Source: an uncultured Schlesneria sp. (lineage in GTDB: Bacteria; Planctomycetota; Planctomycetia; Planctomycetales; Planctomycetaceae). From it: a stretch of 64,000 nt of DNA. The notes under the pieces are model-generated. The model did no database searches. It had not been told where the DNA came from and worked only from the letters and a program-made list of their open reading frames with translations. The stretch is from contig CAILLA010000305.1 of NCBI GenBank assembly GCA_903834925.1, positions 7,115 through 71,114 on the forward strand, in the 5' to 3' direction. The position numbers and the translations under genes are program-made. Position 1 is the stretch's first letter. Every line of letters starts with the position of its first letter. Positions 1-64,000 of the stretch are shown in pieces.

Positions 1-104
1 TTGGGTCGGGTTTAATTCCGATCCATGCGGGCGAAACGAAGCCGGAAGACCCGAAAGTTTCGCATCACACCGCCAAGATCGAAAGCAAAACGAACACGAC
101 GACT

Positions 105-1379
105 GTGAACGGCAGGATCGTTCAATCGTTCTACGACAATGTCAGCCGCGGAGGCATTTCCACCGTCACCGAGTTGTTTGCTGACAACCTCACCTGGGTT
201 GAACCACCGTTTCCTGGCCACGACGGCGGGACATACCAAGGTAAAGATAACATTCTCAAAAATGTCCTGGGGGTCTTCATCGCCACTTGGACGGAATTGA
301 CTGTCACACCGGAAAAGATCAGTGACACGGGTGAGTTAGTCATCGTTCACGGCCGCTACCGGGGCAAACATAAATGGACCGGGCAACCGTTTGAAGCCCG
401 GTTCGTTCATACTTGGACACTTGAGGACAGGAAGGCTGTCCGCTTTGAAATGTTAGCTGATTCCATCCAGTTCTTTCGTACCGTTCGCCCGGATAGCGGC
501 TCGATTGCTGTCACGAATAAGACAGTGAACATCGACGGCCTGGACATCTTCTATCGAGAAGCCGGACCAAAGGACGCACCCACAATTCTGCTTCTGCACG
601 GCTTTCCAACGTCCTCGCATATGTTCCGCAACCTGATCCCGGCCTTGGCCGACCAATACCACGTCGTCGCCCCGGATTATCCCGGGTTCGGCCAGAGTAC
701 TGCTCCACCTGTGGACAAGCTCGACTACACCTTCGACAAACTGGCCGACGTTGTGGAGAAGTTCACGGAAAAAGTCGGCCTGACGACATATGCCCTGTAC
801 CTCCAGGACTACGGTGCGCCAGTTGGCTACCGTCTTGCCGTCAAACACCCCGAATGTGTAACCGGGCTCGTCGTGCAAAACGGCAACGCCTACGAGGAAG
901 GGCTGAATAACGACTTCTGGAAGCCGCTGAAAGCGTACTGGAAGGACCGCACGGAGGAGAATGCAAAACCGCTGCGTGGGTTCCTGACGCTCGAAGGAAC
1001 AAAGTGGCAGTACACCGACGGGGTCCGCAACGTCGAAGCAATCAGCCCGGACACCTGGACCATTGACCAGACACTCTTGGACCGTCCTGGCAACCAGGAA
1101 ATCCAGTTGGCCTTGTTCTACGACTACCGGATCAACTCAACGCTTTACCCGGCGTGGCAGGCTTACTTCCGCAAACATCAGCCACCGACGCTGATCGTCT
1201 GGGGCAAGAACGACAAGATTTTCCCGGCCGAGGGAGCGCATCCCTACAAGCGGGACTTGAAGAATGTTGAGTTCCACCTGCTCGATACCGGCCACTTCGC
1301 GCTGGAAGAAGACGGTGACAAGATCGCCAGCCTGGTGAGAGGATTCCTGCAAAAGCACGACAGCAAGACCGGAAGGTAA
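105..1379 (+). CDS. SnoaL-like (NTF2-fold) domain fused to an alpha/beta-hydrolase (epoxide hydrolase / haloalkane dehalogenase-like)
   Basis: 424-aa ORF with a GTG start. The N-terminal ~125 aa look NTF2/SnoaL-like. They are followed by [34 protein letters not shown], an LQDYGAPVG Asp-nucleophile elbow and a C-terminal DTGHFALEE His motif. Confidence 0.8.
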
Positions 1380-1399
1380 GCCAGCTGTTGAGCCGGTCG

Positions 1400-1777
1400 T
1401 CAACCACAGGAGGGCTCGGTTTTGAGGCCGCCAACTTTTTCCCGTGAACACGAATCGAGTAAGGGATAGTCCATGTCTGAATTTCGAACACCATCCACTT
1501 CGGAAACCTGACCACGAACGGCTATGAGGAACTCCGTCGCGCAAAGCTGCTGGAACCGACCGGCTTCGCATTCAATCGAGACGTCGTCTGGAGCCATTCC
1601 GCGTTCGGCAATCGCTGCGTAATCGCCTGCAACGACAAGCAATTGACCTGCGTCTCGCTCGCGAAGTCCAAGTAGTGGACCTGGTGGGCGAGCCAGTGTG
1701 GAAAGCGGAATCCTGGCGTTGCCCGTGGGGGCAGCTGATATCAGCACATCCCGGTCGACAGAAATGTCAAACTTCAT
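1400..1777 (-). CDS. hypothetical protein (weak call)
   Basis: 125-aa ORF that fills the gap between convergent and divergent neighbours. No motif recognised. Confidence 0.3.
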   Translation of the reverse strand: MKFDISVDRDVLISAAPTGNARIPLSTLARPPGPLLGLRERDAGQLLVVAGDYAAIAERGMAPDDVSIECEAGRFQQLCATEFLIAVRGQVSEVDGVRNSDMDYPLLDSCSREKVGGLKTEPSCG

Positions 1778-1850
1778 CGGTTGTGATGCTTGAGCCGGTC
1801 GTACTCAGCAGGAGTTCATTTCTGTTGCTGAGACGTCGAAGAAGAAACGG

Positions 1851-3191
1851 GTGACTGTTGCTGACTCCATTCGAGCTGACACTGTTCAACATGCTGAAAT
1901 TGCCGGAATCGATGTCCTTATGTTCCCACACAATTGGTTAGTCGTTTGGATGACGCCGATTTTACTGGCGGTGTTGGTGACGGCATCCCACGGTGACGAC
2001 ACGGAAGCACCGATCAGTCAAGAGGAGTGGTCGGAAGCAGATACGTCGCTGGAATCGGCGGTTGACCTGGCACAGTCGGTCAGTCCAAATCTTGCCAAAG
2101 CTGCCGCCGACGTGGAAGCGGCACGTGGTAGGGCAGTTCAAGCAGGACTCTATCCCAACCCCATCGCTCAGGGTGGTGCAACGCAAGCCGCCGGTGATGA
2201 AAGTCAATATTATTTCGGACTCAGTCAAGAAATCGTCACTAAACATAAATTGAAACTGAATCAAGCGGCAGCTTATCGCGAAACCTATCAGGCCGAGCTC
2301 GCTTTTGTCCGAACTCGTTTCGAACTACTCACTTCAGTCCGGCAGACCTTTTTTGTGGCGTTGACAGCCCAAAGAAAAGTCGAAGTCTTGACGCGATTAG
2401 TCGAGATTACGCGGAAATCCGCAGAGGCCGCAAAACAGTTATTGGCTGCCGGAGAAACCTCACGCGCGGACTTACTTTTGTTTGAAATTGAACTCGAAAA
2501 AGCTGAAGTCGTTTTGCAGAATACGGAATCACAGCTCGTCGCCGCTCGCAGGCAGCTGGCAGCGGCCATCGGCATCAGAACTTTGAAGATCGAAAACTTG
2601 ACCGGAAATCTGAAAGACTCTCCCAGCGATTCAATCATTCAACTGTTAGATGATGCCTATGTTCCCTATAATGCAGACGTCCAGATTGCTGAACAAGAAA
2701 TCGAACGGACGCGCCTGATTCTTCGGCGGGCGCAGGTCGAACCGTTTCCTAACGTCACCGTCTATGGCGGTTATCAATATCAAGTCGTTCCGATCCACGA
2801 CATGGGATTATTTAGCGCGTCGATTCCGGTACCGGTCTGGAACCGGAACCAGGGAAACATTGCCAGTGCACAGGCTCAAATCATCAAGGCCACAGCACAC
2901 GTCAGCCAGGTGCAGAACCAGATCTCTGGACGGATGGCGGAATTGATTGGACGCTATCAAGTTGCTGATCAACAGGTAAAAAGGTATGAGGAACGGATTA
3001 TTCCCAAAGCGCGAGAGGGCGTGACAATCACTCAGGCAGGGTTCGCCCAAGGAACGCTTGATTCCTTTCGACTTCTCCAGTCGCAGCGTGGGTTGATTGA
3101 TTCCAATCTTGGGTACATCATGGCTTTGGAATCGAGGTGGATCGCGGCAGCGGAACTTGCCGGTCTGGCACAACTCGAAACGTTCCCCTGA
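1851..3191 (+). CDS. TolC-family outer-membrane efflux protein (CzcC-like)
   Basis: 446-aa ORF with an N-terminal hydrophobic segment and two long coiled-coil repeat halves typical of OEP/TolC proteins (ARGRAVQAGLYPNP..., EQEIERTRLILRRAQVEPFPNV...). Confidence 0.8.
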   Translation: MTVADSIRADTVQHAEIAGIDVLMFPHNWLVVWMTPILLAVLVTASHGDDTEAPISQEEWSEADTSLESAVDLAQSVSPNLAKAAADVEAARGRAVQAGLYPNPIAQGGATQAAGDESQYYFGLSQEIVTKHKLKLNQAAAYRETYQAELAFVRTRFELLTSVRQTFFVALTAQRKVEVLTRLVEITRKSAEAAKQLLAAGETSRADLLLFEIELEKAEVVLQNTESQLVAARRQLAAAIGIRTLKIENLTGNLKDSPSDSIIQLLDDAYVPYNADVQIAEQEIERTRLILRRAQVEPFPNVTVYGGYQYQVVPIHDMGLFSASIPVPVWNRNQGNIASAQAQIIKATAHVSQVQNQISGRMAELIGRYQVADQQVKRYEERIIPKAREGVTITQAGFAQGTLDSFRLLQSQRGLIDSNLGYIMALESRWIAAAELAGLAQLETFP

Positions 3192-3383
3192 ATTTTGAGC
3201 TCGTTTTTGCGATGCAGGCTCTCAACTTTGAGGCACGAAAGCGTTTGAAGCGCGCGGTATCGTGTAAAGTGTCAACTGACACGATTGGTCTGCGTTGCTA
3301 AATCGATCGATGGAGTAATCGATTTCAAATGCGATTACTATTCCCTAGATTTCTCGACATTTATTGCTTGACGACGCCTTTAT

Positions 3384-3395
3384 TTGTATATACAA
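3384..3395. promoter_or_regulatory. perfect palindrome TTGTATATACAA, putative MarR operator, copy 1
   Basis: 12-bp perfect palindrome about 30 bp upstream of the likely marR start at 3425. The same 12-mer followed by TAATA recurs at 3896. Confidence 0.6.
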
Positions 3396-3424
3396 CTAAT
3401 AAAGCGGTGAGGGAGCCGCACGGT

Positions 3425-3871
3425 ATGGACAAGCCTGCAACCAACATTGAAACGATTGCCAAGACCTGTATTGCCGGTAGGCTGCGGCTGATCAATCGGG
3501 TTGTTTCGAACATTTACGATGATGCACTTCGCCCGTTCGGATTGAAGATCAGCCAGGGGAATATTTTGATCTTTACGGGCAAACTGGGGGTCGCCAGCCC
3601 TGTCCAGATTTGTGAGCATCTGCAACTCGATGCTTCGACGCTCAGCCGCAATGTAGAACTGATGCGCAAGAACGGCTGGCTAGAAGAAGTTCCCACAGAC
3701 GATGCTCGCAGCCGTCCCTTTCGCCTGACGGAAGCAGGGAAACGACTGGTCGAATCAGCGATCCCCGCCTGGGAGAAGGCTCAGGCAGAAGCGAAGGAAT
3801 TGCTTGGCGACGACTTTGTGTCGCTTCTCAACAAAGCTGCCAAGAGAGCCAGCGAGTCGAACCGTGCATGA
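3425..3871 (+). CDS. MarR-family transcriptional regulator
   Basis: Winged-HTH MarR pattern (ISQGNILIFTGKLGVASPVQICEHLQLDASTLSRNVELMRKNGWLEEV...RSRPFRLTEAGK). The start was moved to the internal Met (MDKPATN) downstream of the operator. Confidence 0.85.
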   Translation: MDKPATNIETIAKTCIAGRLRLINRVVSNIYDDALRPFGLKISQGNILIFTGKLGVASPVQICEHLQLDASTLSRNVELMRKNGWLEEVPTDDARSRPFRLTEAGKRLVESAIPAWEKAQAEAKELLGDDFVSLLNKAAKRASESNRA

Positions 3872-3895
3872 CGCCACGTTTTTTTGACCTGATAC

Positions 3896-3907
3896 TTGTA
3901 TATACAA
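3896..3907. promoter_or_regulatory. perfect palindrome TTGTATATACAA, putative MarR operator, copy 2
   Basis: Identical 12-mer plus TAATA located 14 bp upstream of the ATG at 3921. Confidence 0.6.
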
Positions 3908-3920
3908 TAATAGGGATGCG

Positions 3921-5231
3921 ATGAAACTGACAGAAGAACTGACAAAGCCAGATCGCTTGGAGTCAAACAAGCTCGATGCCGCTTGGCTCAAGCGGGTTGC
4001 ACTTGAAAATGGGGCTGACGACGCGGGATTTGTTGCGATCGGACATCCCGGCCTGGACGACCAGCGGGGCGACATTTTGAAATTCTATCCTCGGACCAAG
4101 GCGCTACTTGCGATCGTTTGTCGGATGAATCGCGAGCCAATTCGCAACCCGGCTCGTTCCGTGGCGAACCTGGAATTTCACGCGACCGGTGACGATGTGG
4201 ATCACGTCAGCCGATCAGTTGTCACTGCTCTGGAGCAAGAAGGTATCCCAGCCATCAGTGCGCCGATGGGTTTTCCCATGGAGACGGCCCACTTTCCGGA
4301 AAAGATGTGGGTCGTGTCTCATAAACCCGTGGCCGTCGCCGCTGGCCTCGGCATGATGGGCATTCATCGAAACGTCATCCACCCGAAGTTCGGCAATTTT
4401 ATCTTGTTAGGGACGGTCCTTATCGGGGCCGAGGTGACTGAGTATGACAAGCCGATTGACTACAACCCGTGTTTATCATGCAAACTCTGCGTGGCAGCGT
4501 GCCCAGTGGGAGCGATCTCGCCGGATGGCAAGTTCGATCTCGCTTCGTGCTACACGCACAACTACCGGGAATTCATGGGGGGCTTCGGAGATTGGGTGGA
4601 ACGGGTAGCCGACGCGAAGAACGGCCTGGATCTGCGTAAGAAAGTCACTCGTCAAGAAACGGTTTCGACGTGGCAGAGCCTCGCCTTTGGTCCAAATTAC
4701 AAGGCGGCATATTGCCTTTCCGTTTGTCCTGCGGGTGACGATGTCATCGGGCCTTTCCAAGCCGATCGGAAGGAATTCCTAGACGAGATTGTGAAACCGC
4801 TTCTCGATAAAGAAGAAACGATCTACGTCGTCCCCAAATCAGACGCCGAGGATCACGTCAAAAAACGGTTCCCTCATAAGAAAGTGAAACAGGTTCGAGG
4901 GAGTCTGCTGCCACGCACGATTAAAGGGTTCCTCAGCGGGATGCCACACACGTTTCAACGAGGTCAATCCGTTGGATTGAATGCCGTCTACCACCTGACA
5001 TTTACCGGCAAGGAACCTCACGTCGCCACAGTCGTCATCAAGGATAAGACGATACGAGTGACCGATGGCCACGAGGGGAAAGCCAATCTCCATCTCACGG
5101 CCGACAGCGAGACGTGGCTCGGATTTCTGGCGAAAGAGCGAAGTCTTTTGTGGGCGTTCCTGCGTCGAAAGATTCGGATCAAAGGATCGCCGATGTTACT
5201 AGTCGCCTTTGGAAAGTGTTTCCCATCATGA
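3921..5231 (+). CDS. 4Fe-4S ferredoxin-type (epoxyqueuosine-reductase/reductive-dehalogenase-like) protein with a C-terminal SCP2 sterol-carrier-like domain
   Basis: CLSCKLCVAACPVGAI and a second CLSVCPAGDD cluster motif. The C-terminal ~100 aa (LNAVYHLTFTG...LHLTADSETWLGFLAKERSLLWAFLRRKIRIKGSPMLLVAFGKCF) look SCP2-like. Confidence 0.7.
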   Translation: MKLTEELTKPDRLESNKLDAAWLKRVALENGADDAGFVAIGHPGLDDQRGDILKFYPRTKALLAIVCRMNREPIRNPARSVANLEFHATGDDVDHVSRSVVTALEQEGIPAISAPMGFPMETAHFPEKMWVVSHKPVAVAAGLGMMGIHRNVIHPKFGNFILLGTVLIGAEVTEYDKPIDYNPCLSCKLCVAACPVGAISPDGKFDLASCYTHNYREFMGGFGDWVERVADAKNGLDLRKKVTRQETVSTWQSLAFGPNYKAAYCLSVCPAGDDVIGPFQADRKEFLDEIVKPLLDKEETIYVVPKSDAEDHVKKRFPHKKVKQVRGSLLPRTIKGFLSGMPHTFQRGQSVGLNAVYHLTFTGKEPHVATVVIKDKTIRVTDGHEGKANLHLTADSETWLGFLAKERSLLWAFLRRKIRIKGSPMLLVAFGKCFPS

Positions 5232-5704
5232 CACACGAACGAAAACACCCGCTCGATAACAGGGTTCCGCCACCGCTGGTCGTGCTGCTGGTCGGCGTGG
5301 CCATGGCAGGGATTGCCTGGTTTACTCCGTCGATGGAGATTGGAAAAACTGTGCAATTCATCGGTGGCAGTATCGCAATCGCTTTAGGAGTTTTCATCGT
5401 GGCACGTGGGGCCAGAACGTTCTGGCGGCATCACACAACAATCAATCCAGTGGACATCGAACAAGCTTCGGCACTCGTGACCGACGGCATTTTTCGTTAC
5501 AGCCGAAATCCGATGTACGTTGGTTTCACTGTGATGTTAATTGGTTGGGCCGTTTGCCTCGCAGCACCATGGACGTGGTTCGGGCCGCTTAGTTTCGTTC
5601 TCTTCACCAATCGCTTCCAAATCATTCCCGAAGAACAGGTGATACACGCCAAGTTCGGTCAGGCGTACGACAACTACCGGTCGAAGGTTCGACGATGGGT
5701 TTGA
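5228..5704 (+). CDS. isoprenylcysteine carboxyl methyltransferase (ICMT)/phospholipid methyltransferase-family membrane protein
   Basis: The ATG overlaps the upstream stop (ATGA). Several TM helices are present, with LVTDGIFRYSRNPMYVGFTVMLIGWA and EEQVIHAKFGQAYDNYRSKVRRW motifs. Confidence 0.75.
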   Translation: MTHERKHPLDNRVPPPLVVLLVGVAMAGIAWFTPSMEIGKTVQFIGGSIAIALGVFIVARGARTFWRHHTTINPVDIEQASALVTDGIFRYSRNPMYVGFTVMLIGWAVCLAAPWTWFGPLSFVLFTNRFQIIPEEQVIHAKFGQAYDNYRSKVRRWV

Positions 5705-6070
5705 TGCTTTCTCGTAGTCTGAAACATCGTTTTGAAGAACTCCCCTAGTCAGGAATCAGGAAGCAATTTCATGCTTGTCGCTTCAGGTATTCAACACTGA
5801 TCCATTTAACTGGTACGTCATCGAAGAAGCGGGACGACTTACTCTCGTCGATGCCGGTTTGCATGGACACGGCAATCCCTGGCAAGGAACCGTCAAAGAC
5901 ATCGTGTGATCGGCGGGCTTTCTTGCTCTTCGCCCCGGCTTTGCGGGGAGAGGCTGGGTGAGGGGCGAGCCGAAACAGACAAGACCCATCACCCCACCAA
6001 AGCGCAGGGCGAGGAGTTAAAATTACGACTCTTGAGAAGTCGACCACCAATCAGCGGTTGCGCCCGTTTC

Positions 6071-6502
6071 TCACTCGCTGCGCGATTGGTCATGCTTGCT
6101 GTCTATCGGCAATGTCGCCAGGTCAGGCTCTACAAATGCGTCCCTTGCGGCCTGCGAGAAGAGCGTCTCCTTACGATAATAAATCAACAACGCCTTCATG
6201 TTCCGGTCGAGAAGGTCAGAGTTCTCGATGCAAAAATCGGTAAAAGACTGGTGACCGCCGATGTGTTGCATGCGGAGACTGATGAGTTGAAGAAAGACTT
6301 GCGTGATCGTTTCGTGATAGGCCAGCGTCTTTTTCATCGAGGCGTTGTATCGCTTGATACCATCCCGCACGACAGAGATGGCCTCTGAAAGCGGCATTTT
6401 CTGCAGATAAAGCCACGCCATCCGAACGTGCGCTTCGTGTGTCCATTTGATTTCGGGCAGTGAACAACCCTCGAAAGCCTCGAGAAATTCCGTATCGGTC
6501 AT
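6071..6502 (-). CDS. hypothetical protein
   Basis: ORF trimmed to the Met of MTDTEFLEAFEG. It lies divergent to the DUF417 gene. No family recognised. Confidence 0.5.
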   Translation of the reverse strand: MTDTEFLEAFEGCSLPEIKWTHEAHVRMAWLYLQKMPLSEAISVVRDGIKRYNASMKKTLAYHETITQVFLQLISLRMQHIGGHQSFTDFCIENSDLLDRNMKALLIYYRKETLFSQAARDAFVEPDLATLPIDSKHDQSRSE

Positions 6503-6684
6503 CGGTCGTGCTCGAAGGTTCGTATGCCTCATCAAACTCGTGCGCCTGGTAATCGCGAAAATTCGTAAAATAAAAGCGTCGAGTGGGGTAAGAAAGCGAT
6601 TGTTGGCTGCGTCTAAGGTGGCGAGTCGGCTTGACTGCCGCAAGTCATCGAAACGTTCACACGCTTGATCCCAGGAGTTTCACC

Positions 6685-7212
6685 ATGTCCATCGCAACAC
6701 AAAATGTCGTAACCAACCTAATCCAGGTGCCAATCGTACGGGAAGATCGACTCGTTTCCCTGCTTCAAGCAGTCAGCACTCACGTGACCCGATATAGTCT
6801 GGTCCTGGTTTTCGTGTGGATCGGCGGGATGAAGTTCACGAATTACGAAGCGGAAGGGATTCGCCCCTTTGTTGAGAACAGCCCGCTGATGAGTTGGCTC
6901 TACCAGATCTTCAGCGTTACCCAGTTCTCAGCAATCCTCGGAGCGGTTGAGATCGCCGTAGGTCTGTCGATCGCATCTCGTCCAGTCTGGCCGAGATTAT
7001 CCGCCTACAGTAGCCTGGCTGCCGCCGCCATGTTTGTCGGAACGCTGAGTTTCATCTTAACGACACCTGGATGGGAACCGTCGCTCGGTTTTCCAGCCTT
7101 GTCGGTTCCGGGACAGTTTCTGCTCAAGGATTCGGTTTTGCTCGGTGCGTCACTGTGGACGGCAGCCGAAGCACTGCAGGCAGCGTTACGCCGGACCAAA
7201 GAATCGCATTGA
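6685..7212 (+). CDS. DUF417 (YkgB/RclC-like) inner-membrane protein
   Basis: RYSLVLVFVWIGGMKFTNYEAEGIRPFVENSPLMSWLY followed by further TM helices. Start trimmed to MSIATQN. Confidence 0.65.
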   Translation: MSIATQNVVTNLIQVPIVREDRLVSLLQAVSTHVTRYSLVLVFVWIGGMKFTNYEAEGIRPFVENSPLMSWLYQIFSVTQFSAILGAVEIAVGLSIASRPVWPRLSAYSSLAAAAMFVGTLSFILTTPGWEPSLGFPALSVPGQFLLKDSVLLGASLWTAAEALQAALRRTKESH

Positions 7213-7262
7213 AGGCTTACGAATTTGACGCTTATCGAGAGATATTGATAATTAAGAAAAAC

Positions 7263-7355
7263 GTGCCACTGCTTGACCGTCTTCGGTCAAGCAATGCTCT
7301 TTGGTCGACAACAGGAGAAGAGCACTGCTTCTCCGAAGACTACGAAGCAGTGGCA
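7263..7355 (+). repeat. MITE-like double-hairpin element, copy A
   Basis: Starts GTGCCACTGCTT and ends AAGCAGTGGCAC, giving 12-bp perfect terminal inverted repeats. It contains two internal hairpins (GCTTGACCG-TCTT-CGGTCAAGC and CACTGCTTC...GAAGCAGTG). Confidence 0.85.
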
Positions 7356-7514
7356 CTTCAAGATGAAGTCCGTGGAAAAATCCTTAACCGCGTTGCCCGA
7401 TGGAGCGTACGCTCACAACGACCCGTAGCATGGGCCTTAGCCCGTGTGACACGACGTCTTGTGTCGGCTGTAGGCCAATTCTAAAAAAAACGGAAAATCT
7501 GTCCGCTTCGAAGG

Positions 7515-8032
7515 TCACAGTGCCTCGGTCGACGGTAGCAGGTTCACTCGCGTCGAGACGGCGTGCAGAGCAATCAGGTGCAGAATCTCACTGACCGTAG
7601 TGCAGCAGTCAGGCAGGATCGTGACCTTGTACTTCTCTGCGGCCTTTGAGATCGCCGTGTGAGTCACACAGTTCTGGGTCATCATGCCGCAGACAAGCAG
7701 CTCGGTGACGCCGAGCTTAGTCAACGTTTCCTCAAGGGTTGTCTTCTCGAAGCTGTCGGCGAATTCCTTGATAACAATCGGAGCCTTAGGTGCAGCGGCA
7801 AGGATGCGAGGAGAATGTCAGCACCCGGTGTTCCTGCGTTAAAGAACGGAGAAATCCCCTGCTTGCTGTTGGCGATATGCTGTATGTGAATGACGGGAAC
7901 ACCAAGCGAATTGGCCTTTTGGATCGCACGTTCGATATTTTGCAGGACAACGTCCGTGTTCCACAGGGGAAACGCACCACCGGGAAAATAGTCGTTTTGA
8001 AGATCAATAACCAGTAATGCCTTCGACATCAT
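7515..8032 (-). pseudogene. isochorismatase/cysteine-hydrolase family gene split by a 1-nt frameshift
   Basis: The N-terminal ORF (MMSKALLVIDLQNDYFPGG...FFNAGTPGADI) and the C-terminal ORF (TKLGVTELLVCGMMTQNCVTHTAI...) are in different frames. Shifting frame near 7811-7816 gives the continuous reading ...PRILAAAPKAPIVIKEFADSFEKTTLEETLTKLGVTELLVCGM. Confidence 0.8.
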
Positions 8033-8206
8033 GAGGTTCCTTTTAATCAGGGTGAACTCGCTATCGTTCGGGTCACTTCGCGGGATTGTCGTACGCTACC
8101 GACTGACGATGACCATTTTTCCAGTAATCATCGACTCGCCCAGGTCGCAAGTAAAGCACCGGAGCCACACAGCACAAAATAAGGCTCACAACCGCTTCCT
8201 CTTAAT

Positions 8207-8305
8207 GTGCCACTGCTTCGGAGTCCTCGGAGAAGCAGTGGCTTGACATCAACGGTCATTTTGCCACTCGGCACTGCTTGACCGAGGACGGCCAAGCAGT
8301 GGCAC
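8207..8305 (-). repeat. MITE-like double-hairpin element, copy B (inverted orientation)
   Basis: Its reverse complement matches copies A, C and D, including both hairpins and the terminal inverted repeats. Confidence 0.85.
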
Positions 8306-8337
8306 GGTTTTCGAACGAAACTTGATCACTCGGCCGA

Positions 8338-8913
8338 TCACTTCCCTGCCCGCTCAACCTTGATCGACTCGATCTCCATTTTGAATGACCCCGCCTTCTT
8401 GTCGCTCAACATGAAGCCCAGGGAGTTGACATCCTTCGGATCGACCGGCCCTGCGTCCTTGACGACCCGTCCGAAAGAAGTGGCTTCGAACTTGTCGAGC
8501 GGCACTTTGATCTCAATCCATTCGTCCTTCTTCGTCTGCACCGTTGCCTTGTACGAGAAGGCGATCAAGGGCTTGTTGACGTAGAGGTTCAAAGTATATT
8601 CCCGTCCGTCACCCCGGACCTTGGCCACGACGAGATCTCCTTTTTCCAGGCCAAGCTGCTTGGCTCTTGTTCGCACCGAGGCAAAGCCGCCGTTATTTTC
8701 CAGCGACAGCGTGCCGTAGAACTCCAGCGTCTTTGTGTCCGTGATTTTGAATTTGCCATCGGAGACACCGCCCATCACGCCGTCGTTGATGTTCTGCCAT
8801 TCCTTAGCCGAGTCGGCGCCAGGAAAGGAGAACAACAGTTGCCGCACTTCTGCTGCCATGACGAACGACCCCGTCAGGATGAGAAAAGACAACGCCACTG
8901 TTTTATGGATCAT
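8338..8913 (-). CDS. CIA30 (complex I intermediate-associated protein 30)-family secreted protein
   Basis: Start trimmed to MIHKTVALSFLILTGSFVMA (signal peptide). The motifs WQNINDGVMGGVSDGKF...LSLENNGGFASVRT are typical of CIA30. Confidence 0.75.
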   Translation of the reverse strand: MIHKTVALSFLILTGSFVMAAEVRQLLFSFPGADSAKEWQNINDGVMGGVSDGKFKITDTKTLEFYGTLSLENNGGFASVRTRAKQLGLEKGDLVVAKVRGDGREYTLNLYVNKPLIAFSYKATVQTKKDEWIEIKVPLDKFEATSFGRVVKDAGPVDPKDVNSLGFMLSDKKAGSFKMEIESIKVERAGK

Positions 8914-8989
8914 AATTTTCCCCAATTCATCCAGGTGATGCTCAGTTGCAGCACCGTCGCCAGCGACACCCACACAAAATAGGGTACTT

Positions 8990-9092
8990 GAGCCACTGCC
9001 ACCCAGCGATAGTACCGTCAAGCAGTGCCGAGCGGCACAACGAACGTCGATTCCAAGCCACTGCTTCTCCGAGGACTCCAAAGCAGTGGCAC
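8990..9092 (+). repeat. MITE-like double-hairpin element, copy C (left end degenerate)
   Basis: The left hairpin is eroded. The right two thirds are near-identical to copy D (GTCAAGCAGTGCCGAGCG.CACAACGAACGTCGATT.CAAG.CACTGCTTCTCCGAGGACTCCAAAGCAGTGGCAC). Confidence 0.8.
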
Positions 9093-9155
9093 ATCAAGAT
9101 GAACGCCGAAGAACAATCGTGTACTGTGTTAACAGCAGGGCTATCGCTGAAGACC

Positions 9156-9254
9156 GTGCCACTGCTTGTCGGTCTTCCGTCAAGCAGTGCCGAGCGACAC
9201 AACGAACGTCGATTTCAAGACACTGCTTCTCCGAGGACTCCAAAGCAGTGGCAC
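9156..9254 (+). repeat. MITE-like double-hairpin element, copy D
   Basis: Full-length copy with both terminal inverted repeats, lying 63 bp downstream of copy C. Confidence 0.85.
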
Positions 9255-9361
9255 ATCAAGATGTAGGCCGATGTAGAATCGTTTACGGCGCAATCCTTAG
9301 TGAGGGATCGTGTCGCGCAATTTGTCACGGGATCAGCCTTGGAGAACGCTGCAGTCGGATC

Positions 9362-9697
9362 TCAGGTTCGGGTAAAGACACACCGCAACAGATCGACGAG
9401 GAAAAATCGAGTCCCTGGAATACCCAGAATCCGAGCCAATAAACTGGATCTGATTCCACGGCCACTCAATGCGATCGTACGATCGGATACTCGTGATTCG
9501 AAAACAGTGTCGACAGGCAATTGTGCCGCCTGTAAGACAGTTTTGCCGTGGTCTTTCAGGGTTGATGCAAGAATTCGTCTCGCAGCACCTACTGATGAAA
9601 AACTCATGACCACTCGTTGATCATCTCCTCTGACGAAAAAGGATTCGCCATTGGCAACGATTTCCATATCAATGGCGAATCCGATTTGAGAAAACAT
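9362..9697 (-). CDS. hypothetical protein
   Basis: 111-aa ORF. Its ATG overlaps the stop of the upstream 76-aa ORF (ATGA coupling). Confidence 0.4.
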   Translation of the reverse strand: MFSQIGFAIDMEIVANGESFFVRGDDQRVVMSFSSVGAARRILASTLKDHGKTVLQAAQLPVDTVFESRVSDRTIALSGRGIRSSLLARILGIPGTRFFLVDLLRCVFTRT

Positions 9698-9699
9698 GA

Positions 9700-9930
9700 T
9701 CAGGCCTGAGTCTTGTCAGCGGTTCGGATTTTCAAAACACCGTTCAACTTCCACGTTGCGTAATTGCAAGCTTCCCCAACGAGGTGGGGAACAGACACCT
9801 CAAGCTGGTCAAAATCATAGGTGATTTCAGCCTTTCGGCCCGTTAAACCATCAAACAATGACATTGCCAGATCTGGCCAGTTTGTCGGTTCTTTTACATT
9901 GGATTCTGTCACTTTAATCTCCTGAGACAA
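9700..9930 (-). CDS. hypothetical small protein
   Basis: 76-aa ORF translationally coupled to the following ORF. Confidence 0.5.
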   Translation of the reverse strand: MSQEIKVTESNVKEPTNWPDLAMSLFDGLTGRKAEITYDFDQLEVSVPHLVGEACNYATWKLNGVLKIRTADKTQA

Positions 9931-9948
9931 TCAGTTTACTATCGACGA

Positions 9949-9979
9949 ATTCTGCCGCAGCCACGCGCTGCGGCAGAAT
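9949..9979. promoter_or_regulatory. perfect 13-bp-arm palindrome ATTCTGCCGCAGC-N5-GCTGCGGCAGAAT in a divergent intergenic region
   Basis: It lies between the start of a minus-strand gene (9930) and the start of a plus-strand gene (10213), so it cannot be a terminator for either. Confidence 0.5.
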
Positions 9980-10040
9980 GACCGCAAGACGAGAATTGGT
10001 TTAACTGGCAAAATGGTTTTTTATTCACGGCTCAAAGGAA

Positions 10041-10060
10041 ACCACCACCACCACCACGGG
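10041..10060. repeat. (ACC)6 trinucleotide microsatellite
   Basis: The sequence reads accaccaccaccaccaccac, in the same divergent intergenic region. Confidence 0.9.
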
Positions 10061-10212
10061 AATACGTCCGTGACGGACAGGAGGTGATGTGACATACGTC
10101 GAAATTTCAAGAAGTGGAGTCACCCAACAACAGCGATCTTGAAACTTGCGGGGAATTGTTGGAACTTTTCCATTGCGTCTGTCGTCGGATGTTACCAAGG
10201 AAACCGATCATC

Positions 10213-11220
10213 ATGAATGCAGCCATTTTGCTTCTTGCGACACTGTTTGCCGCCACCCCTGTCGAGCCGACTGCCCGCTGGCAGGGCATGATTGATGATG
10301 ATTCGCTTCGAAAACTTGCACCGGAAAATGGCTTCCTCGCCGATGCCAAAACGCTTGAGACCGTCTGGAAAGCATGGCGGCCTAACGAGGAAGTTCCCAC
10401 GGTGGATTTCTCGAAGGACATCATCCTTGTGGGGGTGGTTGAAGGGCCAAATCGGGTTGGGATTCAGCCATCCCTCGATAAAAATGGCGATTTGCGATTC
10501 GTGGTAATTGGTACATTAGTTGGTGGTGCAGGCTTCGGCTACCTGCTTCTCAAAGTCAGCCGAATCGGCGTCAAAACAGTCAATTTGAAACCAATTTTTG
10601 CGAAGGTTCCCGACGGCAAGAAGGACGCCGCCACCCCCGTTCCTGCCAAGGGGGAATTGAACGAACTGGAGCAAAAAATGGTGGGTGCGTGGATCGGGCA
10701 TGGCGGGTGCGTGGGAAATTGGGTTTTTCAGTCTGATGGGATGTATTGCCATTCGGATTACGGGCCGGCAGCGGGTGCGTTTGAAACGGGGACGTGGAAA
10801 ATGGAGTGGAGCGAACTGCCGCCGACCCTGGTGTTGACCGGGTATCCGTCGAAGTTCTCTATCGTTCGATTGAACGATGAGCACCTGAATCTCCGCTGGT
10901 CGGGAGATGGCCATGCAAGGATCGAAGAACATCGGCGTGGTACGGAAATGAACAATGTCGCAATCCGAATCAGGATTCTCGATAGTGCCGTTTCACGCTT
11001 CCACGGGCACACAAAATACGGCGCCGGTAAAACCTTCCCGCCGAATCTCAAGACGCTGGTCGAAATAGGGATTTTGCTGGAGGAGTCGCTGCTTGATCCG
11101 TGGGGTAAAGAGTTCAAATACGATGTTTCCGGCAAGCGGAACAAGGGGGAGCAGCCTGATATCTGGACGGAAACACCCGACAAAAAAGTCATCGACAACT
11201 GGTCGGAGAGCGACAAATAG
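10213..11220 (+). CDS. secreted hypothetical protein with a C-terminal GspG-like (type II secretion pseudopilin C-terminal) motif
   Basis: Start trimmed to MNAAILLLATLFAATPVEP (signal peptide). The C-terminus reads LLDPWGKEFKYDVSGKRNKGEQPDIWTETPDKKVIDNW, which resembles the DPWG...Y...PDI motif of GspG C-termini. Confidence 0.6.
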   Translation: MNAAILLLATLFAATPVEPTARWQGMIDDDSLRKLAPENGFLADAKTLETVWKAWRPNEEVPTVDFSKDIILVGVVEGPNRVGIQPSLDKNGDLRFVVIGTLVGGAGFGYLLLKVSRIGVKTVNLKPIFAKVPDGKKDAATPVPAKGELNELEQKMVGAWIGHGGCVGNWVFQSDGMYCHSDYGPAAGAFETGTWKMEWSELPPTLVLTGYPSKFSIVRLNDEHLNLRWSGDGHARIEEHRRGTEMNNVAIRIRILDSAVSRFHGHTKYGAGKTFPPNLKTLVEIGILLEESLLDPWGKEFKYDVSGKRNKGEQPDIWTETPDKKVIDNWSESDK

Positions 11221-11254
11221 TCTTAATGGGTGCGGCCACCTTATTGCTGACTCC

Positions 11255-11764
11255 TCAGAGTGCCGCTCGCTTCTCGGCAATAAATGACAGGTGATGCTGG
11301 ACGTGCCTCACCGCATGCAAAACTAGTTGCCTCAAGGTGACGAGCCCGGTTTCACTGTGGATCGCCGTTCGCTGCCACGCTTCGGTTGGTTGCATTCGTA
11401 AAATGCGGACGACATGTCGGCGCAGGGCAGCAAAAAGAGCGAGTTCATCGGCGAGATCGAACGCTTGAAAGTTCAGCCGTTCGGGATAGGGTCGTTCATC
11501 CACGCCAATTAGCAACGGTCGTTCCAGGGCAATCGTACGTTCGATGCGATCGGTCAGGTAAATCTCTGTACTCGCGATGTGGCTCACAACTTCCAGGGTG
11601 CTCCATTTGCCAGGTATCGGTCGAGCCAGCAGCTGTTCTTGCGACATGCCTGCCACGGCAGATCTCAAGTGTTCAATTCCTCGCTCGTAAGCAGCAATCA
11701 ATTCATCCGGGCCGAGGGATGTGTCGTCCTGTTGTATGACGGTCATGTATTCGGAGTATGTCAT
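11255..11764 (-). CDS. DinB-family (DinB_2) protein
   Basis: Start trimmed to MTYSEYM. The motifs PIPGKWSTLEVVSHIASTE...LVLHAVRHVQHHLSFI show the four-helix-bundle His pattern. Confidence 0.7.
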   Translation of the reverse strand: MTYSEYMTVIQQDDTSLGPDELIAAYERGIEHLRSAVAGMSQEQLLARPIPGKWSTLEVVSHIASTEIYLTDRIERTIALERPLLIGVDERPYPERLNFQAFDLADELALFAALRRHVVRILRMQPTEAWQRTAIHSETGLVTLRQLVLHAVRHVQHHLSFIAEKRAAL

Positions 11765-12056
11765 ATTCGGCGATTCCCCTAAAATCGGTGACCGTGTGCA
11801 GATGGTGGATAGGGTGATGATGCTCGTTGTCTGCGATACAAGATGACAGGAAAACATCCCAAAATTCCCTGATCGGAACAACTGTGCGTCAGGTGCGCAA
11901 CGCTCGCCGAAGGTGCGCAACCGTGGCTGACCTGAATTCGTTTCGGAAATAGAGTGCAACTGACAATCTTAGGAGTGACTAGGGGCGGTTGGAACGGTAT
12001 TCTTTGATTGATCGCCGATTTCGTCCTGAGGGACTGTTTTACGGGAAAAGAGACTG

Positions 12057-15000
12057 ATGTTGGAATTCCAGCTTCGCCAGCAATTGTCGAGTGTGGCTCG
12101 TCGAATTGGTCGCTTGTGGATGTGGCGCCGATTGACGTGGTCGTGGTTAATTCTCTCTCTTCTGGTCGCGGGCTGGGCGGTTGCCGGTCGTCCTGTGATT
12201 CCCGGTGTCGCGTGGATCTTTGCGGCGGGACTCGCGGCGACGCTCGTCTGGATTCGTTCTCGAACTCTGACCACACCAAGGAGGGATGTCGCCCGAAACA
12301 TTGAGCAGGCGTTTCCTGACTTGAATTCGCGTCTGCTGGCGGCAATTGAACAATCTCCCGATGTGCAGACGGGACGAATGAATGTGTTACAGCGTCAATT
12401 AATTTCCGAAGCGGTTCACCATGCACGAATGAACGATTGGACGGAAGCGGTCCCGCCACGACAGATGACTCGTGCTGTGCTTGGCCAGTTCGCGGCGATG
12501 GCATCGTTTGTTGTCGTCGGCCTGATCTCCATGCAGGCTTCGACAAAATCGGCGGCAGCGGTTGCCAAGAACCATGTCTATGTCGAATCAGCAAAGGGTG
12601 AGCTGCCGTTGACTGTTGAGCCGGGCGATGCCGAATTGGAACGAGGAAGCAGTCTGCTCGTTCTCGCTCGCTTCAAGGGAACTCCGCCTGCCGATGTTCA
12701 TGTGATCTGGAAGGGTGCGGATGCCAATGAAGTTCGACTCCCCTTGACGAAAAGCCTGGATGATCCGGTCTTCGCGTCACGAATTCCTGTTGTGAAAGAG
12801 GACATCACCTATCGCGTTGATTTCGATGGGAAACAGACATCTGACTACCGAATCACGGTCTACGATCTTCCTTCGCTGGTTCGTGCGGATCTGCATCTGC
12901 AATTCCCCAGTTACACAAAGCTGGAGCCAAAGACTCTGGAAGACGCGTTCGAAGCAACCGTTGTTGAAGGGACGCAGGTCACAATCAGGTGTAACGTCAA
13001 CAAAGATCTGACCTCGGCGAAACTGGTTCCTGCGACAGGAGCCGCGTTTGATCTGCAACTCGATCCAGGCAGTCCCCATTCGTATTTTGTCCATTTCAAT
13101 CCGACCGCCCGAATGAAGTTAAAGTTGGAACTGGTCGACGCCGCAGGACGAAAGAATCGTGATCCTGAAGAATTTCGAATTGATGTCGTCCCGAATCGGA
13201 TTCCCGACCTGAAGCTGACGTTTCCGGCAAAAGACGTCAAGGTTTCGCCACTCGAAGAAGTGGTATTGGAAGCGAGCGTGATCGATGACTTCGGTCTGCT
13301 TGAAACGGGATTGGTGGTTCAGTTTCCCGGACGAGATCCGATCACACTGCCGCTCGGTCAGGGCTTAAACGGTGGCGAACAACATAAGCTATCATCGATT
13401 CAGAAGCTGGAAGACTTCCGCGTGCAGCCTGATGAATTGATGACTTATTACCTGTATGCGGATGACCACGGACCGGATGGGCAGCGTCGACGGACCAGCA
13501 GCGACGTCTTTTTCGCCGAAATCCGTTCGTTTGATGAGATCTTTCGTCAGGTCGATCAACAAGGTGCGGGCGAGATGCAAAACTCGCAGAAGCCGCCCGA
13601 GTCACTCGCGAAATTGCTGGAACTCCAAAAGCAGATCATTGTCGGGACGTGGAAGCATGTGCGGATGATTGATCCGAAATGGTCGCCAAAGTTTGCCCAG
13701 GACATCGGTCTTCTTCACGAGAGTCAGACACAAGCACTGGTCAAGCTTTCGGTACTGCGCGAAAAGATGAATCAGCCGCAGTTGCAGCCGATTTTTGCCA
13801 CGATCAAGGATGCGATGGTGAAGGCAGAATCGGAATTAGGACGTGCCGTGGCTGAGCAAGGTTTTCCGCCACTGACGGATGCGTCGGTTGCCGAGCAGTC
13901 TGCTTATCAGGGTTTGTTAAAACTGCGAGCGAAAGAGCACTTGCTGATGCAGTCCAAGTCGAAGGGGAATGGTCAGCAAAACGAAGAAAAAGAAAAACTC
14001 GATCTGGAATTGAAGCAGAAAAAAGACCGCTACGAATCTGAAAAGTCGGCTGCGAAGAAGGAAGAAAGTAACGTCAATCGTGAAGCTCTGGCCGTGCTTG
14101 ACCGCCTGAAAGAACTGGCTCGACGTCAGGAAGAGTTGAACCAGCAGTTGAAAGAACTTGAAAACCAAATGCGTCAGGCCAAAACCGAGGCCGAAAAGGA
14201 GGAAATCGAACGGCGACTGAAACGATTGCGGGAAGAACAGCAGCAACTGTTGCACGACTCGGACGAGCTTCGCAACAAGCTGAACAAATCAACTCAGCAA
14301 GAAATGGTCGCTGACACGAAGCAGCAGTTGGAGCAGACGCGACAGCGAATGGTGGAGACAGCAGAAAAGCTGCGCGAGGGACAGGTCTCTCAGGCACTGA
14401 ATGCCGGAACACGAGCCGAACGAGAACTGAAACAGCTTCACGAAGATTTTCGGAAGCAGACAGCCGCTCAATTCGCTGACGCGATGCGTTCGATGCGCGA
14501 CGAAGTCCGTCAATTAGCTGATCGCGAAAAAGAGCTTTCCGAACAGTTGGCTCAATTAGGAGAAGAATCGCGTCGTTCGCTTCGTCAGTCGCAGGAACGA
14601 GCACAGTTGCAAGCCGAATTCCAACAGCAGCAGCAGCAAGCCAACGAAATTGTCGACCATGCCAAGCAAGTCGTTCAACTGGCAGAAACATCAGAACCGC
14701 TGTTATCAAAACAGCTTTACGACATGCTTCGTTCGACGCGCGAGTCGAAGATGGATCAGGCACTGACAGCAACTCAGCAGTTGCTAAAGCAAGGGATTCT
14801 TCCCGAAGCGGCCAAGGCTGAACAACAGGCTCGTTCAGGGATCGATCAATTAAAGAATGGCATCGAACGAGCCGCCGAATCAGTGCTCGGGAACGAAGTC
14901 GATTCGTTAAAGCGGGCAAAGAAAGAACTGGCCCAGCTGTCGCAACAACTCGAAAACGAGATTCGATCCAATTCCAAAGTTGGCGAAGGGGATCAACAAG

Positions 15001-15803
15001 GCAAACAACCGGGCAAACCCGGAAGCGACGAAGGGAAAGCACCCGCAACCCAGGGTCAGGGGAAAGAAGGTCAAGGAAAGGGCGAAGGACAATCGAACCC
15101 TGAAGGAAAAGGTGAAGGACAGGGTGAAGGGAAGGGAACACCTGGGGAATCAAGTCAACCTGGTGAGCCGTCGAATTCGCCGGGCGAAGGAAAGGGGACT
15201 GGCCAAGTTCCTGGGGAAGGCCCCGGCCAGGGTGCGGGCGGTGAAGGGAGTCCTGGCGAGCCCTCGTCTGACGCCAGTTCACAAACGACGACAAAACCCG
15301 AAGGGAATGAACGACCATCGTCGCGTCAAAGTCCGGCGGGTTTACGGAGCGGAAAGGGTGGTGGTAGTCCACGACCGGGTGGCCCTGGTCGCGAGCAACC
15401 ACAGCCCAGCGAAGAGAATTCCGAAATTGGCAGTAGCGGAGGGAACGGGCAAGGAGGTGGGCCACTTACGGGTGGAAACTACGCAGAATTTAACGAGAGA
15501 CTTCGTGATGTCGAATCGATGATCAGCGATCCGCGATTACAGGCGGAAGTACAAAAAGTTCGCGACCGGGCCAGAAGTGCTCGTGCGGAATTCAAACGAC
15601 ATACGCAGACACCGAACTGGGAAATGGTTCGCACTTCGGTACATCAGCCGATGATCGAACTTCAGCAACGGTTAGCAGACGAAATCGCCAAGCAGGAATC
15701 CCCAGATTCACTGGTTCCTGTCGATCGAGATCCAGTTCCGACACGGTATCGTGATCTTGTCCGCGGTTATTATGAAAGGCTGGGATCTGGAAAAGACGAA
15801 TGA
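12057..15803 (+). CDS. large membrane-anchored coiled-coil protein with a G/E/K/P/S-rich low-complexity region (DUF4175-like)
   Basis: 1248-aa ORF. It has an N-terminal double TM segment (WRRLTWSWLILSLLVAGWAVAG), long E/K/Q/L heptad-like stretches between roughly 13.9 and 14.9 kb, and a GEGKG/PGE low-complexity region between roughly 15.0 and 15.45 kb. Confidence 0.7.
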   Translation: MLEFQLRQQLSSVARRIGRLWMWRRLTWSWLILSLLVAGWAVAGRPVIPGVAWIFAAGLAATLVWIRSRTLTTPRRDVARNIEQAFPDLNSRLLAAIEQSPDVQTGRMNVLQRQLISEAVHHARMNDWTEAVPPRQMTRAVLGQFAAMASFVVVGLISMQASTKSAAAVAKNHVYVESAKGELPLTVEPGDAELERGSSLLVLARFKGTPPADVHVIWKGADANEVRLPLTKSLDDPVFASRIPVVKEDITYRVDFDGKQTSDYRITVYDLPSLVRADLHLQFPSYTKLEPKTLEDAFEATVVEGTQVTIRCNVNKDLTSAKLVPATGAAFDLQLDPGSPHSYFVHFNPTARMKLKLELVDAAGRKNRDPEEFRIDVVPNRIPDLKLTFPAKDVKVSPLEEVVLEASVIDDFGLLETGLVVQFPGRDPITLPLGQGLNGGEQHKLSSIQKLEDFRVQPDELMTYYLYADDHGPDGQRRRTSSDVFFAEIRSFDEIFRQVDQQGAGEMQNSQKPPESLAKLLELQKQIIVGTWKHVRMIDPKWSPKFAQDIGLLHESQTQALVKLSVLREKMNQPQLQPIFATIKDAMVKAESELGRAVAEQGFPPLTDASVAEQSAYQGLLKLRAKEHLLMQSKSKGNGQQNEEKEKLDLELKQKKDRYESEKSAAKKEESNVNREALAVLDRLKELARRQEELNQQLKELENQMRQAKTEAEKEEIERRLKRLREEQQQLLHDSDELRNKLNKSTQQEMVADTKQQLEQTRQRMVETAEKLREGQVSQALNAGTRAERELKQLHEDFRKQTAAQFADAMRSMRDEVRQLADREKELSEQLAQLGEESRRSLRQSQERAQLQAEFQQQQQQANEIVDHAKQVVQLAETSEPLLSKQLYDMLRSTRESKMDQALTATQQLLKQGILPEAAKAEQQARSGIDQLKNGIERAAESVLGNEVDSLKRAKKELAQLSQQLENEIRSNSKVGEGDQQGKQPGKPGSDEGKAPATQGQGKEGQGKGEGQSNPEGKGEGQGEGKGTPGESSQPGEPSNSPGEGKGTGQVPGEGPGQGAGGEGSPGEPSSDASSQTTTKPEGNERPSSRQSPAGLRSGKGGGSPRPGGPGREQPQPSEENSEIGSSGGNGQGGGPLTGGNYAEFNERLRDVESMISDPRLQAEVQKVRDRARSARAEFKRHTQTPNWEMVRTSVHQPMIELQQRLADEIAKQESPDSLVPVDRDPVPTRYRDLVRGYYERLGSGKDE

Positions 15804-15981
15804 ACGTTAGAAAAAAGAGTTGAAAAGAAGTTGATTTCCTGGATCATATGAAATAGCGAATACTGGGGTTTCATTACTTCCGTCGCCAAATTCAGAATTC
15901 AAAAGGATTCATTTCCTGCATCGTATAGACTTGTGCCTGAAGGCAACGAGTCTCCTCAGTTTCCAAATTCGGAATGACAGA

Positions 15982-16332
15982 ATGAACGATATTGAAGAAC
16001 TGGGCCAACAAGAAACAATCGTCACGACGTCAAAACCAGCTCCGGTCACTCGGACAAAACGGCAACCTCAGTACATCGTCATCGTGTTGAACGACGACTT
16101 GCACACGTTCGAATACGTGATCGATGCACTCTGTCGAGTTTGCGGTCATTCCCTGGAAGATGCTTATCAGTTGGCGATTGAAATTGACGCCAATGGTCAG
16201 GCGGCCGTGTGGAAGGGTGCGATGGAAATTGCGGAACTGAAACGGGATCAGATCATCGGCTTTGGCAGCGATTTTTACGCGGAAAAACCGGTCACGTTTC
16301 CCTTGGGCTGTTATATCGAACCGCTTACGTAA
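15982..16332 (+). CDS. clpS: ATP-dependent Clp protease adaptor ClpS
   Basis: YIVIVLNDDLHTFEYVIDALCRVCGHSLEDAYQLAIEIDANGQAAVWKGAMEIAE matches the ClpS core. Confidence 0.85.
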   Translation: MNDIEELGQQETIVTTSKPAPVTRTKRQPQYIVIVLNDDLHTFEYVIDALCRVCGHSLEDAYQLAIEIDANGQAAVWKGAMEIAELKRDQIIGFGSDFYAEKPVTFPLGCYIEPLT

Positions 16333-16452
16333 TTTGTGGCATTGTTCTGTCGCGCGAACTGCCAACACCATTGGTTTTACGTTGATCCGCGAAGCCGCTA
16401 GAGTATTTCCATCCCGTTGCGTTTGTTTCACTTCACTGATTGACACCTGAGG

Positions 16453-17877
16453 ATGACTTCCATGAGCCACCGTTCTGATCGACGTGATTTTCTGAAATCA
16501 TCGACCGCTGTCCTTGCCGGCGCGATGATGCCCTACTGGTTTACTTCGGCCAGTAATCTGGCACTTGGTCGGCAAAGCGTAAATGATCGGCCGGTTCTGG
16601 GTTGTATCGGAACCGGGGATCGCTGGAACGCCGTTGGACCGAATGCAATGGCATTTTCCGACTGTGTGGCCGTGTGTGACGTCGACCGCCAGCACGTTGA
16701 AAAGGGTCGCAATCGGGTCAAAGACATACAAAGTAAGAAGGGATTCACTGGCGAACCCGAAATGTATGAAGATTACCGTAAGCTGCTGGATCGCAAAGAC
16801 GTGCAGGTCGTGACAATCGTCACAACCGACCACTGGCACTCAAAGATTGCAATCGAGGCGATGCAGGCGGGCAAAGACGTCTATTGTGAAAAGCCGCTGA
16901 CGCTGACGATTCTCGAAGGTAAGCAGATCATCAAGGTTTTGAATGAAACCAAGCGGGTCTTCCAGGTCGGGACTCAACAACGTTCAGAAATGGAAGCCAA
17001 CGGAGGAAAGGTCAAGAACCAGTTTCTCAAGGCCGTCGCGATCGCGCGCAGTGGCCGATTGGGCAAGATCAACAAAGTGACCTGCGGCATTAACGGCGCT
17101 CCATCAAGTGGCGAAATCCCTGTCGCCGACATTCCTTCGCACCTGAACTGGGACATGTGGCTTGGTCAGGCACCGATGACGGAATATCTTCAAGGGGGAT
17201 TCGGGAATAACAAGAGCTATCCCGAATCGCGAACTCACTACGAGTTCCGCTGGTGGTACGAATACTCGGGCGGCAAAATGACCGACTGGGGTGCTCACCA
17301 CGTTGATATCGGAATGTGGGCACTCGGAATGGATAACAGCGGACCCGTCTTGGTCGAAGGGACCGCAGAACATCCGGTCCCATTTGAAAACGGAATGCCG
17401 ACAGTTTCCAATCGATATAACGCGGCCACTAAGTTCAACGTGACAGCCAAGTTTGAAAACGGTGCGGAAATGTTGATCACCAGTGAAGGTGACAACGGCG
17501 TTCTGATCGAAGGAACGGAAGGCCGAATTTTCGTGAATCGCGGAAAACTGACCGGTGCTCCTGTGGACGATCTCGCCAATAATCCACTCCCCGAATCTCT
17601 GTTAAAAGAACTCTATAAGGGAAAAGACCCTAAGGGTGGCGGAAACGCTCACATGGAGAATTTCTTCAACTGCGTGCATGACCGCGGATTGCCCGTCAGC
17701 GACGTGTATTCGCACCATCGCGCAATGACAACCTGCCATCTGGCAAACATCGCGATTCGACTCGGCCGCAAGATCGAATGGGACCCCAAGACCGAACAGA
17801 TCATCAACGACAAAGATGCTGCCAAGTGGATCACCCGCGAACAGCGCAAGGGCTACGAGATCAACATCAGTGTCTGA
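16453..17877 (+). CDS. Gfo/Idh/MocA-family oxidoreductase with a twin-arginine signal
   Basis: RRDFLKSSTAVLAGA TAT motif, an LGCIGTGDRW Rossmann start and an EKPLTLT motif. Confidence 0.85.
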   Translation: MTSMSHRSDRRDFLKSSTAVLAGAMMPYWFTSASNLALGRQSVNDRPVLGCIGTGDRWNAVGPNAMAFSDCVAVCDVDRQHVEKGRNRVKDIQSKKGFTGEPEMYEDYRKLLDRKDVQVVTIVTTDHWHSKIAIEAMQAGKDVYCEKPLTLTILEGKQIIKVLNETKRVFQVGTQQRSEMEANGGKVKNQFLKAVAIARSGRLGKINKVTCGINGAPSSGEIPVADIPSHLNWDMWLGQAPMTEYLQGGFGNNKSYPESRTHYEFRWWYEYSGGKMTDWGAHHVDIGMWALGMDNSGPVLVEGTAEHPVPFENGMPTVSNRYNAATKFNVTAKFENGAEMLITSEGDNGVLIEGTEGRIFVNRGKLTGAPVDDLANNPLPESLLKELYKGKDPKGGGNAHMENFFNCVHDRGLPVSDVYSHHRAMTTCHLANIAIRLGRKIEWDPKTEQIINDKDAAKWITREQRKGYEINISV

Positions 17878-17906
17878 TGATTTTTGATTGCTGATTATTC
17901 ACTGGG

Positions 17907-17942
17907 CCGGCACTCTCGACCGAGAGTGTCGGCTCGGTTTTT
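17907..17942 (+). terminator. rho-independent terminator candidate
   Basis: CCGGCACTCTCG-AC-CGAGAGTGTCGG stem followed by CTCGGTTTTT, 30 bp after the stop at 17877. Confidence 0.6.
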
Positions 17943-18165
17943 CAACGAGAACATCGAACTTGGGGTGCTAAAACGAGCAACGAGAAACTGCTTCAGACTT
18001 CGAGCACGTGTTCGCACAAAGTTATCTGGTTGTGACGCCCAGTCTTTCCCGGGTAGGAGTTCGGGTTAAAGTAGTAGCCATGGAAAATGAGAAATCGTGT
18101 CAGTGAGAGCGCGGGATGATTTTCGTGTCACTTGATTGTTTCGGAGTCAAAACGAGGAGAGAAGC

Positions 18166-18399
18166 ATGTCAATCACGATCACGCTGGAAGAGGCTCAGGC
18201 AACGCTAAAAGATCTCGTTCATCAATTGGCACCGGGAGACGCCATCATCATACTTGAGAACCAACTGCCGGTGGCGACATTGGAGGGGAAACCTGCGGTA
18301 CTCCACAGGCCAAGAGTTCCTGGCAACTGCAAGGGAATGATTTCATTACTTGTGGAAGACGACGAACACTTGGAGGGTTTTGAGGAGTACATGCCTTGA
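18166..18399 (+). CDS. type II antitoxin (Phd/YefM/VapB-like)
   Basis: Small ORF reading MSITITLEEAQATLKDLVHQL... Its stop overlaps the start of the PIN toxin. Confidence 0.75.
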   Translation: MSITITLEEAQATLKDLVHQLAPGDAIIILENQLPVATLEGKPAVLHRPRVPGNCKGMISLLVEDDEHLEGFEEYMP

Positions 18400-18782
18400 G
18401 ATTGCTACTCGATACGCATGCGTTCCTTTGGTTCGTGATCAATGACAGTTCGTTGACGACGGCCGCTCATGCACTCATCGCCGATCCGACCAACGAGATT
18501 TTCGTCAGCCCTGCAAGTTATTGGGAGGTTGCTATCAAGGTCAGCGTCGGAAAGTACCCGCTGAACGTTCCATTCGAACAGTTCTTCACCAAAGGAATCG
18601 AAGGGAACGATTTTTCGATTCTGCCGGTTACGATTCGGCACGCCACCGTCCTGGCATCGTTGCCGATGCATCACAAAGACCCGTTCAACCGGATGATTAT
18701 TTCGCAGGCGTTGGCAGAACAAATCCCCGTTCTCAGTGCCGACCAGGCATTCGATCCCCACCGCGTGACTCGGTTATGGTGA
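18396..18782 (+). CDS. vapC: PIN-domain toxin VapC
   Basis: MRLLLDTHAFLWFV...SPASYWEVAIK...HHKDPFNRMIISQA. The acidic PIN residues are in their canonical positions. Confidence 0.85.
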   Translation: MRLLLDTHAFLWFVINDSSLTTAAHALIADPTNEIFVSPASYWEVAIKVSVGKYPLNVPFEQFFTKGIEGNDFSILPVTIRHATVLASLPMHHKDPFNRMIISQALAEQIPVLSADQAFDPHRVTRLW

Positions 18783-18890
18783 GAACAGCTTCTCTTGTGA
18801 ATACGGTATATTCTAACGACACAATGAACTAATTCCACTGGTCTTACGGCGACAAACAATCGCTTGTCGTTACCTGAAAACTGAGCACTA

Positions 18891-19913
18891 ATGCATCAAC
18901 ACCTTAAACATGCTGTAACCGAGTTATTGGATGATCGTCGTCTTTCGGCTGAAATCATGAAATCTGCTGTCGGGGCCATCATGGATGGCGAATGTTCCGA
19001 GGCAGAAATCGCGGCGTTCCTGACCGCGCTGCGATGTCGTGGTGAATCCGTCGGTGAATTGGTCGGCGCGGCTAAAGCGATGCGGGAACGTGCTACGTCG
19101 ATCACTTGTCGCAGTCAACGCCTGCTTGACACATGTGGGACCGGCGGAGATCTGCTGAATACCTTTAATATCAGTACAGCGGCGGCCCTGGTTGCTGCCG
19201 CCGCTGGCCAGCCGGTTGCCAAACATGGAAATCGGAGCGCGACAAGTACCAGCGGATCTGCGGACGTACTCGAAGCCCTGGGCGTCAATTTGAAATTGTC
19301 GGCTCATCAAGTGGGACAATGCATCGACGAAATCGGCATCGGATTCTGTTTCGCTCCATTATTGCATGGAGCCATGAAACATGTTGCACCAGTTCGCAAA
19401 CAGCTTGGATTTCGCACGATATTCAATCTGCTTGGCCCTTTGACGAATCCTGCGGGTGCAACATTCCAGGTCATCGGAACAACGCGAACTGATGTTGCAG
19501 AACTGTTAGCACATGCTTTGCATGACCTGGGTATCCAACGGGCACTGGTTGTTTGCGGAAATAATGAGTTGGATGAAGTCAGTCTCTGGGGTGAAACTGC
19601 GGTCTTCGAAGTTTTGCCATCGGGGGTAATCCGGCACACCTGGAATGCTGCGATACTTGGTTTGCCAGAGTGCCATGTCGATTCGCTCCGTATCAATGAT
19701 GCCAGACAAAGTGCTGAAATTATCAGGCGAGTGTTTACAGGCGAGCGAAGTCCAGCTTATGACATGGTGGTCGCCAATGCGGGGGCGGCGCTCTTTGCAG
19801 CGAATCAAGCCGATTCGATTAAAGTTGCCGTGGCCGTGGCCCAAGGGGTGATTGACAGGGGCGAAGCCTTGGCGTTGGTGGAACGATTGAAAGACTGGAC
19901 GAATCGTCAATGA
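18891..19913 (+). CDS. trpD: anthranilate phosphoribosyltransferase
   Basis: DTCGTGGDLLNTFNISTAAALVAAAAGQPVAKHGNRSATSTSGSADVLEALG and RTIFNLLGPLTNPA motifs. Confidence 0.9.
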   Translation: MHQHLKHAVTELLDDRRLSAEIMKSAVGAIMDGECSEAEIAAFLTALRCRGESVGELVGAAKAMRERATSITCRSQRLLDTCGTGGDLLNTFNISTAAALVAAAAGQPVAKHGNRSATSTSGSADVLEALGVNLKLSAHQVGQCIDEIGIGFCFAPLLHGAMKHVAPVRKQLGFRTIFNLLGPLTNPAGATFQVIGTTRTDVAELLAHALHDLGIQRALVVCGNNELDEVSLWGETAVFEVLPSGVIRHTWNAAILGLPECHVDSLRINDARQSAEIIRRVFTGERSPAYDMVVANAGAALFAANQADSIKVAVAVAQGVIDRGEALALVERLKDWTNRQ

Positions 19914-20659
19914 AACTACAAACAGAAGTCCTGAACGGTCTGACATGCCATATCGCCGACGGATTGGCCGAAGGGGTCAAGCCCCGTTGTGTGGTTGTGC
20001 TTTGTCACGGATATGGAGCACCAGGAACAGACCTCGTCGGACTCGGTCAAATGCTTTTACGTCAGCCACGAATGTCGGCTACAGTCCAGTTTCTGTTCCC
20101 GGAAGCGCCACTTTCTCTCGAGGCATTGGGAATGCCCGATGGGCGGGCCTGGTGGCCGCTCGATATGCGGCGATTGCAGATGGCTGTCGCGCTGGGTACT
20201 TTTCATGAACTGCGAAAGGACTCTCCTGCGGAACTTCCCGCCGCGCGGGAAATGTTACTTGGCCTGATTCGAGAATGGTCACAGAGAACTGGTGTTCCTC
20301 TTGACCACTTCGTTCTCGGGGGATTCTCGCAAGGTTCGATGCTGGCCACCGACGTCACACTGCAGCTTGACGAGAACCCTGCGGGACTGGTCATCTTGTC
20401 AGGAACGTTAATGAACGAAGACGTCTGGCGTGACCGCGCGACGCATCACAAAGCCCTGCGAGTTCTTCAGTCACATGGAACAAATGACCCACTTTTGCCA
20501 TTTGCCGCGGCAGGTTGGATTCGAGATCTGTTAAAACAGGCGGGAGCAGACGTCGAATTTCTGCCATTCGCAGGTGGACACGAAATCCCACATACCGTGC
20601 TGGATCGATTTGGTACTTTTGTACGCGAAATCGTAGGCGATGGCAGGACATCGGTATAA
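19910..20659 (+). CDS. phospholipase/carboxylesterase-family alpha/beta hydrolase
   Basis: VVLCHGYGAPGTDL, GGFSQGSMLA (GxSxG) and a late GGHEI His. The start overlaps the trpD stop. Confidence 0.75.
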   Translation: MKLQTEVLNGLTCHIADGLAEGVKPRCVVVLCHGYGAPGTDLVGLGQMLLRQPRMSATVQFLFPEAPLSLEALGMPDGRAWWPLDMRRLQMAVALGTFHELRKDSPAELPAAREMLLGLIREWSQRTGVPLDHFVLGGFSQGSMLATDVTLQLDENPAGLVILSGTLMNEDVWRDRATHHKALRVLQSHGTNDPLLPFAAAGWIRDLLKQAGADVEFLPFAGGHEIPHTVLDRFGTFVREIVGDGRTSV

Positions 20660-20684
20660 TTCCCTAAAGATGTGCGAAAGATCA

Positions 20685-21272
20685 ATGCAAAACAAATCAC
20701 GAGTCGAAACGCACTCCACCACAATCCTCGCGGTCAGACATCAAGGCGAAGTGGCACTGGGAGGCGACGGCCAGGTCACTTATGGAACTGCCATCCTGAA
20801 GGCCGATACACGAAAAATCCGATGGATCCTCGACAAGAAGATGCTTGTTGGATTCGCCGGGTCGACGGCAGATGCGTTCTCGTTGCTCGAACGGTTTGAA
20901 GCAAAGGCCAAGAATTTTCCGGGAAACCTGCCACGTGCCGCGACGGAACTGGCTCGCGACTGGCGAACCGATCGCATTTTGCGAAAGTTGGAAGCGATGA
21001 TGATTGTTGTCGATGCCGAACATAGTCTGCTTGTCACCGGTCAGGGTGATGTCGTCCAGGCGACCGACGGAATCCTGGGGATTGGTTCCGGCGGAAACTA
21101 TGCCGTGGCAGCCGCTCGAGGATTGATCCGTCACTCAAACCTTTCTGCTTCTGACATCGTCCGTGAGTCGCTGAAGATCGCGTCGGAAATCGATATCTAC
21201 ACCAACGATAATATCATCGTCGAACAATTTGGAATCGCGAACAACAAGGCAGTCGCAACGCCGGGTCAGTGA
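20685..21272 (+). CDS. hslV: ATP-dependent protease subunit HslV
   Basis: HSTTILAVRHQGEVALGGDGQVT (N-terminal Thr active site), GFAGSTADAF and GSGGNYA motifs. Confidence 0.93.
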   Translation: MQNKSRVETHSTTILAVRHQGEVALGGDGQVTYGTAILKADTRKIRWILDKKMLVGFAGSTADAFSLLERFEAKAKNFPGNLPRAATELARDWRTDRILRKLEAMMIVVDAEHSLLVTGQGDVVQATDGILGIGSGGNYAVAAARGLIRHSNLSASDIVRESLKIASEIDIYTNDNIIVEQFGIANNKAVATPGQ

Positions 21273-21298
21273 TTCGAAAGGGATTTATTTTGCGTGAC

Positions 21299-22654
21299 AT
21301 GACACCGCGACAAATTGTGGCAGAACTCGACCAGCACATTGTCGGACAGGATAAAGCCAAACGTGCCGTCGCGATTGCACTGAGAAACCGCTGGCGATGG
21401 CAACGGCTTGCCGATGATGTTCGTCGTGAGATTACTCCAAAAAATATCATCATGATCGGTCCCACAGGTGTTGGAAAAACCGAAATCACACGACGCCTGG
21501 CCAAGCTGATTGGTTCACCGTTCGTCAAAGTCGAAGCAACGCGGTTCACCGAAGTGGGCTATGTGGGCCGAGATGTCGAAAGCATGATTCGGGAACTGGT
21601 CGATGCGTCGATCAATCTCGTCAAACAGCGGCGACGGGGTGAAGTCGAAAAGGACGCAACCAAAAACGTCGAAGAACGTCTGCTGGATTTGCTCGTTCCG
21701 CATGAACCTCGGCAACTCCCTCGTAACGACGAGAACGAGTCGACTACTCAAGACGAGCACGACGCACGACACGAACGAACGCGTGAAAAGTTTCGGCAGA
21801 TGCTTCGTACGGGATCACTCGATGAACGGCAAGTGGAACTGACCGTGCAACAGCGGAAGATCCCGGTCCAGATGTTTTCAAATATGGGCATGGAGCAGAT
21901 GGATGTTGATTTCCAGCAGTTATTCGAACGTGTCATGCCAAAGCAGTCGAAGGACCGCAAAGTCACGGTTAAAGAGGCTCGCCGCATCCTGCTTGAACAA
22001 GAAACCGAATCGCTGCTCGACAAAGACGCGATTCATGACGAAGCGTTACGACTCGCTGAACACAGCGGAATCGTGTTTCTGGATGAAATCGACAAAATCT
22101 GTACCTCTGGCGAATCTGGTCACGGTGGCACGGACGTCAGTCGCCAGGGTGTCCAACGCGATCTACTTCCCATCGTAGAGGGTGCCACGGTCAACACACG
22201 ATACGGATCGATCAAAACAGACCACATTCTATTTATCGCCGCTGGAGCTTTTCATTCGTCGAGGCCTGCCGACCTGATGCCGGAATTGCAGGGGCGGTTT
22301 CCTATCCGGGTGGAACTCGACGACCTCACGAAATCAGATTTCCTTCGGATTTTGACCGAGCCGTCCGCATCGATCACACGGCAGTACCAGCAATTACTTG
22401 CCGTTGATGGGATTCAGATTTCGTTCACATCTGATGGTCTTGCGGAAATTGCCGAAGTCGCCTGGAGGGTCAACCAGTCAACTCAAAATATCGGAGCACG
22501 CCGACTTCACACGATCATGGAACGGCTGTTGGAAAACGTCAGTTTTGAAGGCCCGGATGCTTCGGCAACTCAGATCAGTGTTGATTGTGAATTCGTGAAA
22601 CGGCAACTGGAAGAAATTAGCCAGGACGAAGACTTGAGCAAGTTTATTCTGTAG
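21299..22654 (+). CDS. hslU: ATP-dependent protease ATPase subunit HslU
   Basis: [34 protein letters not shown], Walker A [10 protein letters not shown], Walker B [9 protein letters not shown] and the C-terminal [13 protein letters not shown] motif. Confidence 0.95.
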   Translation: [451 protein letters not shown]

Positions 22655-22669
22655 TCGTAACGACTTGAT

Positions 22670-22692
22670 TCTTCGCACGCCGCGAAGATTTT
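22670..22692 (+). terminator. rho-independent terminator candidate after hslU
   Basis: TCTTCGC-ACGCC-GCGAAGA stem-loop followed by TTTT. Confidence 0.5.
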
Positions 22693-22760
22693 CCATGTGA
22701 GGGCGACGCTCCCATCACAAAACCGAGCCACAAAAAACGTAGTAAGCCGGAAGAATTGTT

Positions 22761-23117
22761 ATGGCAAAATGCGAACTTGGATACCTGTGCGAAGTATGTG
22801 GAGCGGAAGTCGAAGACATCACGCAAAGCGATCTCTATCTACGATTCGTACTGGGTGAGGTCGAAGCGAGATATCTGATGACTGCCAAAGAACGTCATCT
22901 TCGCTGCAATCCTGTTTCGGCCCAATTCATCGTCGACCCTGGATTTGAACCAATTTTTGTTGAAGGACCGTTCGACAAACGAAATCAGGACCCTGCTGAA
23001 GTCGCTCGGCGCGAAGCCCGAACAACACTGGCCTGGCGTCGGCTTCAGGAAGTGCGCAGCCTTGGCCTACCCATCAGCGACTATCCATTGGACCGTATGG
23101 AAATGATTGAAGAATGA
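22761..23117 (+). CDS. hypothetical protein with an N-terminal CxxxxxCxxC motif
   Basis: 118-aa ORF reading MAKCELGYLCEVCGAEV... Confidence 0.55.
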   Translation: MAKCELGYLCEVCGAEVEDITQSDLYLRFVLGEVEARYLMTAKERHLRCNPVSAQFIVDPGFEPIFVEGPFDKRNQDPAEVARREARTTLAWRRLQEVRSLGLPISDYPLDRMEMIEE

Positions 23118-23149
23118 ACAACTGGTTTGAGAAAGTCCATGTAATGAAA

Positions 23150-23242
23150 GCGCCACTGCTTTCACGTCTTCGGGCAAACAGTGCTTTTCGACCCGCAGAA
23201 AGAGAAGACACTGCTTTTCCGAAGACTCCAAAGCAGTGGCAC
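23150..23242 (+). repeat. MITE-like double-hairpin element, copy E
   Basis: GCGCCACTGCTT...CACTGCTTTTCCGAAGACTCCAAAGCAGTGGCAC, with the same architecture as copies A-D. Confidence 0.8.
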
Positions 23243-23307
23243 AAATAGGATTCACAGCGTAAGTTGTAAATCCTGGAACAACATCCTCTCGATTTCCTAA
23301 TAACCCC

Positions 23308-23958
23308 ATGGCGCTTTGGCCCGAACAGACAGTGACGCAGAACCTGCTGGCGAATGCCAGACAAGGGGATCGTGCAGCCGTGAACCGGCTGCTTGAACGG
23401 CACCGCGTTTCGCTCAAAAAGCTGATTCAATTGAGGCTGGACCGTAAGATTGCCAGACGGGTCGATGCCAGTGATGTCGTTCAAGACGTCTTGATGGAAG
23501 CAAACACCCGATTGCAGGACTACCTGGCCGACCCTCGAATGCCGTTTCATCTGTGGTTGAGACAACTGGCGCAGGACCGGATGATCGACGTATATCGGCG
23601 ACATCGCGGCGCCCAGCGCCGCAGCCTTGACCGGGAGCAGTCGATCACTGCACCACAGTTTTCGGATCAATCGGGATTCGATCTGATGGGACAATTGGCC
23701 GATCACGAATTGACACCAGCCGCAGCAAGTATCCGCAAGGAATTAGAAGCTCGCTTCGTGTTGGCGCTGGATCAACTTGAAGACGAAGACCGCGAGATTG
23801 TGTTGATGCGACATTTTGAACAACTCGGTAACAGTGAAGTCGCCGATGCACTCGGTTTGTCCGCCGCAGCAGCTGGGATGAGACATTTACGGGCTCTTCG
23901 CAAGTTGCGGGCTATTCTTGGCGATCGGCCTTCTCAGTCAGGAAGTCGGGTTGAATGA
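23308..23958 (+). CDS. ECF-type RNA polymerase sigma-70 family factor
   Basis: Region 2 (DASDVVQDVLMEA...FHLWLRQLAQDRMIDVYRRH) and region 4 (REIVLMRHFEQLGNSEVADALGLSAAAAGMRHLRALRKLR). Confidence 0.85.
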   Translation: MALWPEQTVTQNLLANARQGDRAAVNRLLERHRVSLKKLIQLRLDRKIARRVDASDVVQDVLMEANTRLQDYLADPRMPFHLWLRQLAQDRMIDVYRRHRGAQRRSLDREQSITAPQFSDQSGFDLMGQLADHELTPAAASIRKELEARFVLALDQLEDEDREIVLMRHFEQLGNSEVADALGLSAAAAGMRHLRALRKLRAILGDRPSQSGSRVE

Positions 23959-24032
23959 GTCGCAAAAAACGAGTGACAGCCAAACTATAGTTCTCATTGA
24001 AGACTGAACTTTGAAAATCACGGACCAACTGA

Positions 24033-25718
24033 ATGTCGCCCAGTCACGATGAATTGCTCGTCTCACTTCTAGACCGTGTGCTGGAATCGTCACGGGGTGG
24101 AAGTTCCGAGGCATTCGAAGCCATTGTGCGCGAGCACCCCGATCTGGCGATTGAGTTGCGTGAACTCTGGGCCACGATGCAGATCGCGGATGACTTTGCC
24201 AGTATTTCTGAGTTGTTTGATGACGAACCATTTGTGGATTCACGCATTTCAACAGCGCCGGCGAACCCGCCGGAAGATTGCGGCGATTATGAGTTACTTG
24301 GAGAACTCGGACGGGGTGGGATGGGAGTCGTTTACCGGGCACGACAAAAGAGTCTCGACCGGATCGTTGCGTTGAAAATGATTCTCCGAGGTGACCACGC
24401 CTCGTCCGCAGATATTGCTCGCTTTCGAGCGGAAGCCGAGTCAGCAGCACAATTGCATCATCCCAACATTGTCAACGTTTACGAAGTGGGCGAGTTTGAA
24501 GGGCGTCCCTATTTCAGCATGAAGCTGATTGAAGGAACGACACTGGCCAAGCGGCTGACCGATGGGCCTCTTCCCTCCCGAATGGCGGCTGAGATGCTTG
24601 CCCCGATCTGCCGGGCGATTGCTGATGCACATCGACGCGGGGTGCTGCATCGCGACCTCAAACCGTCCAATATTCTGATTGATTCCGAGGGAAGAACTTA
24701 CGTCACCGACTTCGGGTTGGCCAAACGGTTGTCGACCGGATCAAATGATCTGGACGATTCGACAATTGCTTCGAACCTGACGATTACCGGTGCAATTTTA
24801 GGAACACCCGGATATATGGCCCCTGAACAGGCGGCTGGAGGGCGAGGCGAAGTCAGTACGTCAACGGACATTTATTCACTCGGTGCAATCCTCTATGCGA
24901 TGCTTACGGGCCGCCCGCCATTTCAAGCTGCATCGGCCGTTGATACGGTCTTAATGGTTCGCGAGCAGGACCCGTTACCGCCGCGAATGCTCAATCCTCA
25001 GGCCGATCCGGATCTGGAAATGATCTGCCTGAAGTGTCTGCAAAAGCCTGCTGACTTGAGGTATGCCACTGCGGATGATCTCGCTGACGACCTCGAAGCA
25101 TTCCTGAAGAGCGAACCGATTTCGGCTCGTTCCACCCAGTTATCGCAGATCATTTCGCTCGCCTTTCGCGAGACCCATCACGCGGCAATTCTCGAAAACT
25201 GGGGGTTGTTATGGATGTGGCACAGTATGGTCGTCATGGTGATGTGTATCATTACCAATGTGATGCACTACAACGGCATAGAGTCTCGATGGCCTTACGC
25301 AACGATGTGGTCATTTGGTTCGTGCGGCTGGGCTTTCATCTTCTGGGAACTTCGCCGTCGCTCAGGCCCCATCACCTTTGTTGAACGCCAAATCGCACAC
25401 GTCTGGGCGGGAAGCGTGGGGTCAAGTATGTTCCTGTACGGCCTGGAACCGATTCTGAAGCTTCCCGTGCTGTCACTTTCGCCGATTCTGCCGTTGATTG
25501 CCGGAAATGTGTTTTTCGCGAAAGCGGGTATCCTTTCGGGTAAGTTCTACGTCCAGGGAGTCGCCCTTTATTTAACGTCGGTGATCATGGCGTTCCTCCA
25601 GCTTTATCCGCGTTACGACTTTGGAGTTTCGCTGCTTGGCGTTGTTCTGGGCGGCTGTTTCTTTCTCCCTGGTTTGAAATACCACCGCCAACGCGCTCGA
25701 AATCTGCGAAAGATTTAG
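24033..25718 (+). CDS. Ser/Thr protein kinase with a C-terminal multi-TM domain
   Basis: GRGGMGVVYRA, VALKMI, HRDLKPSNIL, DFGLAK and GTPGYMAPE motifs. The C-terminal ~190 aa are hydrophobic. Confidence 0.9.
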   Translation: MSPSHDELLVSLLDRVLESSRGGSSEAFEAIVREHPDLAIELRELWATMQIADDFASISELFDDEPFVDSRISTAPANPPEDCGDYELLGELGRGGMGVVYRARQKSLDRIVALKMILRGDHASSADIARFRAEAESAAQLHHPNIVNVYEVGEFEGRPYFSMKLIEGTTLAKRLTDGPLPSRMAAEMLAPICRAIADAHRRGVLHRDLKPSNILIDSEGRTYVTDFGLAKRLSTGSNDLDDSTIASNLTITGAILGTPGYMAPEQAAGGRGEVSTSTDIYSLGAILYAMLTGRPPFQAASAVDTVLMVREQDPLPPRMLNPQADPDLEMICLKCLQKPADLRYATADDLADDLEAFLKSEPISARSTQLSQIISLAFRETHHAAILENWGLLWMWHSMVVMVMCIITNVMHYNGIESRWPYATMWSFGSCGWAFIFWELRRRSGPITFVERQIAHVWAGSVGSSMFLYGLEPILKLPVLSLSPILPLIAGNVFFAKAGILSGKFYVQGVALYLTSVIMAFLQLYPRYDFGVSLLGVVLGGCFFLPGLKYHRQRARNLRKI

Positions 25719-25773
25719 ATCCGTCAACGTTCAACGGAACACGGTTATTTTCGAGAAATGATGAGGAATTGAC

Positions 25774-26658
25774 ATGTGCGCGTTACTGACGGGGTTGTCA
25801 TTGTATTTATTACTCGCGGCAGCTGATCCAGCGTCGCCGATCCAGATCGATGGTGCGCAACTCACTCTGATTGAACACGCCGAGATTTCCGCGCGGGAAG
25901 CAGGCGTTTTGAACCAAATTTATGTCACCGAAGGTAAAACTGTCGAAGCAAATGCTCCCCTGGCACTGATCGATGATCTGGATGCGAAATTGGCACAACA
26001 ACGGGCCGATACGGAATATGTGATGGCAAAGTCCGTGGCAGAAAACGACCTCAAGGTGAGATTTACAAGAAAGTCACTGGAAGTTGCGAAATCCGAATTA
26101 AAGCGATCACTTGAGTCCGTCGAAAAGTTTCCAAAAAGTGTCTCGCAGACCGAACTGGACCGATTGAAGTTACTCGCTGACAAAGCGGAACTGGAAGTTG
26201 ACCTGACAGAAGTCGAAATGGCGCAGGCCAAAATGACACTTCAATTGAAAAAACACGATCTGGACCGCGCAACAATGCATCTTGAACGCCGCACGATCAA
26301 GGCACCATTCCCAGGGATGGTCGTTCAATGGAAGCGCCAGCGAGGCGAGTGGCTGGATGCCGCGACTCCGGTCGTCCGCCTGATTCGACTGAATCGTCTG
26401 CGGGCCGAGGGTTTTGTGAGTTCGAAGATTTCGTCGGTGAAGCTTGTCGGACGATCGGCCACATTCCTTGTGAACGGAATCAAGCACAAGGGAACGCTCA
26501 ATTTCGTGCATCCGGAAATCGATCCTGTGAATCAACAAGTCCGCGTCTGGGCCGAAATCGATAACGAGGATTTGTTATTAAGACCTGGTGAAACAGGAAC
26601 GCTTTTCATCAATGAGACTGAAATCGTAAAGGGGGATATTCCGTCGAAAGTGAAGTGA
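25774..26658 (+). CDS. HlyD-family/efflux periplasmic adaptor-like protein
   Basis: Lipoyl-like hairpin halves (GVLNQIYVTEGKTVEANAPLALID ... IKAPFPGMVVQ) separated by a coiled coil. Confidence 0.6.
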   Translation: MCALLTGLSLYLLLAAADPASPIQIDGAQLTLIEHAEISAREAGVLNQIYVTEGKTVEANAPLALIDDLDAKLAQQRADTEYVMAKSVAENDLKVRFTRKSLEVAKSELKRSLESVEKFPKSVSQTELDRLKLLADKAELEVDLTEVEMAQAKMTLQLKKHDLDRATMHLERRTIKAPFPGMVVQWKRQRGEWLDAATPVVRLIRLNRLRAEGFVSSKISSVKLVGRSATFLVNGIKHKGTLNFVHPEIDPVNQQVRVWAEIDNEDLLLRPGETGTLFINETEIVKGDIPSKVK

Positions 26659-26877
26659 AATAACAGGACAATGATCCCCGTTGCCACGATTTCCTCGTTT
26701 CTGCTAGGCTTCCAGTCAAGCCATCCCAACGGCTGGTCGCGGAGGTCCAATGATGTTTGCCCAACTTCTTCGACACGTAACGTGTCTCAAGTTCGCGCAT
26801 CGGCTGATCAACCGAATCGGAGCGTCGGGTGGGGACTCAATACCGCAGTGATCGCAGTAAGAGAGCATACGGAATTC

Positions 26878-27669
26878 ATGGCGAGACTTACCCAGGTCGA
26901 TCTCAACGAACTTAATCAGTCTTTCGAGCAGGATTCGCCCCTCGATCTGCTCCGTTGGGTCAAAGAAATATTTGGTGAACGGGCGGCAATGCTTTCCGCG
27001 ATGCAGCGAGCGGGATGTGCCGTTTGCCACATGATCGGCCACGCGCGGCTTGAGATTCCGATTCTCTTCGTTGATACGGGAGTCAACTTTCAAGAGACGC
27101 TTGATACGAGAGATCGCGTGGCTCGGGATTACGGATTGGATGTCATCACGTTGTCGCCGCTGAAATCAATGGAAGAACAGACAAAGGAACTGGGGATATT
27201 GTATCTGACCCCTGAAGGTCAAAAGCAGTGCTGCTCACTGCGAAAGATCGAACCACTGCTTCAAGCAAAAGGACGTTTTGATTGCCTGGTTGGCAGCCTG
27301 CGTCGAGCCGAAGGCGGCAGACGGAGTACGATTCCCATTGTCAGTATTGATGTGGAAATGAACTGCCTGCGAGTTAACCCGCTCGCCAATTTTACCGACT
27401 TTGAACTTGAAACCTACCTGGCCGAGAACGATGTGATTGTCAATCCGCTTCACGCACAAGGCTACACAACTATTGGCTGTAACCGTTGTACTACACCGGT
27501 GTTACCGACCGAACCAAAACGAGCCGGTCGGTGGAGACACCTTGGAAGCTGGTCGGCATATTGTGAGATCAATCCCAGCGACAGAGCGGGAGGCCTGGTA
27601 AAATCAGTCGATCTGTCTGACGATCTGGTCGATCGATTACTCGGTCGAAAAACCGATTTTGCGATTTAA
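26878..27669 (+). CDS. phosphoadenosine phosphosulfate (PAPS/APS) reductase-family protein
   Basis: Start trimmed to MARLTQVDLNELN. FVDTGVNFQETL, CCSLRKIEPL and RVNPLANFTDFELETYL motifs are present, with GCNRCT near the C-terminus. Confidence 0.7.
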   Translation: MARLTQVDLNELNQSFEQDSPLDLLRWVKEIFGERAAMLSAMQRAGCAVCHMIGHARLEIPILFVDTGVNFQETLDTRDRVARDYGLDVITLSPLKSMEEQTKELGILYLTPEGQKQCCSLRKIEPLLQAKGRFDCLVGSLRRAEGGRRSTIPIVSIDVEMNCLRVNPLANFTDFELETYLAENDVIVNPLHAQGYTTIGCNRCTTPVLPTEPKRAGRWRHLGSWSAYCEINPSDRAGGLVKSVDLSDDLVDRLLGRKTDFAI

Positions 27670-27765
27670 GTCGACCATTGATTGCGGGAAACGAAGTAAA
27701 GTCAAAGCGGTGGCACTTGACGCGGGAACGTTCCCCGCTCATGATGTCCCTCCGCAGATTTTCAA

Positions 27766-27849
27766 GCCGATGTGGCGGAACTGGCAGACGCGCTGGATTC
27801 AAAATCCAGTGTCCTACAAGACGTGTGGGTTCGAGTCCCACCATCGGCA
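27766..27849 (+). tRNA. tRNA-Leu (anticodon CAA)
   Basis: Manual cloverleaf: acceptor GCCGATG/CATCGGC plus discriminator A, D-arm GCG-GAACTGGCAGA-CGC, anticodon arm CTGGA-TTCAAAA-TCCAG, long variable arm (GTC-CTACAA-GAC) and T-arm GTGGG-TTCGAGT-CCCAC. Confidence 0.9.
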
Positions 27850-27865
27850 CTCATACTGCGAAAGG
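27796..27865 (+). repeat. attL: direct repeat made of the tRNA-Leu 3' part plus ~14 bp downstream
   Basis: GATTCAAAATCCAGTGTC, then a 6-nt variable loop, then GACGTGTGGGTTCGAGTCCCACCATCGGCACT, then (C)ATACTGCGAA.GG. It matches 61972-62040. Confidence 0.85.
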
Positions 27866-27900
27866 ACTTACGACGATTTGCCGTAAGTCCTTTTTGCATT
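27861..27900 (+). terminator. rho-independent terminator after tRNA-Leu
   Basis: AAAGGACTTACG-N9-CGTAAGTCCTTT stem followed by a T-rich run. Confidence 0.65.
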
Positions 27901-27909
27901 TTTTGGACT

Positions 27910-27936
27910 GAGTTCTACACCGAGTTCTACATTTTT
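27910..27936 (+). promoter_or_regulatory. tandem GAGTTCTACA motifs (candidate integrase arm-type sites), left end
   Basis: GAGTTCTACAccGAGTTCTACATTTTT. A near-identical pair lies at 61848-61873. Confidence 0.5.
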
Positions 27937-29201
27937 GGTTTCGAGTCCTCGGAACCATCGGTTTGAGGAACTGGTGGAATCGAGTTTTCTGATTCGATCT
28001 GAACTTTTCGTGCTTGTGCCGCTGCTCGCATCGCGGGCTTCGTGTTGATGTAGTAATTCTCTGTCGTGGCAACAGTGGCATGCCCCAAGAAGTCCTTAAC
28101 CACCACGGTTGGAACTTGATTCGCGATTAACTCTGAAGCACAGGTCGATCGGCAGTTCTTCGGGACGTAGTGTGCATCTTCTGGGATACCAGCCGCTGCT
28201 TGGATTCGATGCCAGTCCTTGTAGAGCTGTCGGTAAGTTTCGTATGGCCAGGGCAATACTGGATCACTTGAACCGTTTTCATCGGATTTAGCTTTCCAAT
28301 CGCTCAGCACCTTCGCCAGTTCTTGAGCCATTGGTACCACTCGTTCCTTCCGACTTTTGGAAGTTGACGCTCGAACTCGAACATCAAGAGTCGTGAAGTT
28401 AACATCATCCCAACTCAGACTGAGAATCTCACCGCGTCTGAAGCCGAGGTAATAGGCAACGTAGAGAAATACTCGCCACCAGTCCGTTGACCTCATCGTC
28501 AGGATTAAATCAGGACTTCTGATTGCCACGATCATTGCCATGAAATCTTCTTGAGGAATGATCGTCGGTTTCTTCCGGTGTTCCTTGATGAAGACGTTTC
28601 CAAATTCTGGAATCTCAGTAACCAACCCTCTTCGTTTTGCCCACTTCATTGCGGCCCGTACATGTCGGAGATCACGGTTTACGGTTGCAGGGGCTACGCC
28701 TTCTTTTAGACGAGCATTCGCAAAATCTTCCAAAGTGCTGAGTTTCACTGATGACAGCTTTTTCACTTTGATCGTGGCTGAAAACATCCGCAAAGCACGT
28801 TCGTAGAAGTCGAGAGTTGTTGCAGGCTTTCTAGCGGCATGTTTCTCAAGAAAATCCTTGGCAAAATCATCCCAAAGGATCTCATTTTCAGATTTCCGTC
28901 CCGCTTCAAGTTCCCGTTCCAGTTGCCTTCGTTTTCCTTCGGCATCCTTTTTCACAGTTGTCCGTGTGGATTTCCATCGTTCCTTCCACTCCGTTCCGTC
29001 CGGGGTCGGTTCCCACCATCTGAGGTACCAAAACGGAGACTTGCCGTTTGGGTGCTTCAGGATTTGGACTTTTCGAACGTTTGGTTCCATCGTTTTCTCA
29101 TGAATGCTGGACTGGAGATTTACCAATCCACCATTCTTCCTTTTGAGCCTTGCCAGTCCCTTTCCGTTTGGAAAGAAATCCGCAAGGACAGTTCTCGCCA
29201 A
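27927..29201 (-). CDS. int: tyrosine-type site-specific integrase
   Basis: LGFRRGEILSLSWDDV (Arg), HYVPKNCRSTCASELI (H..R) and LGHATVATTENYY (His/Tyr). It sits next to the tRNA. An alternative start at 29090 (MEPNVRK) is possible. Confidence 0.9.
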   Translation of the reverse strand: MARTVLADFFPNGKGLARLKRKNGGLVNLQSSIHEKTMEPNVRKVQILKHPNGKSPFWYLRWWEPTPDGTEWKERWKSTRTTVKKDAEGKRRQLERELEAGRKSENEILWDDFAKDFLEKHAARKPATTLDFYERALRMFSATIKVKKLSSVKLSTLEDFANARLKEGVAPATVNRDLRHVRAAMKWAKRRGLVTEIPEFGNVFIKEHRKKPTIIPQEDFMAMIVAIRSPDLILTMRSTDWWRVFLYVAYYLGFRRGEILSLSWDDVNFTTLDVRVRASTSKSRKERVVPMAQELAKVLSDWKAKSDENGSSDPVLPWPYETYRQLYKDWHRIQAAAGIPEDAHYVPKNCRSTCASELIANQVPTVVVKDFLGHATVATTENYYINTKPAMRAAAQARKVQIESENSIPPVPQTDGSEDSKPKM

Positions 29202-29482
29202 ACAACTTCATCCTCTACCCGAACAAGGCGAGCTTTCCCGTTGAATGATCGGATCAATTCTTCGACCGGATTTTTCAACCAGTTTTGAAGTGGAGGCTAA
29301 GCGTCATTCGCCAGTAGGGAAGTGACGGAAAGGAACTGTCCGTGTAGACTGATTCGCGTTCTTAAGACAAATTTCCAAAGGGAGAAATTGCGTTTACCCA
29401 GGTCTCTGTGTTTTGAGGCCTGATTGACATTTTGATAGACGCGTGAGCGTCAACGACTGCTTCCAGACGAAACCGCCAACCT

Positions 29483-29632
29483 GGACCGGCCTCCGGTCCT
29501 TGTATCTAGCAGAAGCAGAACTTGAAGCCACGCCCCCGAAAGGGGGCGTCGGCCAGGTTCTGTTCTGCTTGCCCCTTGGCGGGGGCCGTCTGGAGCGGGC
29601 TTGTGTCGGCGTCCCTTTTTCTTTTGAACGCC
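29483..29632. other. cluster of stable hairpins in a divergent intergenic region (candidate ncRNA or structured leader)
   Basis: GGACCGG-CCT-CCGGTCC. A long stem AGCAGAAGCAGAAC/GTTCTGTTCTGCT encloses ACGCCCCC-GAAA-GGGGGCGT. GCCCC-TTGGC-GGGGC follows. Confidence 0.3.
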
Positions 29633-29732
29633 TACCCGCTCACTTCCATCAGATTACCTGCTGTCCCACTATTGCCGGTACTCATCTGTAAGGTTGAAAC
29701 GTGTCCATTTCCATTGAAGAAAGGTCCGTTTC

Positions 29733-30788
29733 ATGCCGAATAACACATCCCCAGAGAATTCACCGTTTCGATCTTGGTTCCGCAATTGTCTGGGATCACT
29801 TCCTGGAAGAACTTTGGAATGGCCGTACCTGGTCCGGCAGATTCTTGCTGAGGAACTCCAGAGCCTGAGGACTTCTGATCAATACTATGGAGGGTCGGTC
29901 TTTCGAAACCGTGACGATCGTGTTCACGAGCATCGGACGCGTGCATCTGAAGATGAGGAGATACTGGTCTATAAGCTCTACAACGATGTACATGAGAACC
30001 GTCAGGGAATCTTGACCGTCGGGGACATGCCCGTCTGGTTGTTCACTTTGCAGGTTCCAAACCAGGGAAAGCGGCTTTCTTCCCAAACAAAAGGGCGAAG
30101 AGCCGACCTTCTGGGCCTCAAGCAGGACGGATCACTGGTCCTATTTGAGGTCAAGGGACCACGGAATGGACAAGACAGTCCTCTTTATGGCATTTTAGAA
30201 GGGCTTGATTACCTCGGCTGCCTTTTGACACCTCGAAACCTGTCTAAGCTTGACGATGGATTACAAGAATGGATTATGGACCAAGATCGTAAAGAGCCGG
30301 TCACAAGTCGATTCTCGTCCAAGATTCCTGATTGGCCAAAGTTATCTATTGATCCTCAGGGTAACCACAGCGTCATTGTTCTGGCCCCTAAATCGTACTT
30401 CGATCTCCATCTGACTGATTCAAATGGCCGACCACAAGAGTGGTGGTTGCTGTCTGATCGTTCGTCAAACATAGCTGAGTCTGAACCACGAATCAGCTTA
30501 AGGTTTGCTTGGATCGACTTTGAACGTGTCACGGCAGAGTGGTTTGATCCGACTATCGCACCACTAGATTCTCCTCAGAGCACTAAGGACCATGTTGGCC
30601 CTGAAGCTGTCGTTCATCCCGTTCCGTTACCGCGTAACCTGATTTGGTCCGACGGTAAAAATGACATCCCGGTGACTAAAGTCCGTTATGGGAAGAAACA
30701 CACACGGATTCAACCCTCGGACGGTCCGCCCATTCTTGTCAAAACCAACCAGCTTCGACCAGCTCCACCAATTGATCCTGTTTTGTAA
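29733..30788 (+). CDS. hypothetical protein with a PD-(D/E)xK nuclease-like core (Shedu/DUF4263-like?)
   Basis: GRRADLLGLKQDGSLVLFEVKGPRN gives a D...E-x-K pattern. This is the only plus-strand gene in the island. Confidence 0.55.
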   Translation: MPNNTSPENSPFRSWFRNCLGSLPGRTLEWPYLVRQILAEELQSLRTSDQYYGGSVFRNRDDRVHEHRTRASEDEEILVYKLYNDVHENRQGILTVGDMPVWLFTLQVPNQGKRLSSQTKGRRADLLGLKQDGSLVLFEVKGPRNGQDSPLYGILEGLDYLGCLLTPRNLSKLDDGLQEWIMDQDRKEPVTSRFSSKIPDWPKLSIDPQGNHSVIVLAPKSYFDLHLTDSNGRPQEWWLLSDRSSNIAESEPRISLRFAWIDFERVTAEWFDPTIAPLDSPQSTKDHVGPEAVVHPVPLPRNLIWSDGKNDIPVTKVRYGKKHTRIQPSDGPPILVKTNQLRPAPPIDPVL

Positions 30789-30814
30789 CTCCTGACACAC
30801 ACTCTCATTGCTTG

Positions 30815-32119
30815 TCAGGCCAGCGGGAACGACTCACCGTCGTTCAGCAGCTTCACGTTTGGGATGACGTTAGCGAACCGTTCCGCTTCAAATGTGTGAA
30901 TTGGAATCACCGTTTTTGCTTTGATTGCTTTAACCAGAGTCTTGATGTCATCAGCGTAAATGTGCCCGCTGGTGTGGACTTCGATCAGGTCACCGTTTAC
31001 TTGATCGAGCTTTGCCTTCGTGTTTTGCCATTCCTTTTGTTCCAGGTAGCCGGACCAACGGGAGTAGAGGCACCTGCTGCCGTCCGGTAGTTTTCCGTTG
31101 AAGTCGCTGTCCAACATCGATGGCCTAAAGAGCATCACATACTTTGATGGATCTGATCGGATTTCCTCGACCCCAATACTGGCCGGGTTCATAAAAGTGA
31201 AAAACGTTTTCATTCCTTTTCTCTCGTAACTCTCCAGGAAGAATTTTGGGAAGAATACCTTCACCCATTCTGTTGACTCCGGCTTGGGTATGGACGTCTC
31301 TGTGGCTATTAGACGCATCACGAAAGCGGTGTAGGCATCGGCAACAAAAACTTTTCCCGACTTCTTGGTTGCCCTAAGAAACCCCACCAAACGGTCAACG
31401 TGTTGAGGCGAAAAAGAAGCCAGAATAAGTCCTGGTGCAGATTTGATGAGACCCGTGATCTCTTCCTCCAGTTCGTACTCGTTTGAACCCTTGTATTCCG
31501 TGTGTCCGATGTGAGTCCCTTCCATCAACAACACGTCGAGTTTCTTTATCGAGACCTTCTCGATCAGGGATCTGTGCATCCCTGGTTTCCGACCATGCAT
31601 TCGCAGATCACCGGAATAAAGAACCGTCTTACCTTCCGCTTCCACCAGAAAGGCTTGAGCCCCGAAGATTGAATGATCTACGGAGTAGGCCGTCAATTTG
31701 AAGTCACCAATTTGAACAGGCTCGTCTGAATTGATTTCGTGATATCGTGACCGGGGTAAAGTTGGTTGAAGGGCAAACTTTTCTCCAGCCTTCATCATCT
31801 TGCTGGTTCCTTTGCTTGCGTAAACCGGAATCTCAGCTTCAGAGTGCCTGATCAGACCCGTATGGTCTTCATGAGCGTGAGATAAGAGGATCGCGTCAGG
31901 TTGTTGTCCTTCCACAAACAGCCCAGGTATTTTGGGAAGGATTCCCATGTCAAGAAGTTCTTGTTTTGACTTCCTCTTCAGGTTGGCCGTGTCGTAGGGT
32001 TCCCCTTCGGATTTGAACAGGGGCATCCCCACATCGAGGATGATCCGACTGTTGCCTGCGGTGATCTCGATACAGTTCCCTCCAATCTCATGTGTTCCCC
32101 GATGAATTGTGATTCGCAT
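30815..32119 (-). CDS. MBL-fold metallo-hydrolase, beta-CASP/RNase J-like
   Basis: LLSHAHEDHTGL (HxHxDH), later TVLYSGDLRMHG and EVHTSGHIYADD motifs. The length and order fit a beta-CASP nuclease. Confidence 0.75.
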   Translation of the reverse strand: MRITIHRGTHEIGGNCIEITAGNSRIILDVGMPLFKSEGEPYDTANLKRKSKQELLDMGILPKIPGLFVEGQQPDAILLSHAHEDHTGLIRHSEAEIPVYASKGTSKMMKAGEKFALQPTLPRSRYHEINSDEPVQIGDFKLTAYSVDHSIFGAQAFLVEAEGKTVLYSGDLRMHGRKPGMHRSLIEKVSIKKLDVLLMEGTHIGHTEYKGSNEYELEEEITGLIKSAPGLILASFSPQHVDRLVGFLRATKKSGKVFVADAYTAFVMRLIATETSIPKPESTEWVKVFFPKFFLESYERKGMKTFFTFMNPASIGVEEIRSDPSKYVMLFRPSMLDSDFNGKLPDGSRCLYSRWSGYLEQKEWQNTKAKLDQVNGDLIEVHTSGHIYADDIKTLVKAIKAKTVIPIHTFEAERFANVIPNVKLLNDGESFPLA

Positions 32120-32204
32120 CTTTTGATCCGGTCTGTCTGCTGATCTAGTGGCCCGAGGCTAGAGTATTGCTGCTATCCAAGTGGATAACGAGGATGATCT
32201 TGGA

Positions 32205-32603
32205 TCAACCTTGTCGCTTCCGTGTCAGGTTCTTCTGATTTCGAATGATCTCATTGTTCTGCATGATTTGGGTAAATTGAAGTAACTCATTTTCCCTGGC
32301 TGCATTGATGATTGCCTGTTCTTCTGGGCTTTTGCTTCTCCACTCGAACATGACTCTGTTGTGGTCTTTTTCAAGTTGCTCGTTGGTCTCGCCGTCATAC
32401 CAGGGGGTTTGAAGGATCGTTAAACCAAACAAGAACGTTAGGACCGTGCAGAAGATGCCAATGTATAGACCCCAGTTTTCCATGAACCACACCAGATCGG
32501 TGTGTTTATGCCGTCCGGCGTACATATAAGCGGTGGTCATGGCGACCATTCCCGTCATCCCCATGATGTGACCGAGCGTATAGACTTTAGGTTGAAAGCT
32601 CAT
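32205..32603 (-). CDS. small membrane protein
   Basis: 132-aa ORF with two or three hydrophobic helices and a polar C-terminal tail, directly upstream of the MBL gene. Confidence 0.5.
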   Translation of the reverse strand: MSFQPKVYTLGHIMGMTGMVAMTTAYMYAGRHKHTDLVWFMENWGLYIGIFCTVLTFLFGLTILQTPWYDGETNEQLEKDHNRVMFEWRSKSPEEQAIINAARENELLQFTQIMQNNEIIRNQKNLTRKRQG

Positions 32604-33079
32604 GATCGACTGTGCTCCTTGGAAGAGTGTTGGTTACCATTTGGACCGACGCAAAAAAAGTTCCACCAGTCCAGGTTGTTAAACTTTTTCAGGGCCTCTC
32701 CTGTCGCCAACTCCTGGAACGGGGCATTGAAATGTCCGACGTTGTGCGAAGTCAGGTGACGGAACCGATCAGCACAAAAAGCAGACTCCCGGAGAGCCTT
32801 GGTTGTTTCTTGGCTTATTGTCGGCCATCACCCCTGATTTGTTGGTCGGGCCTGCTTGGTGGATCACAATGATTCACGGCAGGTTGCCAACGGGATTGCA
32901 CCGACTAGCCGCCCCTCAGCGGGGTGTGCCTCTCTCCGGGAGTCATACTTCATTAAGAATACTGGATGGTCTCGGCAACTGTGGGTCAAACCCGAAATGA
33001 CCCCGACCAAATTCTTCTTGAGTCTAGTTTGTAGACTAAGGAACCGGATGTTTTCTCCGGCTTGAACCGGTGCTGGAAC

Positions 33080-33484
33080 TCAGTGCCGTTCGGTGACATA
33101 CCAACGCTTTTCAGAAGTGTTCCACGTCAGTAAGTATGTCGTGATATTCGTCATCGGTCTGCCGGTTTTTGACTTCCATTCGATGGCAACATTCATTTTG
33201 AAGGCTGGCCACGATCTCCAGTCCTCGGGAAGTTTGTCAGCGTCTTGGCACGCCAGAGAGTCAGGGCTTCCGCTGACGACACTGCGGATGTCGTAGCTGA
33301 TTGGTTCTTTCAGAGCTCCAATTCGAGATTGCATCGTCGAAACTGTGTTTTCCTGACCCGCCATCCACTTTTTAAACTCAGAATCAAAATGAATTCGGGC
33401 AGCGGCCTCAGTCCCTCCCGTATTGGTCGAACATCCAATCAACGAAGTGACCACCAGTATCACCACACATTGCCAACTCTTCAC
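33080..33484 (-). CDS. lipoprotein (hypothetical)
   Basis: MKSWQCVVILVVTSLIGCSTN lipobox signal. Confidence 0.6.
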   Translation of the reverse strand: MKSWQCVVILVVTSLIGCSTNTGGTEAAARIHFDSEFKKWMAGQENTVSTMQSRIGALKEPISYDIRSVVSGSPDSLACQDADKLPEDWRSWPAFKMNVAIEWKSKTGRPMTNITTYLLTWNTSEKRWYVTERH

Positions 33485-33679
33485 GGGACATCCTCCAATT
33501 CAGGGAATTGAAGCCGGGGAGTGATGTCATAGACATCGTAATGCTCCTCGACCTCGCTGTACCTGATACCCAAAGGAGTCCGCACCTGTGGGACGGAGTC
33601 GTTTTTAGCTCATCCCTGTTTTCATTGGCTGGATTAAATTGTTTGAGTGCCAGATTGCAGACGCGTTCAAAAAGGTTGC

Positions 33680-34741
33680 TTATTCCTGGTTCATTTTCAG
33701 GGCTAATTTCAGTTTCTCGATCACCAAATCACGAAGCTTGGATGGTTGAACCACCTTGATTCGGCCTGTCCAGGAAAGAATCCAGCCAAGAATCTCTTCC
33801 AATCCATCCACCTGGAATCTGAGTGTTACACTTCCATCTTTTTGATTTGTCACCGTTTGCGTTTGATGCCAGACAGTTTCCGTAACAACCTTGGCAGCAG
33901 CAGGAGTCACGTTGACTTCGACGTCATATGTCTGATCCCCTCTGAAGACGGCCCATGCATTACCGAAGTAATTTCGAAGACTGAAGTCCTGAGGAACGTT
34001 TGCAGGGTCGTCAAGCATCCGCAGTGTCTTGAATCTGGTGACTCGGTATGTCCGTGGATCGGCTTCATCCACGGGACGTGCGATGATGTACCAAGCATTT
34101 TTGATCAGGCAGAGTCGGTAGGGGTGTAGCCGAAGTTTCACCGGGGAAGCTTCGTACGGACTCTCATACTGACCGGTGATCTGCTTTCCTTTGAGAAGGG
34201 ATAACTGAACTGTTTTGATCACTTCATGGTGACGACTGTGGTCTGCTAGTTTCAGGTCAAGGACAGCCACCAATCGGGAAGCGTCTTCAAAGAGTTGTTG
34301 TGCTTTCTCACCTGATGAAGCAGCAAGTTTTCTTGTTGTGAGTGTTGCTCCCTTGCTGACATCCAGTCCTTGTGTTTGCATCAACGCAGTAGCCACAGTT
34401 TGTCCAAAGACCTCATCGTCAGTCAGGCTCAATACAGGAAATCGAAAATCAGAACGTACTCTGATGGTCTGGTCCGTATGGTCCTTGAAGTATGGGACTC
34501 CAGAGAACTCCAGGACTTCCAGATCCCGGTAGACCGTTCTTTCAGAACATTCAAGTTCTTCAGCGATGGCTTTCGAAGTCCATCTTCCCCGACTTTGGAT
34601 CAGGTTCAAAACTCCTAAAACTCTCGCGATCCTGGCATTCTGTCGTACTCTTCGATCCCGATCGGGCCGTGTGGTAATCGGGTGAGGTTTGCTGGACTTG
34701 TTTCCAGTGGTTTTTGGGACTTTGGTTGCCTTCTTCGTCAT
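33680..34741 (-). CDS. HTH-WYL-WCX transcriptional regulator
   Basis: N-terminal wHTH (RWTSKAIAEELECSERTVYRDLEVLEFSGVPY), a WYL core (KNAWYIIARPVDEADPRTYRVTRFKTL) and a C-terminal LEEILGWILSWTGRIKVVQPSKLRDLV. Confidence 0.85.
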   Translation of the reverse strand: MTKKATKVPKTTGNKSSKPHPITTRPDRDRRVRQNARIARVLGVLNLIQSRGRWTSKAIAEELECSERTVYRDLEVLEFSGVPYFKDHTDQTIRVRSDFRFPVLSLTDDEVFGQTVATALMQTQGLDVSKGATLTTRKLAASSGEKAQQLFEDASRLVAVLDLKLADHSRHHEVIKTVQLSLLKGKQITGQYESPYEASPVKLRLHPYRLCLIKNAWYIIARPVDEADPRTYRVTRFKTLRMLDDPANVPQDFSLRNYFGNAWAVFRGDQTYDVEVNVTPAAAKVVTETVWHQTQTVTNQKDGSVTLRFQVDGLEEILGWILSWTGRIKVVQPSKLRDLVIEKLKLALKMNQE

Positions 34742-35835
34742 GCTGTTTTAGTACCTCGTCGTTGGATGATCTGGAGTTTCCTGGAAAACTCGTTCGGAAA
34801 ATGAGCTTTCAGGAATGCAGCCTGATAGGTCGACACAGCCTCTGCCAAATGATGACTCATGCAGGCGGCTCGTGTTGCCGCATCCCAAATCCTTTCGAAG
34901 AGTCTACTTGCCTCAGGTTCATTAACGCCATTCCCGACAGCCTGGACAATAAACCAATCTTTCGTCGTTGTAGCCTGCTCCCATTGCCGTCTAGCGACTG
35001 CTTTGATGAAGGAATAGGCGTCGGTCATGGGGATGTCTGCTACTCGATTCATGATTAGCATGATTTGTTCTTGAAACAGGATCAGTCCCCGTGTTTCATG
35101 AAGCATCTCTGTAGCACAACAGCCCTCTGACAACTGGCCTTTTCTCTTGGAACCTCGGTAGATGTATTCGTCTAAAATCCCCGCTTCATGAATTTTACCA
35201 AGTTGAATTCCTGTGATCGCAGCAATATCAGTGAGACAGCTTGGCTTTAAAACAGGAAGGAGACTTCGAATTGAGTCTCCTTCACATTGGCTGATTCCTT
35301 CGACATCTCGGGATTGGAGTATTTCAAACGCAGCCGCGTCATTCAAAGGGATTGACGTCAGATCAAAGTCTGAATCTGTTTGTCGGATTTCCTGGGCCAC
35401 AAGGCAGGGTATCGCAGACAGAGAAGTGGACTGCTGGAAATTAACGACATCACAAGAGGCTTCCTCCAGCATTGCTTCGAAGTCTTCTTCAGACCCGTTC
35501 GTATGCGAATTTGCATCAAACCTGAATTTAATGGTTCCAGTAGAATTTGCTTGCAGAAATCGCTCGTAGGGCAACCCGTGCTCTGTTGGATCAACTCCAG
35601 AGAAATTCATCAGATATGAAATCAGTGAACAGCATCCGGCCCCCGTCAGACGGCAGGAAACACCCTGAGCCTTCAGTTGTTGGACTTTCTCGCTTGCATT
35701 TTCAAAAGCACCAATTTGGCCATTTGTCTTCACCGTATCCAGTTCCTGACGTAATCGTTCAGCTACGAAGGGACGGTCCTTGCCGTTGAACATGATCGTC
35801 AAGCGTTCTTGGCAGAGCTGCCGAAGTTGATTCAT
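34738..35835 (-). CDS. truncated DnaE (DNA polymerase III alpha)-like protein, probably catalytically inactive
   Basis: Colinear similarity to internal DnaE segments (GAGCCSLISYLMNFSGVDPTEHGLPYERFL; LFQEQIMLIMNRVA; MSHHLAEAVSTYQAAFLKAHFPNEF). It has no PHP domain and no C-terminal clamp/tau/OB regions. The catalytic PDFDVDF position reads IKFRFDA. Confidence 0.7.
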   Translation of the reverse strand: MNQLRQLCQERLTIMFNGKDRPFVAERLRQELDTVKTNGQIGAFENASEKVQQLKAQGVSCRLTGAGCCSLISYLMNFSGVDPTEHGLPYERFLQANSTGTIKFRFDANSHTNGSEEDFEAMLEEASCDVVNFQQSTSLSAIPCLVAQEIRQTDSDFDLTSIPLNDAAAFEILQSRDVEGISQCEGDSIRSLLPVLKPSCLTDIAAITGIQLGKIHEAGILDEYIYRGSKRKGQLSEGCCATEMLHETRGLILFQEQIMLIMNRVADIPMTDAYSFIKAVARRQWEQATTTKDWFIVQAVGNGVNEPEASRLFERIWDAATRAACMSHHLAEAVSTYQAAFLKAHFPNEFSRKLQIIQRRGTKTA

Positions 35836-35968
35836 GATTCCGTGTTTCCAGTAGCGGTGTGTGTGTCAGTTCGCTTTGGGAGTGTGGATGCTTGGAGCAG
35901 CATCTGTGGGTCAAAGAACTTGGAAGAAATTTGGAGATTGTTCCCATTGGCTTTTAGACCGTGACCAA

Positions 35969-36745
35969 TCAACCATGTCCACGTCCGTTAGTTCCACGGA
36001 GTTGTTGGACTTTGAATTGCAGGTATTCGGCCAGATCATCAACGAGATTCTTCTCTGTCTTGGTGAACCATTTTCGTTGATCTTTCAGAATCTGAACGAT
36101 CCCCTGGTAGCTGAGTTCCCCGATGAATGGCCCCCTTGGGAGACTGCTCAATTTGTCCCCTTGAGGTATAGCTGCTCGTAACCGATCCGGGTTGCGATAC
36201 TCGCGAACCAATGGATTGCCGTCTGATGGCGTTACAAGCATCAGGACGAAGTCTCGGGTTGGAATGTCAAACAGGAGCTTCTCGTCGAACCAACCGTTTT
36301 CCCACAGCCCAACTCGTGCGTTCCTGATGAGTTGATCGGAAGGAAAACCATTTTGTCCGTCGTTATGAATCGTCGTCGCGGATAGAGGAGAACCATATTT
36401 CATCTCGATGAACACCGTTGTTGCCGGGTTCTCCCAGGTAATGACGACGTCGACTTCAGTGAGCCCTTCGTTCCAGTGAAGCTGATGGCGGGGATAGGAC
36501 GGTTGCTTTTGCCAGACATTGATCTTGAGGTTTCGAAAAACTTGTCTTCGGAACCGGTCAGACCCAAGTCCTCGATTGAGGAAATCAGGTAGCCACCATC
36601 TTGGATTGAGGACTTTCAATACTCCAAAAAGTTGTCCCGTAACCACATCTTCACTGGTGGGACGTACAATGAGGGGGCATCGGATTTCACCCTTTCGAGC
36701 TGGTTCACATAGACAACCTCCCTTGCTGTTCAATTCAGTGAGCAT
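35969..36745 (-). CDS. hypothetical protein with a PD-(D/E)xK-like motif
   Basis: Start trimmed to MLTELNSKGG. LTEVDVVITWENPATTVFIEMKYGS gives a D...E-x-K pattern. It overlaps the upstream nuclease gene by 16 nt. Confidence 0.5.
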   Translation of the reverse strand: MLTELNSKGGCLCEPARKGEIRCPLIVRPTSEDVVTGQLFGVLKVLNPRWWLPDFLNRGLGSDRFRRQVFRNLKINVWQKQPSYPRHQLHWNEGLTEVDVVITWENPATTVFIEMKYGSPLSATTIHNDGQNGFPSDQLIRNARVGLWENGWFDEKLLFDIPTRDFVLMLVTPSDGNPLVREYRNPDRLRAAIPQGDKLSSLPRGPFIGELSYQGIVQILKDQRKWFTKTEKNLVDDLAEYLQFKVQQLRGTNGRGHG

Positions 36746-37578
36746 TCCATTGCCTCCCGTGAATCCTGTAGTTGAACCAAATGCTCCTGTGGTTTCGGCC
36801 CCTGGCCCCACTCCCGGCACCTTTGCCGAAAGGAACATGTAGAACAGTTCATCGGACTTTCGACTGGGTAGAAAATTCCCAGATCCACCGCCCGTTGGAT
36901 CGTCTGAACAAGGTCACCCAACCGTCCGCAATCCTCGGAATAGCGGCTGGTCTTCAGCCGTTGCACTTTTGGATTCTTGGTCTTGATGAGGATTGTGTAT
37001 TCAACATTTGGCACCTGTCCCAGGCATTCTTGAACTGCGTGGACATAACAGGTCGGTTGAAGTGATGAACAGACTTCAGATTCAGAATAAGCTCGGCCAC
37101 TTGTCTTGAATTCTTCAACCGTCAGTCCCTGATCCGTGGACTTGATCAGGTCGGTGATGGCGACCAGCGGAGTCTCAAGGTATTCACCTTGGCTATTGCA
37201 CAATGGAACCAGAAATCTGTGTTCGATCGCAACAATCTTTTCTGGTGGAGGTTCCTGAAGATAGATCTCCAGCAGATTGATCCCCTGACCGATGGAATCA
37301 TCCCGGTTATCCCCATCCCGAAATAAAACCTTTTCGTTGGCCTCTTTTTCATCCCAGCATTCGTGAAATACCTTGAAAATTGCCTCTTTATCGATTTCCT
37401 CTTGTTCCTTCACTCGGCGATGATACTCAGCCAGTCCAGCATGAACGGAAGATCCCATGACCAAACCGCAGCTTATGGAATGGCTGGGCAGACTCAGGAT
37501 CCTTTGAAAGAAATATTGAAGTGGACATCGGAGATACTGGCTGATCGCACTGTAGCTCCAGTGGGGACGGTCTCGCAT
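36730..37578 (-). CDS. PD-(D/E)xK nuclease, Cas4/RecB/AddB-type with a 4-Cys Fe-S cluster
   Basis: WSYSAISQYLRCPLQYFF (first Cys), ITDL...VEEFKTSG (D, E-x-K) and the C-terminal CSTCSFRQRC. Confidence 0.8.
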   Translation of the reverse strand: MRDRPHWSYSAISQYLRCPLQYFFQRILSLPSHSISCGLVMGSSVHAGLAEYHRRVKEQEEIDKEAIFKVFHECWDEKEANEKVLFRDGDNRDDSIGQGINLLEIYLQEPPPEKIVAIEHRFLVPLCNSQGEYLETPLVAITDLIKSTDQGLTVEEFKTSGRAYSESEVCSSLQPTCYVHAVQECLGQVPNVEYTILIKTKNPKVQRLKTSRYSEDCGRLGDLVQTIQRAVDLGIFYPVESPMNCSTCSFRQRCREWGQGPKPQEHLVQLQDSREAMECSLN

Positions 37579-37653
37579 CTTAACCCTTTTGCTTCGTGCG
37601 TCTCTGGGATTTCTTCACAAGTCCAATTGTCGCCAGACAACCGAACACTCTCC

Positions 37654-38220
37654 TCAGCGACTCGTGCGGCTACGTCCATTGCCGTTGGATGCAGTTGTTC
37701 CGTTTTGATTGAGGGCATCAATGACGTCACCGGCTTCGCGTTTGGTCAGGTCGTAGACTCCAACTTTTCTGTTGAGAATCCCTTCGATCCGACTTTCCAA
37801 TTGCGGCGACGTGAGTCCCTGACGCTTTCCAAGATTGAGCAGGTATTGCACCTGTTTGTTGGTGGCAACATCTCGGTTGGCATCATGATCGTTGCCGTTC
37901 TGGTTCGTCTGACCATTCCCATTTTGAGAATTGGAAGTCCCGTTGTTAGAAGATTCCTTGACCGATGATCCTGCTTGTTGCCCGTTGGAATGAGCTGGCC
38001 TTTGTTCATCCCGGCTGGCAATGGCGGTCTCTCCTTCGTACCGTTCGATCTGTTGACTCAACGCCTCTTCGGCCACGTCGAAGAATTCTTTAATCCTTTC
38101 GATCATGGCTTCAGGATCATCCATTGCCACACAGATTTCACCTTCAAGATTTAGGCTAAATCCTGTGGAATTGTAATCACGGGACAGTTTCCGGCTGAGT
38201 CCGACGTTGACCTTTAACAT
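37654..38220 (-). CDS. hypothetical protein with a central N/G/Q/S-rich linker
   Basis: 188-aa ORF in the mobile-element module between the DUF932 gene and the nuclease. Confidence 0.5.
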   Translation of the reverse strand: MLKVNVGLSRKLSRDYNSTGFSLNLEGEICVAMDDPEAMIERIKEFFDVAEEALSQQIERYEGETAIASRDEQRPAHSNGQQAGSSVKESSNNGTSNSQNGNGQTNQNGNDHDANRDVATNKQVQYLLNLGKRQGLTSPQLESRIEGILNRKVGVYDLTKREAGDVIDALNQNGTTASNGNGRSRTSR

Positions 38221-38471
38221 GTATTTGCTCCTTGAAAAGAAGAACGCCTCCGTGATCGATTACCCGAATCAAGGAGGCGTCGCTTGCTTGGCAGTGTGTG
38301 AAAAAGGAAACTATGAGTGCAAATCACAACATCAAATGGAAATGGCCGGTACAGAATGGGAGACATCGAGAAGTATCGTGAGATGGACGCCCTGTATATG
38401 AGCGTCTCACTGACTCCAGCCCTGATGTGATTCAGCAGATGAAGGATTGTTCCGACCCGATGTCACTTCTG

Positions 38472-39449
38472 TCAGTTGGCCATTTTGAGGGCGAGTTCCC
38501 AGGCTCGTTCCTTCAGTCTGGCTCCTGACCCAAACCAAGACGATTCCAGTCGGTTGCTAGCCCGCTCTACTGAGGTCTTCCCGCGTGTTGAACGGGCGTG
38601 GTCCACATATTCTGTGACCGCATTCAAAGCTGTCCAGGTTGTATGACGGATCGCTGGCATGTCATGACCGATCCCTTCTTCGAATAGTCTCAGCATTTCT
38701 TGCCGGACGTTTTTCGTTCTGGAGGATTCTCCCTCGGGATTGTCTGGATAAACCAGGAGGAAATACTCTTCCAGTTGACGCTGGCTGGGATAATGATGGG
38801 CTAGCCGGTTGATTTGTTCCTCGGTGTCATCGTAGAACAGTTTCGCCAGTCCCAGGACTTCCTGAGCCTGTCGGACCTTCGTTGCCAAGTCTCCTTTGTG
38901 AATGATGGAAATTCCCTGACCTCGCCCCTTTCGGGTCGCAATGGACAATGTATTACCACACACGACTCTGATCGGAGTCCAGTGGACTCTCAGGGAAGAA
39001 CTCCCATCGTGAGAGTTAGACAGCAGCAAGTACTTCTCGGTGATGTCATCTGAGTTCTTCACCCGAATATCATCCGGCAGTTTCGCGAGCATCCAAACCC
39101 GTTCCCCTTTTCCTAGAGCTCCAGCAGTGTGATACCGCAGGCTACCATCAGCCACAACGGCATCGAGGAATCCAAAGGCTTGGTGGTTCTGGACTGGAAC
39201 ATAGCTAGTTCCAACTACTCCCAGAATTTCCTGAGAATCGGATCTGACCACAGCTTTCCGTTGAGGGATTGGAATACCGTCTGTCGTTTGAAGGTTTCTG
39301 AGTTCAGCAAGGTAATTCAAACCGGCTGCATCGATTGCTTCCCGAGCAGTTGCAGGCTCTTCCAGCCGAGTTCCCAGGCCGTGCCAGGGGATTTCCCCGG
39401 CGTACATCATGGCGGTGTGAGCGTTGGTTTTCGCAAGTTCGTGGGCCAT
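38472..39449 (-). CDS. DUF932 / phage-plasmid-like protein (TIGR03299-like)
   Basis: The N-terminus MAHELAKTNAHTAMMYAGEIPWHGLGTRL is characteristic of the family. Confidence 0.75.
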   Translation of the reverse strand: MAHELAKTNAHTAMMYAGEIPWHGLGTRLEEPATAREAIDAAGLNYLAELRNLQTTDGIPIPQRKAVVRSDSQEILGVVGTSYVPVQNHQAFGFLDAVVADGSLRYHTAGALGKGERVWMLAKLPDDIRVKNSDDITEKYLLLSNSHDGSSSLRVHWTPIRVVCGNTLSIATRKGRGQGISIIHKGDLATKVRQAQEVLGLAKLFYDDTEEQINRLAHHYPSQRQLEEYFLLVYPDNPEGESSRTKNVRQEMLRLFEEGIGHDMPAIRHTTWTALNAVTEYVDHARSTRGKTSVERASNRLESSWFGSGARLKERAWELALKMAN

Positions 39450-39546
39450 CTGAAGTGTCTCCTTGGAAGGTAAATCCTCAAAGTCACACTAGATACCCGC
39501 GTCAAGCGGCATTCACGCGTTCTTGTTTATTCGACAGAACACAGCA

Positions 39547-42159
39547 CTATGTGCCTCTCATTGTCTCATCAAGGCCCGCCTGAAGTTTCTTGATATCCAA
39601 TGGCGTCTCGATTTCCGGTTGAATTAACACCCACTTTACCAGTCCCTCTGCCGCACCTTTATCCAAAAACACGTAGCCTTCTGGGCCCTCATCTTTCATG
39701 ACATGAGCGAGGCGTCCGCTTAGCCAGTTTCGTCTCTTAAAAAACTCATCTTCGTGCAGTCGTACATTGTCGTAAAGTTCAGTCAGGAATTCCTGCAGCA
39801 TAAAAACCAGCTTAACTTCGGAATGGTCGGCTCCAAGGCGATGATCACGCCGAAGAAATTGTCCGCAAGACTTCATCACCGTTTCTGAAACGCGGTTAGT
39901 GATAATCACATGGCCGTTAAGGGTGTTTCCCTGCACTTGAAGCCATGGTTGAGCAAGGAGTGCCTCGACATAGTCGAACATCTTTCGCTTTTCCGAAGCA
40001 TTCAAATCATAACCTTCACCCTTACTAGAAAGCTTTGAATCGTAACTCCAATTGTGCTTCTGCGATTCTCGGAGTCTACCATTTGCTAGGTACACTATGC
40101 TGCAAAAACCGTCTGGGCGGCTTCCACCGCCCCAACGCTCCACATGCGGACAAAGGCTGCGTATCAGGTTGAATACATCCTGTTCATATGCCGTACCGGA
40201 GTAATCGTCCGGCAAATTCTTCAAGACATCTCTTGATGATCTGGCAGCTCGGAAAACTCGCTCCTGCTTTCTCTGGAATACTCCATTGATAGCCACCGTT
40301 AAATCGTCATTGAATCGCTTTTTCGTTACGCCGTCTCCAGAAGCAGCTAAAGCGTATCCCAAGCCAAGATGAGCGACACCGGCAACGTCTAAGTGTGCAG
40401 TTTCGACATGACCTCCTGTGTGAACGACGAGGACAGGAAGCATCGATCGGTCGATCAGTTTCAACAAAGATGGGTTAACGCGTGGCGTGAAATGAACTTG
40501 AACCTGCTGATCAACGTTACCTTGACCTTGAAGTGGGTACATTTCGTGTTCTTCAAAGCTACTTGGAGTACTCCGTAATCTCCATCCAGCGGCATCTTTG
40601 ATAATTTTTGCGGTTTCCTTGATAATTGCCTTTGGGACTTGTTCAAGGAACTTGACTTTCAAAGTCTTTACGTTGCCGCCACATTTTGGACATTCGTCAA
40701 TAGTTTCATCTTCAATGAGCTTCTGACAAAATGCCCCTGCACACTGTCGAATCTGATCTTCCCGTACTTTGATGACTCCAATTGCAAGCAACTTTCCCAA
40801 TATTTCCTTCTGGAAATCTGGCACTTTGTCTAGACGGTCAATCTCCAGCAAATTGTTGAGGATGTCTACGCTTCCCATTGGGAGCTTTGTTGGATCAATT
40901 GGACTCCCCAAAGGAATCCCGAATTGTCTCCTGAATTCATCTTCAATTGTCGAACACTCGGCTGAACTTAAGCCGGTGTCGTCCATACGGAAACGAACTA
41001 CGCCGGTTTGGTCGACATCCACATGAACTAAAAACGTTTTGTCTGAAGTGCGGAATTTCAAACTTTTGAGATCGGCAAGTGATCGGACACGGACTGTCTC
41101 ACGCTCTTTGAGCCACATTAAGTCTCGCCTAATTGACTGTCCGTCGAATGCGGATTCGATCATTATGGGAGCGTGGCATGGTCCCATACTACGGCGGAAT
41201 GCGATCCCAATGATGTCGAGCTTGGAGTCGTTTTCATACTCACCCAGAAGCTTTGACTCAACGTCACCTGGATCATAATCAGTGAAGAGCTGCTCTGGGT
41301 CTGGATTCAATGGGAGTTTTGAACGAGTCAGCAGCCAGTTAGAAACAACCTCGACAACACGCTTGTCACCAGCTTTAATTTCAATGCGTGGTGGCTGGTC
41401 TCTAAACCCAATCATTACCCACCCAAAGGTCGTGAAGTGGGCAAACACCTGGTGAAAATCGGCTGTAAGAGATGGGGCATTTTCTCGCTCCAAAAACAAT
41501 ACCGTGAAGCCGTTTTCAAGCCTTTCTTTTGCCTTAAAACGAACTGTCCGATTATCCGAAAGGCTAGACAGGTCATTGGCAAGGTCATTTATTGATTCTT
41601 CAACTACTCGTATTTCGTCATCGCTCAATGCACGAGTTATCGGAAGATGGGATACGGTTGGACGGCTTCTCCAAAGACTTCGCAAATATACTCGTTTAAG
41701 AGAGGATGGGCTGGCATTAAATAGCAGCAGAAGCTGCGTGAATTGGCGTAGTTTACCACGGCTCGCTCCTGATTCGCGGAGCAGTGACTGAAGTTTTCGT
41801 TTGTCTGCATCAGAGAAGATTCGATCGAATTCTTCCTTGAGGCTTTCCCCTTTTCTACGAAGAAACTCTGCCAGGAAAGTAAAGGTCTCATTTTCGCAAG
41901 ACGACAATAGCAGGTTAGTCAATTGCTCATGGGTGGCATTCTTCTCTGTGGAGAGTTTCGCTTTTTCACAGAGAAGACGAATGTTCGCGGTGGGGCATTT
42001 GGAAAGTCGGTGCTTAGCCCTGTGGTAAGCTTTCAGATCACCATCAGGTCGTAGTTGTAACCGGATAGCCACTGGAAAGACGCCCAAACTTTCCCAAAAT
42101 GAGTCGGACTGTCTGCAGAGAAATAGTGATGAAGCGTCTTGAACCAACATAGTCTTCAT
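39547..42159 (-). CDS. large protein with a C-terminal FokI-type restriction-endonuclease cleavage domain, a central Zn-ribbon and an N-terminus of unknown function
   Basis: WGGGSRPDGF...WSYDSKLSSKGEGYDLNASEKRKMFDYVEAL parallels FokI GGSRKPDGA...VDTKAYSGGYNLPIGQADEMQRYVEEN (FokI recalled from memory). CPKCGGNV lies mid-protein. Confidence 0.65.
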   Translation of the reverse strand: MKTMLVQDASSLFLCRQSDSFWESLGVFPVAIRLQLRPDGDLKAYHRAKHRLSKCPTANIRLLCEKAKLSTEKNATHEQLTNLLLSSCENETFTFLAEFLRRKGESLKEEFDRIFSDADKRKLQSLLRESGASRGKLRQFTQLLLLFNASPSSLKRVYLRSLWRSRPTVSHLPITRALSDDEIRVVEESINDLANDLSSLSDNRTVRFKAKERLENGFTVLFLERENAPSLTADFHQVFAHFTTFGWVMIGFRDQPPRIEIKAGDKRVVEVVSNWLLTRSKLPLNPDPEQLFTDYDPGDVESKLLGEYENDSKLDIIGIAFRRSMGPCHAPIMIESAFDGQSIRRDLMWLKERETVRVRSLADLKSLKFRTSDKTFLVHVDVDQTGVVRFRMDDTGLSSAECSTIEDEFRRQFGIPLGSPIDPTKLPMGSVDILNNLLEIDRLDKVPDFQKEILGKLLAIGVIKVREDQIRQCAGAFCQKLIEDETIDECPKCGGNVKTLKVKFLEQVPKAIIKETAKIIKDAAGWRLRSTPSSFEEHEMYPLQGQGNVDQQVQVHFTPRVNPSLLKLIDRSMLPVLVVHTGGHVETAHLDVAGVAHLGLGYALAASGDGVTKKRFNDDLTVAINGVFQRKQERVFRAARSSRDVLKNLPDDYSGTAYEQDVFNLIRSLCPHVERWGGGSRPDGFCSIVYLANGRLRESQKHNWSYDSKLSSKGEGYDLNASEKRKMFDYVEALLAQPWLQVQGNTLNGHVIITNRVSETVMKSCGQFLRRDHRLGADHSEVKLVFMLQEFLTELYDNVRLHEDEFFKRRNWLSGRLAHVMKDEGPEGYVFLDKGAAEGLVKWVLIQPEIETPLDIKKLQAGLDETMRGT

Positions 42160-42249
42160 GACCCTTGTCGCGATCGTTCACAAATAAATGATGTGGTTGA
42201 CGGATTCGTTCCATCACCGCATTCTCCTACCGTCCAGCTTTCTCAAATA

Positions 42250-42798
42250 TCATCCGGCCACCTCGTTGATATCGGAAAAACCGAGGTCCTGATCCTTTGA
42301 TTTTGGCTTGAGGGTTGCCAAAGAGCCTGCTTTCCGCCGATTGATCATTTCGGCAGCAAGGATCATCGAAGGCACAATTCGCCCAGACCTCTTCCCAAAC
42401 TCCTGCTGGAGCTTCGTTGCCAAATCAACATTGAGGGCGAAGTTGTCAGATGCAATTTGAAGTTCTTCATGGATTGAGTCTAGATGACTCAATTCTTCTT
42501 CGGAGAACTCTAGTCGGGGCCGGATGAATTCTCCTCCAGCTTCACGGCCAAGCTTTTCCCACTTGCCCTTTTTCCTTCGTGTAATCATGTAATGAAGAAC
42601 ATCGGGACCTGACTCATTTCTGGCCGTCAGATTATTCCAACTCGTGACCAAATGAATCAAATCCTCAGGTCGCTGAGGATATTGGTCCGTAGGAATGTTT
42701 AACTCCCGGTACAGTGTTCGCAAAACCTCATCCTCGTGAGGCAGCATCCGTAAAGTACGGCGTGTTTGAGGCATACAGCCTGTCCTCCAAATTGACAA
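42250..42798 (-). CDS. hypothetical protein
   Basis: 182-aa ORF between the XRE-ImmA regulator and the FokI-like gene, in the same orientation with short gaps. Confidence 0.5.
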   Translation of the reverse strand: MSIWRTGCMPQTRRTLRMLPHEDEVLRTLYRELNIPTDQYPQRPEDLIHLVTSWNNLTARNESGPDVLHYMITRRKKGKWEKLGREAGGEFIRPRLEFSEEELSHLDSIHEELQIASDNFALNVDLATKLQQEFGKRSGRIVPSMILAAEMINRRKAGSLATLKPKSKDQDLGFSDINEVAG

Positions 42799-42825
42799 AC
42801 TTTCCCACGGAATTGGCTCCCTCCG

Positions 42826-43968
42826 TTATCGTGGAAATCTAATGGTTTCAGCCCCTTCGTCCTCAGAGGCACAATCACCAGGAACTCCCATCGCTTGATT
42901 GAGGCGTTCCCGAATAGCTTCAGGCCGAACCCCGGCCAAATCGGATACTTCTTTCAATGACATTTTACCTGTTGCAATTGCTTCATCAATCAACTGCTCA
43001 AACCTGGTTGCTCTATCCGGGCGGATAGTCCCTGGCTCATTACTCTTCCACCCACGACGGGCAAACTCTATCCAGAGAGATTTGGCTTCAGGCTTAGTTA
43101 TGAACCCAAGTTTTTCCGCCCTGTATACCATTGCTGCTAAGGAAATCCCGAATTTCTCTTTAAACTGCACAAGGCGGATCATTGATTTGCCGGTAAACGC
43201 CTTTTTGAGCTGGTTGTTGGGTAGAAGCAGATGTGATCCGAAATCAAAAGCTCTGGATTCAATCAACTTGTCCTCAGCTTCGTCGTGATCACAGTCTCCG
43301 TAGAGTACATGAGCCAACTCATGGGCAGCATTTAGTCGCACTCTATCATTTGATACTGTCGGGTTCAAAACCACGACATATTCCCCTGAATATCTTGCTG
43401 CAAGTCCATCAATTCTCAGTTCTGTGGGCTCTTCAAAGACACGAATTCCAAACCCCTCCAAGACTTCGACGATATTTGGAACCGGCTCCTCAATCGATAT
43501 TCCCAGCGTTTCTCGAACGGCTCGACTCAATGCTTCAGGATCAAGTCGTGGAACGGATTTAATCTTCCCTGCCGTGGCTCGAAGGGGCTTCTTGAGCCGC
43601 ACCTCAACTGCCACATAGGCGTCAATCCATCGCTGCACATTCGCTTCAAACTGATGCAGGTCTCCTGCCTTTACCTTGGACTTTAGATTGCGATACCTCA
43701 CACCTTTGAGGGTTTCACCACGTTCCAGAAACCAGTTAAGTGGTCGGTCATACGTTTCCGCCAGAGCCGCCAAAACGTCCATTGGAGGAACTGATTTTCC
43801 AGCCTCATAGTTTGCGATGGTTGCATGAGAAATAGGAAATCGTTCACTTAACCGATCGGCTACCGCCCTTGTTGACATCTTTGTTGATGTACGAGCAGTC
43901 TTGAGCTTGTTTGCAAGAGATTCCCGCACATCTGCGGCTCCTGACATTCGAATTATGGGGATTCCCAT
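42826..43968 (-). CDS. XRE-family HTH fused to an ImmA/IrrE (COG2856) metallopeptidase
   Basis: HTH (LKTARTSTKMSTRAVADRLSERFPISHATIANYEAGKSVP) and a zinc-peptidase HEXXH motif (AAHELAHVLYG). Confidence 0.85.
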   Translation of the reverse strand: MGIPIIRMSGAADVRESLANKLKTARTSTKMSTRAVADRLSERFPISHATIANYEAGKSVPPMDVLAALAETYDRPLNWFLERGETLKGVRYRNLKSKVKAGDLHQFEANVQRWIDAYVAVEVRLKKPLRATAGKIKSVPRLDPEALSRAVRETLGISIEEPVPNIVEVLEGFGIRVFEEPTELRIDGLAARYSGEYVVVLNPTVSNDRVRLNAAHELAHVLYGDCDHDEAEDKLIESRAFDFGSHLLLPNNQLKKAFTGKSMIRLVQFKEKFGISLAAMVYRAEKLGFITKPEAKSLWIEFARRGWKSNEPGTIRPDRATRFEQLIDEAIATGKMSLKEVSDLAGVRPEAIRERLNQAMGVPGDCASEDEGAETIRFPR

Positions 43969-44229
43969 CCTGGTTTATCCGTAAATTCAGTTTTACAAAT
44001 CATCCTCTGCACGAGATCATGTTTTACACTTTCGTCGCGAGTTGTCAAGCCTCGTACCCCCAAGTCTCTCAGCACACATGCTGGCTCCGATTGGTTTTGG
44101 CTACTTGTTTGATTTCTGAAACTCCTGCTGCCTCAGAATCATGTTTCCGTCCATTAGACTCAATGCAGGTGAGCTTCGGGCTTCCGTCAATCTGGATTTG
44201 TGAAAAGGTAATTCAGATCTTCGGTGTCA

Positions 44230-44589
44230 TCAAATTCCGAAGAAGTCTTTGCACGTTTTCATCACCACCGCTTTGAGGATTTCAAACGGAACAGATGCAG
44301 ACTTCTCTTTCAATGTGGAAATCGCCTTATTCCAGACGGTGTCATTTCTGGCAGCGTCTAAAAACTCGTGGCCAGCCCATGTCAGAGACCTCGGTACCCA
44401 AGAAGATTCTGAGAAATCAGAGAGGTCAGTGGCATCCAGTAAACCAGCATCGTGAAGCATTTTGACGTGGTAACTGACCAGACTGGGATTTCTGCTTGGA
44501 AGATTGATGTTGACCCACTCATCTGGGGCTTGATCTGATTTTTCTACAGCGAGCAAAATCTCTCTTACGAGCTCTAGGTCTCGCTTCAT
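44230..44589 (-). CDS. DUF2513-like winged-helix protein
   Basis: MKRDLELVREILLAVEK...VSYHVKMLHDAGLLDA...LTWAGHEFLDAARN. The start overlaps the hsdS stop. Confidence 0.65.
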   Translation of the reverse strand: MKRDLELVREILLAVEKSDQAPDEWVNINLPSRNPSLVSYHVKMLHDAGLLDATDLSDFSESSWVPRSLTWAGHEFLDAARNDTVWNKAISTLKEKSASVPFEILKAVVMKTCKDFFGI

Positions 44590-45713
44590 TGGCCTCCTCC
44601 AGATTCTTGCTGGTTGAATATTTGGTTAATGATGGCTGGTAACAGGGCTTGCGTCTCAGCAGCAGCAGCCGTCAGGAGTTCACGGGCCGCTTCAACTTTC
44701 TCAAATAACTCCCCGAACCATATCTGTTCCTTATAAGCAGGAACCGGGGTCGGAACTTCGAGCAACACTTTGGCACTAGTTGTTCTATTGCGGTCCGCAC
44801 TTCCAGGCGACGCTTGACCTACGTGGTGTAGTCCTTCGGACGTGAGGAGAAAGAAACAAATAAAGCGGGATGTGGCTACACCGGAGAGTGGAACGTAAGT
44901 CAAGTACCGATGCGAACCGTATCGACTATCGTCTTCAGGCTTGGCCACGGCAATCGCCCCCTCCCAAGCCTTGATGTTGCTAATAAGGATATCTCCGGCA
45001 TGCACAAGTTGGGGTCTTTCCCAAGTGATATCGCATCCTTGTAGCGGTGGGTTGTGAAATGTCCCCTTTCCAAAGGATCTGACGGAGACCCCCGGGTATT
45101 CAGTAAATGGGTCAACCAAAACTGGTCGCCTAACAAGTGGAGCAACATCTCCCAATCGATGGCGATCAGCATCTCGTACAATTCGATTGTACGCAGAAAG
45201 AAGCATCCCTTGGAAATGTTCGCCAATTTCATTCAACCGCGTGTTTGCCGCTTGAATTTTGAGACTCAATTCGTCGAGGTATTCTACCACTTGCTTTTGT
45301 TTGGCCAATGATGGAAGGCTGACATGAACATTTGCGATGTCTCGTTCTTTGAGGGAGACGTTTGCAGTGCCTTTCATTAATGGAACAAACAGGGAGTCCT
45401 TCTTTGCCAGAAGCAAGTAATAGAGATACTTTGCATCACACCTTTGGTTATCTTTGGTTTGAAGGGCCACCAGGAGGTCTGCCAACGCAAATTTGCCATC
45501 CTGATAGTGAATACGATGAAGAGCAGCGTCACCGTGGCCAGTTGACGAAACCAGCGGAATACAGACTGTAGGCCCTTCAAGCTGATAAGTACTTGAAGTC
45601 CGTCGGTAGGCTGCAGTAACGACGAGTGGGTATGCCCCAACCTCCGTCTTGAGCGTTGGTGATTCACCTCGAACCAAGTGACAGAGGTCCCCAAGTCGAA
45701 AGCTTTGAGTCAT
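44586..45713 (-). CDS. hsdS: type I restriction-modification specificity subunit
   Basis: Two target-recognition halves separated by a conserved coiled spacer (LPSLAKQKQVVEYLDEL...; VPAYKEQIWFGELFEKV...). It has 4-nt overlaps with both hsdM and the DUF2513 gene. Confidence 0.85.
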   Translation of the reverse strand: MTQSFRLGDLCHLVRGESPTLKTEVGAYPLVVTAAYRRTSSTYQLEGPTVCIPLVSSTGHGDAALHRIHYQDGKFALADLLVALQTKDNQRCDAKYLYYLLLAKKDSLFVPLMKGTANVSLKERDIANVHVSLPSLAKQKQVVEYLDELSLKIQAANTRLNEIGEHFQGMLLSAYNRIVRDADRHRLGDVAPLVRRPVLVDPFTEYPGVSVRSFGKGTFHNPPLQGCDITWERPQLVHAGDILISNIKAWEGAIAVAKPEDDSRYGSHRYLTYVPLSGVATSRFICFFLLTSEGLHHVGQASPGSADRNRTTSAKVLLEVPTPVPAYKEQIWFGELFEKVEAARELLTAAAAETQALLPAIINQIFNQQESGGGQ

Positions 45714-47251
45714 GGCTTCCTCCCCAAAAGATCTTTGATTTCCTGCAAAATCTCTGCAAGTTGGAATTCTTTTCTGAGGATATCTTCTATCAGTTGTTCA
45801 GGCGGCAAATGATCTATGTCGGACTTTGCGTTCGGGTTCTTGATGTCCAGATTGCAGTTCGTTTCAAGAATTTGTTTCGCCGGAATGTTCCAAGCTTGTT
45901 CTGTGACTTTTCGTTTCCCCCACCACTTGAGGCAGCCTGCGAACTCTTCGAACTGGACGGGTTGTGTCTTTGTATATTGTCGCCGCCCTTCAGGCAGGGG
46001 TTGCTCATAAAACCAGACATGCTTCGTTGGTCCAGTCCGATCAAAGAATAACAAGTTGGTGGGAATGCTCGTATAGGGAGCAAAGACTCCATTTGGCAGT
46101 CTGACGATCGTGTGGAGATTGAACCTCGTCAGTAATTCTTGCTTTATTCGTGCACATACTCCTTCAGCGAAGAGAACGCCGTTAGGAACAACTACTGCCG
46201 CTCGACCTGGTTTCGGAGTAGCTCTCAGCTTACGCATGATGAGTTGCATGAAAAGAAGAGCGGTTTCTGAAGTCTGTTTGTCTTCAGCGAAATTCCCTTG
46301 AATTCCTTTTTCTTCCTCGCCCCCAAATGGAGGATTGGTCAGAATCACATCTACCCTGTCGTGTTCGTTGATATCAGTAAGTTTCTGAGAAAGACTATTT
46401 CCCTTGACGATTTGCGGCGACTCCAGCCCATGCAGAAGCAGATTCATCTGACAAAGCATGTAGGGCAGTGTTTTTGCTTCGTTCCCGTAGATACTTCGCT
46501 CTTGAAGGAGTCGTCGGTCTTGAACCGTATTGCATTGCTTCTCCATGTGCCTGAATGCTTCCACCAGAAACCCCCCGGTTCCACATGCCGGGTCAAGAAC
46601 GGTTTCTCCCAATTGTGGATTCATGACTTCCACCATGAAACGAACTACGGCCCTGGGAGTGTAGAATTCCCCCGAGTCCCCGGCTGCATCCCTCATCTCC
46701 TTGAGCATGCTCTCGTAAAGATGGCCCAGAGTGTGGATTTCTTCCGTGGAGTCAAAGTGAATGGCTCCAATCTTGTTAATCACGTCCCTCAGCAGGTAGC
46801 CGCTGTCCATGCGGTTCGTGACCCCTGAGAAAACAGAAGCCACCACATCTCGACGGTCATCTCCGTTACCACCCTGAAGACTTCTGAGGTATGCAATCAA
46901 CCCCTGGCCCTTGGTTCCATCAGGCAGGGTGGCTTCATCGTTGTTGATGAAGTGCTTCAGAACATCACCACTGATGCCATCTTCTTTCGCAGCCCAGTCA
47001 CGCCATCTGTATGGTGATTCGATGACCGGCCTAAACTTCTGTCGTTTCAGTTTGGCTCGTTCTTCTTCAATTCGTTCCTGATCGTCCAGAAACTTCAGGA
47101 ACATCACCCACGTCAGCATGGGTAGTCGGTCCAGGTCACCGTTAAGCCCCTTATCCTTCCGCATGATGTCACGTGCAGACTTGACGAGACTCCCAAGTCG
47201 TTGGGCTGTCGTGAGCGGTTGGTCTGTCTTCTTTACTGCCTTCTTGGCCAT
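45710..47251 (-). CDS. hsdM: type I restriction-modification N6-adenine DNA methyltransferase subunit
   Basis: HsdM N-terminal region (RDIMRKDKGLNGDLDRLPMLTWVMFLKFLDD), FYTPRAVVRFMVEVMNP, DPACGTGGFL and ILTNPPFGG. Confidence 0.92.
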   Translation of the reverse strand: MAKKAVKKTDQPLTTAQRLGSLVKSARDIMRKDKGLNGDLDRLPMLTWVMFLKFLDDQERIEEERAKLKRQKFRPVIESPYRWRDWAAKEDGISGDVLKHFINNDEATLPDGTKGQGLIAYLRSLQGGNGDDRRDVVASVFSGVTNRMDSGYLLRDVINKIGAIHFDSTEEIHTLGHLYESMLKEMRDAAGDSGEFYTPRAVVRFMVEVMNPQLGETVLDPACGTGGFLVEAFRHMEKQCNTVQDRRLLQERSIYGNEAKTLPYMLCQMNLLLHGLESPQIVKGNSLSQKLTDINEHDRVDVILTNPPFGGEEEKGIQGNFAEDKQTSETALLFMQLIMRKLRATPKPGRAAVVVPNGVLFAEGVCARIKQELLTRFNLHTIVRLPNGVFAPYTSIPTNLLFFDRTGPTKHVWFYEQPLPEGRRQYTKTQPVQFEEFAGCLKWWGKRKVTEQAWNIPAKQILETNCNLDIKNPNAKSDIDHLPPEQLIEDILRKEFQLAEILQEIKDLLGRKP

Positions 47252-47367
47252 CTTTTTGTTCTATCGTATAAACCACGTTTGACCCACACACCTGTCTCGG
47301 CCGAATTAACCAATAAAGTGCACTTTAATTTACTCACCGGTCGACCATTTACATCCACAACACCCCC

Positions 47368-49119
47368 TCAGCTATTGTTCGCATTTAGAAGCGTCTCCAA
47401 TTCTTCAGGATGAATGTCTATTGGCATCTCATAGGTCACGCCTCCAATGACAAGGGGTACGTATGCGTCAGACCCTGATGAAAGTTTCTGTTGCCATTTC
47501 CGTGAACGACATGAGTTCCATATTGTTTGAGGCGATTGAAGATGACGCTGTCTAAGCCTATCCTCGAAAGTGATCAGTGAAATCGCAGGGACAGTCTCTG
47601 CCGCATAGTTTCCACTCGGCTCTGAATCGGGCATCAGCACAATCCCGAAATACTCGTCGACCAGTTCCCATCTAACAAACTTAAACATTTCACGCTTTTG
47701 TTCCACAGACATGCCCCGAAGGATCCTTTCACACAAGAGCACCTGCTGCTTCCCAACCTCTGCCTCCTTTGTTGTCGACTCAATTTCGTTCATGTCATCC
47801 GCCGCAATCACACACTTCGCTTGTACCAAGAGGACCTGTGTGGGCACGGAGTCTCGGTAGGCTAACAAATCTAATTCTGAGCATTCGTTCCCGGCATACA
47901 TTTGAACATTGGTCTTGAATGCGTATTTGGCATTCTTTTGGATATGGAGGCCGAATCTGAGTAAAAGCCTCTTCTCCCGTGTGCCATTAAGAGTCGCACC
48001 CAAATTCCTCGTCGAACGGTTCCTACACAACGCTTTAAGGACATTTCTAGGCTGCCGGCTCAGCGAGACTACTAATGGGGACCAAATGTAATCGTTTTGC
48101 ATCGTGAATAGTGGCCGTAAGAACACATCTCCTTTGATATCTCTCTGGTCGTAAGTCAAAAAGCTTGTGATCTTCTGAACAATCTCGGCACTGAGTTTCG
48201 TGTGCGTCACCATAGCATCAAGAAAGCCCCTTCCCGAGACGACCTGAGTCGGCATGCACTCAGACTGAGGCACCTTTTCTTCAAACAATCTCAAATACAA
48301 TCTCATCGCTACATTAGACCAACCCAGGAGTACTCTCCAATAACATGTAAAGTCTGAATAGCTGAAGCCACCGAGGTCGCTCGTAGGTTCCAAGTCAACA
48401 ACGTCAGGCTGCTCAACCGATGCAGATGCATCTAATACCGCTTCACTCAAATACGGAAGTATACTGGTATGATGAATTCTTCCCCTACTTAACACCGGCT
48501 CGATTGTGGCTACGGTATCTGCGATGTAACGCAGCGAACCATCGTTTTCGTTGGATAACATTCCCTTCTGCCTGTGATGAACCAAGTCGGCAAAGTGCAG
48601 GTGAGCACCCGTCCTCTTTAAGGAAGGTCGTAAGAAGCGGATTGTCCTTTTGGACCTGTCGGCCTGAACTTCAAACAATCCTTTTCCGAACCCCACGTGC
48701 AGTAATTCCAACTGAGCGTATGCTGTTGCATGGGAATGGAACTGACCTGCTAGATTGAGTTGTTCCCCTGTAATTGAGTTGATCGTCTTTTGTGCAAGTC
48801 GCCCGGCTAGCCATCGGATTGAGATGGTCAGCCCCTCGTTCCTTGAATGTAAGTACTGCCATACCCCAACTGAGCCCAACGTCGGCTGTACAATCCGCAT
48901 TACGATGGCCATTCCATCGAACGCAGTTAGGAGACTCAAGAGAAGTGTGTCTGGATCGATTGACCATGCTGGTAAGTGAGTATGGAATGGATCAAGAACA
49001 GTGGTCTCCATCTCACGAAGAAAGGCATGTGCCTCCTCTCCTGACAGGGGAAGAGATTCAGGGGCGATTAATATATCTTTTCTTAGAGGCATTTTACATC
49101 TGGCATTTTTGAGCAGCAA
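47368..49119 (-). CDS. hypothetical 583-aa protein embedded in the type I R-M operon (possible PD-(D/E)xK-like motif near the C-terminus)
   Basis: Long ORF between the RES gene and hsdM. SELDLLAYRDSVPTQVLLVQAKCV gives a D...Q-x-K pattern. No family recognised. Confidence 0.6.
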   Translation of the reverse strand: MLLKNARCKMPLRKDILIAPESLPLSGEEAHAFLREMETTVLDPFHTHLPAWSIDPDTLLLSLLTAFDGMAIVMRIVQPTLGSVGVWQYLHSRNEGLTISIRWLAGRLAQKTINSITGEQLNLAGQFHSHATAYAQLELLHVGFGKGLFEVQADRSKRTIRFLRPSLKRTGAHLHFADLVHHRQKGMLSNENDGSLRYIADTVATIEPVLSRGRIHHTSILPYLSEAVLDASASVEQPDVVDLEPTSDLGGFSYSDFTCYWRVLLGWSNVAMRLYLRLFEEKVPQSECMPTQVVSGRGFLDAMVTHTKLSAEIVQKITSFLTYDQRDIKGDVFLRPLFTMQNDYIWSPLVVSLSRQPRNVLKALCRNRSTRNLGATLNGTREKRLLLRFGLHIQKNAKYAFKTNVQMYAGNECSELDLLAYRDSVPTQVLLVQAKCVIAADDMNEIESTTKEAEVGKQQVLLCERILRGMSVEQKREMFKFVRWELVDEYFGIVLMPDSEPSGNYAAETVPAISLITFEDRLRQRHLQSPQTIWNSCRSRKWQQKLSSGSDAYVPLVIGGVTYEMPIDIHPEELETLLNANNS

Positions 49120-49195
49120 AGAAAGCGGGTAACTCAGCCAAAAATAGTCATTGGCTCACTTCGCAGTATTAAAACTGCCGCGTTCATTCGAAATA

Positions 49196-50323
49196 TCAGG
49201 GAAGTACTTGCCCTTCGTTGTTGGCTGCATTTCTCCATGCATCAAAGACGAGTTTGTTGAGTTTAGACTGAACCCTTCCAAATTCAGTATTTGCATAGGG
49301 TTCCTTAATGCCTTCAACAAACTCGAAGTCGTAATTCCAAATCTGAGTGCCCCCAGCACCAGCGTTTATCGCACTGAGCAACTGCCAGTTGTGCGGTGTC
49401 GTCATCCGAAGTCGCATTCGGAGATGGTGGCATCGTCCTTCAGAGGCGATATTGCGTGCTGGGAATACTAGGTTGCATGGGGACAGTGGATTGTCAGTGG
49501 TCACTGCGTTCACGTGGGTCGAGAAATAGCAGATCCCGTCGTAATCGTCTTGCTTTGTGATCCACTGAAGTACGATCTGTGGGATTATGTATTCAGGCTT
49601 ATATGGAGCCTGCGGGTACTTAACGATGATGGAACACAAAGCAACTAGTGGCCACAGAATCAAAAAAGAGGTCAGAAGCTCTCGAATTTCCGGCTGGTCA
49701 GGTAACTGTCCGTCGGGGGACGTGTAGAAGAACAACCTCTTTGGACGATTTGACAAGTTCAGAATTGTGATCTTGTGGTCCTTGTCCAGCCAGAAGGCTG
49801 ACGCGTGAAGCTCATGAAAAGGAGGGCGACCCATCTCTGCCCAGCAAGTAAAAAGAGAGCCACCAAGGTAGATGCACGGCAGGCCTGGGATACTGTACCT
49901 TTGGGTGGCAACGAGGTGCCGCTTCTCAAACGGTATATGGAAAAGGTCTTCTCTTGTCAGTGGACTCTTGAGCTCGCGTCGGACGCGGTACATAAGTCCA
50001 AGCTCACTGTGAGCGAGGCCCTTGAGAGCGTGTTTCGCTACAATATCTCTCAGAGGCTCGATTCCCTCAACGAAACTCTGGTAAGCATCCTGAGGGTGTC
50101 CTGCGAATGTCGCTCGAACAATCTCAGGAGCTTTGCTACAGAACGTCTCAATGTCCTTCCGCCTTGCACTCACAGCAGACGCTACGTCGTGCGGGTCGGA
50201 AAAGCTGTCAAGCAGAGTGGTATATCTGCTTAGCAGTGATTCCACGAAGCCCTGGAAATCATCCGAATTCCGAGTTATTGGGAGCTGGAGAGAAGGATGC
50301 TCAAGCAATTCACGTATATTCAA
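49196..50323 (-). CDS. RES-domain protein (NAD+-targeting toxin family) with an N-terminal extension
   Basis: TQRYSIPGLPCIYLGGSLFTCWAEM (Arg and Glu of RES) and GICYFSTH (Ser). It starts 14 bp after the hsdR stop. Confidence 0.7.
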   Translation of the reverse strand: MNIRELLEHPSLQLPITRNSDDFQGFVESLLSRYTTLLDSFSDPHDVASAVSARRKDIETFCSKAPEIVRATFAGHPQDAYQSFVEGIEPLRDIVAKHALKGLAHSELGLMYRVRRELKSPLTREDLFHIPFEKRHLVATQRYSIPGLPCIYLGGSLFTCWAEMGRPPFHELHASAFWLDKDHKITILNLSNRPKRLFFYTSPDGQLPDQPEIRELLTSFLILWPLVALCSIIVKYPQAPYKPEYIIPQIVLQWITKQDDYDGICYFSTHVNAVTTDNPLSPCNLVFPARNIASEGRCHHLRMRLRMTTPHNWQLLSAINAGAGGTQIWNYDFEFVEGIKEPYANTEFGRVQSKLNKLVFDAWRNAANNEGQVLP

Positions 50324-50336
50324 GGGAGTGTCCTAT

Positions 50337-52703
50337 TTAGGCGGCGTAGAGAAGTTGCTGAAGACGACCCACGGCTTCAAGAAGCTTATCAGGTCCACCA
50401 AACTTGCTCGCAATTTCGACCACATTCCCATGAGTAGAGAGTGGAGGAACTTCCAGGACATCTGGAACTGAGAACTGGCTCGTTCCGTGCTCAGCGTACT
50501 TGTCCAGAAGCTCATCGAGGATCGTCTTGGCTTCAAGTCCGAATTGATCAAAGAAGTCGACCTTTTCACTTCGTAATTTCTCAGCCCTTTGCTTGCGTGT
50601 CAGTAGTGGTGCATTGAACGCCAGATGGCAGAGGAGGTCGAAGGGATCAGCTTCCGGGTGGCCAGCCTGGGCACAGAGTTCTTGGAAATCGATCCCTCGG
50701 TCTTCCAGCATTTGGACTACAGCAGACCTCTGATCAAAGTCAGACCATTGTTTCCGCAGGTCTTCAGGGCTGGTATAGAGCGTTTTTACCGTCTCTGCGA
50801 CGTATTGCGTGATTTGAACGGTTCGCAGCTTTGAACCGTCAGAGTCCAGATCCATTGTGACTTCGGTATCAATTCCACCGGGTCCACCGTGGGCATAGAA
50901 TTTTCGTGGCTCCGTTGTTTCGTCATCAAAGTCTGGTTTGCTTGTTCCTTCTTCTGCTGGTGGTTTTTCTTCTTCTTCCACCACTTCGGAACCTTCAATT
51001 GTTTCACCAGCTTCGTCAATTGTCTCGGTAGTGGCGAGAGATGGCTCTCCATCGAAATCAGGGTCGGCGAACAGTCTCGTGGCTGATCCGGTGTAGTCCA
51101 GAATGTTGAAGAACAATTTGCCTTTTTCTTCACGAACCCGAGTTCCTCTCCCAATGATTTGCTTGAATTCAGACATTGCCCCTACGGTTCGCACCAGAAC
51201 CACGTTCTGACAGGTTGGGGCGTCAACTCCCGTTGTCAGCATCTGGGACGTAGTGAGGATCACAGGGTAAGGCTCCTCAGGGTCCTGAAATTTGCTGAGA
51301 AAGCCCCTACCGATCGAGCCTTCATCAGATGTGACTCTGGCCACGTATTCTTCGCCAAGGGGAAGATTTTGAACAATATCTGCATTCAGATTGTTCAACA
51401 CTCTTCGCATCTGGTCCGCATGTTCTTGATCCACACAGAAAACAATCGTTTTGGATAGACGGTTTGTTTTCTTCAGGAAGTCCGTCAGATGGCGTGCAAT
51501 AGCATCAGTACGAGCCTGAAGGGAAACCACACGCTCAAAATCCTTGGTGTGGTATTCCTCATCTGGGATCTCACGACCGTATTTGTCGAGCTGCCCTTTG
51601 GTGGGCCTCCAACCTGCTGCATCGAATGTTGTCAGAATCCGATGAACCCGATAGGGAGACAGGAATCCATCGGCAATTCCCTGCTTCAGGCTGTAAGTGT
51701 AGAGGGGGTTGCCAAAGTAGAGGTAGGAATCTCGATTGTCTTCTCGTAGTGGTGTGGCCGTCATTCCAAGTTGATAGGCCGGTTCAAAATATTCCAGGAT
51801 CTCCCGCCAGTTGCTTTCGTCTCTGGCACTCCCCCGGTGGCATTCATCCACCACGATCAGGTCAAAGAAATCAGGAGCATATTCACGGTAGAGCCCTGGT
51901 CTTTTTTCGTCCTTTGCAATCGCTTGGTAGATTGCAAAGTACATCTCTCGGCTCTTGATGGCCCCCCCCTCGATCTTCCATCGGGCATCTCCGAAGGGGG
52001 CGAAGTCCTTATCTTTTGGGTCGTCAACCAGGACATTCCGGTCTGCCAGAAACAGAATTCGAGGCTTTCGGGTTGCATCGGTATTGGCATTCCATCCGGC
52101 AGACCAAAGCTTCCAACAGATTTGAAAGGCCACCGTGGTCTTTCCGGTCCCTGTCGCAAGAGTCAGTAGACAACGTTTTTGACCAGTCAGGATTGCTTCG
52201 ATTGAACGATCGATGGCAATTCTCTGGTAGTACCGGGGAATCTTTTTCGGGTTGTAGAAGTCCGGGACCAGTCTGGCGTTGGCCACTTCTCCAGAGAGGC
52301 CTTGCCCTTGCTGGTATCGAAACCAGAGTTCTTCGGGAGTGGGAAACCGTTCGACCTCTTTCTCCTGGGAAGTGAAGTAGTCGAACTCGATGATGTCCCG
52401 GCCATTGGTGGCGTAAGCAAACTTGAGGCCCAGGATGGTGGCGTAATCCTTGGCCTGCTGAAGACCATCTCCCGCTGGTCGTTTGTCGGATTTCGCTTCC
52501 ACGACTGCCAAAGTGATGTCCCGGTTGTACCTCAGAAGGAAGTCGGAGAACTTCTTCTTGAGTCGACGTGGCTTCCCACCGGATACAATGATTCGTCCAT
52601 CGGTGAAGGAAGTCTGCTCGCTGTAGAAATGCTTGTCGCCATCCCAGCCGGATGATTCCAGCTTGGGACAGACCAGCTTTCGGCAGGTATCGGCTTCGTT
52701 CAT
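50337..52703 (-). CDS. hsdR: type I restriction endonuclease R subunit
   Basis: HSDR_N start (MNEADTCRKLVCPKLESSGW), helicase motifs LATGTGKT and VVDECHRGS, and an EcoEI-R-C-like tail. Confidence 0.92.
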   Translation of the reverse strand: MNEADTCRKLVCPKLESSGWDGDKHFYSEQTSFTDGRIIVSGGKPRRLKKKFSDFLLRYNRDITLAVVEAKSDKRPAGDGLQQAKDYATILGLKFAYATNGRDIIEFDYFTSQEKEVERFPTPEELWFRYQQGQGLSGEVANARLVPDFYNPKKIPRYYQRIAIDRSIEAILTGQKRCLLTLATGTGKTTVAFQICWKLWSAGWNANTDATRKPRILFLADRNVLVDDPKDKDFAPFGDARWKIEGGAIKSREMYFAIYQAIAKDEKRPGLYREYAPDFFDLIVVDECHRGSARDESNWREILEYFEPAYQLGMTATPLREDNRDSYLYFGNPLYTYSLKQGIADGFLSPYRVHRILTTFDAAGWRPTKGQLDKYGREIPDEEYHTKDFERVVSLQARTDAIARHLTDFLKKTNRLSKTIVFCVDQEHADQMRRVLNNLNADIVQNLPLGEEYVARVTSDEGSIGRGFLSKFQDPEEPYPVILTTSQMLTTGVDAPTCQNVVLVRTVGAMSEFKQIIGRGTRVREEKGKLFFNILDYTGSATRLFADPDFDGEPSLATTETIDEAGETIEGSEVVEEEEKPPAEEGTSKPDFDDETTEPRKFYAHGGPGGIDTEVTMDLDSDGSKLRTVQITQYVAETVKTLYTSPEDLRKQWSDFDQRSAVVQMLEDRGIDFQELCAQAGHPEADPFDLLCHLAFNAPLLTRKQRAEKLRSEKVDFFDQFGLEAKTILDELLDKYAEHGTSQFSVPDVLEVPPLSTHGNVVEIASKFGGPDKLLEAVGRLQQLLYAA

Positions 52704-52992
52704 GGATCAAGCTCACGATGTGTGGCTCGATCAACAACAAGGCTACTGACGTAGCCCCGGAATTCCTTCCGAATAAGCCTCCCTCTTTCCCTAAATCGAG
52801 CCCGCAGCAGGATAACGGGCAGTGCTCACATATTCCACACAGGTGAAGGATCATCAAAAGTATCATTGCCGTTCCATTTCCTGATCAGGAGAACTTGCCG
52901 GATACCTTTGCAGTTCAATTAAGCCACAAATTTCTTGGCAAACTTGGTACACGGTTTGAAACGGCTCGCTTCGGGGAATCTAGTTCATTATT

Positions 52993-55900
52993 TCAATCAA
53001 ATCTTCTCTCTTCCTCGTCTTCTGACCTCTCTACGGAATGACTCAGGCCCTCAATGTAATCTTGAAGCCAACGAACAACATTGTTGTTCTTTTCATTGGC
53101 AAGCCATTGTTGAGCTTCTTTCCGAAGATGTCGGTACATATCGCTGGGATTACCACACCAGCCGCGGCAATGGAATCGGCCGTGAATTGAACTCGCTATG
53201 TCGTCATTTGCGCCATACCGAGCAACAAAATCTCTCGTGAGTCTGCCCGCCGGTGTCATATCAAATGTTTGGGGAAGAGTTCGTGCCAACCATTGACCTC
53301 TTTTCTTCACATCACTATCGATCCAACTGAATAACAGCTCTGCAGGAAGGAACTGTATAGGCCCAGGGCTGTGATCGGTAATTCCCTTCAGATAACCATG
53401 TTCCAGCCAGGACTGAAGGCCGCGATTTCGATCGTCTTCTGTTTCTACAAATGCCTTCGTAATACACGAAAATGCCTGCTTAGGATCGGATTTAATCAAT
53501 TCCGTCAAAACAGTCTCTTGATTGCCGTCCAGATCCATCAATGTGGACCATTCCCGGCTGCCAACAACCAGCACTCGTTCAAACAATTCCCATTTGCGAT
53601 TCGGAAAACGCTCAATGAATCTTTTGGCCATTCTTGACCAGTAGAAGCAAACTTCATTTCTAATTCGCCGATCACCCATAGCTTCGCTGGTTAAGACTCG
53701 AAACAACAGATCTTCCGGCAGGTCGATCGGTGCCTCCTCATTTTCCATGGAAACGGTGTGACACATTTGTAGTGCATTACCCCAGGACGACGCTGTTCCC
53801 TGTTCCAATTGTACGGAAATCAATTCTTCAAAGACGATTGAAGAGAGCGTTCGCAATTGGCTTGCAAACCACCATCTTTCGAGCCTCTCAAAGCTGATCA
53901 TTCCTTTTCTGCACAGGTCAATTACCTTTGTTACCAGTTTATCTGAGATCCCTGAGGCAATCATTAGGTCAGAGATTCTCGGTGAGAGACTCTTCCTCTT
54001 TGCGAGTTTCAGCAGGTGCGATTCCCACTCTGAAGGATTGGATTGAAAAATCGCTGACAGATACCCGGCTAGAAACAAAACATCTTGACTATTCGCGTTT
54101 CTTTCTTGAGCTGAGACTAAAGTGGAAAGAAGTTTCCGTGTGGCATCTCTCTGGGCAATCCGGTAACCCAAGCCGTAAACAGAGTTCGAACTTTCTGAAA
54201 TAAGCCAGTCAACTTCAACAACAAGCAGTTTGGGTGTCTTCACAATCTGATCAGCAAGTTCATCCAATATGCGATACACTTTATCTACTGGCTTAAACTC
54301 GTGATCATGAAAATCATCCGAGGTGACGTGTTTGACATATCGCTTCAATCTGGACGAGAAAGTGTCACCTTCAAGACGATTGTAAATCTCTTTCATCGTT
54401 CCGATGACTTCAGGTGGCAGTTTGTCTGCTCGGTTCCTAAGTTCAATTTGAAGAAATCGAATTAAGCTTTTCGTGTCCGAAACTGAATCCTGTTCAATTA
54501 ACTGCAACGCGTTCATTACAGGTGTGATCAAACACGGAATTGTCAGGCCGGCATGACCAACCGCTAGGATAGCAGAATTCAAATGAACTCGATCTATATC
54601 CGGCCAGTTGGAATGAAGCTCCAAAAGGAGACCCCAGACACGCTGATAGGCATTCCAAAGTTCCTCGTAAGTCTTTGGCCACCAAAATTCAATTGTCCGT
54701 CGTAATCCTTGATGTTCTGGACCTACAAACCGCATGCCATCATGTATGGAAAGAGCAGAGACGCAGGCCTTCAGGCAAATTCGCCGTATTTCAGGACCAC
54801 CTGTCTCCAGGAATTCTTTCAGGACCTCAAAGCGAAGAGAAGGATCTGACTCCGTGGAAGCCATTCCGGGCGTGAGGTTGAATAAACTGCAAAATGTACC
54901 GGTGGCGTTGTTTGTGTTTTTGGCATTTTCTGCCTCAGCAAGTTTCAGCAACAAACTCACCGCTCCTTGGAAATGGTCTTTCCATACTGCAATACGTTCA
55001 AGTGCCCAGACAATGGATTGGCGTGCGTCGTCAAACCTTCTGAGTTGATCGACTGACATTGATCCTAAAGTACGTTGTAAACAGCGAAGAGTATGATGAG
55101 GGCAGGCCTCCGACAAAGATAGGATGAGATATCCGAGTTTGGGATCATCTGGAAAGAAGTTCTCAGGAATCAAGCCGCCTCTTCCCAATAATCGTTCAAC
55201 AGCTTTTTCGGCTGTTGCCGATTCGTGGGAATATTTCAGCATTTCAATAAACGATCTCCACAATGACTCGGGCATTCTCTCCATTATTTTTGAGATCTCA
55301 AATGTCGAGCCATGTGTGTCCCAGAACTCCTTGTTAAGAAAGATCTGGAACAATTTGGGCGTCAGATAGAGCGTCTTTCCACCTTGAATTATTCGGCGTT
55401 TCTTCAGGTAGTGAATCTCCGACTGGAAATCGTCCCAAGTCAGTCCCTCAATCAAACTGACAATGAACTTGGCTTCGTAAGCTAACTGATCCTGAAAGCC
55501 GAACTGCTGAAATAGGGAGATGTACCGAAGAATTTTCCGCCTGGTTTTAACTTGTTCGGATATTGCTGAATCGTATCCAGCAATGAAGCTATTCCAGACA
55601 GAAACAAATGTCGGTTCCTGCAAAAGGTCCGTATTCTTCAGCCGCAGATTTTCACCAAGCACATGAGCCACACGAGGGCTGCCTTCGCAGAACCAAGCCC
55701 ACCTTTTGGCATCATTCTCACCAATCTCATGGTCCATCAAAATCGACTGGATTGTCTCTGGGCTGACCGGCTCAATCTGTACAACGTGGGTTAGTTCATC
55801 ACGGGAATCTTCTGGCCCATGATCAATTGTGATCAGTTTAATCCGATCAGACCTTGATTTTAGCATGTTCCAAATCTCGGCACGGTCTGCACGTGGGCAT

Positions 55901-57042
55901 TCATCGACAACCAGGAGTACAAAGCAACTGTTATCCGGGTGTAACAATTCTTTGATAAACGAACTCTTAAGCAGTGCCGCACCTTCTTTGGCGTACAACG
56001 TCACTGGAGCCAGATCATCAGCAGATGACAATTCCAAAGCCAATCGAGTTTTCCCTACACCTGGCTCACCCAAAAGTCGAAGATGAGAAGTCACGCCTGA
56101 CCGAATTTCTTGCCGAAGCTCTTCAATTAGTTGTGTATGCTCAGGGCCATAATGAATTTGCGGCCCCATATCTTCATCGCAAGCCCAGGAATCTCTTGAT
56201 CGGAATTCTGCCTGATCAATTTTCAGAAGCCGTGAGCAAAGGCCTGGATACCTTCGGTAATGCCCAAGCAATTGGGTCTGCCCCCAAACCTCAACAGCGG
56301 CTTTTGGATACCCACAATCTGAAAAACACTTCCTTAAGTTCTTAACTGCATTACGATGATCGCCATCTATTGGGTCAATCCCAAAACAGATGAAAACGAT
56401 CCTTTTGCCCTCTTTTAGGGCATTCTGAATCTCAGACCCAAGATGCTTAAAGTCGACCGATCGGGATCCAAATAGTTCTTTCCTCACAACAGACAATTGC
56501 CAGAGTTTGAATTCGCCGGTTTTAATTTGGAATCGCGTACCCGCTGTCAACAAGTCATCTTGAAGTAGTGTGTATCCTTCATCCTCCAGAACAGATGCAT
56601 CGACACCGCCATCCGGTACATTTACCTTGCTGGAAATTGAAATCCGCGTTATCGGAACTTTGATTTCCGCAGCTCTTGCCCAAAGTAAATCCCGAAAGGC
56701 TTTGACAGCGTCCTGAGCAGTCAAGTCATTTAGAACTTGGTCGCTGAGATCGAACAAAGCTGTTCGACTGCCGACAAGCTTTGATCTGCTCTTCTTGAGG
56801 GCATTTGATCTACTCTTCTCAAGAAGCTTGATTTGCTTTCTGAGGGACTGAATGTAATCCCTGGTGGCATGTCTCTCACCCTTTTTCACCCGGCTGACCT
56901 GACTGGTGGTTACCGTCAGGATTCTTGCAATTTCCGCCTGGCTTAGACCGAAGTCAAGAAGGATATCAACCTGTTCGTTAAACTGAATATTGTCTGGATG
57001 AGTTAAATAGGCCCGGTCCATCTGCTTCCTCCCTGCTATCAA
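52993..57042 (-). CDS. HTH + Mrr-like nuclease + STAND/AAA P-loop NTPase + long helical-repeat C-terminus (Avs-like)
   Basis: XRE-like HTH (LSQAEIARILTVTTSQVSRVKKG), PDGGVDASV...RFQIKTG (Mrr-type D...Q-x-K), Walker A GEPGVGKT, Walker B LLVVDEC, and roughly 850 aa of Leu/Glu-rich repeats. Confidence 0.7.
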   Translation of the reverse strand: MIAGRKQMDRAYLTHPDNIQFNEQVDILLDFGLSQAEIARILTVTTSQVSRVKKGERHATRDYIQSLRKQIKLLEKSRSNALKKSRSKLVGSRTALFDLSDQVLNDLTAQDAVKAFRDLLWARAAEIKVPITRISISSKVNVPDGGVDASVLEDEGYTLLQDDLLTAGTRFQIKTGEFKLWQLSVVRKELFGSRSVDFKHLGSEIQNALKEGKRIVFICFGIDPIDGDHRNAVKNLRKCFSDCGYPKAAVEVWGQTQLLGHYRRYPGLCSRLLKIDQAEFRSRDSWACDEDMGPQIHYGPEHTQLIEELRQEIRSGVTSHLRLLGEPGVGKTRLALELSSADDLAPVTLYAKEGAALLKSSFIKELLHPDNSCFVLLVVDECPRADRAEIWNMLKSRSDRIKLITIDHGPEDSRDELTHVVQIEPVSPETIQSILMDHEIGENDAKRWAWFCEGSPRVAHVLGENLRLKNTDLLQEPTFVSVWNSFIAGYDSAISEQVKTRRKILRYISLFQQFGFQDQLAYEAKFIVSLIEGLTWDDFQSEIHYLKKRRIIQGGKTLYLTPKLFQIFLNKEFWDTHGSTFEISKIMERMPESLWRSFIEMLKYSHESATAEKAVERLLGRGGLIPENFFPDDPKLGYLILSLSEACPHHTLRCLQRTLGSMSVDQLRRFDDARQSIVWALERIAVWKDHFQGAVSLLLKLAEAENAKNTNNATGTFCSLFNLTPGMASTESDPSLRFEVLKEFLETGGPEIRRICLKACVSALSIHDGMRFVGPEHQGLRRTIEFWWPKTYEELWNAYQRVWGLLLELHSNWPDIDRVHLNSAILAVGHAGLTIPCLITPVMNALQLIEQDSVSDTKSLIRFLQIELRNRADKLPPEVIGTMKEIYNRLEGDTFSSRLKRYVKHVTSDDFHDHEFKPVDKVYRILDELADQIVKTPKLLVVEVDWLISESSNSVYGLGYRIAQRDATRKLLSTLVSAQERNANSQDVLFLAGYLSAIFQSNPSEWESHLLKLAKRKSLSPRISDLMIASGISDKLVTKVIDLCRKGMISFERLERWWFASQLRTLSSIVFEELISVQLEQGTASSWGNALQMCHTVSMENEEAPIDLPEDLLFRVLTSEAMGDRRIRNEVCFYWSRMAKRFIERFPNRKWELFERVLVVGSREWSTLMDLDGNQETVLTELIKSDPKQAFSCITKAFVETEDDRNRGLQSWLEHGYLKGITDHSPGPIQFLPAELLFSWIDSDVKKRGQWLARTLPQTFDMTPAGRLTRDFVARYGANDDIASSIHGRFHCRGWCGNPSDMYRHLRKEAQQWLANEKNNNVVRWLQDYIEGLSHSVERSEDEEERRFD

Positions 57043-57304
57043 TCCTATAGGCGAACTGTATACGCAACTTTTATTGCGTGCAATCAGTGTTGCGTCAAGA
57101 GCTTGCTAGAAGAAATCTCTTTTTCCGGAGGAGATGTCACGCGTAAGACATTATCCCAGTTTCACTTGCGTATTTTGTCCCACAAGCTTTTAGACACGGG
57201 GACCGGGCCGTTATCCAATCCCAGTCCAGCTGGATCAGGAGAACTTGCCGAGTTTGACTATCACTTCATGAAGTCGTTTGAGTTCGTTGAGTCTGATGTC
57301 AGGA

Positions 57305-57640
57305 TCATGTGTTCCTGACAGAGTTCGGGTCACGACCAATAACCAATTTCCTGGTTAGTCCAATCCCCTTAGTCTTTCCGCATTGCGGTAGACAAGGGGT
57401 CTGCTGTTCTGTGTTTTCGTTCGGTGATTTGATCAGGGGTGAAAAGGTCTCTGACAGGAACTTTCCGATGAAACTCTGGACATCCATTTGTCGAAGAGAA
57501 GCTTCGGCCTGCACCCGATAATAAATTGCCAAAGGGAGAAAGGCGTACACGCCTCTTGTCCCAGGGGGCTTTTTCCCGTCTTTACCTTTTCCGAACGGAT
57601 TGACGTGCGGTTCAACCGCTTCGTCACTTGTCATGCTCAT
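57305..57640 (-). CDS. hypothetical protein, possible ribbon-helix-helix fold
   Basis: RGVYAFLPLAIYYRVQAEASLRQMDVQSFIGKFLSE fits a beta-strand/helix/helix pattern. Confidence 0.4.
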   Translation of the reverse strand: MSMTSDEAVEPHVNPFGKGKDGKKPPGTRGVYAFLPLAIYYRVQAEASLRQMDVQSFIGKFLSETFSPLIKSPNENTEQQTPCLPQCGKTKGIGLTRKLVIGRDPNSVRNT

Positions 57641-57864
57641 GGTTTTCTTTCTTTTAGGAGAGGGATGGAAAAGACAACCACCTCAGATTCCAGACCGTAG
57701 GTCTATTCCTCTGAAGTGATTGTCATCTCTTTTCAAAGTACCCTGCCTTTGAGTTCTACTGTCTTGCTTGTCCTTCTATGAACCTGCTTCTTAACTTGAG
57801 TGTTATTCCTGTTCCTTTGGTTATGCATGTTCAATTCCTTTGTTTTGTTGTTCTTCTTCTAAAT

Positions 57865-58254
57865 CTACCTGTTATTTTCCTGGTTCTGATACTTCTCATT
57901 CAACTTCGAACTCAACTTCGAGTTGTGCTTTATTTTGAGCGTGTCGCTCGTTTTCTGTGGCAGCAACGCCAAGCTGGTTTTGGGTGGCTCCAACTGTAGC
58001 CATACGAGTTTGCCCACTTTGTTTGAATGATTGACAGCGGCCCCTGTTTTCTCATCCGCAGCAGCTTTGGCATCCCCGTCTCCACATGCAGATACCGCAT
58101 CCGCATCTCCTTTTATGGCCTGTGCTCCCCACGCAATATCGGCATGGACGTAATTCCATCCCATCCACAAGGCAAGGCGTTCCAAATGAAAAAAGCCCCG
58201 TGGCCCAAAAGGAACACGAGGCTGTGGCGATTTGACTTGAGAACGGTCAACCAC
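57865..58254 (-). CDS. hypothetical protein
   Basis: 129-aa ORF starting 9 bp after the stop of the DnaX-like gene. Confidence 0.35.
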   Translation of the reverse strand: MVDRSQVKSPQPRVPFGPRGFFHLERLALWMGWNYVHADIAWGAQAIKGDADAVSACGDGDAKAAADEKTGAAVNHSNKVGKLVWLQLEPPKTSLALLPQKTSDTLKIKHNSKLSSKLNEKYQNQENNR

Positions 58255-58262
58255 AATACATC

Positions 58263-59063
58263 TTAAATCAGCCTTCTTTTACGATTGCCAAGCGTCGCTG
58301 CTTGAGATTGTGGCCTCAAGGAACCAAAGAGTTCATCAAGGTATTCATCGGTGAGTTTTCCACCGGTTTCAGAAAGCACCTTCCGAGAAAACTCGCCTAA
58401 TGGACGCATTTCGCAGTTGTAAGCCTCGCTCACCCGTTCCAACTGTTGGCGAGAATTGAATGAAACCTGATGATTTCTCAACTGATTTTCGAGGAAATTA
58501 ACGGCTTCTTCTATTGTTGGTCTGGTGATCTCGTATTCGTAGGACAGAAGACGGCTTCGAACTGCTTCCTCGATCTCATCTGGATGGGTAGTCGCTAATA
58601 GGATTGTCGCTTTTGTACCTTCAAGCATCTTCCTGAACCGACGAAGTAAGTCAGGTTTCATATCTTGAAGTTCGTCGATAAACACTATTTCCCAAGGCCG
58701 CTGAAGAATGAGTTTTAGGTCGTCCAGTATTGCTTCCGTGACGTCCTCACCACCATATTCGTGATATTCGACAATTGGACACGTGGCATCATTTATGGCC
58801 TTCTTGCACATTGAACAAGAGTCACAAGGCTCGTACTCACCAACCTGTCGCCGCTGACAAAGCTTCGCTCTCGCAACGATACGAGCGAGTGTGGTCTTTC
58901 CTGAACCTATTGGACCATTCAAAAATATCACTTGTGATAACTTATTGTTTGCCAGCATCCCCGTAATGCGTTTCAGAACTTGTTTATTACCCACAACATT
59001 TTTGAAAAGTTGTGGGCGATCCCCGTCAAATGGTTTCGCCACCGTGTTGGTTTCACTCATCAA
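58263..59063 (-). CDS. DnaX (clamp-loader gamma/tau N-terminal)-like AAA+ ATPase, truncated
   Basis: FKNVVGNKQVLKRI..., Walker A NGPIGSGKTTLARIVA, a 4-Cys Zn module (LCQRR...EPCDSCSMCKK), Walker B VFIDELQDM, sensor-1 ILLATTHP and SRL in place of SRC (VRSRLLSY). The protein is only 266 aa. Confidence 0.7.
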   Translation of the reverse strand: MMSETNTVAKPFDGDRPQLFKNVVGNKQVLKRITGMLANNKLSQVIFLNGPIGSGKTTLARIVARAKLCQRRQVGEYEPCDSCSMCKKAINDATCPIVEYHEYGGEDVTEAILDDLKLILQRPWEIVFIDELQDMKPDLLRRFRKMLEGTKATILLATTHPDEIEEAVRSRLLSYEYEITRPTIEEAVNFLENQLRNHQVSFNSRQQLERVSEAYNCEMRPLGEFSRKVLSETGGKLTDEYLDELFGSLRPQSQAATLGNRKRRLI

Positions 59064-59206
59064 ATACTCTTTCTATTGGTTTAATTCGATGTGGGCGTAC
59101 CGCCCTCGTTCAGAACATGAAACAATTTCATGTCCCTTGGACTGCAATCCTGCAATCTCGCTTCATCTCCTTTTCTGATCAGTTGTTCCAATTGCAGCTA
59201 AAGATT

Positions 59207-60424
59207 TCAGTCGTCTGCAATCTCCTCAGCTTTTGGCAATCCTGAAAATGGGTTGTTGGCCCCAAAAGGAGGTGATCTGGATTCTGCAAATCGGTAGTAG
59301 ACTTGGATTCCTTGTCTTCGAATTCTTGCATGCTTTTGAGATTCACGTACGATCCGAGATTCAACAATCCCTTCGTCAATCAACTGCTTTAGGTGGGCCT
59401 TTACCGTGTTATGAGAGAGTCCCGTTTGTTCCATTCCCAGCGATCGTGTGAACACTTTTCTGCCGAAATCATTGTTATCTGGAATCGTGTTTTGATACTT
59501 TGGATCAGCAGCAAAGGCTTCGAACAGAATCGTTCCAGTTTCAGCGGCATAGGGAGTCAGTTTGGATAATTCCCTCGGGATAGGAAGTGAATTTAAGAGC
59601 TCTCGGGTTACCCTGTAGTCTGGAATCGTGATCGCTGTTTCAGAATCGCTTTTGAATTCACCGTTGACGTTGCTTAATTCAATTCTCAATGCAGCAGTCG
59701 CCATCAGGAGTCGATTCAGAATCAGAGCATCACTTGGCTTTATTCCCGCACGGAGCTGATCTCTGAAGGGGCATCTGTATTCCCGTCGATGCTTCACCTG
59801 AAGAAGAACTTGTCGAAGTTTTGTGAAAGCGGGGCTGGCTTCGGTGCCTTGCAGTCTTGAAAAGTGGTATCCGAATCCGCTGAGGGAACGGTCCGTTTGT
59901 CTTGCCATCAGAGATAGAGTTGGACCAATTTGTGGGAACCTGGTCTGCTTGTCGGAGATTGTCAAGACGGAGGGTGGAGAGACTCTCCCGGTGTCCCTTG
60001 TGGCTGCTTCCGATGCATATCGGACAAGATTCTCATGTAGGCTCCTGAGCACTACTACTTCTGTGTCCTTGAAATCAGCATCTACCAGATCCCGAAACTG
60101 TTTGATGGTATCAACATGTTTCACGGTTTCGGGAAGGATGTTGACCACTCTGTCCGTGATTAGACCTTCAGCTGCTGGATCATCTGAAAAGATTGCAAGA
60201 TTCAGCGGAATCCCTAGACGCCCTGAGGCAAGTGCCATGAATATCATTAGACTGATGCGGTCGACTCCGACTCCCAAATAATCTCCCAGAAGTGTGGCAA
60301 TTTCAGAAAGTGCATGGTCCCCAAGAATCTCAAACAGATGGTTTGGTTCGTTTGGACTTGTACTGATAAGATCAGTAGCGTTCCGCTCATCCACTCGAAG
60401 AGCTTGCCGTTCGTTTTCAGGCAT
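59207..60424 (-). CDS. hypothetical island protein with a C-terminal winged-helix-like segment
   Basis: 405-aa ORF. The C-terminal VKAHLKQLIDEGIVESRIV looks wHTH-like. No Walker motif is present. It overlaps the upstream HTH gene by 8 nt. Confidence 0.55.
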   Translation of the reverse strand: MPENERQALRVDERNATDLISTSPNEPNHLFEILGDHALSEIATLLGDYLGVGVDRISLMIFMALASGRLGIPLNLAIFSDDPAAEGLITDRVVNILPETVKHVDTIKQFRDLVDADFKDTEVVVLRSLHENLVRYASEAATRDTGRVSPPSVLTISDKQTRFPQIGPTLSLMARQTDRSLSGFGYHFSRLQGTEASPAFTKLRQVLLQVKHRREYRCPFRDQLRAGIKPSDALILNRLLMATAALRIELSNVNGEFKSDSETAITIPDYRVTRELLNSLPIPRELSKLTPYAAETGTILFEAFAADPKYQNTIPDNNDFGRKVFTRSLGMEQTGLSHNTVKAHLKQLIDEGIVESRIVRESQKHARIRRQGIQVYYRFAESRSPPFGANNPFSGLPKAEEIADD

Positions 60425-60794
60425 CCTGAACCTCGCCGCTGGTGATACCCTGATTGGAACGGAGAACTTCCAAAAGGTCTGTCCGCGTGTAAACGAACTT
60501 CCGCCCTATTTTTTGAGCTCTGATTGCTCCAGACAGCCTGAGGTCTCGGAGAACATGTTGCTTAACCCCACAAGCTTGGGCTGCCTCAGCCTCATCCAAA
60601 GCGATCCGCCCAATCGGCCAATCTAGGACGGAAAGGGTTTCCCGCAGTACTTCTTCAACGAGTTCTCGGAGTAGACTGCGGTCAAACGTCAGTTGTAGCG
60701 CCGCTGGGTTATGCGAGCTGCCGCTATCGGGAAATTGAATAGAAGAATGTGCCATTGAGAACCTCCAAAGTTTAATTGGAGGAGATTGTGGCAA
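60417..60794 (-). CDS. excisionase/AlpA/MerR-like HTH (HTH_17) DNA-binding protein
   Basis: LDEAEAAQACGVKQHVLRDLRLSGAIRAQKIGRKFVYTRTDLLEVL. An alternative start at 60755 is possible. Confidence 0.65.
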   Translation of the reverse strand: MPQSPPIKLWRFSMAHSSIQFPDSGSSHNPAALQLTFDRSLLRELVEEVLRETLSVLDWPIGRIALDEAEAAQACGVKQHVLRDLRLSGAIRAQKIGRKFVYTRTDLLEVLRSNQGITSGEVQDA

Positions 60795-60850
60795 TGGTCA
60801 CTTGCCAGGGACTTGCTCACAGGAAAGTTCTTGGGAACGTTGGGAGTACG

Positions 60851-61846
60851 TCAGTTTTCTGGATGAGATTCGATTCTCACTTTGTCATTGTTTATGACAA
60901 TTGTGAATGGAACTCCTTCATCAACAAAAAGTTTATTTGCACGGCTTGCACAAGTTCCGACTGCACCTTTTGGATTATTTGGGGTGTCTGACCATGCCTC
61001 ATCAATGACGTCTCGGATGTCTCGCCATTTGTCTCGCCTTTTCCATAAGGAGGTGACCAATTTTACTTGCTGAAGTTGAAGGGAAATCTGCCTCCCCTTC
61101 CAATAAAATGATCCCCCTGGTCCAGGACCGTCTTCTCGTGGAAGTTCCAATTCAGAGCTTTCTTGATTCTCCAAGCAATACTTCACCGCTTCTTGAAGCA
61201 GGATCATTGGTCGTTGATTGAGTTTGAGTTTCCTCTTTTTTCCGAAGTCCTCAATGAACCAAAACGGTTGCATCCACATTTGCAGAGAAAACCCGTCAGG
61301 ATATCCGAATTTGTTTGGATTTTTAGCAGCTGCACACCACCAAAGGAGACGAGCACCAAAAACATGGGGTCCGCCTAGCAAGGTTTCGTATTCAGAAACA
61401 CTGAGCGGTGGCCTGTCTGGGAGCAGTTCACGTTTGAACTCAACCTTTCTGGAAGGACGTTGGTGGACCGGGGCTTTCGTCAGCCCTCCTCGGATTGCCA
61501 AAATCGATTGTTTGCCTATCTTGGTGATTTCATCTACGAAAGTGCCGCAAAGCTCAATGAGCCGGTCGAACTGATCAAGGTGTCTGAGCATGGCTTGATT
61601 TCGTAGCCATCGTGACCAGTAATAGGCTTCTTCAGTTTCTGAAATTTCCTGAGTATCGAGCTTTGTTCTCAGATCCTTCAAATAGTCAAAATACTCATTT
61701 TCAAGGTCGTCAGTCACCACAAACGGTTGTAGAAAAAAAGTGAAATTCTTCAGGTTTCCAGCAGCGGTTTCCAGCGAGTAATTCTTGGCATTTTGGTTTG
61801 ACTTTGAAGGCATTCCGTGATTTCCAACGGGTTTGAGTGGCCCCAA
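60851..61846 (-). CDS. hypothetical island protein
   Basis: 331-aa ORF. It is the first gene inside the right island end, and its start abuts the GTTCTACA motifs. Confidence 0.5.
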   Translation of the reverse strand: MGPLKPVGNHGMPSKSNQNAKNYSLETAAGNLKNFTFFLQPFVVTDDLENEYFDYLKDLRTKLDTQEISETEEAYYWSRWLRNQAMLRHLDQFDRLIELCGTFVDEITKIGKQSILAIRGGLTKAPVHQRPSRKVEFKRELLPDRPPLSVSEYETLLGGPHVFGARLLWWCAAAKNPNKFGYPDGFSLQMWMQPFWFIEDFGKKRKLKLNQRPMILLQEAVKYCLENQESSELELPREDGPGPGGSFYWKGRQISLQLQQVKLVTSLWKRRDKWRDIRDVIDEAWSDTPNNPKGAVGTCASRANKLFVDEGVPFTIVINNDKVRIESHPEN

Positions 61847-61847
61847 A

Positions 61848-61873
61848 AGTTCTACAGGAGTTCTACATTTTTC
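61848..61873 (+). promoter_or_regulatory. tandem (A/G)AGTTCTACA motifs (candidate integrase arm-type sites), right end
   Basis: AAGTTCTACAgGAGTTCTACATTTTT, in the same orientation as the pair at the left end. Confidence 0.5.
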
Positions 61874-61971
61874 GCCAACGACAGACTTTTCCAGGCGACC
61901 CTCGGCTACGGAAACACTTGTATTTTCGGGCTTTCTGGTTTAATTTTGTCGGCTGACGTAGGCTGGGCCAA

Positions 61972-62040
61972 GATTCAAAATCCAGTGTCAGCAATGACGT
62001 GTGGGTTCGAGTCCCACCATCGGCACTATACTGCGAATGG
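61972..62040 (+). repeat. attR: partial tRNA-Leu 3' copy (not a functional tRNA)
   Basis: It matches 27796-27865 except for the 6-nt variable-arm loop, one 1-nt indel and one substitution. It lacks the acceptor 5' strand and the D-arm. Confidence 0.85.
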
Positions 62041-62146
62041 AATGCGGAGCATGGTTGAAATCTAGGAGGGCGAACGCCGACCGGATCTTCACCGTGGGAT
62101 CGGAACCGGAAGTGCTGCTGTATGCCCAGCGAAAAAACGTGGGCGC

Positions 62147-62950
62147 TTGTTTGACACCCCCTTAACCACTGGTGATGCGGTGCAGGCAGCTACAATTCGG
62201 GCATTTGACCGCGATTCGGCTCCAATCAAGCCAACCCTTAGCGTTGTTATGCCGGCCTACAACGAAGAAGGCGCGATCGCCGGTTCAGTCGCGGATGTTC
62301 GAGAGTTCGTTTTCCCCCTTGTCTCGTCGGCCGAACTGGTCGTTGTGAACGATGGAAGTCGAGATCAGACTGGACCGATCCTCGACAAGTTGACCACTCA
62401 AGACGCGAGAGTCCGTGTGATCCACCAGGTGAACGGCGGTCACGGCAATGCGTTGATCACCGCAATGAACGCCGCCACGGGAGACTGGTTGCTGTTGATC
62501 GATAGCGACCGACAGATTCCGCTGGAGAGTTTCGCCCCGCTCTGGGCGCTGCACGAAAACAATGACGCGGTGTTTGGAGTACGGAGGCGACGTCACGACC
62601 ACTGGATTCGCAAAAGCCTGACCCGGATCATTCGTTTCGTGCTCAGGTTGCTATTTCGGACAGCGATCTATGACGCGAATATCCCATTTAAGCTCCTTAA
62701 ACGGGACGATTGGAAGCTCGCCAGCGAGATCATCCCGAAAGACACGTTGGCTCCATCACTTTTCCTCGCCATCTTTTTATACCGGGCAAAGCGTAAGATC
62801 GCGGAGGTCGATGTGCCGCATCGTGACCGCGAAACGGGGACGGTATCGATCCGAAGTTGGAAACTGGCTCGATTTTGCTGGAAGGCGTTCGTCCAGCTCT
62901 TAAGCTTTCGCAGACGAATGGAAACATGGATCTCGCAAAAAAAATCGTAG
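62147..62950 (+). CDS. family 2 glycosyltransferase
   Basis: LSVVMPAYNEEGAI...VVNDGSRDQT...LLIDSDRQ (DxD region). Confidence 0.85.
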   Translation: MFDTPLTTGDAVQAATIRAFDRDSAPIKPTLSVVMPAYNEEGAIAGSVADVREFVFPLVSSAELVVVNDGSRDQTGPILDKLTTQDARVRVIHQVNGGHGNALITAMNAATGDWLLLIDSDRQIPLESFAPLWALHENNDAVFGVRRRRHDHWIRKSLTRIIRFVLRLLFRTAIYDANIPFKLLKRDDWKLASEIIPKDTLAPSLFLAIFLYRAKRKIAEVDVPHRDRETGTVSIRSWKLARFCWKAFVQLLSFRRRMETWISQKKS

Positions 62951-64000
62951 TCATCGGGGCTGGACCAACCGGACTGGGGGCCGCGTGGCGCCTACAGGAG
63001 GCTCGTCATCCCGATTGGCAATTGCTCGAAGCGGCATCCGTTCCAGGCGGCCTCAGTCAGTCCGTTCGCGATCCCCATGGATTCACCTGGGATTTAGGCG
63101 GTCACGTCCTGTTTTCGCATTACGAATACTTTGATCGGGTGATGGACGACCTGCTGGAATCGAATTGGGTCGAGCACATTCGGGAATCCTGGGTGTGGAT
63201 GCGCGATCGTTTTATTCCTTATCCCCTGCAAAACAATATCCGCAGGCTTCCGGTCGAGGACCTGAGTCTCTGCCTGAAAGGGTTGTTGGCGGTCCACGGT
63301 AAAACTGCGAGCGGTCCCCCGCCGGCAAACTTCAAGGAATGGATTCTCCAGCAGTTCGGAACGGGTTTGGCTGACGTTTTCATGCTGCCATACAACCGCA
63401 AGGTCTGGGCCTATAAACCGGATCGGTTGTCGGTCGGTTGGATGGGCGAGCGCGTTTCTGCAGTTGATCTCGGTCGGATTCTGGAGAACATCATTCGGCA
63501 AACAGACGATGTCAGTTGGGGCCCCAATCATAAGTTCCGCTTTCCGCTTCGCGGCGGGACCGGTGCCATTTGGCAAGCGTGTTGGAACAGACTGTCGCAA
63601 GAGCGAGTTCACTTGAATCGACACGTGCAGCGGATCGACATGCATCGAAAAGTTGTGCGTCTCGGGTCTGGGGAAGAATTGTCCTATGATGCCCTCATCT
63701 CAACAATGCCAATGGAAGTATTGCTGCGGATGACGGAAGGGTGCCCCGAAGTCAGTCAACTGGCTGCGGAGTTTCGCTATTCTTCCAGTCACATATTTGG
63801 AATCGGAATCGAAGGGGCCACTCCCGAATCCCTGCAAACGAAATGTTGGATGTACTTTCCGGAACCGGATCTGCCGTTCTATCGTGTCACGGTCTTCTCC
63901 AACTACTCTCCAAACAACGTGCCTGAACCGGGGAAATATTGGTCGTTGATGTGTGAAGTGAGTGAATCGCCCGAAAAGCCGGTCGACTCAACGACGATCT
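62926..64000 (+). CDS. glf: FAD-dependent UDP-galactopyranose mutase, eukaryote-like type (3' partial, runs off the window)
   Basis: This ORF is not in the supplied track because it has no stop. It reads MDLAKKIVVIGAGPTGLGAAWRL (Rossmann GxGxxG), ...GGHVLFSHYEYFD... and WMYFPEPDLPFYRVTVFSNYSPNNVP, which resembles fungal/protist UGM (FYRATIFSNYSP, recalled from memory). Confidence 0.7.
   Translation, partial: MDLAKKIVVIGAGPTGLGAAWRLQEARHPDWQLLEAASVPGGLSQSVRDPHGFTWDLGGHVLFSHYEYFDRVMDDLLESNWVEHIRESWVWMRDRFIPYPLQNNIRRLPVEDLSLCLKGLLAVHGKTASGPPPANFKEWILQQFGTGLADVFMLPYNRKVWAYKPDRLSVGWMGERVSAVDLGRILENIIRQTDDVSWGPNHKFRFPLRGGTGAIWQACWNRLSQERVHLNRHVQRIDMHRKVVRLGSGEELSYDALISTMPMEVLLRMTEGCPEVSQLAAEFRYSSSHIFGIGIEGATPESLQTKCWMYFPEPDLPFYRVTVFSNYSPNNVPEPGKYWSLMCEVSESPEKPVDSTTI

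Follow-up and report, generated by a model that had tools for sequence, protein, structure and literature searches.

Avs8A (PD-lambda-4A), a STAND protein that carries an Mrr nuclease domain, is triggered by HK97-fold capsid proteins and has effector-dependent toxicity (10.1101/2025.07.02.662641; PMC13581612; 10.64898/2026.01.04.697583). Avs8, which is known from E. coli, Klebsiella and Enterobacter (Vassallo et al. 2022), has been described as a two-gene system, and PD-lambda-4 has so far been reported only from Proteobacteria. The Avs8 family has been placed among the STANDs (10.1101/2025.07.02.662641; PMC13581612), and Lee et al. (Nature 2026, PMC13581612) describe a diversification of related solenoid sensors, which between them recognize at least 13 different phage proteins. 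Avs3 and Avs4 (SeAvs3, 8DGC, and EcAvs4; Gao et al. 2022), which sense terminase or portal, are also built from a nuclease effector, a STAND NTPase and a TPR-like sensor.

The gene described here lies in a 64-kb stretch of DNA (the window) from a planctomycete-type host, and its product has the module order of Avs8: an Mrr-like nuclease (PDGGVD...FQxK), a P-loop STAND NTPase and a helical solenoid sensor. It differs from Avs8 in that sequence identity is ∼24%, an extra ∼87-aa XRE-type helix-turn-helix (HTH) domain with cognate-looking operators is present, no Avs8B-like partner was seen, and the GxP motif is intact (GSPRV, compared to GNARV in Enterobacter Avs8A). Avs3 and Avs4 are more remote, with no detectable sequence homology to the target and no HTH. 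We consider it likely that the product is an NLR-like antiviral STAND sensor from the Avs8/PD-lambda-4A lineage that acts as a single protein, and that the HTH autoregulates the gene's own promoter.

The ORF list and translation contain an uninterrupted ORF from 52993 to 57042 on the minus strand. The first-pass annotation had reported the same interval without a strand, and its length of 1349 aa was counted from a TTG at 57042. The ORF itself stands, but the start probably does not: a GGGAGG Shine-Dalgarno sequence lies 6 nt 5′ of an ATG at 57021, and the orthologues, which are collinear with the target over its full length, start at the equivalent Met. Therefore, ATG 57021 is probably the true start, and a 1342-aa product is more likely than one of 1349 aa. 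Because 252 homologues were recovered in a word-indexed search and 3123 cluster representatives (E ≤ 1e-3) in an exhaustive one, the ORF is, on comparative grounds, a real gene and not a chance reading frame. The four motifs that had been named for it were all found: PDGGVDA (aa 136-142), FQIKTG (aa 164-169), GEPGVGKT (aa 318-325) and LLVVDEC (aa 369-375). The coding features are as follows.

52993..57021, minus strand: coding sequence of the Avs8-like STAND protein, 1342 aa plus stop (from the alternative TTG at 57042, 1349 aa)
56767..57021, minus strand: XRE-type HTH of three helices (aa 9-23, 28-35, 39-46) and, after them, a long helix (aa 54-84) (Pfam, AF2, Foldseek)
56134..56760, minus strand: Mrr-like PD-(D/E)xK nuclease effector domain, aa 88-296, with D137/D141 at 56596-56616 and Q165-x-K167 at 56515-56532 (motifs, AF2, hhalign)
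55342..56133, minus strand: STAND NTPase module, aa 297-560, followed by a winged-helix region (motifs, PADLOC, hhalign, Foldseek)
56047-56070, minus strand: Walker A motif, GEPGVGKT (sequence motif)
55897-55917, minus strand: Walker B motif, LLVVDEC (sequence motif)
55663-55689, minus strand: GxP motif, CEGSPRVAH (sequence motif)
52996..55341, minus strand: predicted alpha-helical solenoid sensor, aa 561-1342 (AF2, Foldseek, hhalign)

An Avs/NLR-like architecture of effector, STAND NTPase and sensor had been proposed for this protein, together with a search against the Avs1-5 models. None of the PADLOC models for Avs1-5 matched the target; what was found instead was a partial but highly significant match to PD-Lambda-4_A (now Avs8), with an E value of 6e-31 and a score of 105 bits. 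The match covered 38% of the model length, aligning aa 299-788 with profile positions 223-711 of 1283. The same model was matched by all 21 family members. A genuine Avs8A from an Enterobacter cancerogenus plasmid was used for comparison and scored 1777 bits over positions 1-1283; a full-length match of this kind was not obtained with the target. In BLASTP, target and Enterobacter Avs8A aligned over aa 89-758 (E = 6e-24, 24% identity), with PDGGVD and FQxK inside the alignment. Comparison of the family profile with Avs8A by hhalign gave a probability of 99.93% (E = 1.8e-35) over 1019 columns, and the nuclease, the NTPase and both parts of the sensor were each significant on their own. All modules except the first ∼87 aa are thus collinear with and homologous to those of Avs8A. 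This homology throughout, with Avs3 as the top fold match, upholds the Avs-like reading and therefore permits a sharper name: as judged by sequence comparison, the gene is a distant relative of Avs8 and belongs to a sister family. The PD-Lambda-4 models did not match any neighboring ORF, so an Avs8B-like (PD-lambda-4B) partner was not seen, and no partner gene was conserved across 12 homologue loci. The Enterobacter Avs8A locus likewise gave no PADLOC B match, and therefore the two-gene feature may not be universal.

The nuclease domain was modeled confidently by AF2 (pLDDT mostly >90; 90.7 for the model covering HTH and nuclease domain), with a helix at residues 102-119, strands at 127-129, 142-144 and 163-167, a helix at 176-184 and a strand at 208-212. 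This is the order of an alpha-beta-beta-beta-alpha-beta core, and the D...(D/E/Q)xK catalytic signature is present on it; the putative Mrr core thus has the fold in the structure prediction. D137, G138, G139, D141, Q165, K167 and G169 were invariant in 50 homologues, and the domain matched the N-terminal domain of Avs8A in hhalign (98.1%, E = 1.3e-13). The motifs match DGGIDG...VQAK of EcoKMrr, so that the target and EcoKMrr/Mrr_cat have DGG[IV]D...[VF]Q[AI]K in common. Searches with Pfam Mrr_cat, NCBIfam and PDB profiles did not recognize the domain, and hhalign found nothing against EcoKMrr alone. Against an 11-sequence Mrr alignment there was a weak, collinear match of 124 columns (P 0.002, probability 13%) in which helices 1 and 2, the three strands between them and strand 4 align; strands 2 and 3 are separated by a longer insert in the target than in Mrr_cat. 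No nuclease appeared among the Foldseek matches listed, because matches to the HTH filled the lists. An Mrr-type core had originally been read from VPDGGVDASV and RFQIKTG. Support for the Mrr label comes from the motif, from the topology of the model and from homology to an Avs8A domain that is called Mrr in the literature; the match to Mrr profiles was weak or absent. The two nucleases also differ in what they are joined to, a STAND module in the target and a winged-helix reader of modified DNA in EcoKMrr.

The P-loop NTPase had been recognized from GEPGVGKT and LLVVDEC, and both motifs were present, with G318, E319, G321, G323, K324, D373 and C375 invariant in the family (50 homologues). To these can be added a GxP motif, CEGSPRVAH, in which G447, P449, R450, A452 and H453 are invariant in the family; this motif reportedly defines STANDs in the 2004 classification of Leipe, Koonin and Aravind. 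In the AF2 model, helices and a beta-hairpin follow the P-loop domain. Comparison with the Avs8A NTPase by hhalign was highly significant (98.5%, E = 1.6e-15). The NTPase probably belongs inside the STAND clades and not with ORC/Cdc6 or generic AAA+; this placement rests on the homology to Avs8A, a STAND according to two papers, and the GxP motif agrees with it.

The sensor was all-helical in AF2 over about 790 aa, and the model of NTPase plus sensor had a pLDDT of 88.9. Foldseek returned Avs3 (8dgc, terminase-bound) as the top PDB match to this model (E = 2.3e-6), followed by transportins, CAND1 and PP2A-A HEAT solenoids, with RFC and Cdc6, as matches to the NTPase, at E ∼1e-4. The predicted structure therefore bears out a helical solenoid that resembles HEAT/ARM/TPR-like solenoids. 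The ∼850 aa of Leu-rich helical repeats in the first-pass annotation were right as to helices; an LRR reading of the repeats was rejected on the all-helical model and the HEAT/ARM/TPR-like solenoid matches.

Since Avs8 senses the major capsid protein, the best candidate for the trigger is the HK97-fold major capsid protein, although even this candidate must be regarded as tentative. It is just as conceivable that the target is the same Avs8-like abortive-infection protein but that its sensor responds to a component of phage or host that is not the HK97 major capsid protein. Collinearity with the Avs8A sensor extends over ∼600 residues, with clear homology in the first part (aa 560-790; E = 1.9e-12), and this argues against a different trigger, whereas the C-terminal part is weakly similar (aa 790-1342; E = 7e-5 over 276 columns, 62.8% probability), and the diversification of related sensors described by Lee et al. 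(PMC13581612) points the other way. Because overall identity to Avs8A is low (24%) and similarity is weakest in the C-terminal sensor, the trigger may differ from that of Avs8.

An XRE-like HTH had been placed at aa ∼30 to 60. Pfam HTH_3 was weak on the target (aa 24-60; E = 0.002, under the cut-off) but clear among orthologues, matching 12 of the 21 family members with a best E value of 3.4e-9. The HTH was modeled with pLDDT >90, and its Foldseek matches were C.AhdI, C.BclI, HipB, HigA and phage XRE/CI proteins (probability ∼1, TM(target) of 0.55 to 0.82), which superposed with an rmsd of 1.4 to 3 Å over 53 to 63 columns. As modeled, the N-terminal domain is a genuine XRE fold, and the proposal was sound. 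It has no counterpart in Avs8A in the BLASTP and hhalign comparison with the Enterobacter cancerogenus protein, and most family members lack any HTH. The ∼87-aa XRE-type HTH is thus the distinguishing mark of a clade, within which the recognition-helix segment GQxSRxKKGERHA is kept. N-terminal DNA-binding extensions of differing families (XRE/HigA-like, HTH_37 and MqsA) occur in at least 3 to 4 separate clades of the core tree.

Upstream of the gene, two further elements were read from the DNA.

57063..57094, minus strand: two abutting 16-bp dyad candidate operators, CGCAACACTGATTGCA (57094-57079) and CGCAATAAAAGTTGCG (57078-57063), written 5′ to 3′ (pattern CGCAAYNNNNRTTGCG)
57070..57098, minus strand: promoter-like element with -35 TTGACG (57098-57093), a 17-nt spacer and -10 AATAAA (57075-57070), read from sequence

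The dyads have the form CGCAAY-N4-RTTGCG, and these two are the only matches to CGCAAYNNNNRTTGCG with 0 or 1 mismatch in the window. Together they overlap both the -35 and the -10 of the STAND gene's predicted promoter. This promoter was missed by a generic sigma-70 scan, since its -10 does not end in T, and planctomycete promoters are poorly characterized; a TTGACG-N17-AATAAT-like layout is kept in the alignment of the orthologues' upstream DNA. A looser dyad, GCAAY-N5-TTGC, was found 37 to 84 nt upstream of the start at all seven of the HTH-bearing orthologue loci examined (42 to 50% protein identity), and it is kept across them though the flanking DNA is unalignable. From site counts, its background rate is ∼1 site per 28 kb. 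The dyad was not found upstream of HTH-less relatives, and clades with other HTH types (HTH_37, distant HTH_3) have different palindromes over their own -10 boxes. Most likely, the HTH binds the two dyads and thereby exerts negative autoregulation; this head of the protein probably turns off the gene's own promoter. Controller (C) proteins of R-M systems and type II antitoxins (C.AhdI, C.BclI, HipB, HigA, MqsA) share with the target an XRE HTH fold and tandem dyad operators over the promoter of the controlled toxic gene, but they are separate small proteins, whereas the target HTH is fused in cis to a toxic effector.

The candidate operator could instead serve a different regulator. In that case the HTH might aid the effector, by nuclease tethering or DNA affinity, or might inhibit the nuclease in cis like an antitoxin, and the palindromes would be sites for another regulator or part of the promoter itself. 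The HTH directly adjoins the nuclease domain in the AF2 model, and XRE/HigA-like, HTH_37 and MqsA are classic antitoxin domains, as such a role would suggest; nevertheless, at 8 of 8 loci the HTH is accompanied by the specific dyad, which HTH-less relatives lack, and the window has no other good dyad sites. Thus, this role seems unlikely as a replacement for autoregulation. The two readings are compatible, since antitoxin HTH domains also repress their own genes.

The gene lies within a 34-kb island that is inserted at tRNA-Leu and has an integrase and att repeats; its context is a defense island on a mobile element. As originally noted, it is immediately upstream of a type I R-M operon, with hsdR on the same strand across a 290-nt gap. 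Within this gap there is one candidate feature.

52738..52759, minus strand: weak terminator-like hairpin between the STAND gene and hsdR (pattern scan only)

This hairpin suggests that the STAND gene is a transcription unit apart from the R-M operon. The neighbors of orthologues include type I R-M, AbiE and ParE genes.

STANDs with DNA-binding domains and helical sensors are known as regulators (MalT, GutR, AfsR), and the target has an HTH with a cognate-looking operator. However, we think it very unlikely that the protein is a non-defense, signal-responsive transcription factor of this kind with an inactive nuclease-like domain. MalT, GutR and AfsR control metabolic regulons, have DNA-binding domains of another type or position (LuxR C-terminal, SARP) and lack a nuclease effector, whereas in the target family D...D...QxK is invariant in 50 homologues, most members have no HTH at all, and there is homology to an experimentally validated defense protein, Avs8A. 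Neighborhoods are repeatedly rich in defense and toxin-antitoxin genes, the island is mobile, and the only good operator in the window is at the gene's own promoter. It is equally hard to credit that the gene serves the neighboring type I R-M operon as a functional accessory and forms one coupled system with it: hsdR is close and codirectional and two orthologues also adjoin type I R-M genes, but most orthologues have unrelated neighbors and no conserved partner, the gene has its own predicted promoter and operator with the terminator-like hairpin ahead of hsdR, and clustering with R-M genes is the usual pattern of defense islands.

For the preferred reading, an autoregulated antiviral sensor of the Avs8 lineage, a mechanism can be drawn by analogy with Avs8, Avs3 and Avs4. 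The C-terminal alpha-solenoid would bind a conserved phage protein, and this binding would free the NTPase from autoinhibition. The STAND protein would then oligomerize, and the clustered Mrr-like PD-QxK nuclease domains would cut DNA and abort the infection. The HTH on the two dyads over the -35 and -10 would provide negative autoregulation of a potentially toxic protein, in the manner of R-M controllers and type II antitoxins but fused in cis. The antiviral sensor would be otherwise ordinary in kind; the built-in self-control is the unusual part.

A bolder and rather doubtful extension of this autoregulatory model is that the fused HTH, beyond setting basal expression, ties transcription to the sensor's immune state. 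At rest, the protein would occupy the two abutting dyads as dimers, repressing the gene and perhaps keeping the nuclease domains apart on the DNA. During infection, phage protein and NTP-driven tetramerization would pull off or re-phase the HTHs at the operator, giving a burst of new sensor (positive feedback) as the nuclease is unleashed. If this is true, an NLR-like receptor would be its own signal-responsive transcription factor, and the independent recruitment of different antitoxin-type HTHs in several clades would represent a general design principle.

The gene for the candidate antiviral STAND protein occupies a minus-strand frame that is uninterrupted from 52993 to 57042. The first-pass annotation was right about the open frame, but its length of 1,349 aa was counted from a TTG codon. 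The product most likely starts at ATG 57021 and has 1,342 aa, because GGGAGG lies upstream of this codon at a 6-nt spacing and the equivalent Met is the start in all orthologs. Residues are numbered from the ATG, except for the PADLOC match, which is given in TTG numbering. All motifs quoted in that annotation were found in the translation:

aa 136-142, nuclease motif PDGGVDA
aa 164-169, nuclease motif FQIKTG
aa 318-325, Walker A GEPGVGKT
aa 369-375, Walker B LLVVDEC

The AF2 model of aa 1 to 300 (pLDDT 90.7) has HTH helices at 9-23, 28-35, and 39-46 and a long helix at 54-84. Foldseek searches of PDB and BFVD with this model returned only XRE-type HTH proteins (probability ∼1; rmsd, 1.4 to 3 Å), among them C.AhdI, C.BclI, HipB, HigA, phage CI, and antitoxins, which confirms in the predicted structure the XRE-like HTH previously read from the sequence. 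In the model of aa 290 to 1342 (pLDDT 88.9), a P-loop domain comes first, then helical and winged-helix segments, and finally helical repeats over ∼780 aa. The PDB entry that matched this model best was terminase-bound Avs3 (8dgc_A; E 2.3e-6), followed by transportins, CAND1, and PP2A-A type solenoids, with RFC and Cdc6 for the NTPase part. Helical repeats, put earlier at ∼850 Leu-rich aa, are thus predicted, but AF2 and Foldseek rule out the LRR type, the sensor being modeled as an alpha-solenoid. In addition to Walker A and Walker B, the protein carries the GxP motif CEGSPRVAH, with G447, P449, R450, A452, and H453 invariant. A STAND NTPase is favored over a generic AAA or ORC/Cdc6 one because of these motifs, the match to the fold of Avs3, and the homology with a STAND protein already published.

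Pfam gave sub-threshold HTH_3 and AAA_16 matches and nothing else, NCBIfam gave no useful match, and a sequence search of the PDB with the whole protein returned only noise. No PADLOC model for Avs1-5, the families the first-pass annotation had in mind, matched the protein, which ruled out membership of those families. Instead, PD-Lambda-4_A gave a strong partial match (E 6.3e-31) between aa 306-795 (TTG numbering) and profile positions 223-711 of 1283. The same partial match was found in all 21 aligned family members (best E, 1.8e-36). PD-lambda-4 is now named Avs8, and Avs8 has been reported to sense capsid protein, with effector-dependent toxicity (Lee et al., 10.64898/2026.01.04.697583; PMC13581612).

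A reference for Avs8A, the STAND protein of this system, was found by tblastn of plasmids with the NTPase region. This protein, Enterobacter cancerogenus WP_222892472.1, scored 1777 bits over the full length of the PADLOC model, which by sequence marks it as a true Avs8A. BLASTP aligned aa 89-758 with Avs8A aa 11-683 (E 6e-24; 24% identity), pairing NVPDGGVDASV with NAPDGGVDVHV and TRFQIKTG with TVFQAKKH. With the family profile, hhalign extended the alignment to 1019 columns (aa 90-1160 with Avs8A 2-1094; probability, 99.93%; E 1.8e-35). Each module was also significant and collinear when aligned separately: the nuclease domain (98.1%; E 1.3e-13), the NTPase (98.5%; E 1.6e-15), the winged-helix region with the first part of the sensor (97.7%; E 1.9e-12), and the C-terminal sensor (62.8%; E 7e-5). 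These alignments indicate that the protein beyond its first ∼87 residues is an Avs8A homolog throughout, which sharpens the earlier proposal of an Avs-like STAND architecture to Avs8A homology across nuclease, NTPase, and sensor. The N terminus of Avs8A coincides exactly with the start of the nuclease domain, so that the HTH head is extra.

The protein is homologous to Avs8 and would work alike, but it lacks two features by which Avs8 is operationally recognized, a full-length PADLOC match and a two-gene operon; no equivalent of Avs8B, the partner gene, was seen at the locus. Because of these two differences, and because its trigger may differ, we place it beside Avs8, as a new variant or a sister family, and not within Avs8 in the strict sense. 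On the Enterobacter cancerogenus plasmid (NZ_CP082282.1, 3152-9210), the true Avs8A adjoins an Abi-family gene, which matches PADLOC PD-T4-5 (E 3e-23), and a DUF2335 membrane protein. None of the genes flanking Avs8A there matched PADLOC PD-Lambda-4_B; thus, the B gene may be absent beside some Avs8A genes.

Across 50 homologs, the nuclease domain shows no variation at D137, G138, G139, D141, Q165, K167, and G169, and the signature resembles GDGGIDGV...VYVQAKRW of EcoKMrr. The predicted secondary structure (H102-119, E127-129, E142-144, E163-167, H176-184, E208-212) follows the alpha-beta-beta-beta-alpha-beta topology of PD-(D/E)xK nucleases; D137/D141 precede strand 2, and strand 3 carries Q165-x-K167. 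Pfam Mrr_cat matched no family member, and the nuclease-domain profile found nothing in the PDB or, with hhalign, in EcoKMrr alone. Against an 11-sequence Mrr alignment the profile gave a collinear but weak match (124 columns; P 0.002; probability, 13%), and a database search with it for Mrr_cat-annotated proteins recovered only fragments of the protein's own family. Foldseek lists for the N-terminal model were filled by XRE HTH matches and so are uninformative on the nuclease fold. The effector is accepted as an Mrr-like PD-QxK nuclease because of its motif, its predicted topology, and its homology to the Avs8A domain labeled Mrr in the literature; of the Mrr-type core first proposed, the statistical link to Mrr_cat is the weak part.

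The minus-strand sequence preceding the ATG is CTCTTGACGCAACACTGATTGCACGCAATAAAAGTTGCGTATACAG. Two abutting inverted repeats lie over the putative promoter:

57098-57093, minus strand, -35-like TTGACG
57075-57070, minus strand, -10-like AATAAA, 17-nt spacer from the -35-like element
57094-57079, minus strand, 16-bp dyad 1, CGCAACACTGATTGCA, abutting dyad 2
57078-57063, minus strand, 16-bp dyad 2, CGCAATAAAAGTTGCG, abutting dyad 1

In the 64-kb window these dyads are the sole matches to CGCAAYNNNNRTTGCG with zero or one mismatch; the other three matches have two mismatches each (chance expectation, 9.7). Seven ortholog loci with an HTH_3 head (P0006, P0050, P0020, P0047, P0004, P0017, and P0001; 42 to 50% protein identity) were fetched. 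All seven have a TTGACG-N17-AATAAT-like promoter and GCAAY-N5-TTGC dyads 37 to 84 nt 5' of the start codon, paired at 16 bp separation in three; their flanking DNA is unalignable. Elsewhere in the DNA examined, the motif has a frequency of about one per 28 kb, so chance occurrence at 8/8 promoters is negligible. No such dyad was found upstream of HTH-less relatives (L003/L004, L017-L019), and the recognition-helix segment GQxSRxKKGERHA is conserved within the HTH clade. This pattern is read most simply as autoregulation, with the fused HTH binding the promoter of its own gene. Since the dyads overlap both the -35 and the -10 element, repression would be the likeliest mode.

Members with other heads have palindromes of their own. 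In the HTH_37 clade, TGCTGAT-N9-ATCAGCA lies around GATATAAT over the -10 box, and TAATTATATCA/TGATATAATTA is a further example; a distant HTH_3 member has TCATGATAACCA/TGGTTATAATGA over its own -10 box. Palindromes over TATAAT-like -10 boxes just upstream of the start codon were located in members with other HTH types as follows:

L026, 3944-3966
L027, 3933-3958
L028, 3972-3996

Autoregulation may thus have evolved repeatedly in the family. Searches of the literature for Avs proteins with a fused HTH or with autoregulation returned nothing specific. An HTH is named, as a domain abbreviation in a legend to bNACHT architectures, among bNACHT-associated domains, which gives the bare architecture a precedent; in the literature searched, no earlier description was found of an autoregulatory HTH fused in cis whose operator is defined by comparison.

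The gene lies within a 34,176-bp integrative island with a GC content of 0.46 to 0.50, versus 0.55 outside. Among its cargo are a type I R-M operon and genes for an RmrA-like HTH-M78 peptidase, a PDDEXK_1 nuclease, and a WYL regulator:

27766-27850, tRNA-Leu(CAA), whose 3' end forms one island boundary
27820-27851 and 61996-62027, island boundaries, the 3' end of the tRNA and its exact 32-nt direct repeat, the second copy with further partial tRNA similarity
27927-29201, minus strand, tyrosine integrase adjoining the tRNA
33680-37578, minus strand, cluster from WYL regulator to PDDEXK_1 nuclease, including a 289-aa ORF of no assigned family
33680-34741, minus strand, WYL/WCX HTH regulator
34738-35835, minus strand, 365-aa ORF with DNA pol III alpha finger/NTPase fragments
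36730-37578, minus strand, PDDEXK_1 nuclease
38472-39449, DUF932, after the cluster
39547-42159, 870-aa ORF after DUF932, no matches
42826-43968, minus strand, 380-aa XRE HTH-IrrE/ImmA M78 peptidase fusion, just downstream of hsdS
44586-52703, minus strand, type I R-M operon, interrupted between hsdR and hsdM
44586-45713, minus strand, hsdS
45710-47251, minus strand, hsdM
47368-49119, minus strand, 583-aa protein in the operon, no Pfam or PADLOC match
49196-50323, minus strand, 375-aa protein in the operon, borderline RES-domain match
50337-52703, minus strand, hsdR
57305-57640, minus strand, 111-aa ORF, no matches
57865-58254, minus strand, 129-aa ORF, no matches
58263-59063, minus strand, 266-aa AAA+ protein (DNA_pol3_delta2/AAA; weak NB-ARC/NACHT matches)
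59207-60424, minus strand, 405-aa protein, C-terminal winged HTH
60417-60794, HTH_17 excisionase-like ORF near the other end
12057-15803, plus strand, outside the island, 1248-aa ORF, no Pfam/PADLOC match at the thresholds used

Capsid and tail genes were not observed in the island, which is therefore not an obvious prophage. As first noted, the gene is immediately upstream of the R-M operon, with hsdR 290 nt downstream on the same strand. The two genes embedded between hsdR and hsdM are reminiscent of the PrrC-type guests in type Ic operons; they could constitute an additional defense or toxin module. The HTH-M78 fusion, which matches PADLOC RmrA (E 6e-43) and, more weakly, CapP/CapH, is likely a damage- or phage-responsive regulator of island defense genes. 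Four ORFs lie upstream at 57305-60424, where there may be another two-gene module. Orthologs are found beside type I R-M (L022, L023), AbiE (L022, L024, L026, L027), ParE toxin, TIR, and PIN genes. No neighbor is conserved across 12 homolog neighborhoods. We therefore reject both a conserved partner and a functional tie to the R-M operon, and take the gene to act alone.

A word-indexed search returned 252 homologs, the nearest only 50% identical; the named ones are from Gimesia, Rhodopirellula, Thalassoglobus, Aeoliella, Novipirellula, and Pirellulales. A planctomycetal origin of the window is probable. Exhaustive phmmer with aa 88-1287 against 1.84 billion cluster representatives gave 3123 matches at E≤1e-3, 2134 at ≤1e-10, and 804 at ≤1e-30. 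The family occurs in Planctomycetota, Chloroflexota, Desulfobulbaceae, and Nitrosomonas and on haloarchaeal and cyanobacterial plasmids. Relatives in the NTPase/sensor part are on plasmids of Pseudanabaena (34% identity), Nostoc, and Kovacikia and of Haloarcula, Halorubrum, and Haloglomus; the family is thus found in both bacteria and archaea, and several lineages carry it on plasmids. Most members have ∼1255 to 1270 aa with the nuclease domain at the N terminus. A minority have N-terminal extensions of 58 to 179 aa from differing families (HTH_3/HTH_31, HTH_37, MqsA-type zinc ribbon plus HTH), which in a neighbor-joining core tree fall in at least 3 to 4 separate clades nested among extension-less lineages. 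This scatter indicates that DNA-binding heads were acquired more than once.

We consider it probable that the protein is an Avs8-like antiviral STAND protein with a cis-fused HTH autoregulator. The role ascribed to it rests on homology, intact motifs, folds, operator conservation, and defense-island context. By analogy with Avs8, Avs3, and Avs4, the solenoid sensor would bind a monomeric phage protein, the NTPase would then exchange nucleotide, the protein would oligomerize, and the Mrr-like domains would cleave DNA, aborting infection. An HK97-fold capsid protein is the leading candidate trigger, though we put it at somewhat below an even chance because the similarity of the sensor to that of Avs8A is low. 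If the sensor does recognize this fold, it would be a second, very distant case of a solenoid holding on to a conserved viral fold.

Avs8/PD-lambda-4 has been reported, by current annotation tools, as confined to Proteobacteria. Here the lineage gains a sister family that is both large and deeply divergent (804 representatives at E≤1e-30) and that present defense-finder models would recognize only in part. Its HTH-bearing clades offer a simple test case, with a candidate operator already defined by comparative genomics, of a toxic single-protein NLR-like nuclease that may be held in check by a fused autorepressor.

Follow-up and report, generated by a model that had tools for sequence, protein, structure and literature searches.

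A collar-less DnaX-derived ATPase, its Rep-like partner and a conserved repeat array suggest a replication-start module in integrative elements of Planctomycetota

AAA+ ATPases of the clamp-loader clade have, to our knowledge, been described in two forms only, pentamers assembled through a collar (gamma complex, RFC, gp44/62) and machines of the RarA/RuvB type, and we are likewise aware of little that has been done to characterise the mobile elements of Planctomycetota. In the clamp loader the collar (domain III) joins the five subunits into a ring, and a conserved basic switch residue, Lys100 of E. coli gamma, contacts the template DNA (PMC3331839). The Rep proteins of SaPIs bind iterons of 5-6 nt via their C-terminal winged-helix domain, these iterons being located immediately 3' of rep and in opposed orientations (PMC9371898). 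The literature searched offered no account of mobile elements encoding DnaX-like proteins without a collar. Here, we describe such a protein from an integrative island. It is always paired with a DNA-binding protein resembling a dead helicase and with a conserved repeat array, which suggests that ATPase, partner and array constitute the island's own replication-start module and not a spare part of a clamp loader.

The window analysed, 64,000 nucleotides of an uncultured Schlesneria sp., harbours an island integrated at a tRNA-Leu(caa) gene (27766-27850, plus strand) and delimited by attL (27820-27851) and attR (61996-62027, unstranded), which form a 32-bp exact direct repeat of the 3' end of tRNA-Leu. 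Its tyrosine integrase is encoded at 27927-29201 on the minus strand (Phage_integrase, 5e-25), and a related element (L027) ends with an integrase 89% identical to it. At the opposite edge, a backbone protein of 331 aa adjoins attR (60851-61846, minus strand) and shows 31% identity over 264 aa to a 322-aa protein of locus L006; its homolog in L006-L009 carries a Trans_reg_C winged helix. Beside it on the same strand, at 60417-60794, is the gene for an HTH_17 protein of the AlpA/excisionase type (PF12728, 9e-8; PHROG excisionase/regulator), which the initial annotation had correctly recognised as an excisionase-like neighbour. This gene overlaps the start of the partner gene by 8 bp and has homologs in the same position in L006-L009.

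The ORF at 58263-59063 (minus strand) comprises 266 aa; the likelier start is the ATG at 59060, one codon later, which yields 265 aa and was the choice of gene callers on identical contigs. Judging from profile matches and the predicted fold, the product is a DnaX-clade AAA+ ATPase, as had been proposed. Its best profile matches were all DnaX (TIGR02397, E 8e-26; Pfam DNA_pol3_delta2, 7e-13), with a score of 91.1 bits against the TIGR02397 equivalog cutoff of 250 bits and with the cutoffs of all PRK dnaX models far above the scores of the ATPase. The PHROG “clamp loader” profile (PHROG 5846) was matched at 3e-26, only over positions 11-198 of its 380. E. coli gamma/tau provided the best PDB matches by both sequence and fold: the AlphaFold2 model (pLDDT 90) returned gamma/tau chains as top Foldseek matches, with TM of about 0.78 and 20-22% identity. 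None of the best matches fell in an unrelated AAA+ clade such as RarA/MgsA or IstB, the outcome against which the initial annotation had warned; in profile searches there were no matches to IstB_IS21, DnaC or Bac_DnaA, and the top matches were all DnaX, HolB or RFC. Three other identities were considered and rejected. A RarA/MgsA protein is contradicted by the lack of Pfam matches to the MgsA C-terminal and AAA_assoc_2 domains and by the end of the protein after the lid domain; a helicase loader of the DnaC/IstB type, by the unmatched initiator-clade profiles; and a pseudogene or chance ORF, by the conservation of the gene with intact motifs.

All motifs listed earlier for this ORF (Walker A, the four-cysteine module, Walker B, sensor 1 and the arginine finger) are present and aligned with those of E. 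coli gamma. In this alignment Walker A K56 corresponds to gamma K51, the zinc cysteines C69/C80/C83/C86 to C64/C73/C76/C79, Walker B D130-E131 to D126-E127, sensor 1 T159 to T157 (with S and T alternating across the family) and the arginine finger R171 to R169, the latter embedded in (S/N)-R-L instead of S-R-C. Furthermore, sensor 2, which was absent from that list, is represented by R220 (gamma R215). Walker A and B, sensor 1 (save for S/T), the arginine finger, sensor 2 and the four cysteines are invariant across 34 relatives, the cysteines being kept in 34 of 34 sequences. The complete predicted ATP-hydrolysis site and the retained arginine finger point to a catalytically intact enzyme, and the invariance of the finger implies AAA+-to-AAA+ contacts within an oligomer.

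The protein terminates between domains II and III, at a position corresponding to gamma residue ~248, and therefore has no collar, in agreement with the earlier statement that it stops after domains I-II. The dnaX_nterm match ceases at position 247 of 355, and the last helix of the AlphaFold2 model ends at residue 246, the remaining 20 residues being disordered; the C-terminal tail is basic and reads RKRRLI. Domains IV-V of tau are missing too. In the family alignment the column of E. coli gamma K100 is occupied by E13/D10/A4 and is placed inside a 5-residue deletion, in a segment with no conserved basic residue. Since both the collar and the switch lysine are lost, the ATPase is predicted not to be a canonical clamp-loader subunit, and the same losses argue against its canonical joining, or mimicry, of the host clamp loader.

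It should be added that the protein had been called a truncated DnaX. This holds for its shortness, but not for a one-off truncation: it belongs to a conserved family in which every member has ~263 aa, so that being short is typical of the family as a whole, and in which the basic C-terminal tail takes the family-specific form RRRxxI. Statements on taxonomy and gene co-occurrence are based on 30 loci. All named members are from Planctomycetota, and Planctellipticum variicoloris carries a relative of the ATPase-partner module. A survey of genome contigs with the full family alignment, where the generic Walker-A pattern swamped the search, added one distant match from Clostridia (L012, 26% identity). 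With P-loop-free patterns, only 4 loci were retrieved from the metagenome scan, and none from viral contigs.

The presence of a second gene derived from Pol III in the island, also noted before, was borne out. This shortened DnaE-like gene (mini-DnaE; 34738-35835, minus strand) encodes a palm remnant and fingers (Pfam finger, 5e-27), represents a conserved family and is located 23 kb from the ATPase gene, in the other conserved backbone arm of the island, with the order u870-DUF932-u188-PDDEXK-u289-miniDnaE-WYL-u134-u132-MBL. Its product, apparently polymerase-dead, has no counterpart of the alpha C-terminal regions, which in alpha carry the beta- and tau-binding sites. Hijack or mimicry of the host replisome had been suggested initially: the ATPase would contact the host's beta clamp, or else its clamp loader (gamma/delta/delta') on the AAA+ face, and divert or block host or phage replication, perhaps together with mini-DnaE. 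The clear DnaX ancestry of the ATPase, with zinc module, arginine finger and sensor 2 kept, is in line with such hijack or mimicry; a second, apparently dead protein of Pol III origin would suit a decoy, and both genes are conserved backbone genes of related elements. We nevertheless consider it very unlikely. The collar is absent family-wide, the switch lysine is replaced by E/D/A within the deletion, the DnaB- and alpha-binding domains of tau are absent, and mini-DnaE itself is devoid of the alpha C-terminal regions. Moreover, the two genes are separable and located in different backbone arms: L010 and L005 possess the DnaX-like module without the DnaE-like block, and in L026 the DnaE-like block has neither the DnaX-like gene nor the partner within 10 kb upstream, back to the integrase. 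In the 10-kb flanks of mini-DnaE homologs the attL arm was seen, the rest being filled by cargo before the DnaX arm; within the stretches covered, the two genes were seen together in this element alone. Hijack or mimicry would also leave unexplained the obligate partner of the ATPase and the repeat array.

This partner, u405 (405 aa; 59207-60424, minus strand), had been regarded as an unknown neighbour, a view that we revise. A homolog of ~344-416 aa is located directly upstream of the ATPase gene in every locus with upstream sequence, in clades ranging from 34% to 100% identity. Its model, of moderate quality (pLDDT 77), shows an SF3/AAA+-like alpha/beta core, then a helical domain, and at the C-terminus a winged helix (about residues 327-379). 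The PDB fold matches are weak (best E 5.5e-4; TM low, 0.18-0.35) yet consistent, and include ORC5, the NrS-1 C-terminal region, Cdc6, MCM7 and SaPI5 PriRep. Matches to viral protein folds are stronger (BFVD, top E 6.6e-9), and those with names are mostly DNA primase, SF3, D5, VirE, DUF3987, NrS-1-like helicase domain and prim-pol. On the strength of these models, u405 is best described as an obligate partner of the ATPase with a fold of the primase-helicase type (SF3/D5/NrS-1 C-terminal region).

The P-loop and Walker B positions of the u405 core are degenerate: a Walker A is missing from all 44 partner sequences, and in place of Walker B there stands hhhh-R-S/G. Having lost both motifs, the partner cannot be a self-loading helicase. 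The recognition helix of the winged helix, in turn, is conserved among the 44 sequences as S-Y-N-T-V-K-x-H-L, and Pfam HTH_24 is matched at 2e-4 by u405 and at 4e-6 by the best family member. A PDB profile search and Pfam scan with the 44 homologs returned nothing beyond this HTH, and profile-profile comparison of the ATPase and partner families detected no relationship between them. As u405 combines the primase-helicase-type fold with a winged helix, the island carries a replication-initiator-like gene, albeit without NTPase motifs. The earlier view of an element with no recognisable replicase, primase or helicase thus needs amending in this respect, and stands as to primase and helicase, neither of which was recognisable in the island; no clamp gene was recognised there either.

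The end of the partner gene and the gap between it and the ATPase gene contain an array of the heptamer ATTGCAG on the minus strand, overlooked in the initial annotation and recognised by comparing gaps across loci, having escaped a generic repeat search of the region. Counted from the ATPase start codon, its copies are at -161(>), -137(<), -96(>) and -88(>). The first, GATTGCAG (59215-59222), falls within the last codons of the partner gene, encoding ..IAD; the second is an inverted copy, CTGCAAT (59191-59197), separated by a 34-bp spacer of unconserved sequence from the tandem repeat GATTGCAG-GATTGCAG (59142-59157) at -96 and -88. The tandem repeat has one match in 64 kb (0.05 expected) and occurs in exactly one copy per locus, in the same place, in 11 related loci. 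No other place in the window has four ATTGCAG copies within 120 bp, and more than two copies were obtained in 0 of 300 simulated sequences. Among the loci the repeat varies between ATTGCAG and ATTGCGC, a difference that showed no informative covariation with the recognition helix of the partner. Array offsets are kept in relatives whose intergenic sequence otherwise diverges, those of the tandem sites being fixed in relatives with 51-59% protein identity, and a spacer length of precisely 34 bp is shared by the window, L001, L002, L017 and L014. With an AT content of 0.35-0.59 against locus averages of 0.41-0.53, the spacer is not consistently AT-rich, hence there is no obvious unwinding element beside the repeats. 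A promoter operator would account equally well for the constant distance between array and ATPase start codon.

These features bring up a regulatory pair, in which the partner would be an ArsR-like winged-helix transcription factor whose large additional domain serves in sensing or oligomerisation, acting on an ATTGCAG operator and controlling the ATPase promoter, and the ATPase a regulatory remodeller (e.g. of element induction, excision or immunity) with no direct role in DNA synthesis. The tandem sites at fixed -96/-88 are placed as for a promoter-proximal operator, the conserved length and the composition of the spacer agree with this, and other HTH regulators flank the module. Furthermore, the only sequence-level domain of the partner is an HTH of the ArsR/MarR type, and one source annotates a homolog accordingly. 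On the other hand, the N-terminal two-thirds of the partner resemble primase-helicase and ORC/MCM-type replication ATPases and not known sensor domains, and a scan of the gap for sigma-70 promoters and terminators found nothing, with the reservation that the sigma-70 consensus may not apply to this phylum. An operator role would also leave an origin possible, because plasmid and SaPI initiators autoregulate through their iterons. Overall, we regard a purely regulatory pair as unlikely.

Defence genes abound in the cargo of the island (those of a PD-Lambda-4_A-like giant ATPase, a type I R-M system, an RmrA-like protein), and pairs of AAA+ and HTH proteins are common among defence systems, so that the module might itself be a two-gene anti-phage defence or anti-defence cargo, with ATPase and DNA-binding partner as sensor and effector. 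Its genomic position speaks against this. The module follows directly after an AlpA/excisionase-type HTH gene at the att-proximal edge of tRNA-integrated elements with variable cargo; more generally, it is fixed beside HTH_17 or DUF1580 regulators, near the integrase/att end where this is in view, while the downstream genes vary. PADLOC gave no meaningful match, the best for the ATPase being a partial TRIP13 at 7e-6 with no stretch passing alone, and the partner showing only weak Csa3 HTH matches. No effector domain is present, and the pair has its own conserved cis-element. A defence function thus appears to us highly improbable.

Genes adjoining the module elsewhere include that of an NrS-1-type primase-polymerase with a helix bundle, in two separate clades, which connects the module with replication; no counterparts of the prim-pol, the 684/704-aa or the DEAD-helicase genes neighbouring the module in other loci were found in the window. 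The 870-aa backbone protein had no match in PDB, Pfam, PHROG or PADLOC. Taken together, the conserved arms make it possible to recognise, by a common backbone, a family of integrative elements of Planctomycetota with large defence cargos.

Returning to the replication-start module, we tentatively propose a split replication-initiation module with the DnaX-derived ATPase as motor or loader, a reading to which we would give somewhat less than an even chance. From the data above we infer binding of the partner to the array, interaction of ATPase and partner, and replication as the outcome. Once the island has been excised, a step that the integrase and the neighbouring HTH_17 protein would promote, the Rep-like partner would bind the array through its winged helix and oligomerise. 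Because the partner cannot hydrolyse NTP itself, the ATP-driven step would be supplied by the DnaX-derived ATPase, and may consist in remodelling of the nucleoprotein or in loading of a host replisome component (DnaB helicase, or beta clamp with Pol III). The circular element would then be copied by host enzymes, helped in some relatives by the element-encoded NrS-1-type primase-polymerase.

In its widest form, which we hold to be possible though doubtful, this means that a clamp-loader ATPase was recruited to power a “split” initiator, where a helicase-dead Rep binds the iterons and a collar-less DnaX-derived AAA+ drives origin remodelling or the loading of host replisome parts. It would form a type of its own beside DnaA/DnaC, ORC/Cdc6 and self-loading SF3 Reps, encountered so far only in integrative elements of Planctomycetota. 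Against the proposed module stands that no AAA+ of the clamp-loader clade is known to us to load a helicase or drive an initiator, the known loaders (DnaC, IstB-like) being members of the initiator clade; the lack of a recognisable primase or helicase in this island, the spacer that is not consistently AT-rich and the low TM scores of the partner are further points against it. Should this role be borne out, both the means by which an integrative element initiates its replication and the evolutionary fate of a core replisome gene would be new.

Compared with known systems, the ATPase shares with domains I-II of bacterial DnaX (gamma/tau) the AAA+ module and lid fold, Walker A/B, sensors 1/2, the arginine finger and Zn-Cys4. 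It differs from DnaX in having neither the domain III collar, nor tau domains IV-V, nor the conserved basic switch, in reading (S/N)RL for SRC, in residing on a mobile element, always beside a partner that is not a clamp-loader protein, and in its own C-terminal tail RRRxxI. Phage clamp loaders (T4 gp44/62; PHROG 5846/168) are likewise ATPases of this clade on mobile elements and combine an active ATPase with an inactive partner subunit, whereas the island protein matches only part of the PHROG profile, and its element has no recognised clamp gene.

The SaPI/PICI Rep (PriRep) systems are similar in being integrative elements whose initiator, like the partner described here, combines a fold of the SF3 type with a winged helix at its C-terminus; short opposed repeats coincide with, or closely follow, the 3' end of the initiator gene, and the module is placed after an excisionase/AlpA-type gene. 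Their SF3 helicase is active, in contrast to the planctomycete partner with neither Walker A nor Walker B; in the planctomycete elements, moreover, a separate gene for a DnaX-derived ATPase follows the repeats, these number only 4-5 with no clear AT-rich centre, and the island lacks a primase. Finally, the layout is the same as in lambda O/P and in pairs of a DnaD-like protein or Rep with a DnaC/IstB-like ATPase: a DNA-binding initiator is followed by an AAA+ protein of ~260 aa, and the binding sites fall inside the initiator gene or adjoin it. The island ATPase departs from these pairs in its descent, being of the clamp-loader clade and not of the DnaA/DnaC/IstB initiator clade.

An open reading frame at 58263-59063 on the minus strand, reported in the initial annotation as a truncated DnaX-like AAA+ ATPase, was confirmed; gene calls on identical public contigs place its start at the next codon, ATG at 59060, which gives 265 aa. 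In NCBIfam, dnaX_nterm ranked first (E = 8.3e-26); over 20 further DnaX models came after it, and holB was also matched (1e-13). The Pfam match was DNA_pol3_delta2 (7e-13) and the PHROG match was family 5846, "clamp loader of DNA polymerase" (3e-26), and the solved structures best matched by sequence were those of E. coli gamma/tau, over residues 11-248 (E = 5e-13). Profile and solved-structure sequence searches gave no matches to IstB, DnaC or the MgsA C-terminal region, so the protein does not fall into an unrelated AAA+ clade and its DnaX-type assignment stands. The AlphaFold2 model, built from 34 homologs, was confident (pLDDT 90.4), and the first 33 places among its PDB fold matches went to chains of E. 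coli gamma/tau, with E-values as low as 9e-14 and a query-based TM of about 0.78; RFC subunits and RuvB ranked next.

A protein database search returned 47 matches at E <= 1e-3. Leaving aside a few evident fragments, almost all of the nearest ~40 relatives are 258-265 aa long, and the organism names attached to them are from Planctomycetota only (Planctellipticum variicoloris, Rubinisphaera sp. and a Planctomycetaceae bacterium). DnaX-like matches of canonical length appeared only below about 32% identity. The protein thus does stop without the collar (DnaX domain III), as had been judged probable, but judging from its relatives the "truncation" is a trait of the whole family. The DnaX N-terminal model aligned up to its position 247 of 355, and the last helix of the AlphaFold2 model ends at residue 246, with some 20 disordered residues after it. 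At the C-terminus (window 58263-58300), a disordered linker whose sequence varies leads into a basic tail, RRRxxI-COOH, which is conserved family-wide and has the look of a docking peptide.

Alignment of the family (34 sequences) to the E. coli gamma sequence bore out the motifs originally listed and added sensor 2 to them. The Walker A Lys, Walker B Asp-Glu, arginine finger, sensor-2 Arg and four zinc cysteines are present in 34/34 sequences, sensor 1 is Ser or Thr throughout and the SRC motif reads (S/N)RL. The protein is DnaX-derived and, by these motifs, predicted to be an intact ATPase, and the invariance of its trans-acting arginine finger suggests that it oligomerises. In clamp loaders, according to Kelch et al. 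(2012, PMC3331839), the C-terminal collar keeps the five subunits together as a ring, and a conserved basic switch residue, Lys100 in E. coli B-D subunits, is in contact with the template backbone and acts as a gate on the catalytic glutamate. In the family studied here, the collar is absent; E, D or A occupies the Lys100 column, which falls within a deletion of 5 residues, and neighbouring positions show no conserved basic residue. The columns of gamma R133 and K161, which we take to be DNA-contact basic residues, are occupied by P in 23/34 and by E in 24/34 sequences, respectively, and the dnaX equivalog score (91 bits) is far below the cutoff of 250. With two tested defining features failing, the collar and the switch residue, the protein appears not to be a canonical clamp-loader subunit. 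The same two losses speak against the earlier proposal that the element hijacks the host clamp or clamp loader, which we consider quite unlikely.

A homolog of the 405-aa protein encoded at 59207-60424 (minus strand), hereafter the partner, lies directly upstream of the ATPase gene in every related locus that includes upstream sequence, across ATPase identities from 34% to 100%. The partner family, a small and self-contained one, comprises 98 representative clusters in a set of 1.84 billion proteins; most are 340-436 aa long, and the only domain detectable by sequence is a C-terminal winged helix of ArsR/MarR type. The AlphaFold2 model (pLDDT 77) consists of a five-stranded alpha/beta core (56-175), a helical domain (198-305) and the winged helix (327-379). 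Weak but consistent PDB matches were obtained to ORC5, the C-terminal region of NrS-1 polymerase, Cdc6, MCM7, RuvB, E1 and SaPI5 PriRep; those to predicted viral structures were much stronger (top E = 6.6e-9, TM 0.56), the named ones being mostly DNA primases, SF3/D5 helicases, VirE, DUF3987, "NrS-1 polymerase-like helicase domain" and primase-polymerases. A Walker A motif is missing from all 44 diverse family members: S/T-D-x-P-G-A-D/E stands at the P-loop position and hhhh-R-S/G at the Walker B position, and the recognition helix S-Y-N-T-V-K-x-H-L is strongly conserved. We read the partner as a Rep-type protein of SF3-helicase fold that has lost its NTPase and kept a predicted sequence-specific DNA binding.

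Comparison across loci of the 100-150-bp gap between the two genes revealed an array of four copies of the 7-mer ATTGCAG (59142-59222, minus strand): copy 1 lies within the final codons of the partner gene (59215-59222), the next copy is inverted (59191-59197), and the remaining two stand in tandem (59142-59157) beyond a spacer of 34 bp whose sequence is not conserved. Their offsets from the ATPase start codon (-161, -137, -96 and -88) are the same in relatives with otherwise unconserved intergenic sequence and are identical in locus L001, whose proteins are about 50% identical; in L002, L017 and L014-L016 they are shifted as a block, and the most distant clades carry the variants ATTGCGC/GCGCAAT. 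For the tandem pattern, the 64-kb window has a single match where 0.05 would be expected, and each of 11 related loci has exactly one, at the same place. Nowhere else in the window do four copies cluster within 120 bp, and more than two copies occurred in 0/300 simulated sequences. Such an array may be an iteron or an operator.

The most economical reading, which we hold tentatively, is that partner and ATPase genes form a split initiator. Homology, gene pairing, array and genomic context are what the analysis shows; beyond them, we infer that the partner would recognise the array and interact with the DnaX-derived ATPase, which would supply an ATP-dependent step, either remodelling of the complex or loading of host DnaB or clamp/polymerase; the excised circle could then be copied. 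A purely regulatory pair, in which the array is an operator and the ATPase a remodeller, is favoured by the fixed distance of the array to the ATPase start codon and by its spacer, which is not consistently AT-rich; we regard it as rather unlikely.

The candidate split initiator resides in an island that starts at tRNA-Leu(caa) (27766-27850), is bounded by a 32-bp exact repeat of the tRNA 3' end (27820-27851 and 61996-62027), is lower in G+C than its flanks and has nearly all genes on the minus strand. From attR, the order is a 331-aa protein, an HTH_17 protein, the partner and the ATPase. A 129-aa ORF follows (57865-58254), found in near-identical elements only and disputed among gene callers; an A-rich low-complexity stretch (57760-57900, minus strand) lies within or after it. 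The cargo, all on the minus strand, begins directly downstream of the module with a 1349-aa ATPase (52993-57042; N-terminal HTH_3; PADLOC PD-Lambda-4_A, 6e-31, residues 306-795), probably defence cargo. Then come type I restriction-modification genes (44586-52703; hsdR 50337-52703, hsdM 45710-47251, hsdS 44586-45713), in which two extra genes separate hsdR from hsdM, one encoding a protein with a weak RES domain (49196-50323), the other a 583-aa protein without family match (47368-49119); next are an HTH_3 plus IrrE/M78 peptidase protein (42826-43968; PADLOC RmrA models, down to 6e-43) and an unannotated 182-aa gene (42250-42798). Genes downstream of the ATPase vary between elements. That partner and ATPase are themselves a defence pair we consider very unlikely, since they occupy a backbone position and gave no meaningful PADLOC matches.

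The integrase-side arm continues with an 870-aa protein (39547-42159, minus strand), which had no match in Pfam, PHROG, PADLOC or PDB sequences and is kept at 33% identity, adjoining DUF932, in the related element L024. It is followed by DUF932, 188-aa, PD-(D/E)XK and 289-aa genes, a DnaE-like gene, a WYL gene, two small genes, an MBL/RMMBL hydrolase and the tyrosine integrase (27927-29201). In L010, the DUF932, 188-aa, PD-(D/E)XK and 289-aa genes recur downstream of the ATPase, which indicates that the two island ends are a single backbone. In some elements this attL-arm backbone terminates in a large serine recombinase (L024:16623-18344, L028:17471-19489) and in others, as here, in a tyrosine integrase, so the integration module has been swapped. 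L010 and L003 carry a 684/704-aa protein without known family downstream of the ATPase. An NrS-1-type helix-bundle gene, probably a primase-polymerase, adjoins the module in L006-L009 and, independently, in L017-L019 (L006:11341-12333 and L017:4779-5531; 56% mutual identity; Pfam PF22763, 2.7e-24); the window has no counterpart of it.

The DnaE-like gene (34738-35835, minus strand), previously described as a fragment, is indeed shortened, but it belongs to a conserved family (~359 aa; 38 matches, most about 350-390 aa, the only named member being a Planctomycetia MAG). It aligns to E. coli alpha only at ~300-399 and ~576-786 (fingers), with 400-575 replaced by 47 residues. At the placed positions of Asp401 and Asp403, presumably the catalytic aspartates of alpha, it has K and R ("IKFRFD"), and on this alignment would not be a polymerase. 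It always occurs in one block with the WYL gene (33680-34741), 134-aa and 132-aa genes (33080-33484 and 32205-32603) and the MBL hydrolase (30815-32119), as in L024, L025 and L027-L030, usually preceded by the DUF932/188-aa/PD-(D/E)XK/289-aa set and followed by a tyrosine or serine recombinase. This gene need not be linked to the DnaX-like module: in L026, block and integrase occur without DnaX-like gene, partner, DUF932 or PD-(D/E)XK within 10 kb; in L010, a different gene, of 344 aa, takes its position; and the ~10-kb L005 element is without the block. The block may itself be a separate system.

In a literature search, no account of mobile elements carrying a DnaX-like family without the collar came up. 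The ATPase fold, Rep-plus-iteron logic and tRNA-integrated islands are already known; new are their combination and the loss of clamp-loader-specific features. In SaPI/PICI replicons, the C-terminal winged-helix domain of Rep binds short iterons, which occur in opposed orientations directly after the 3' end of rep (PMC9371898). The arrangement of partner and array resembles this Rep-plus-iterons layout; unlike in those replicons, the planctomycete Rep-like partner is NTPase-dead, and the gene of an intact AAA+ ATPase follows the repeats.
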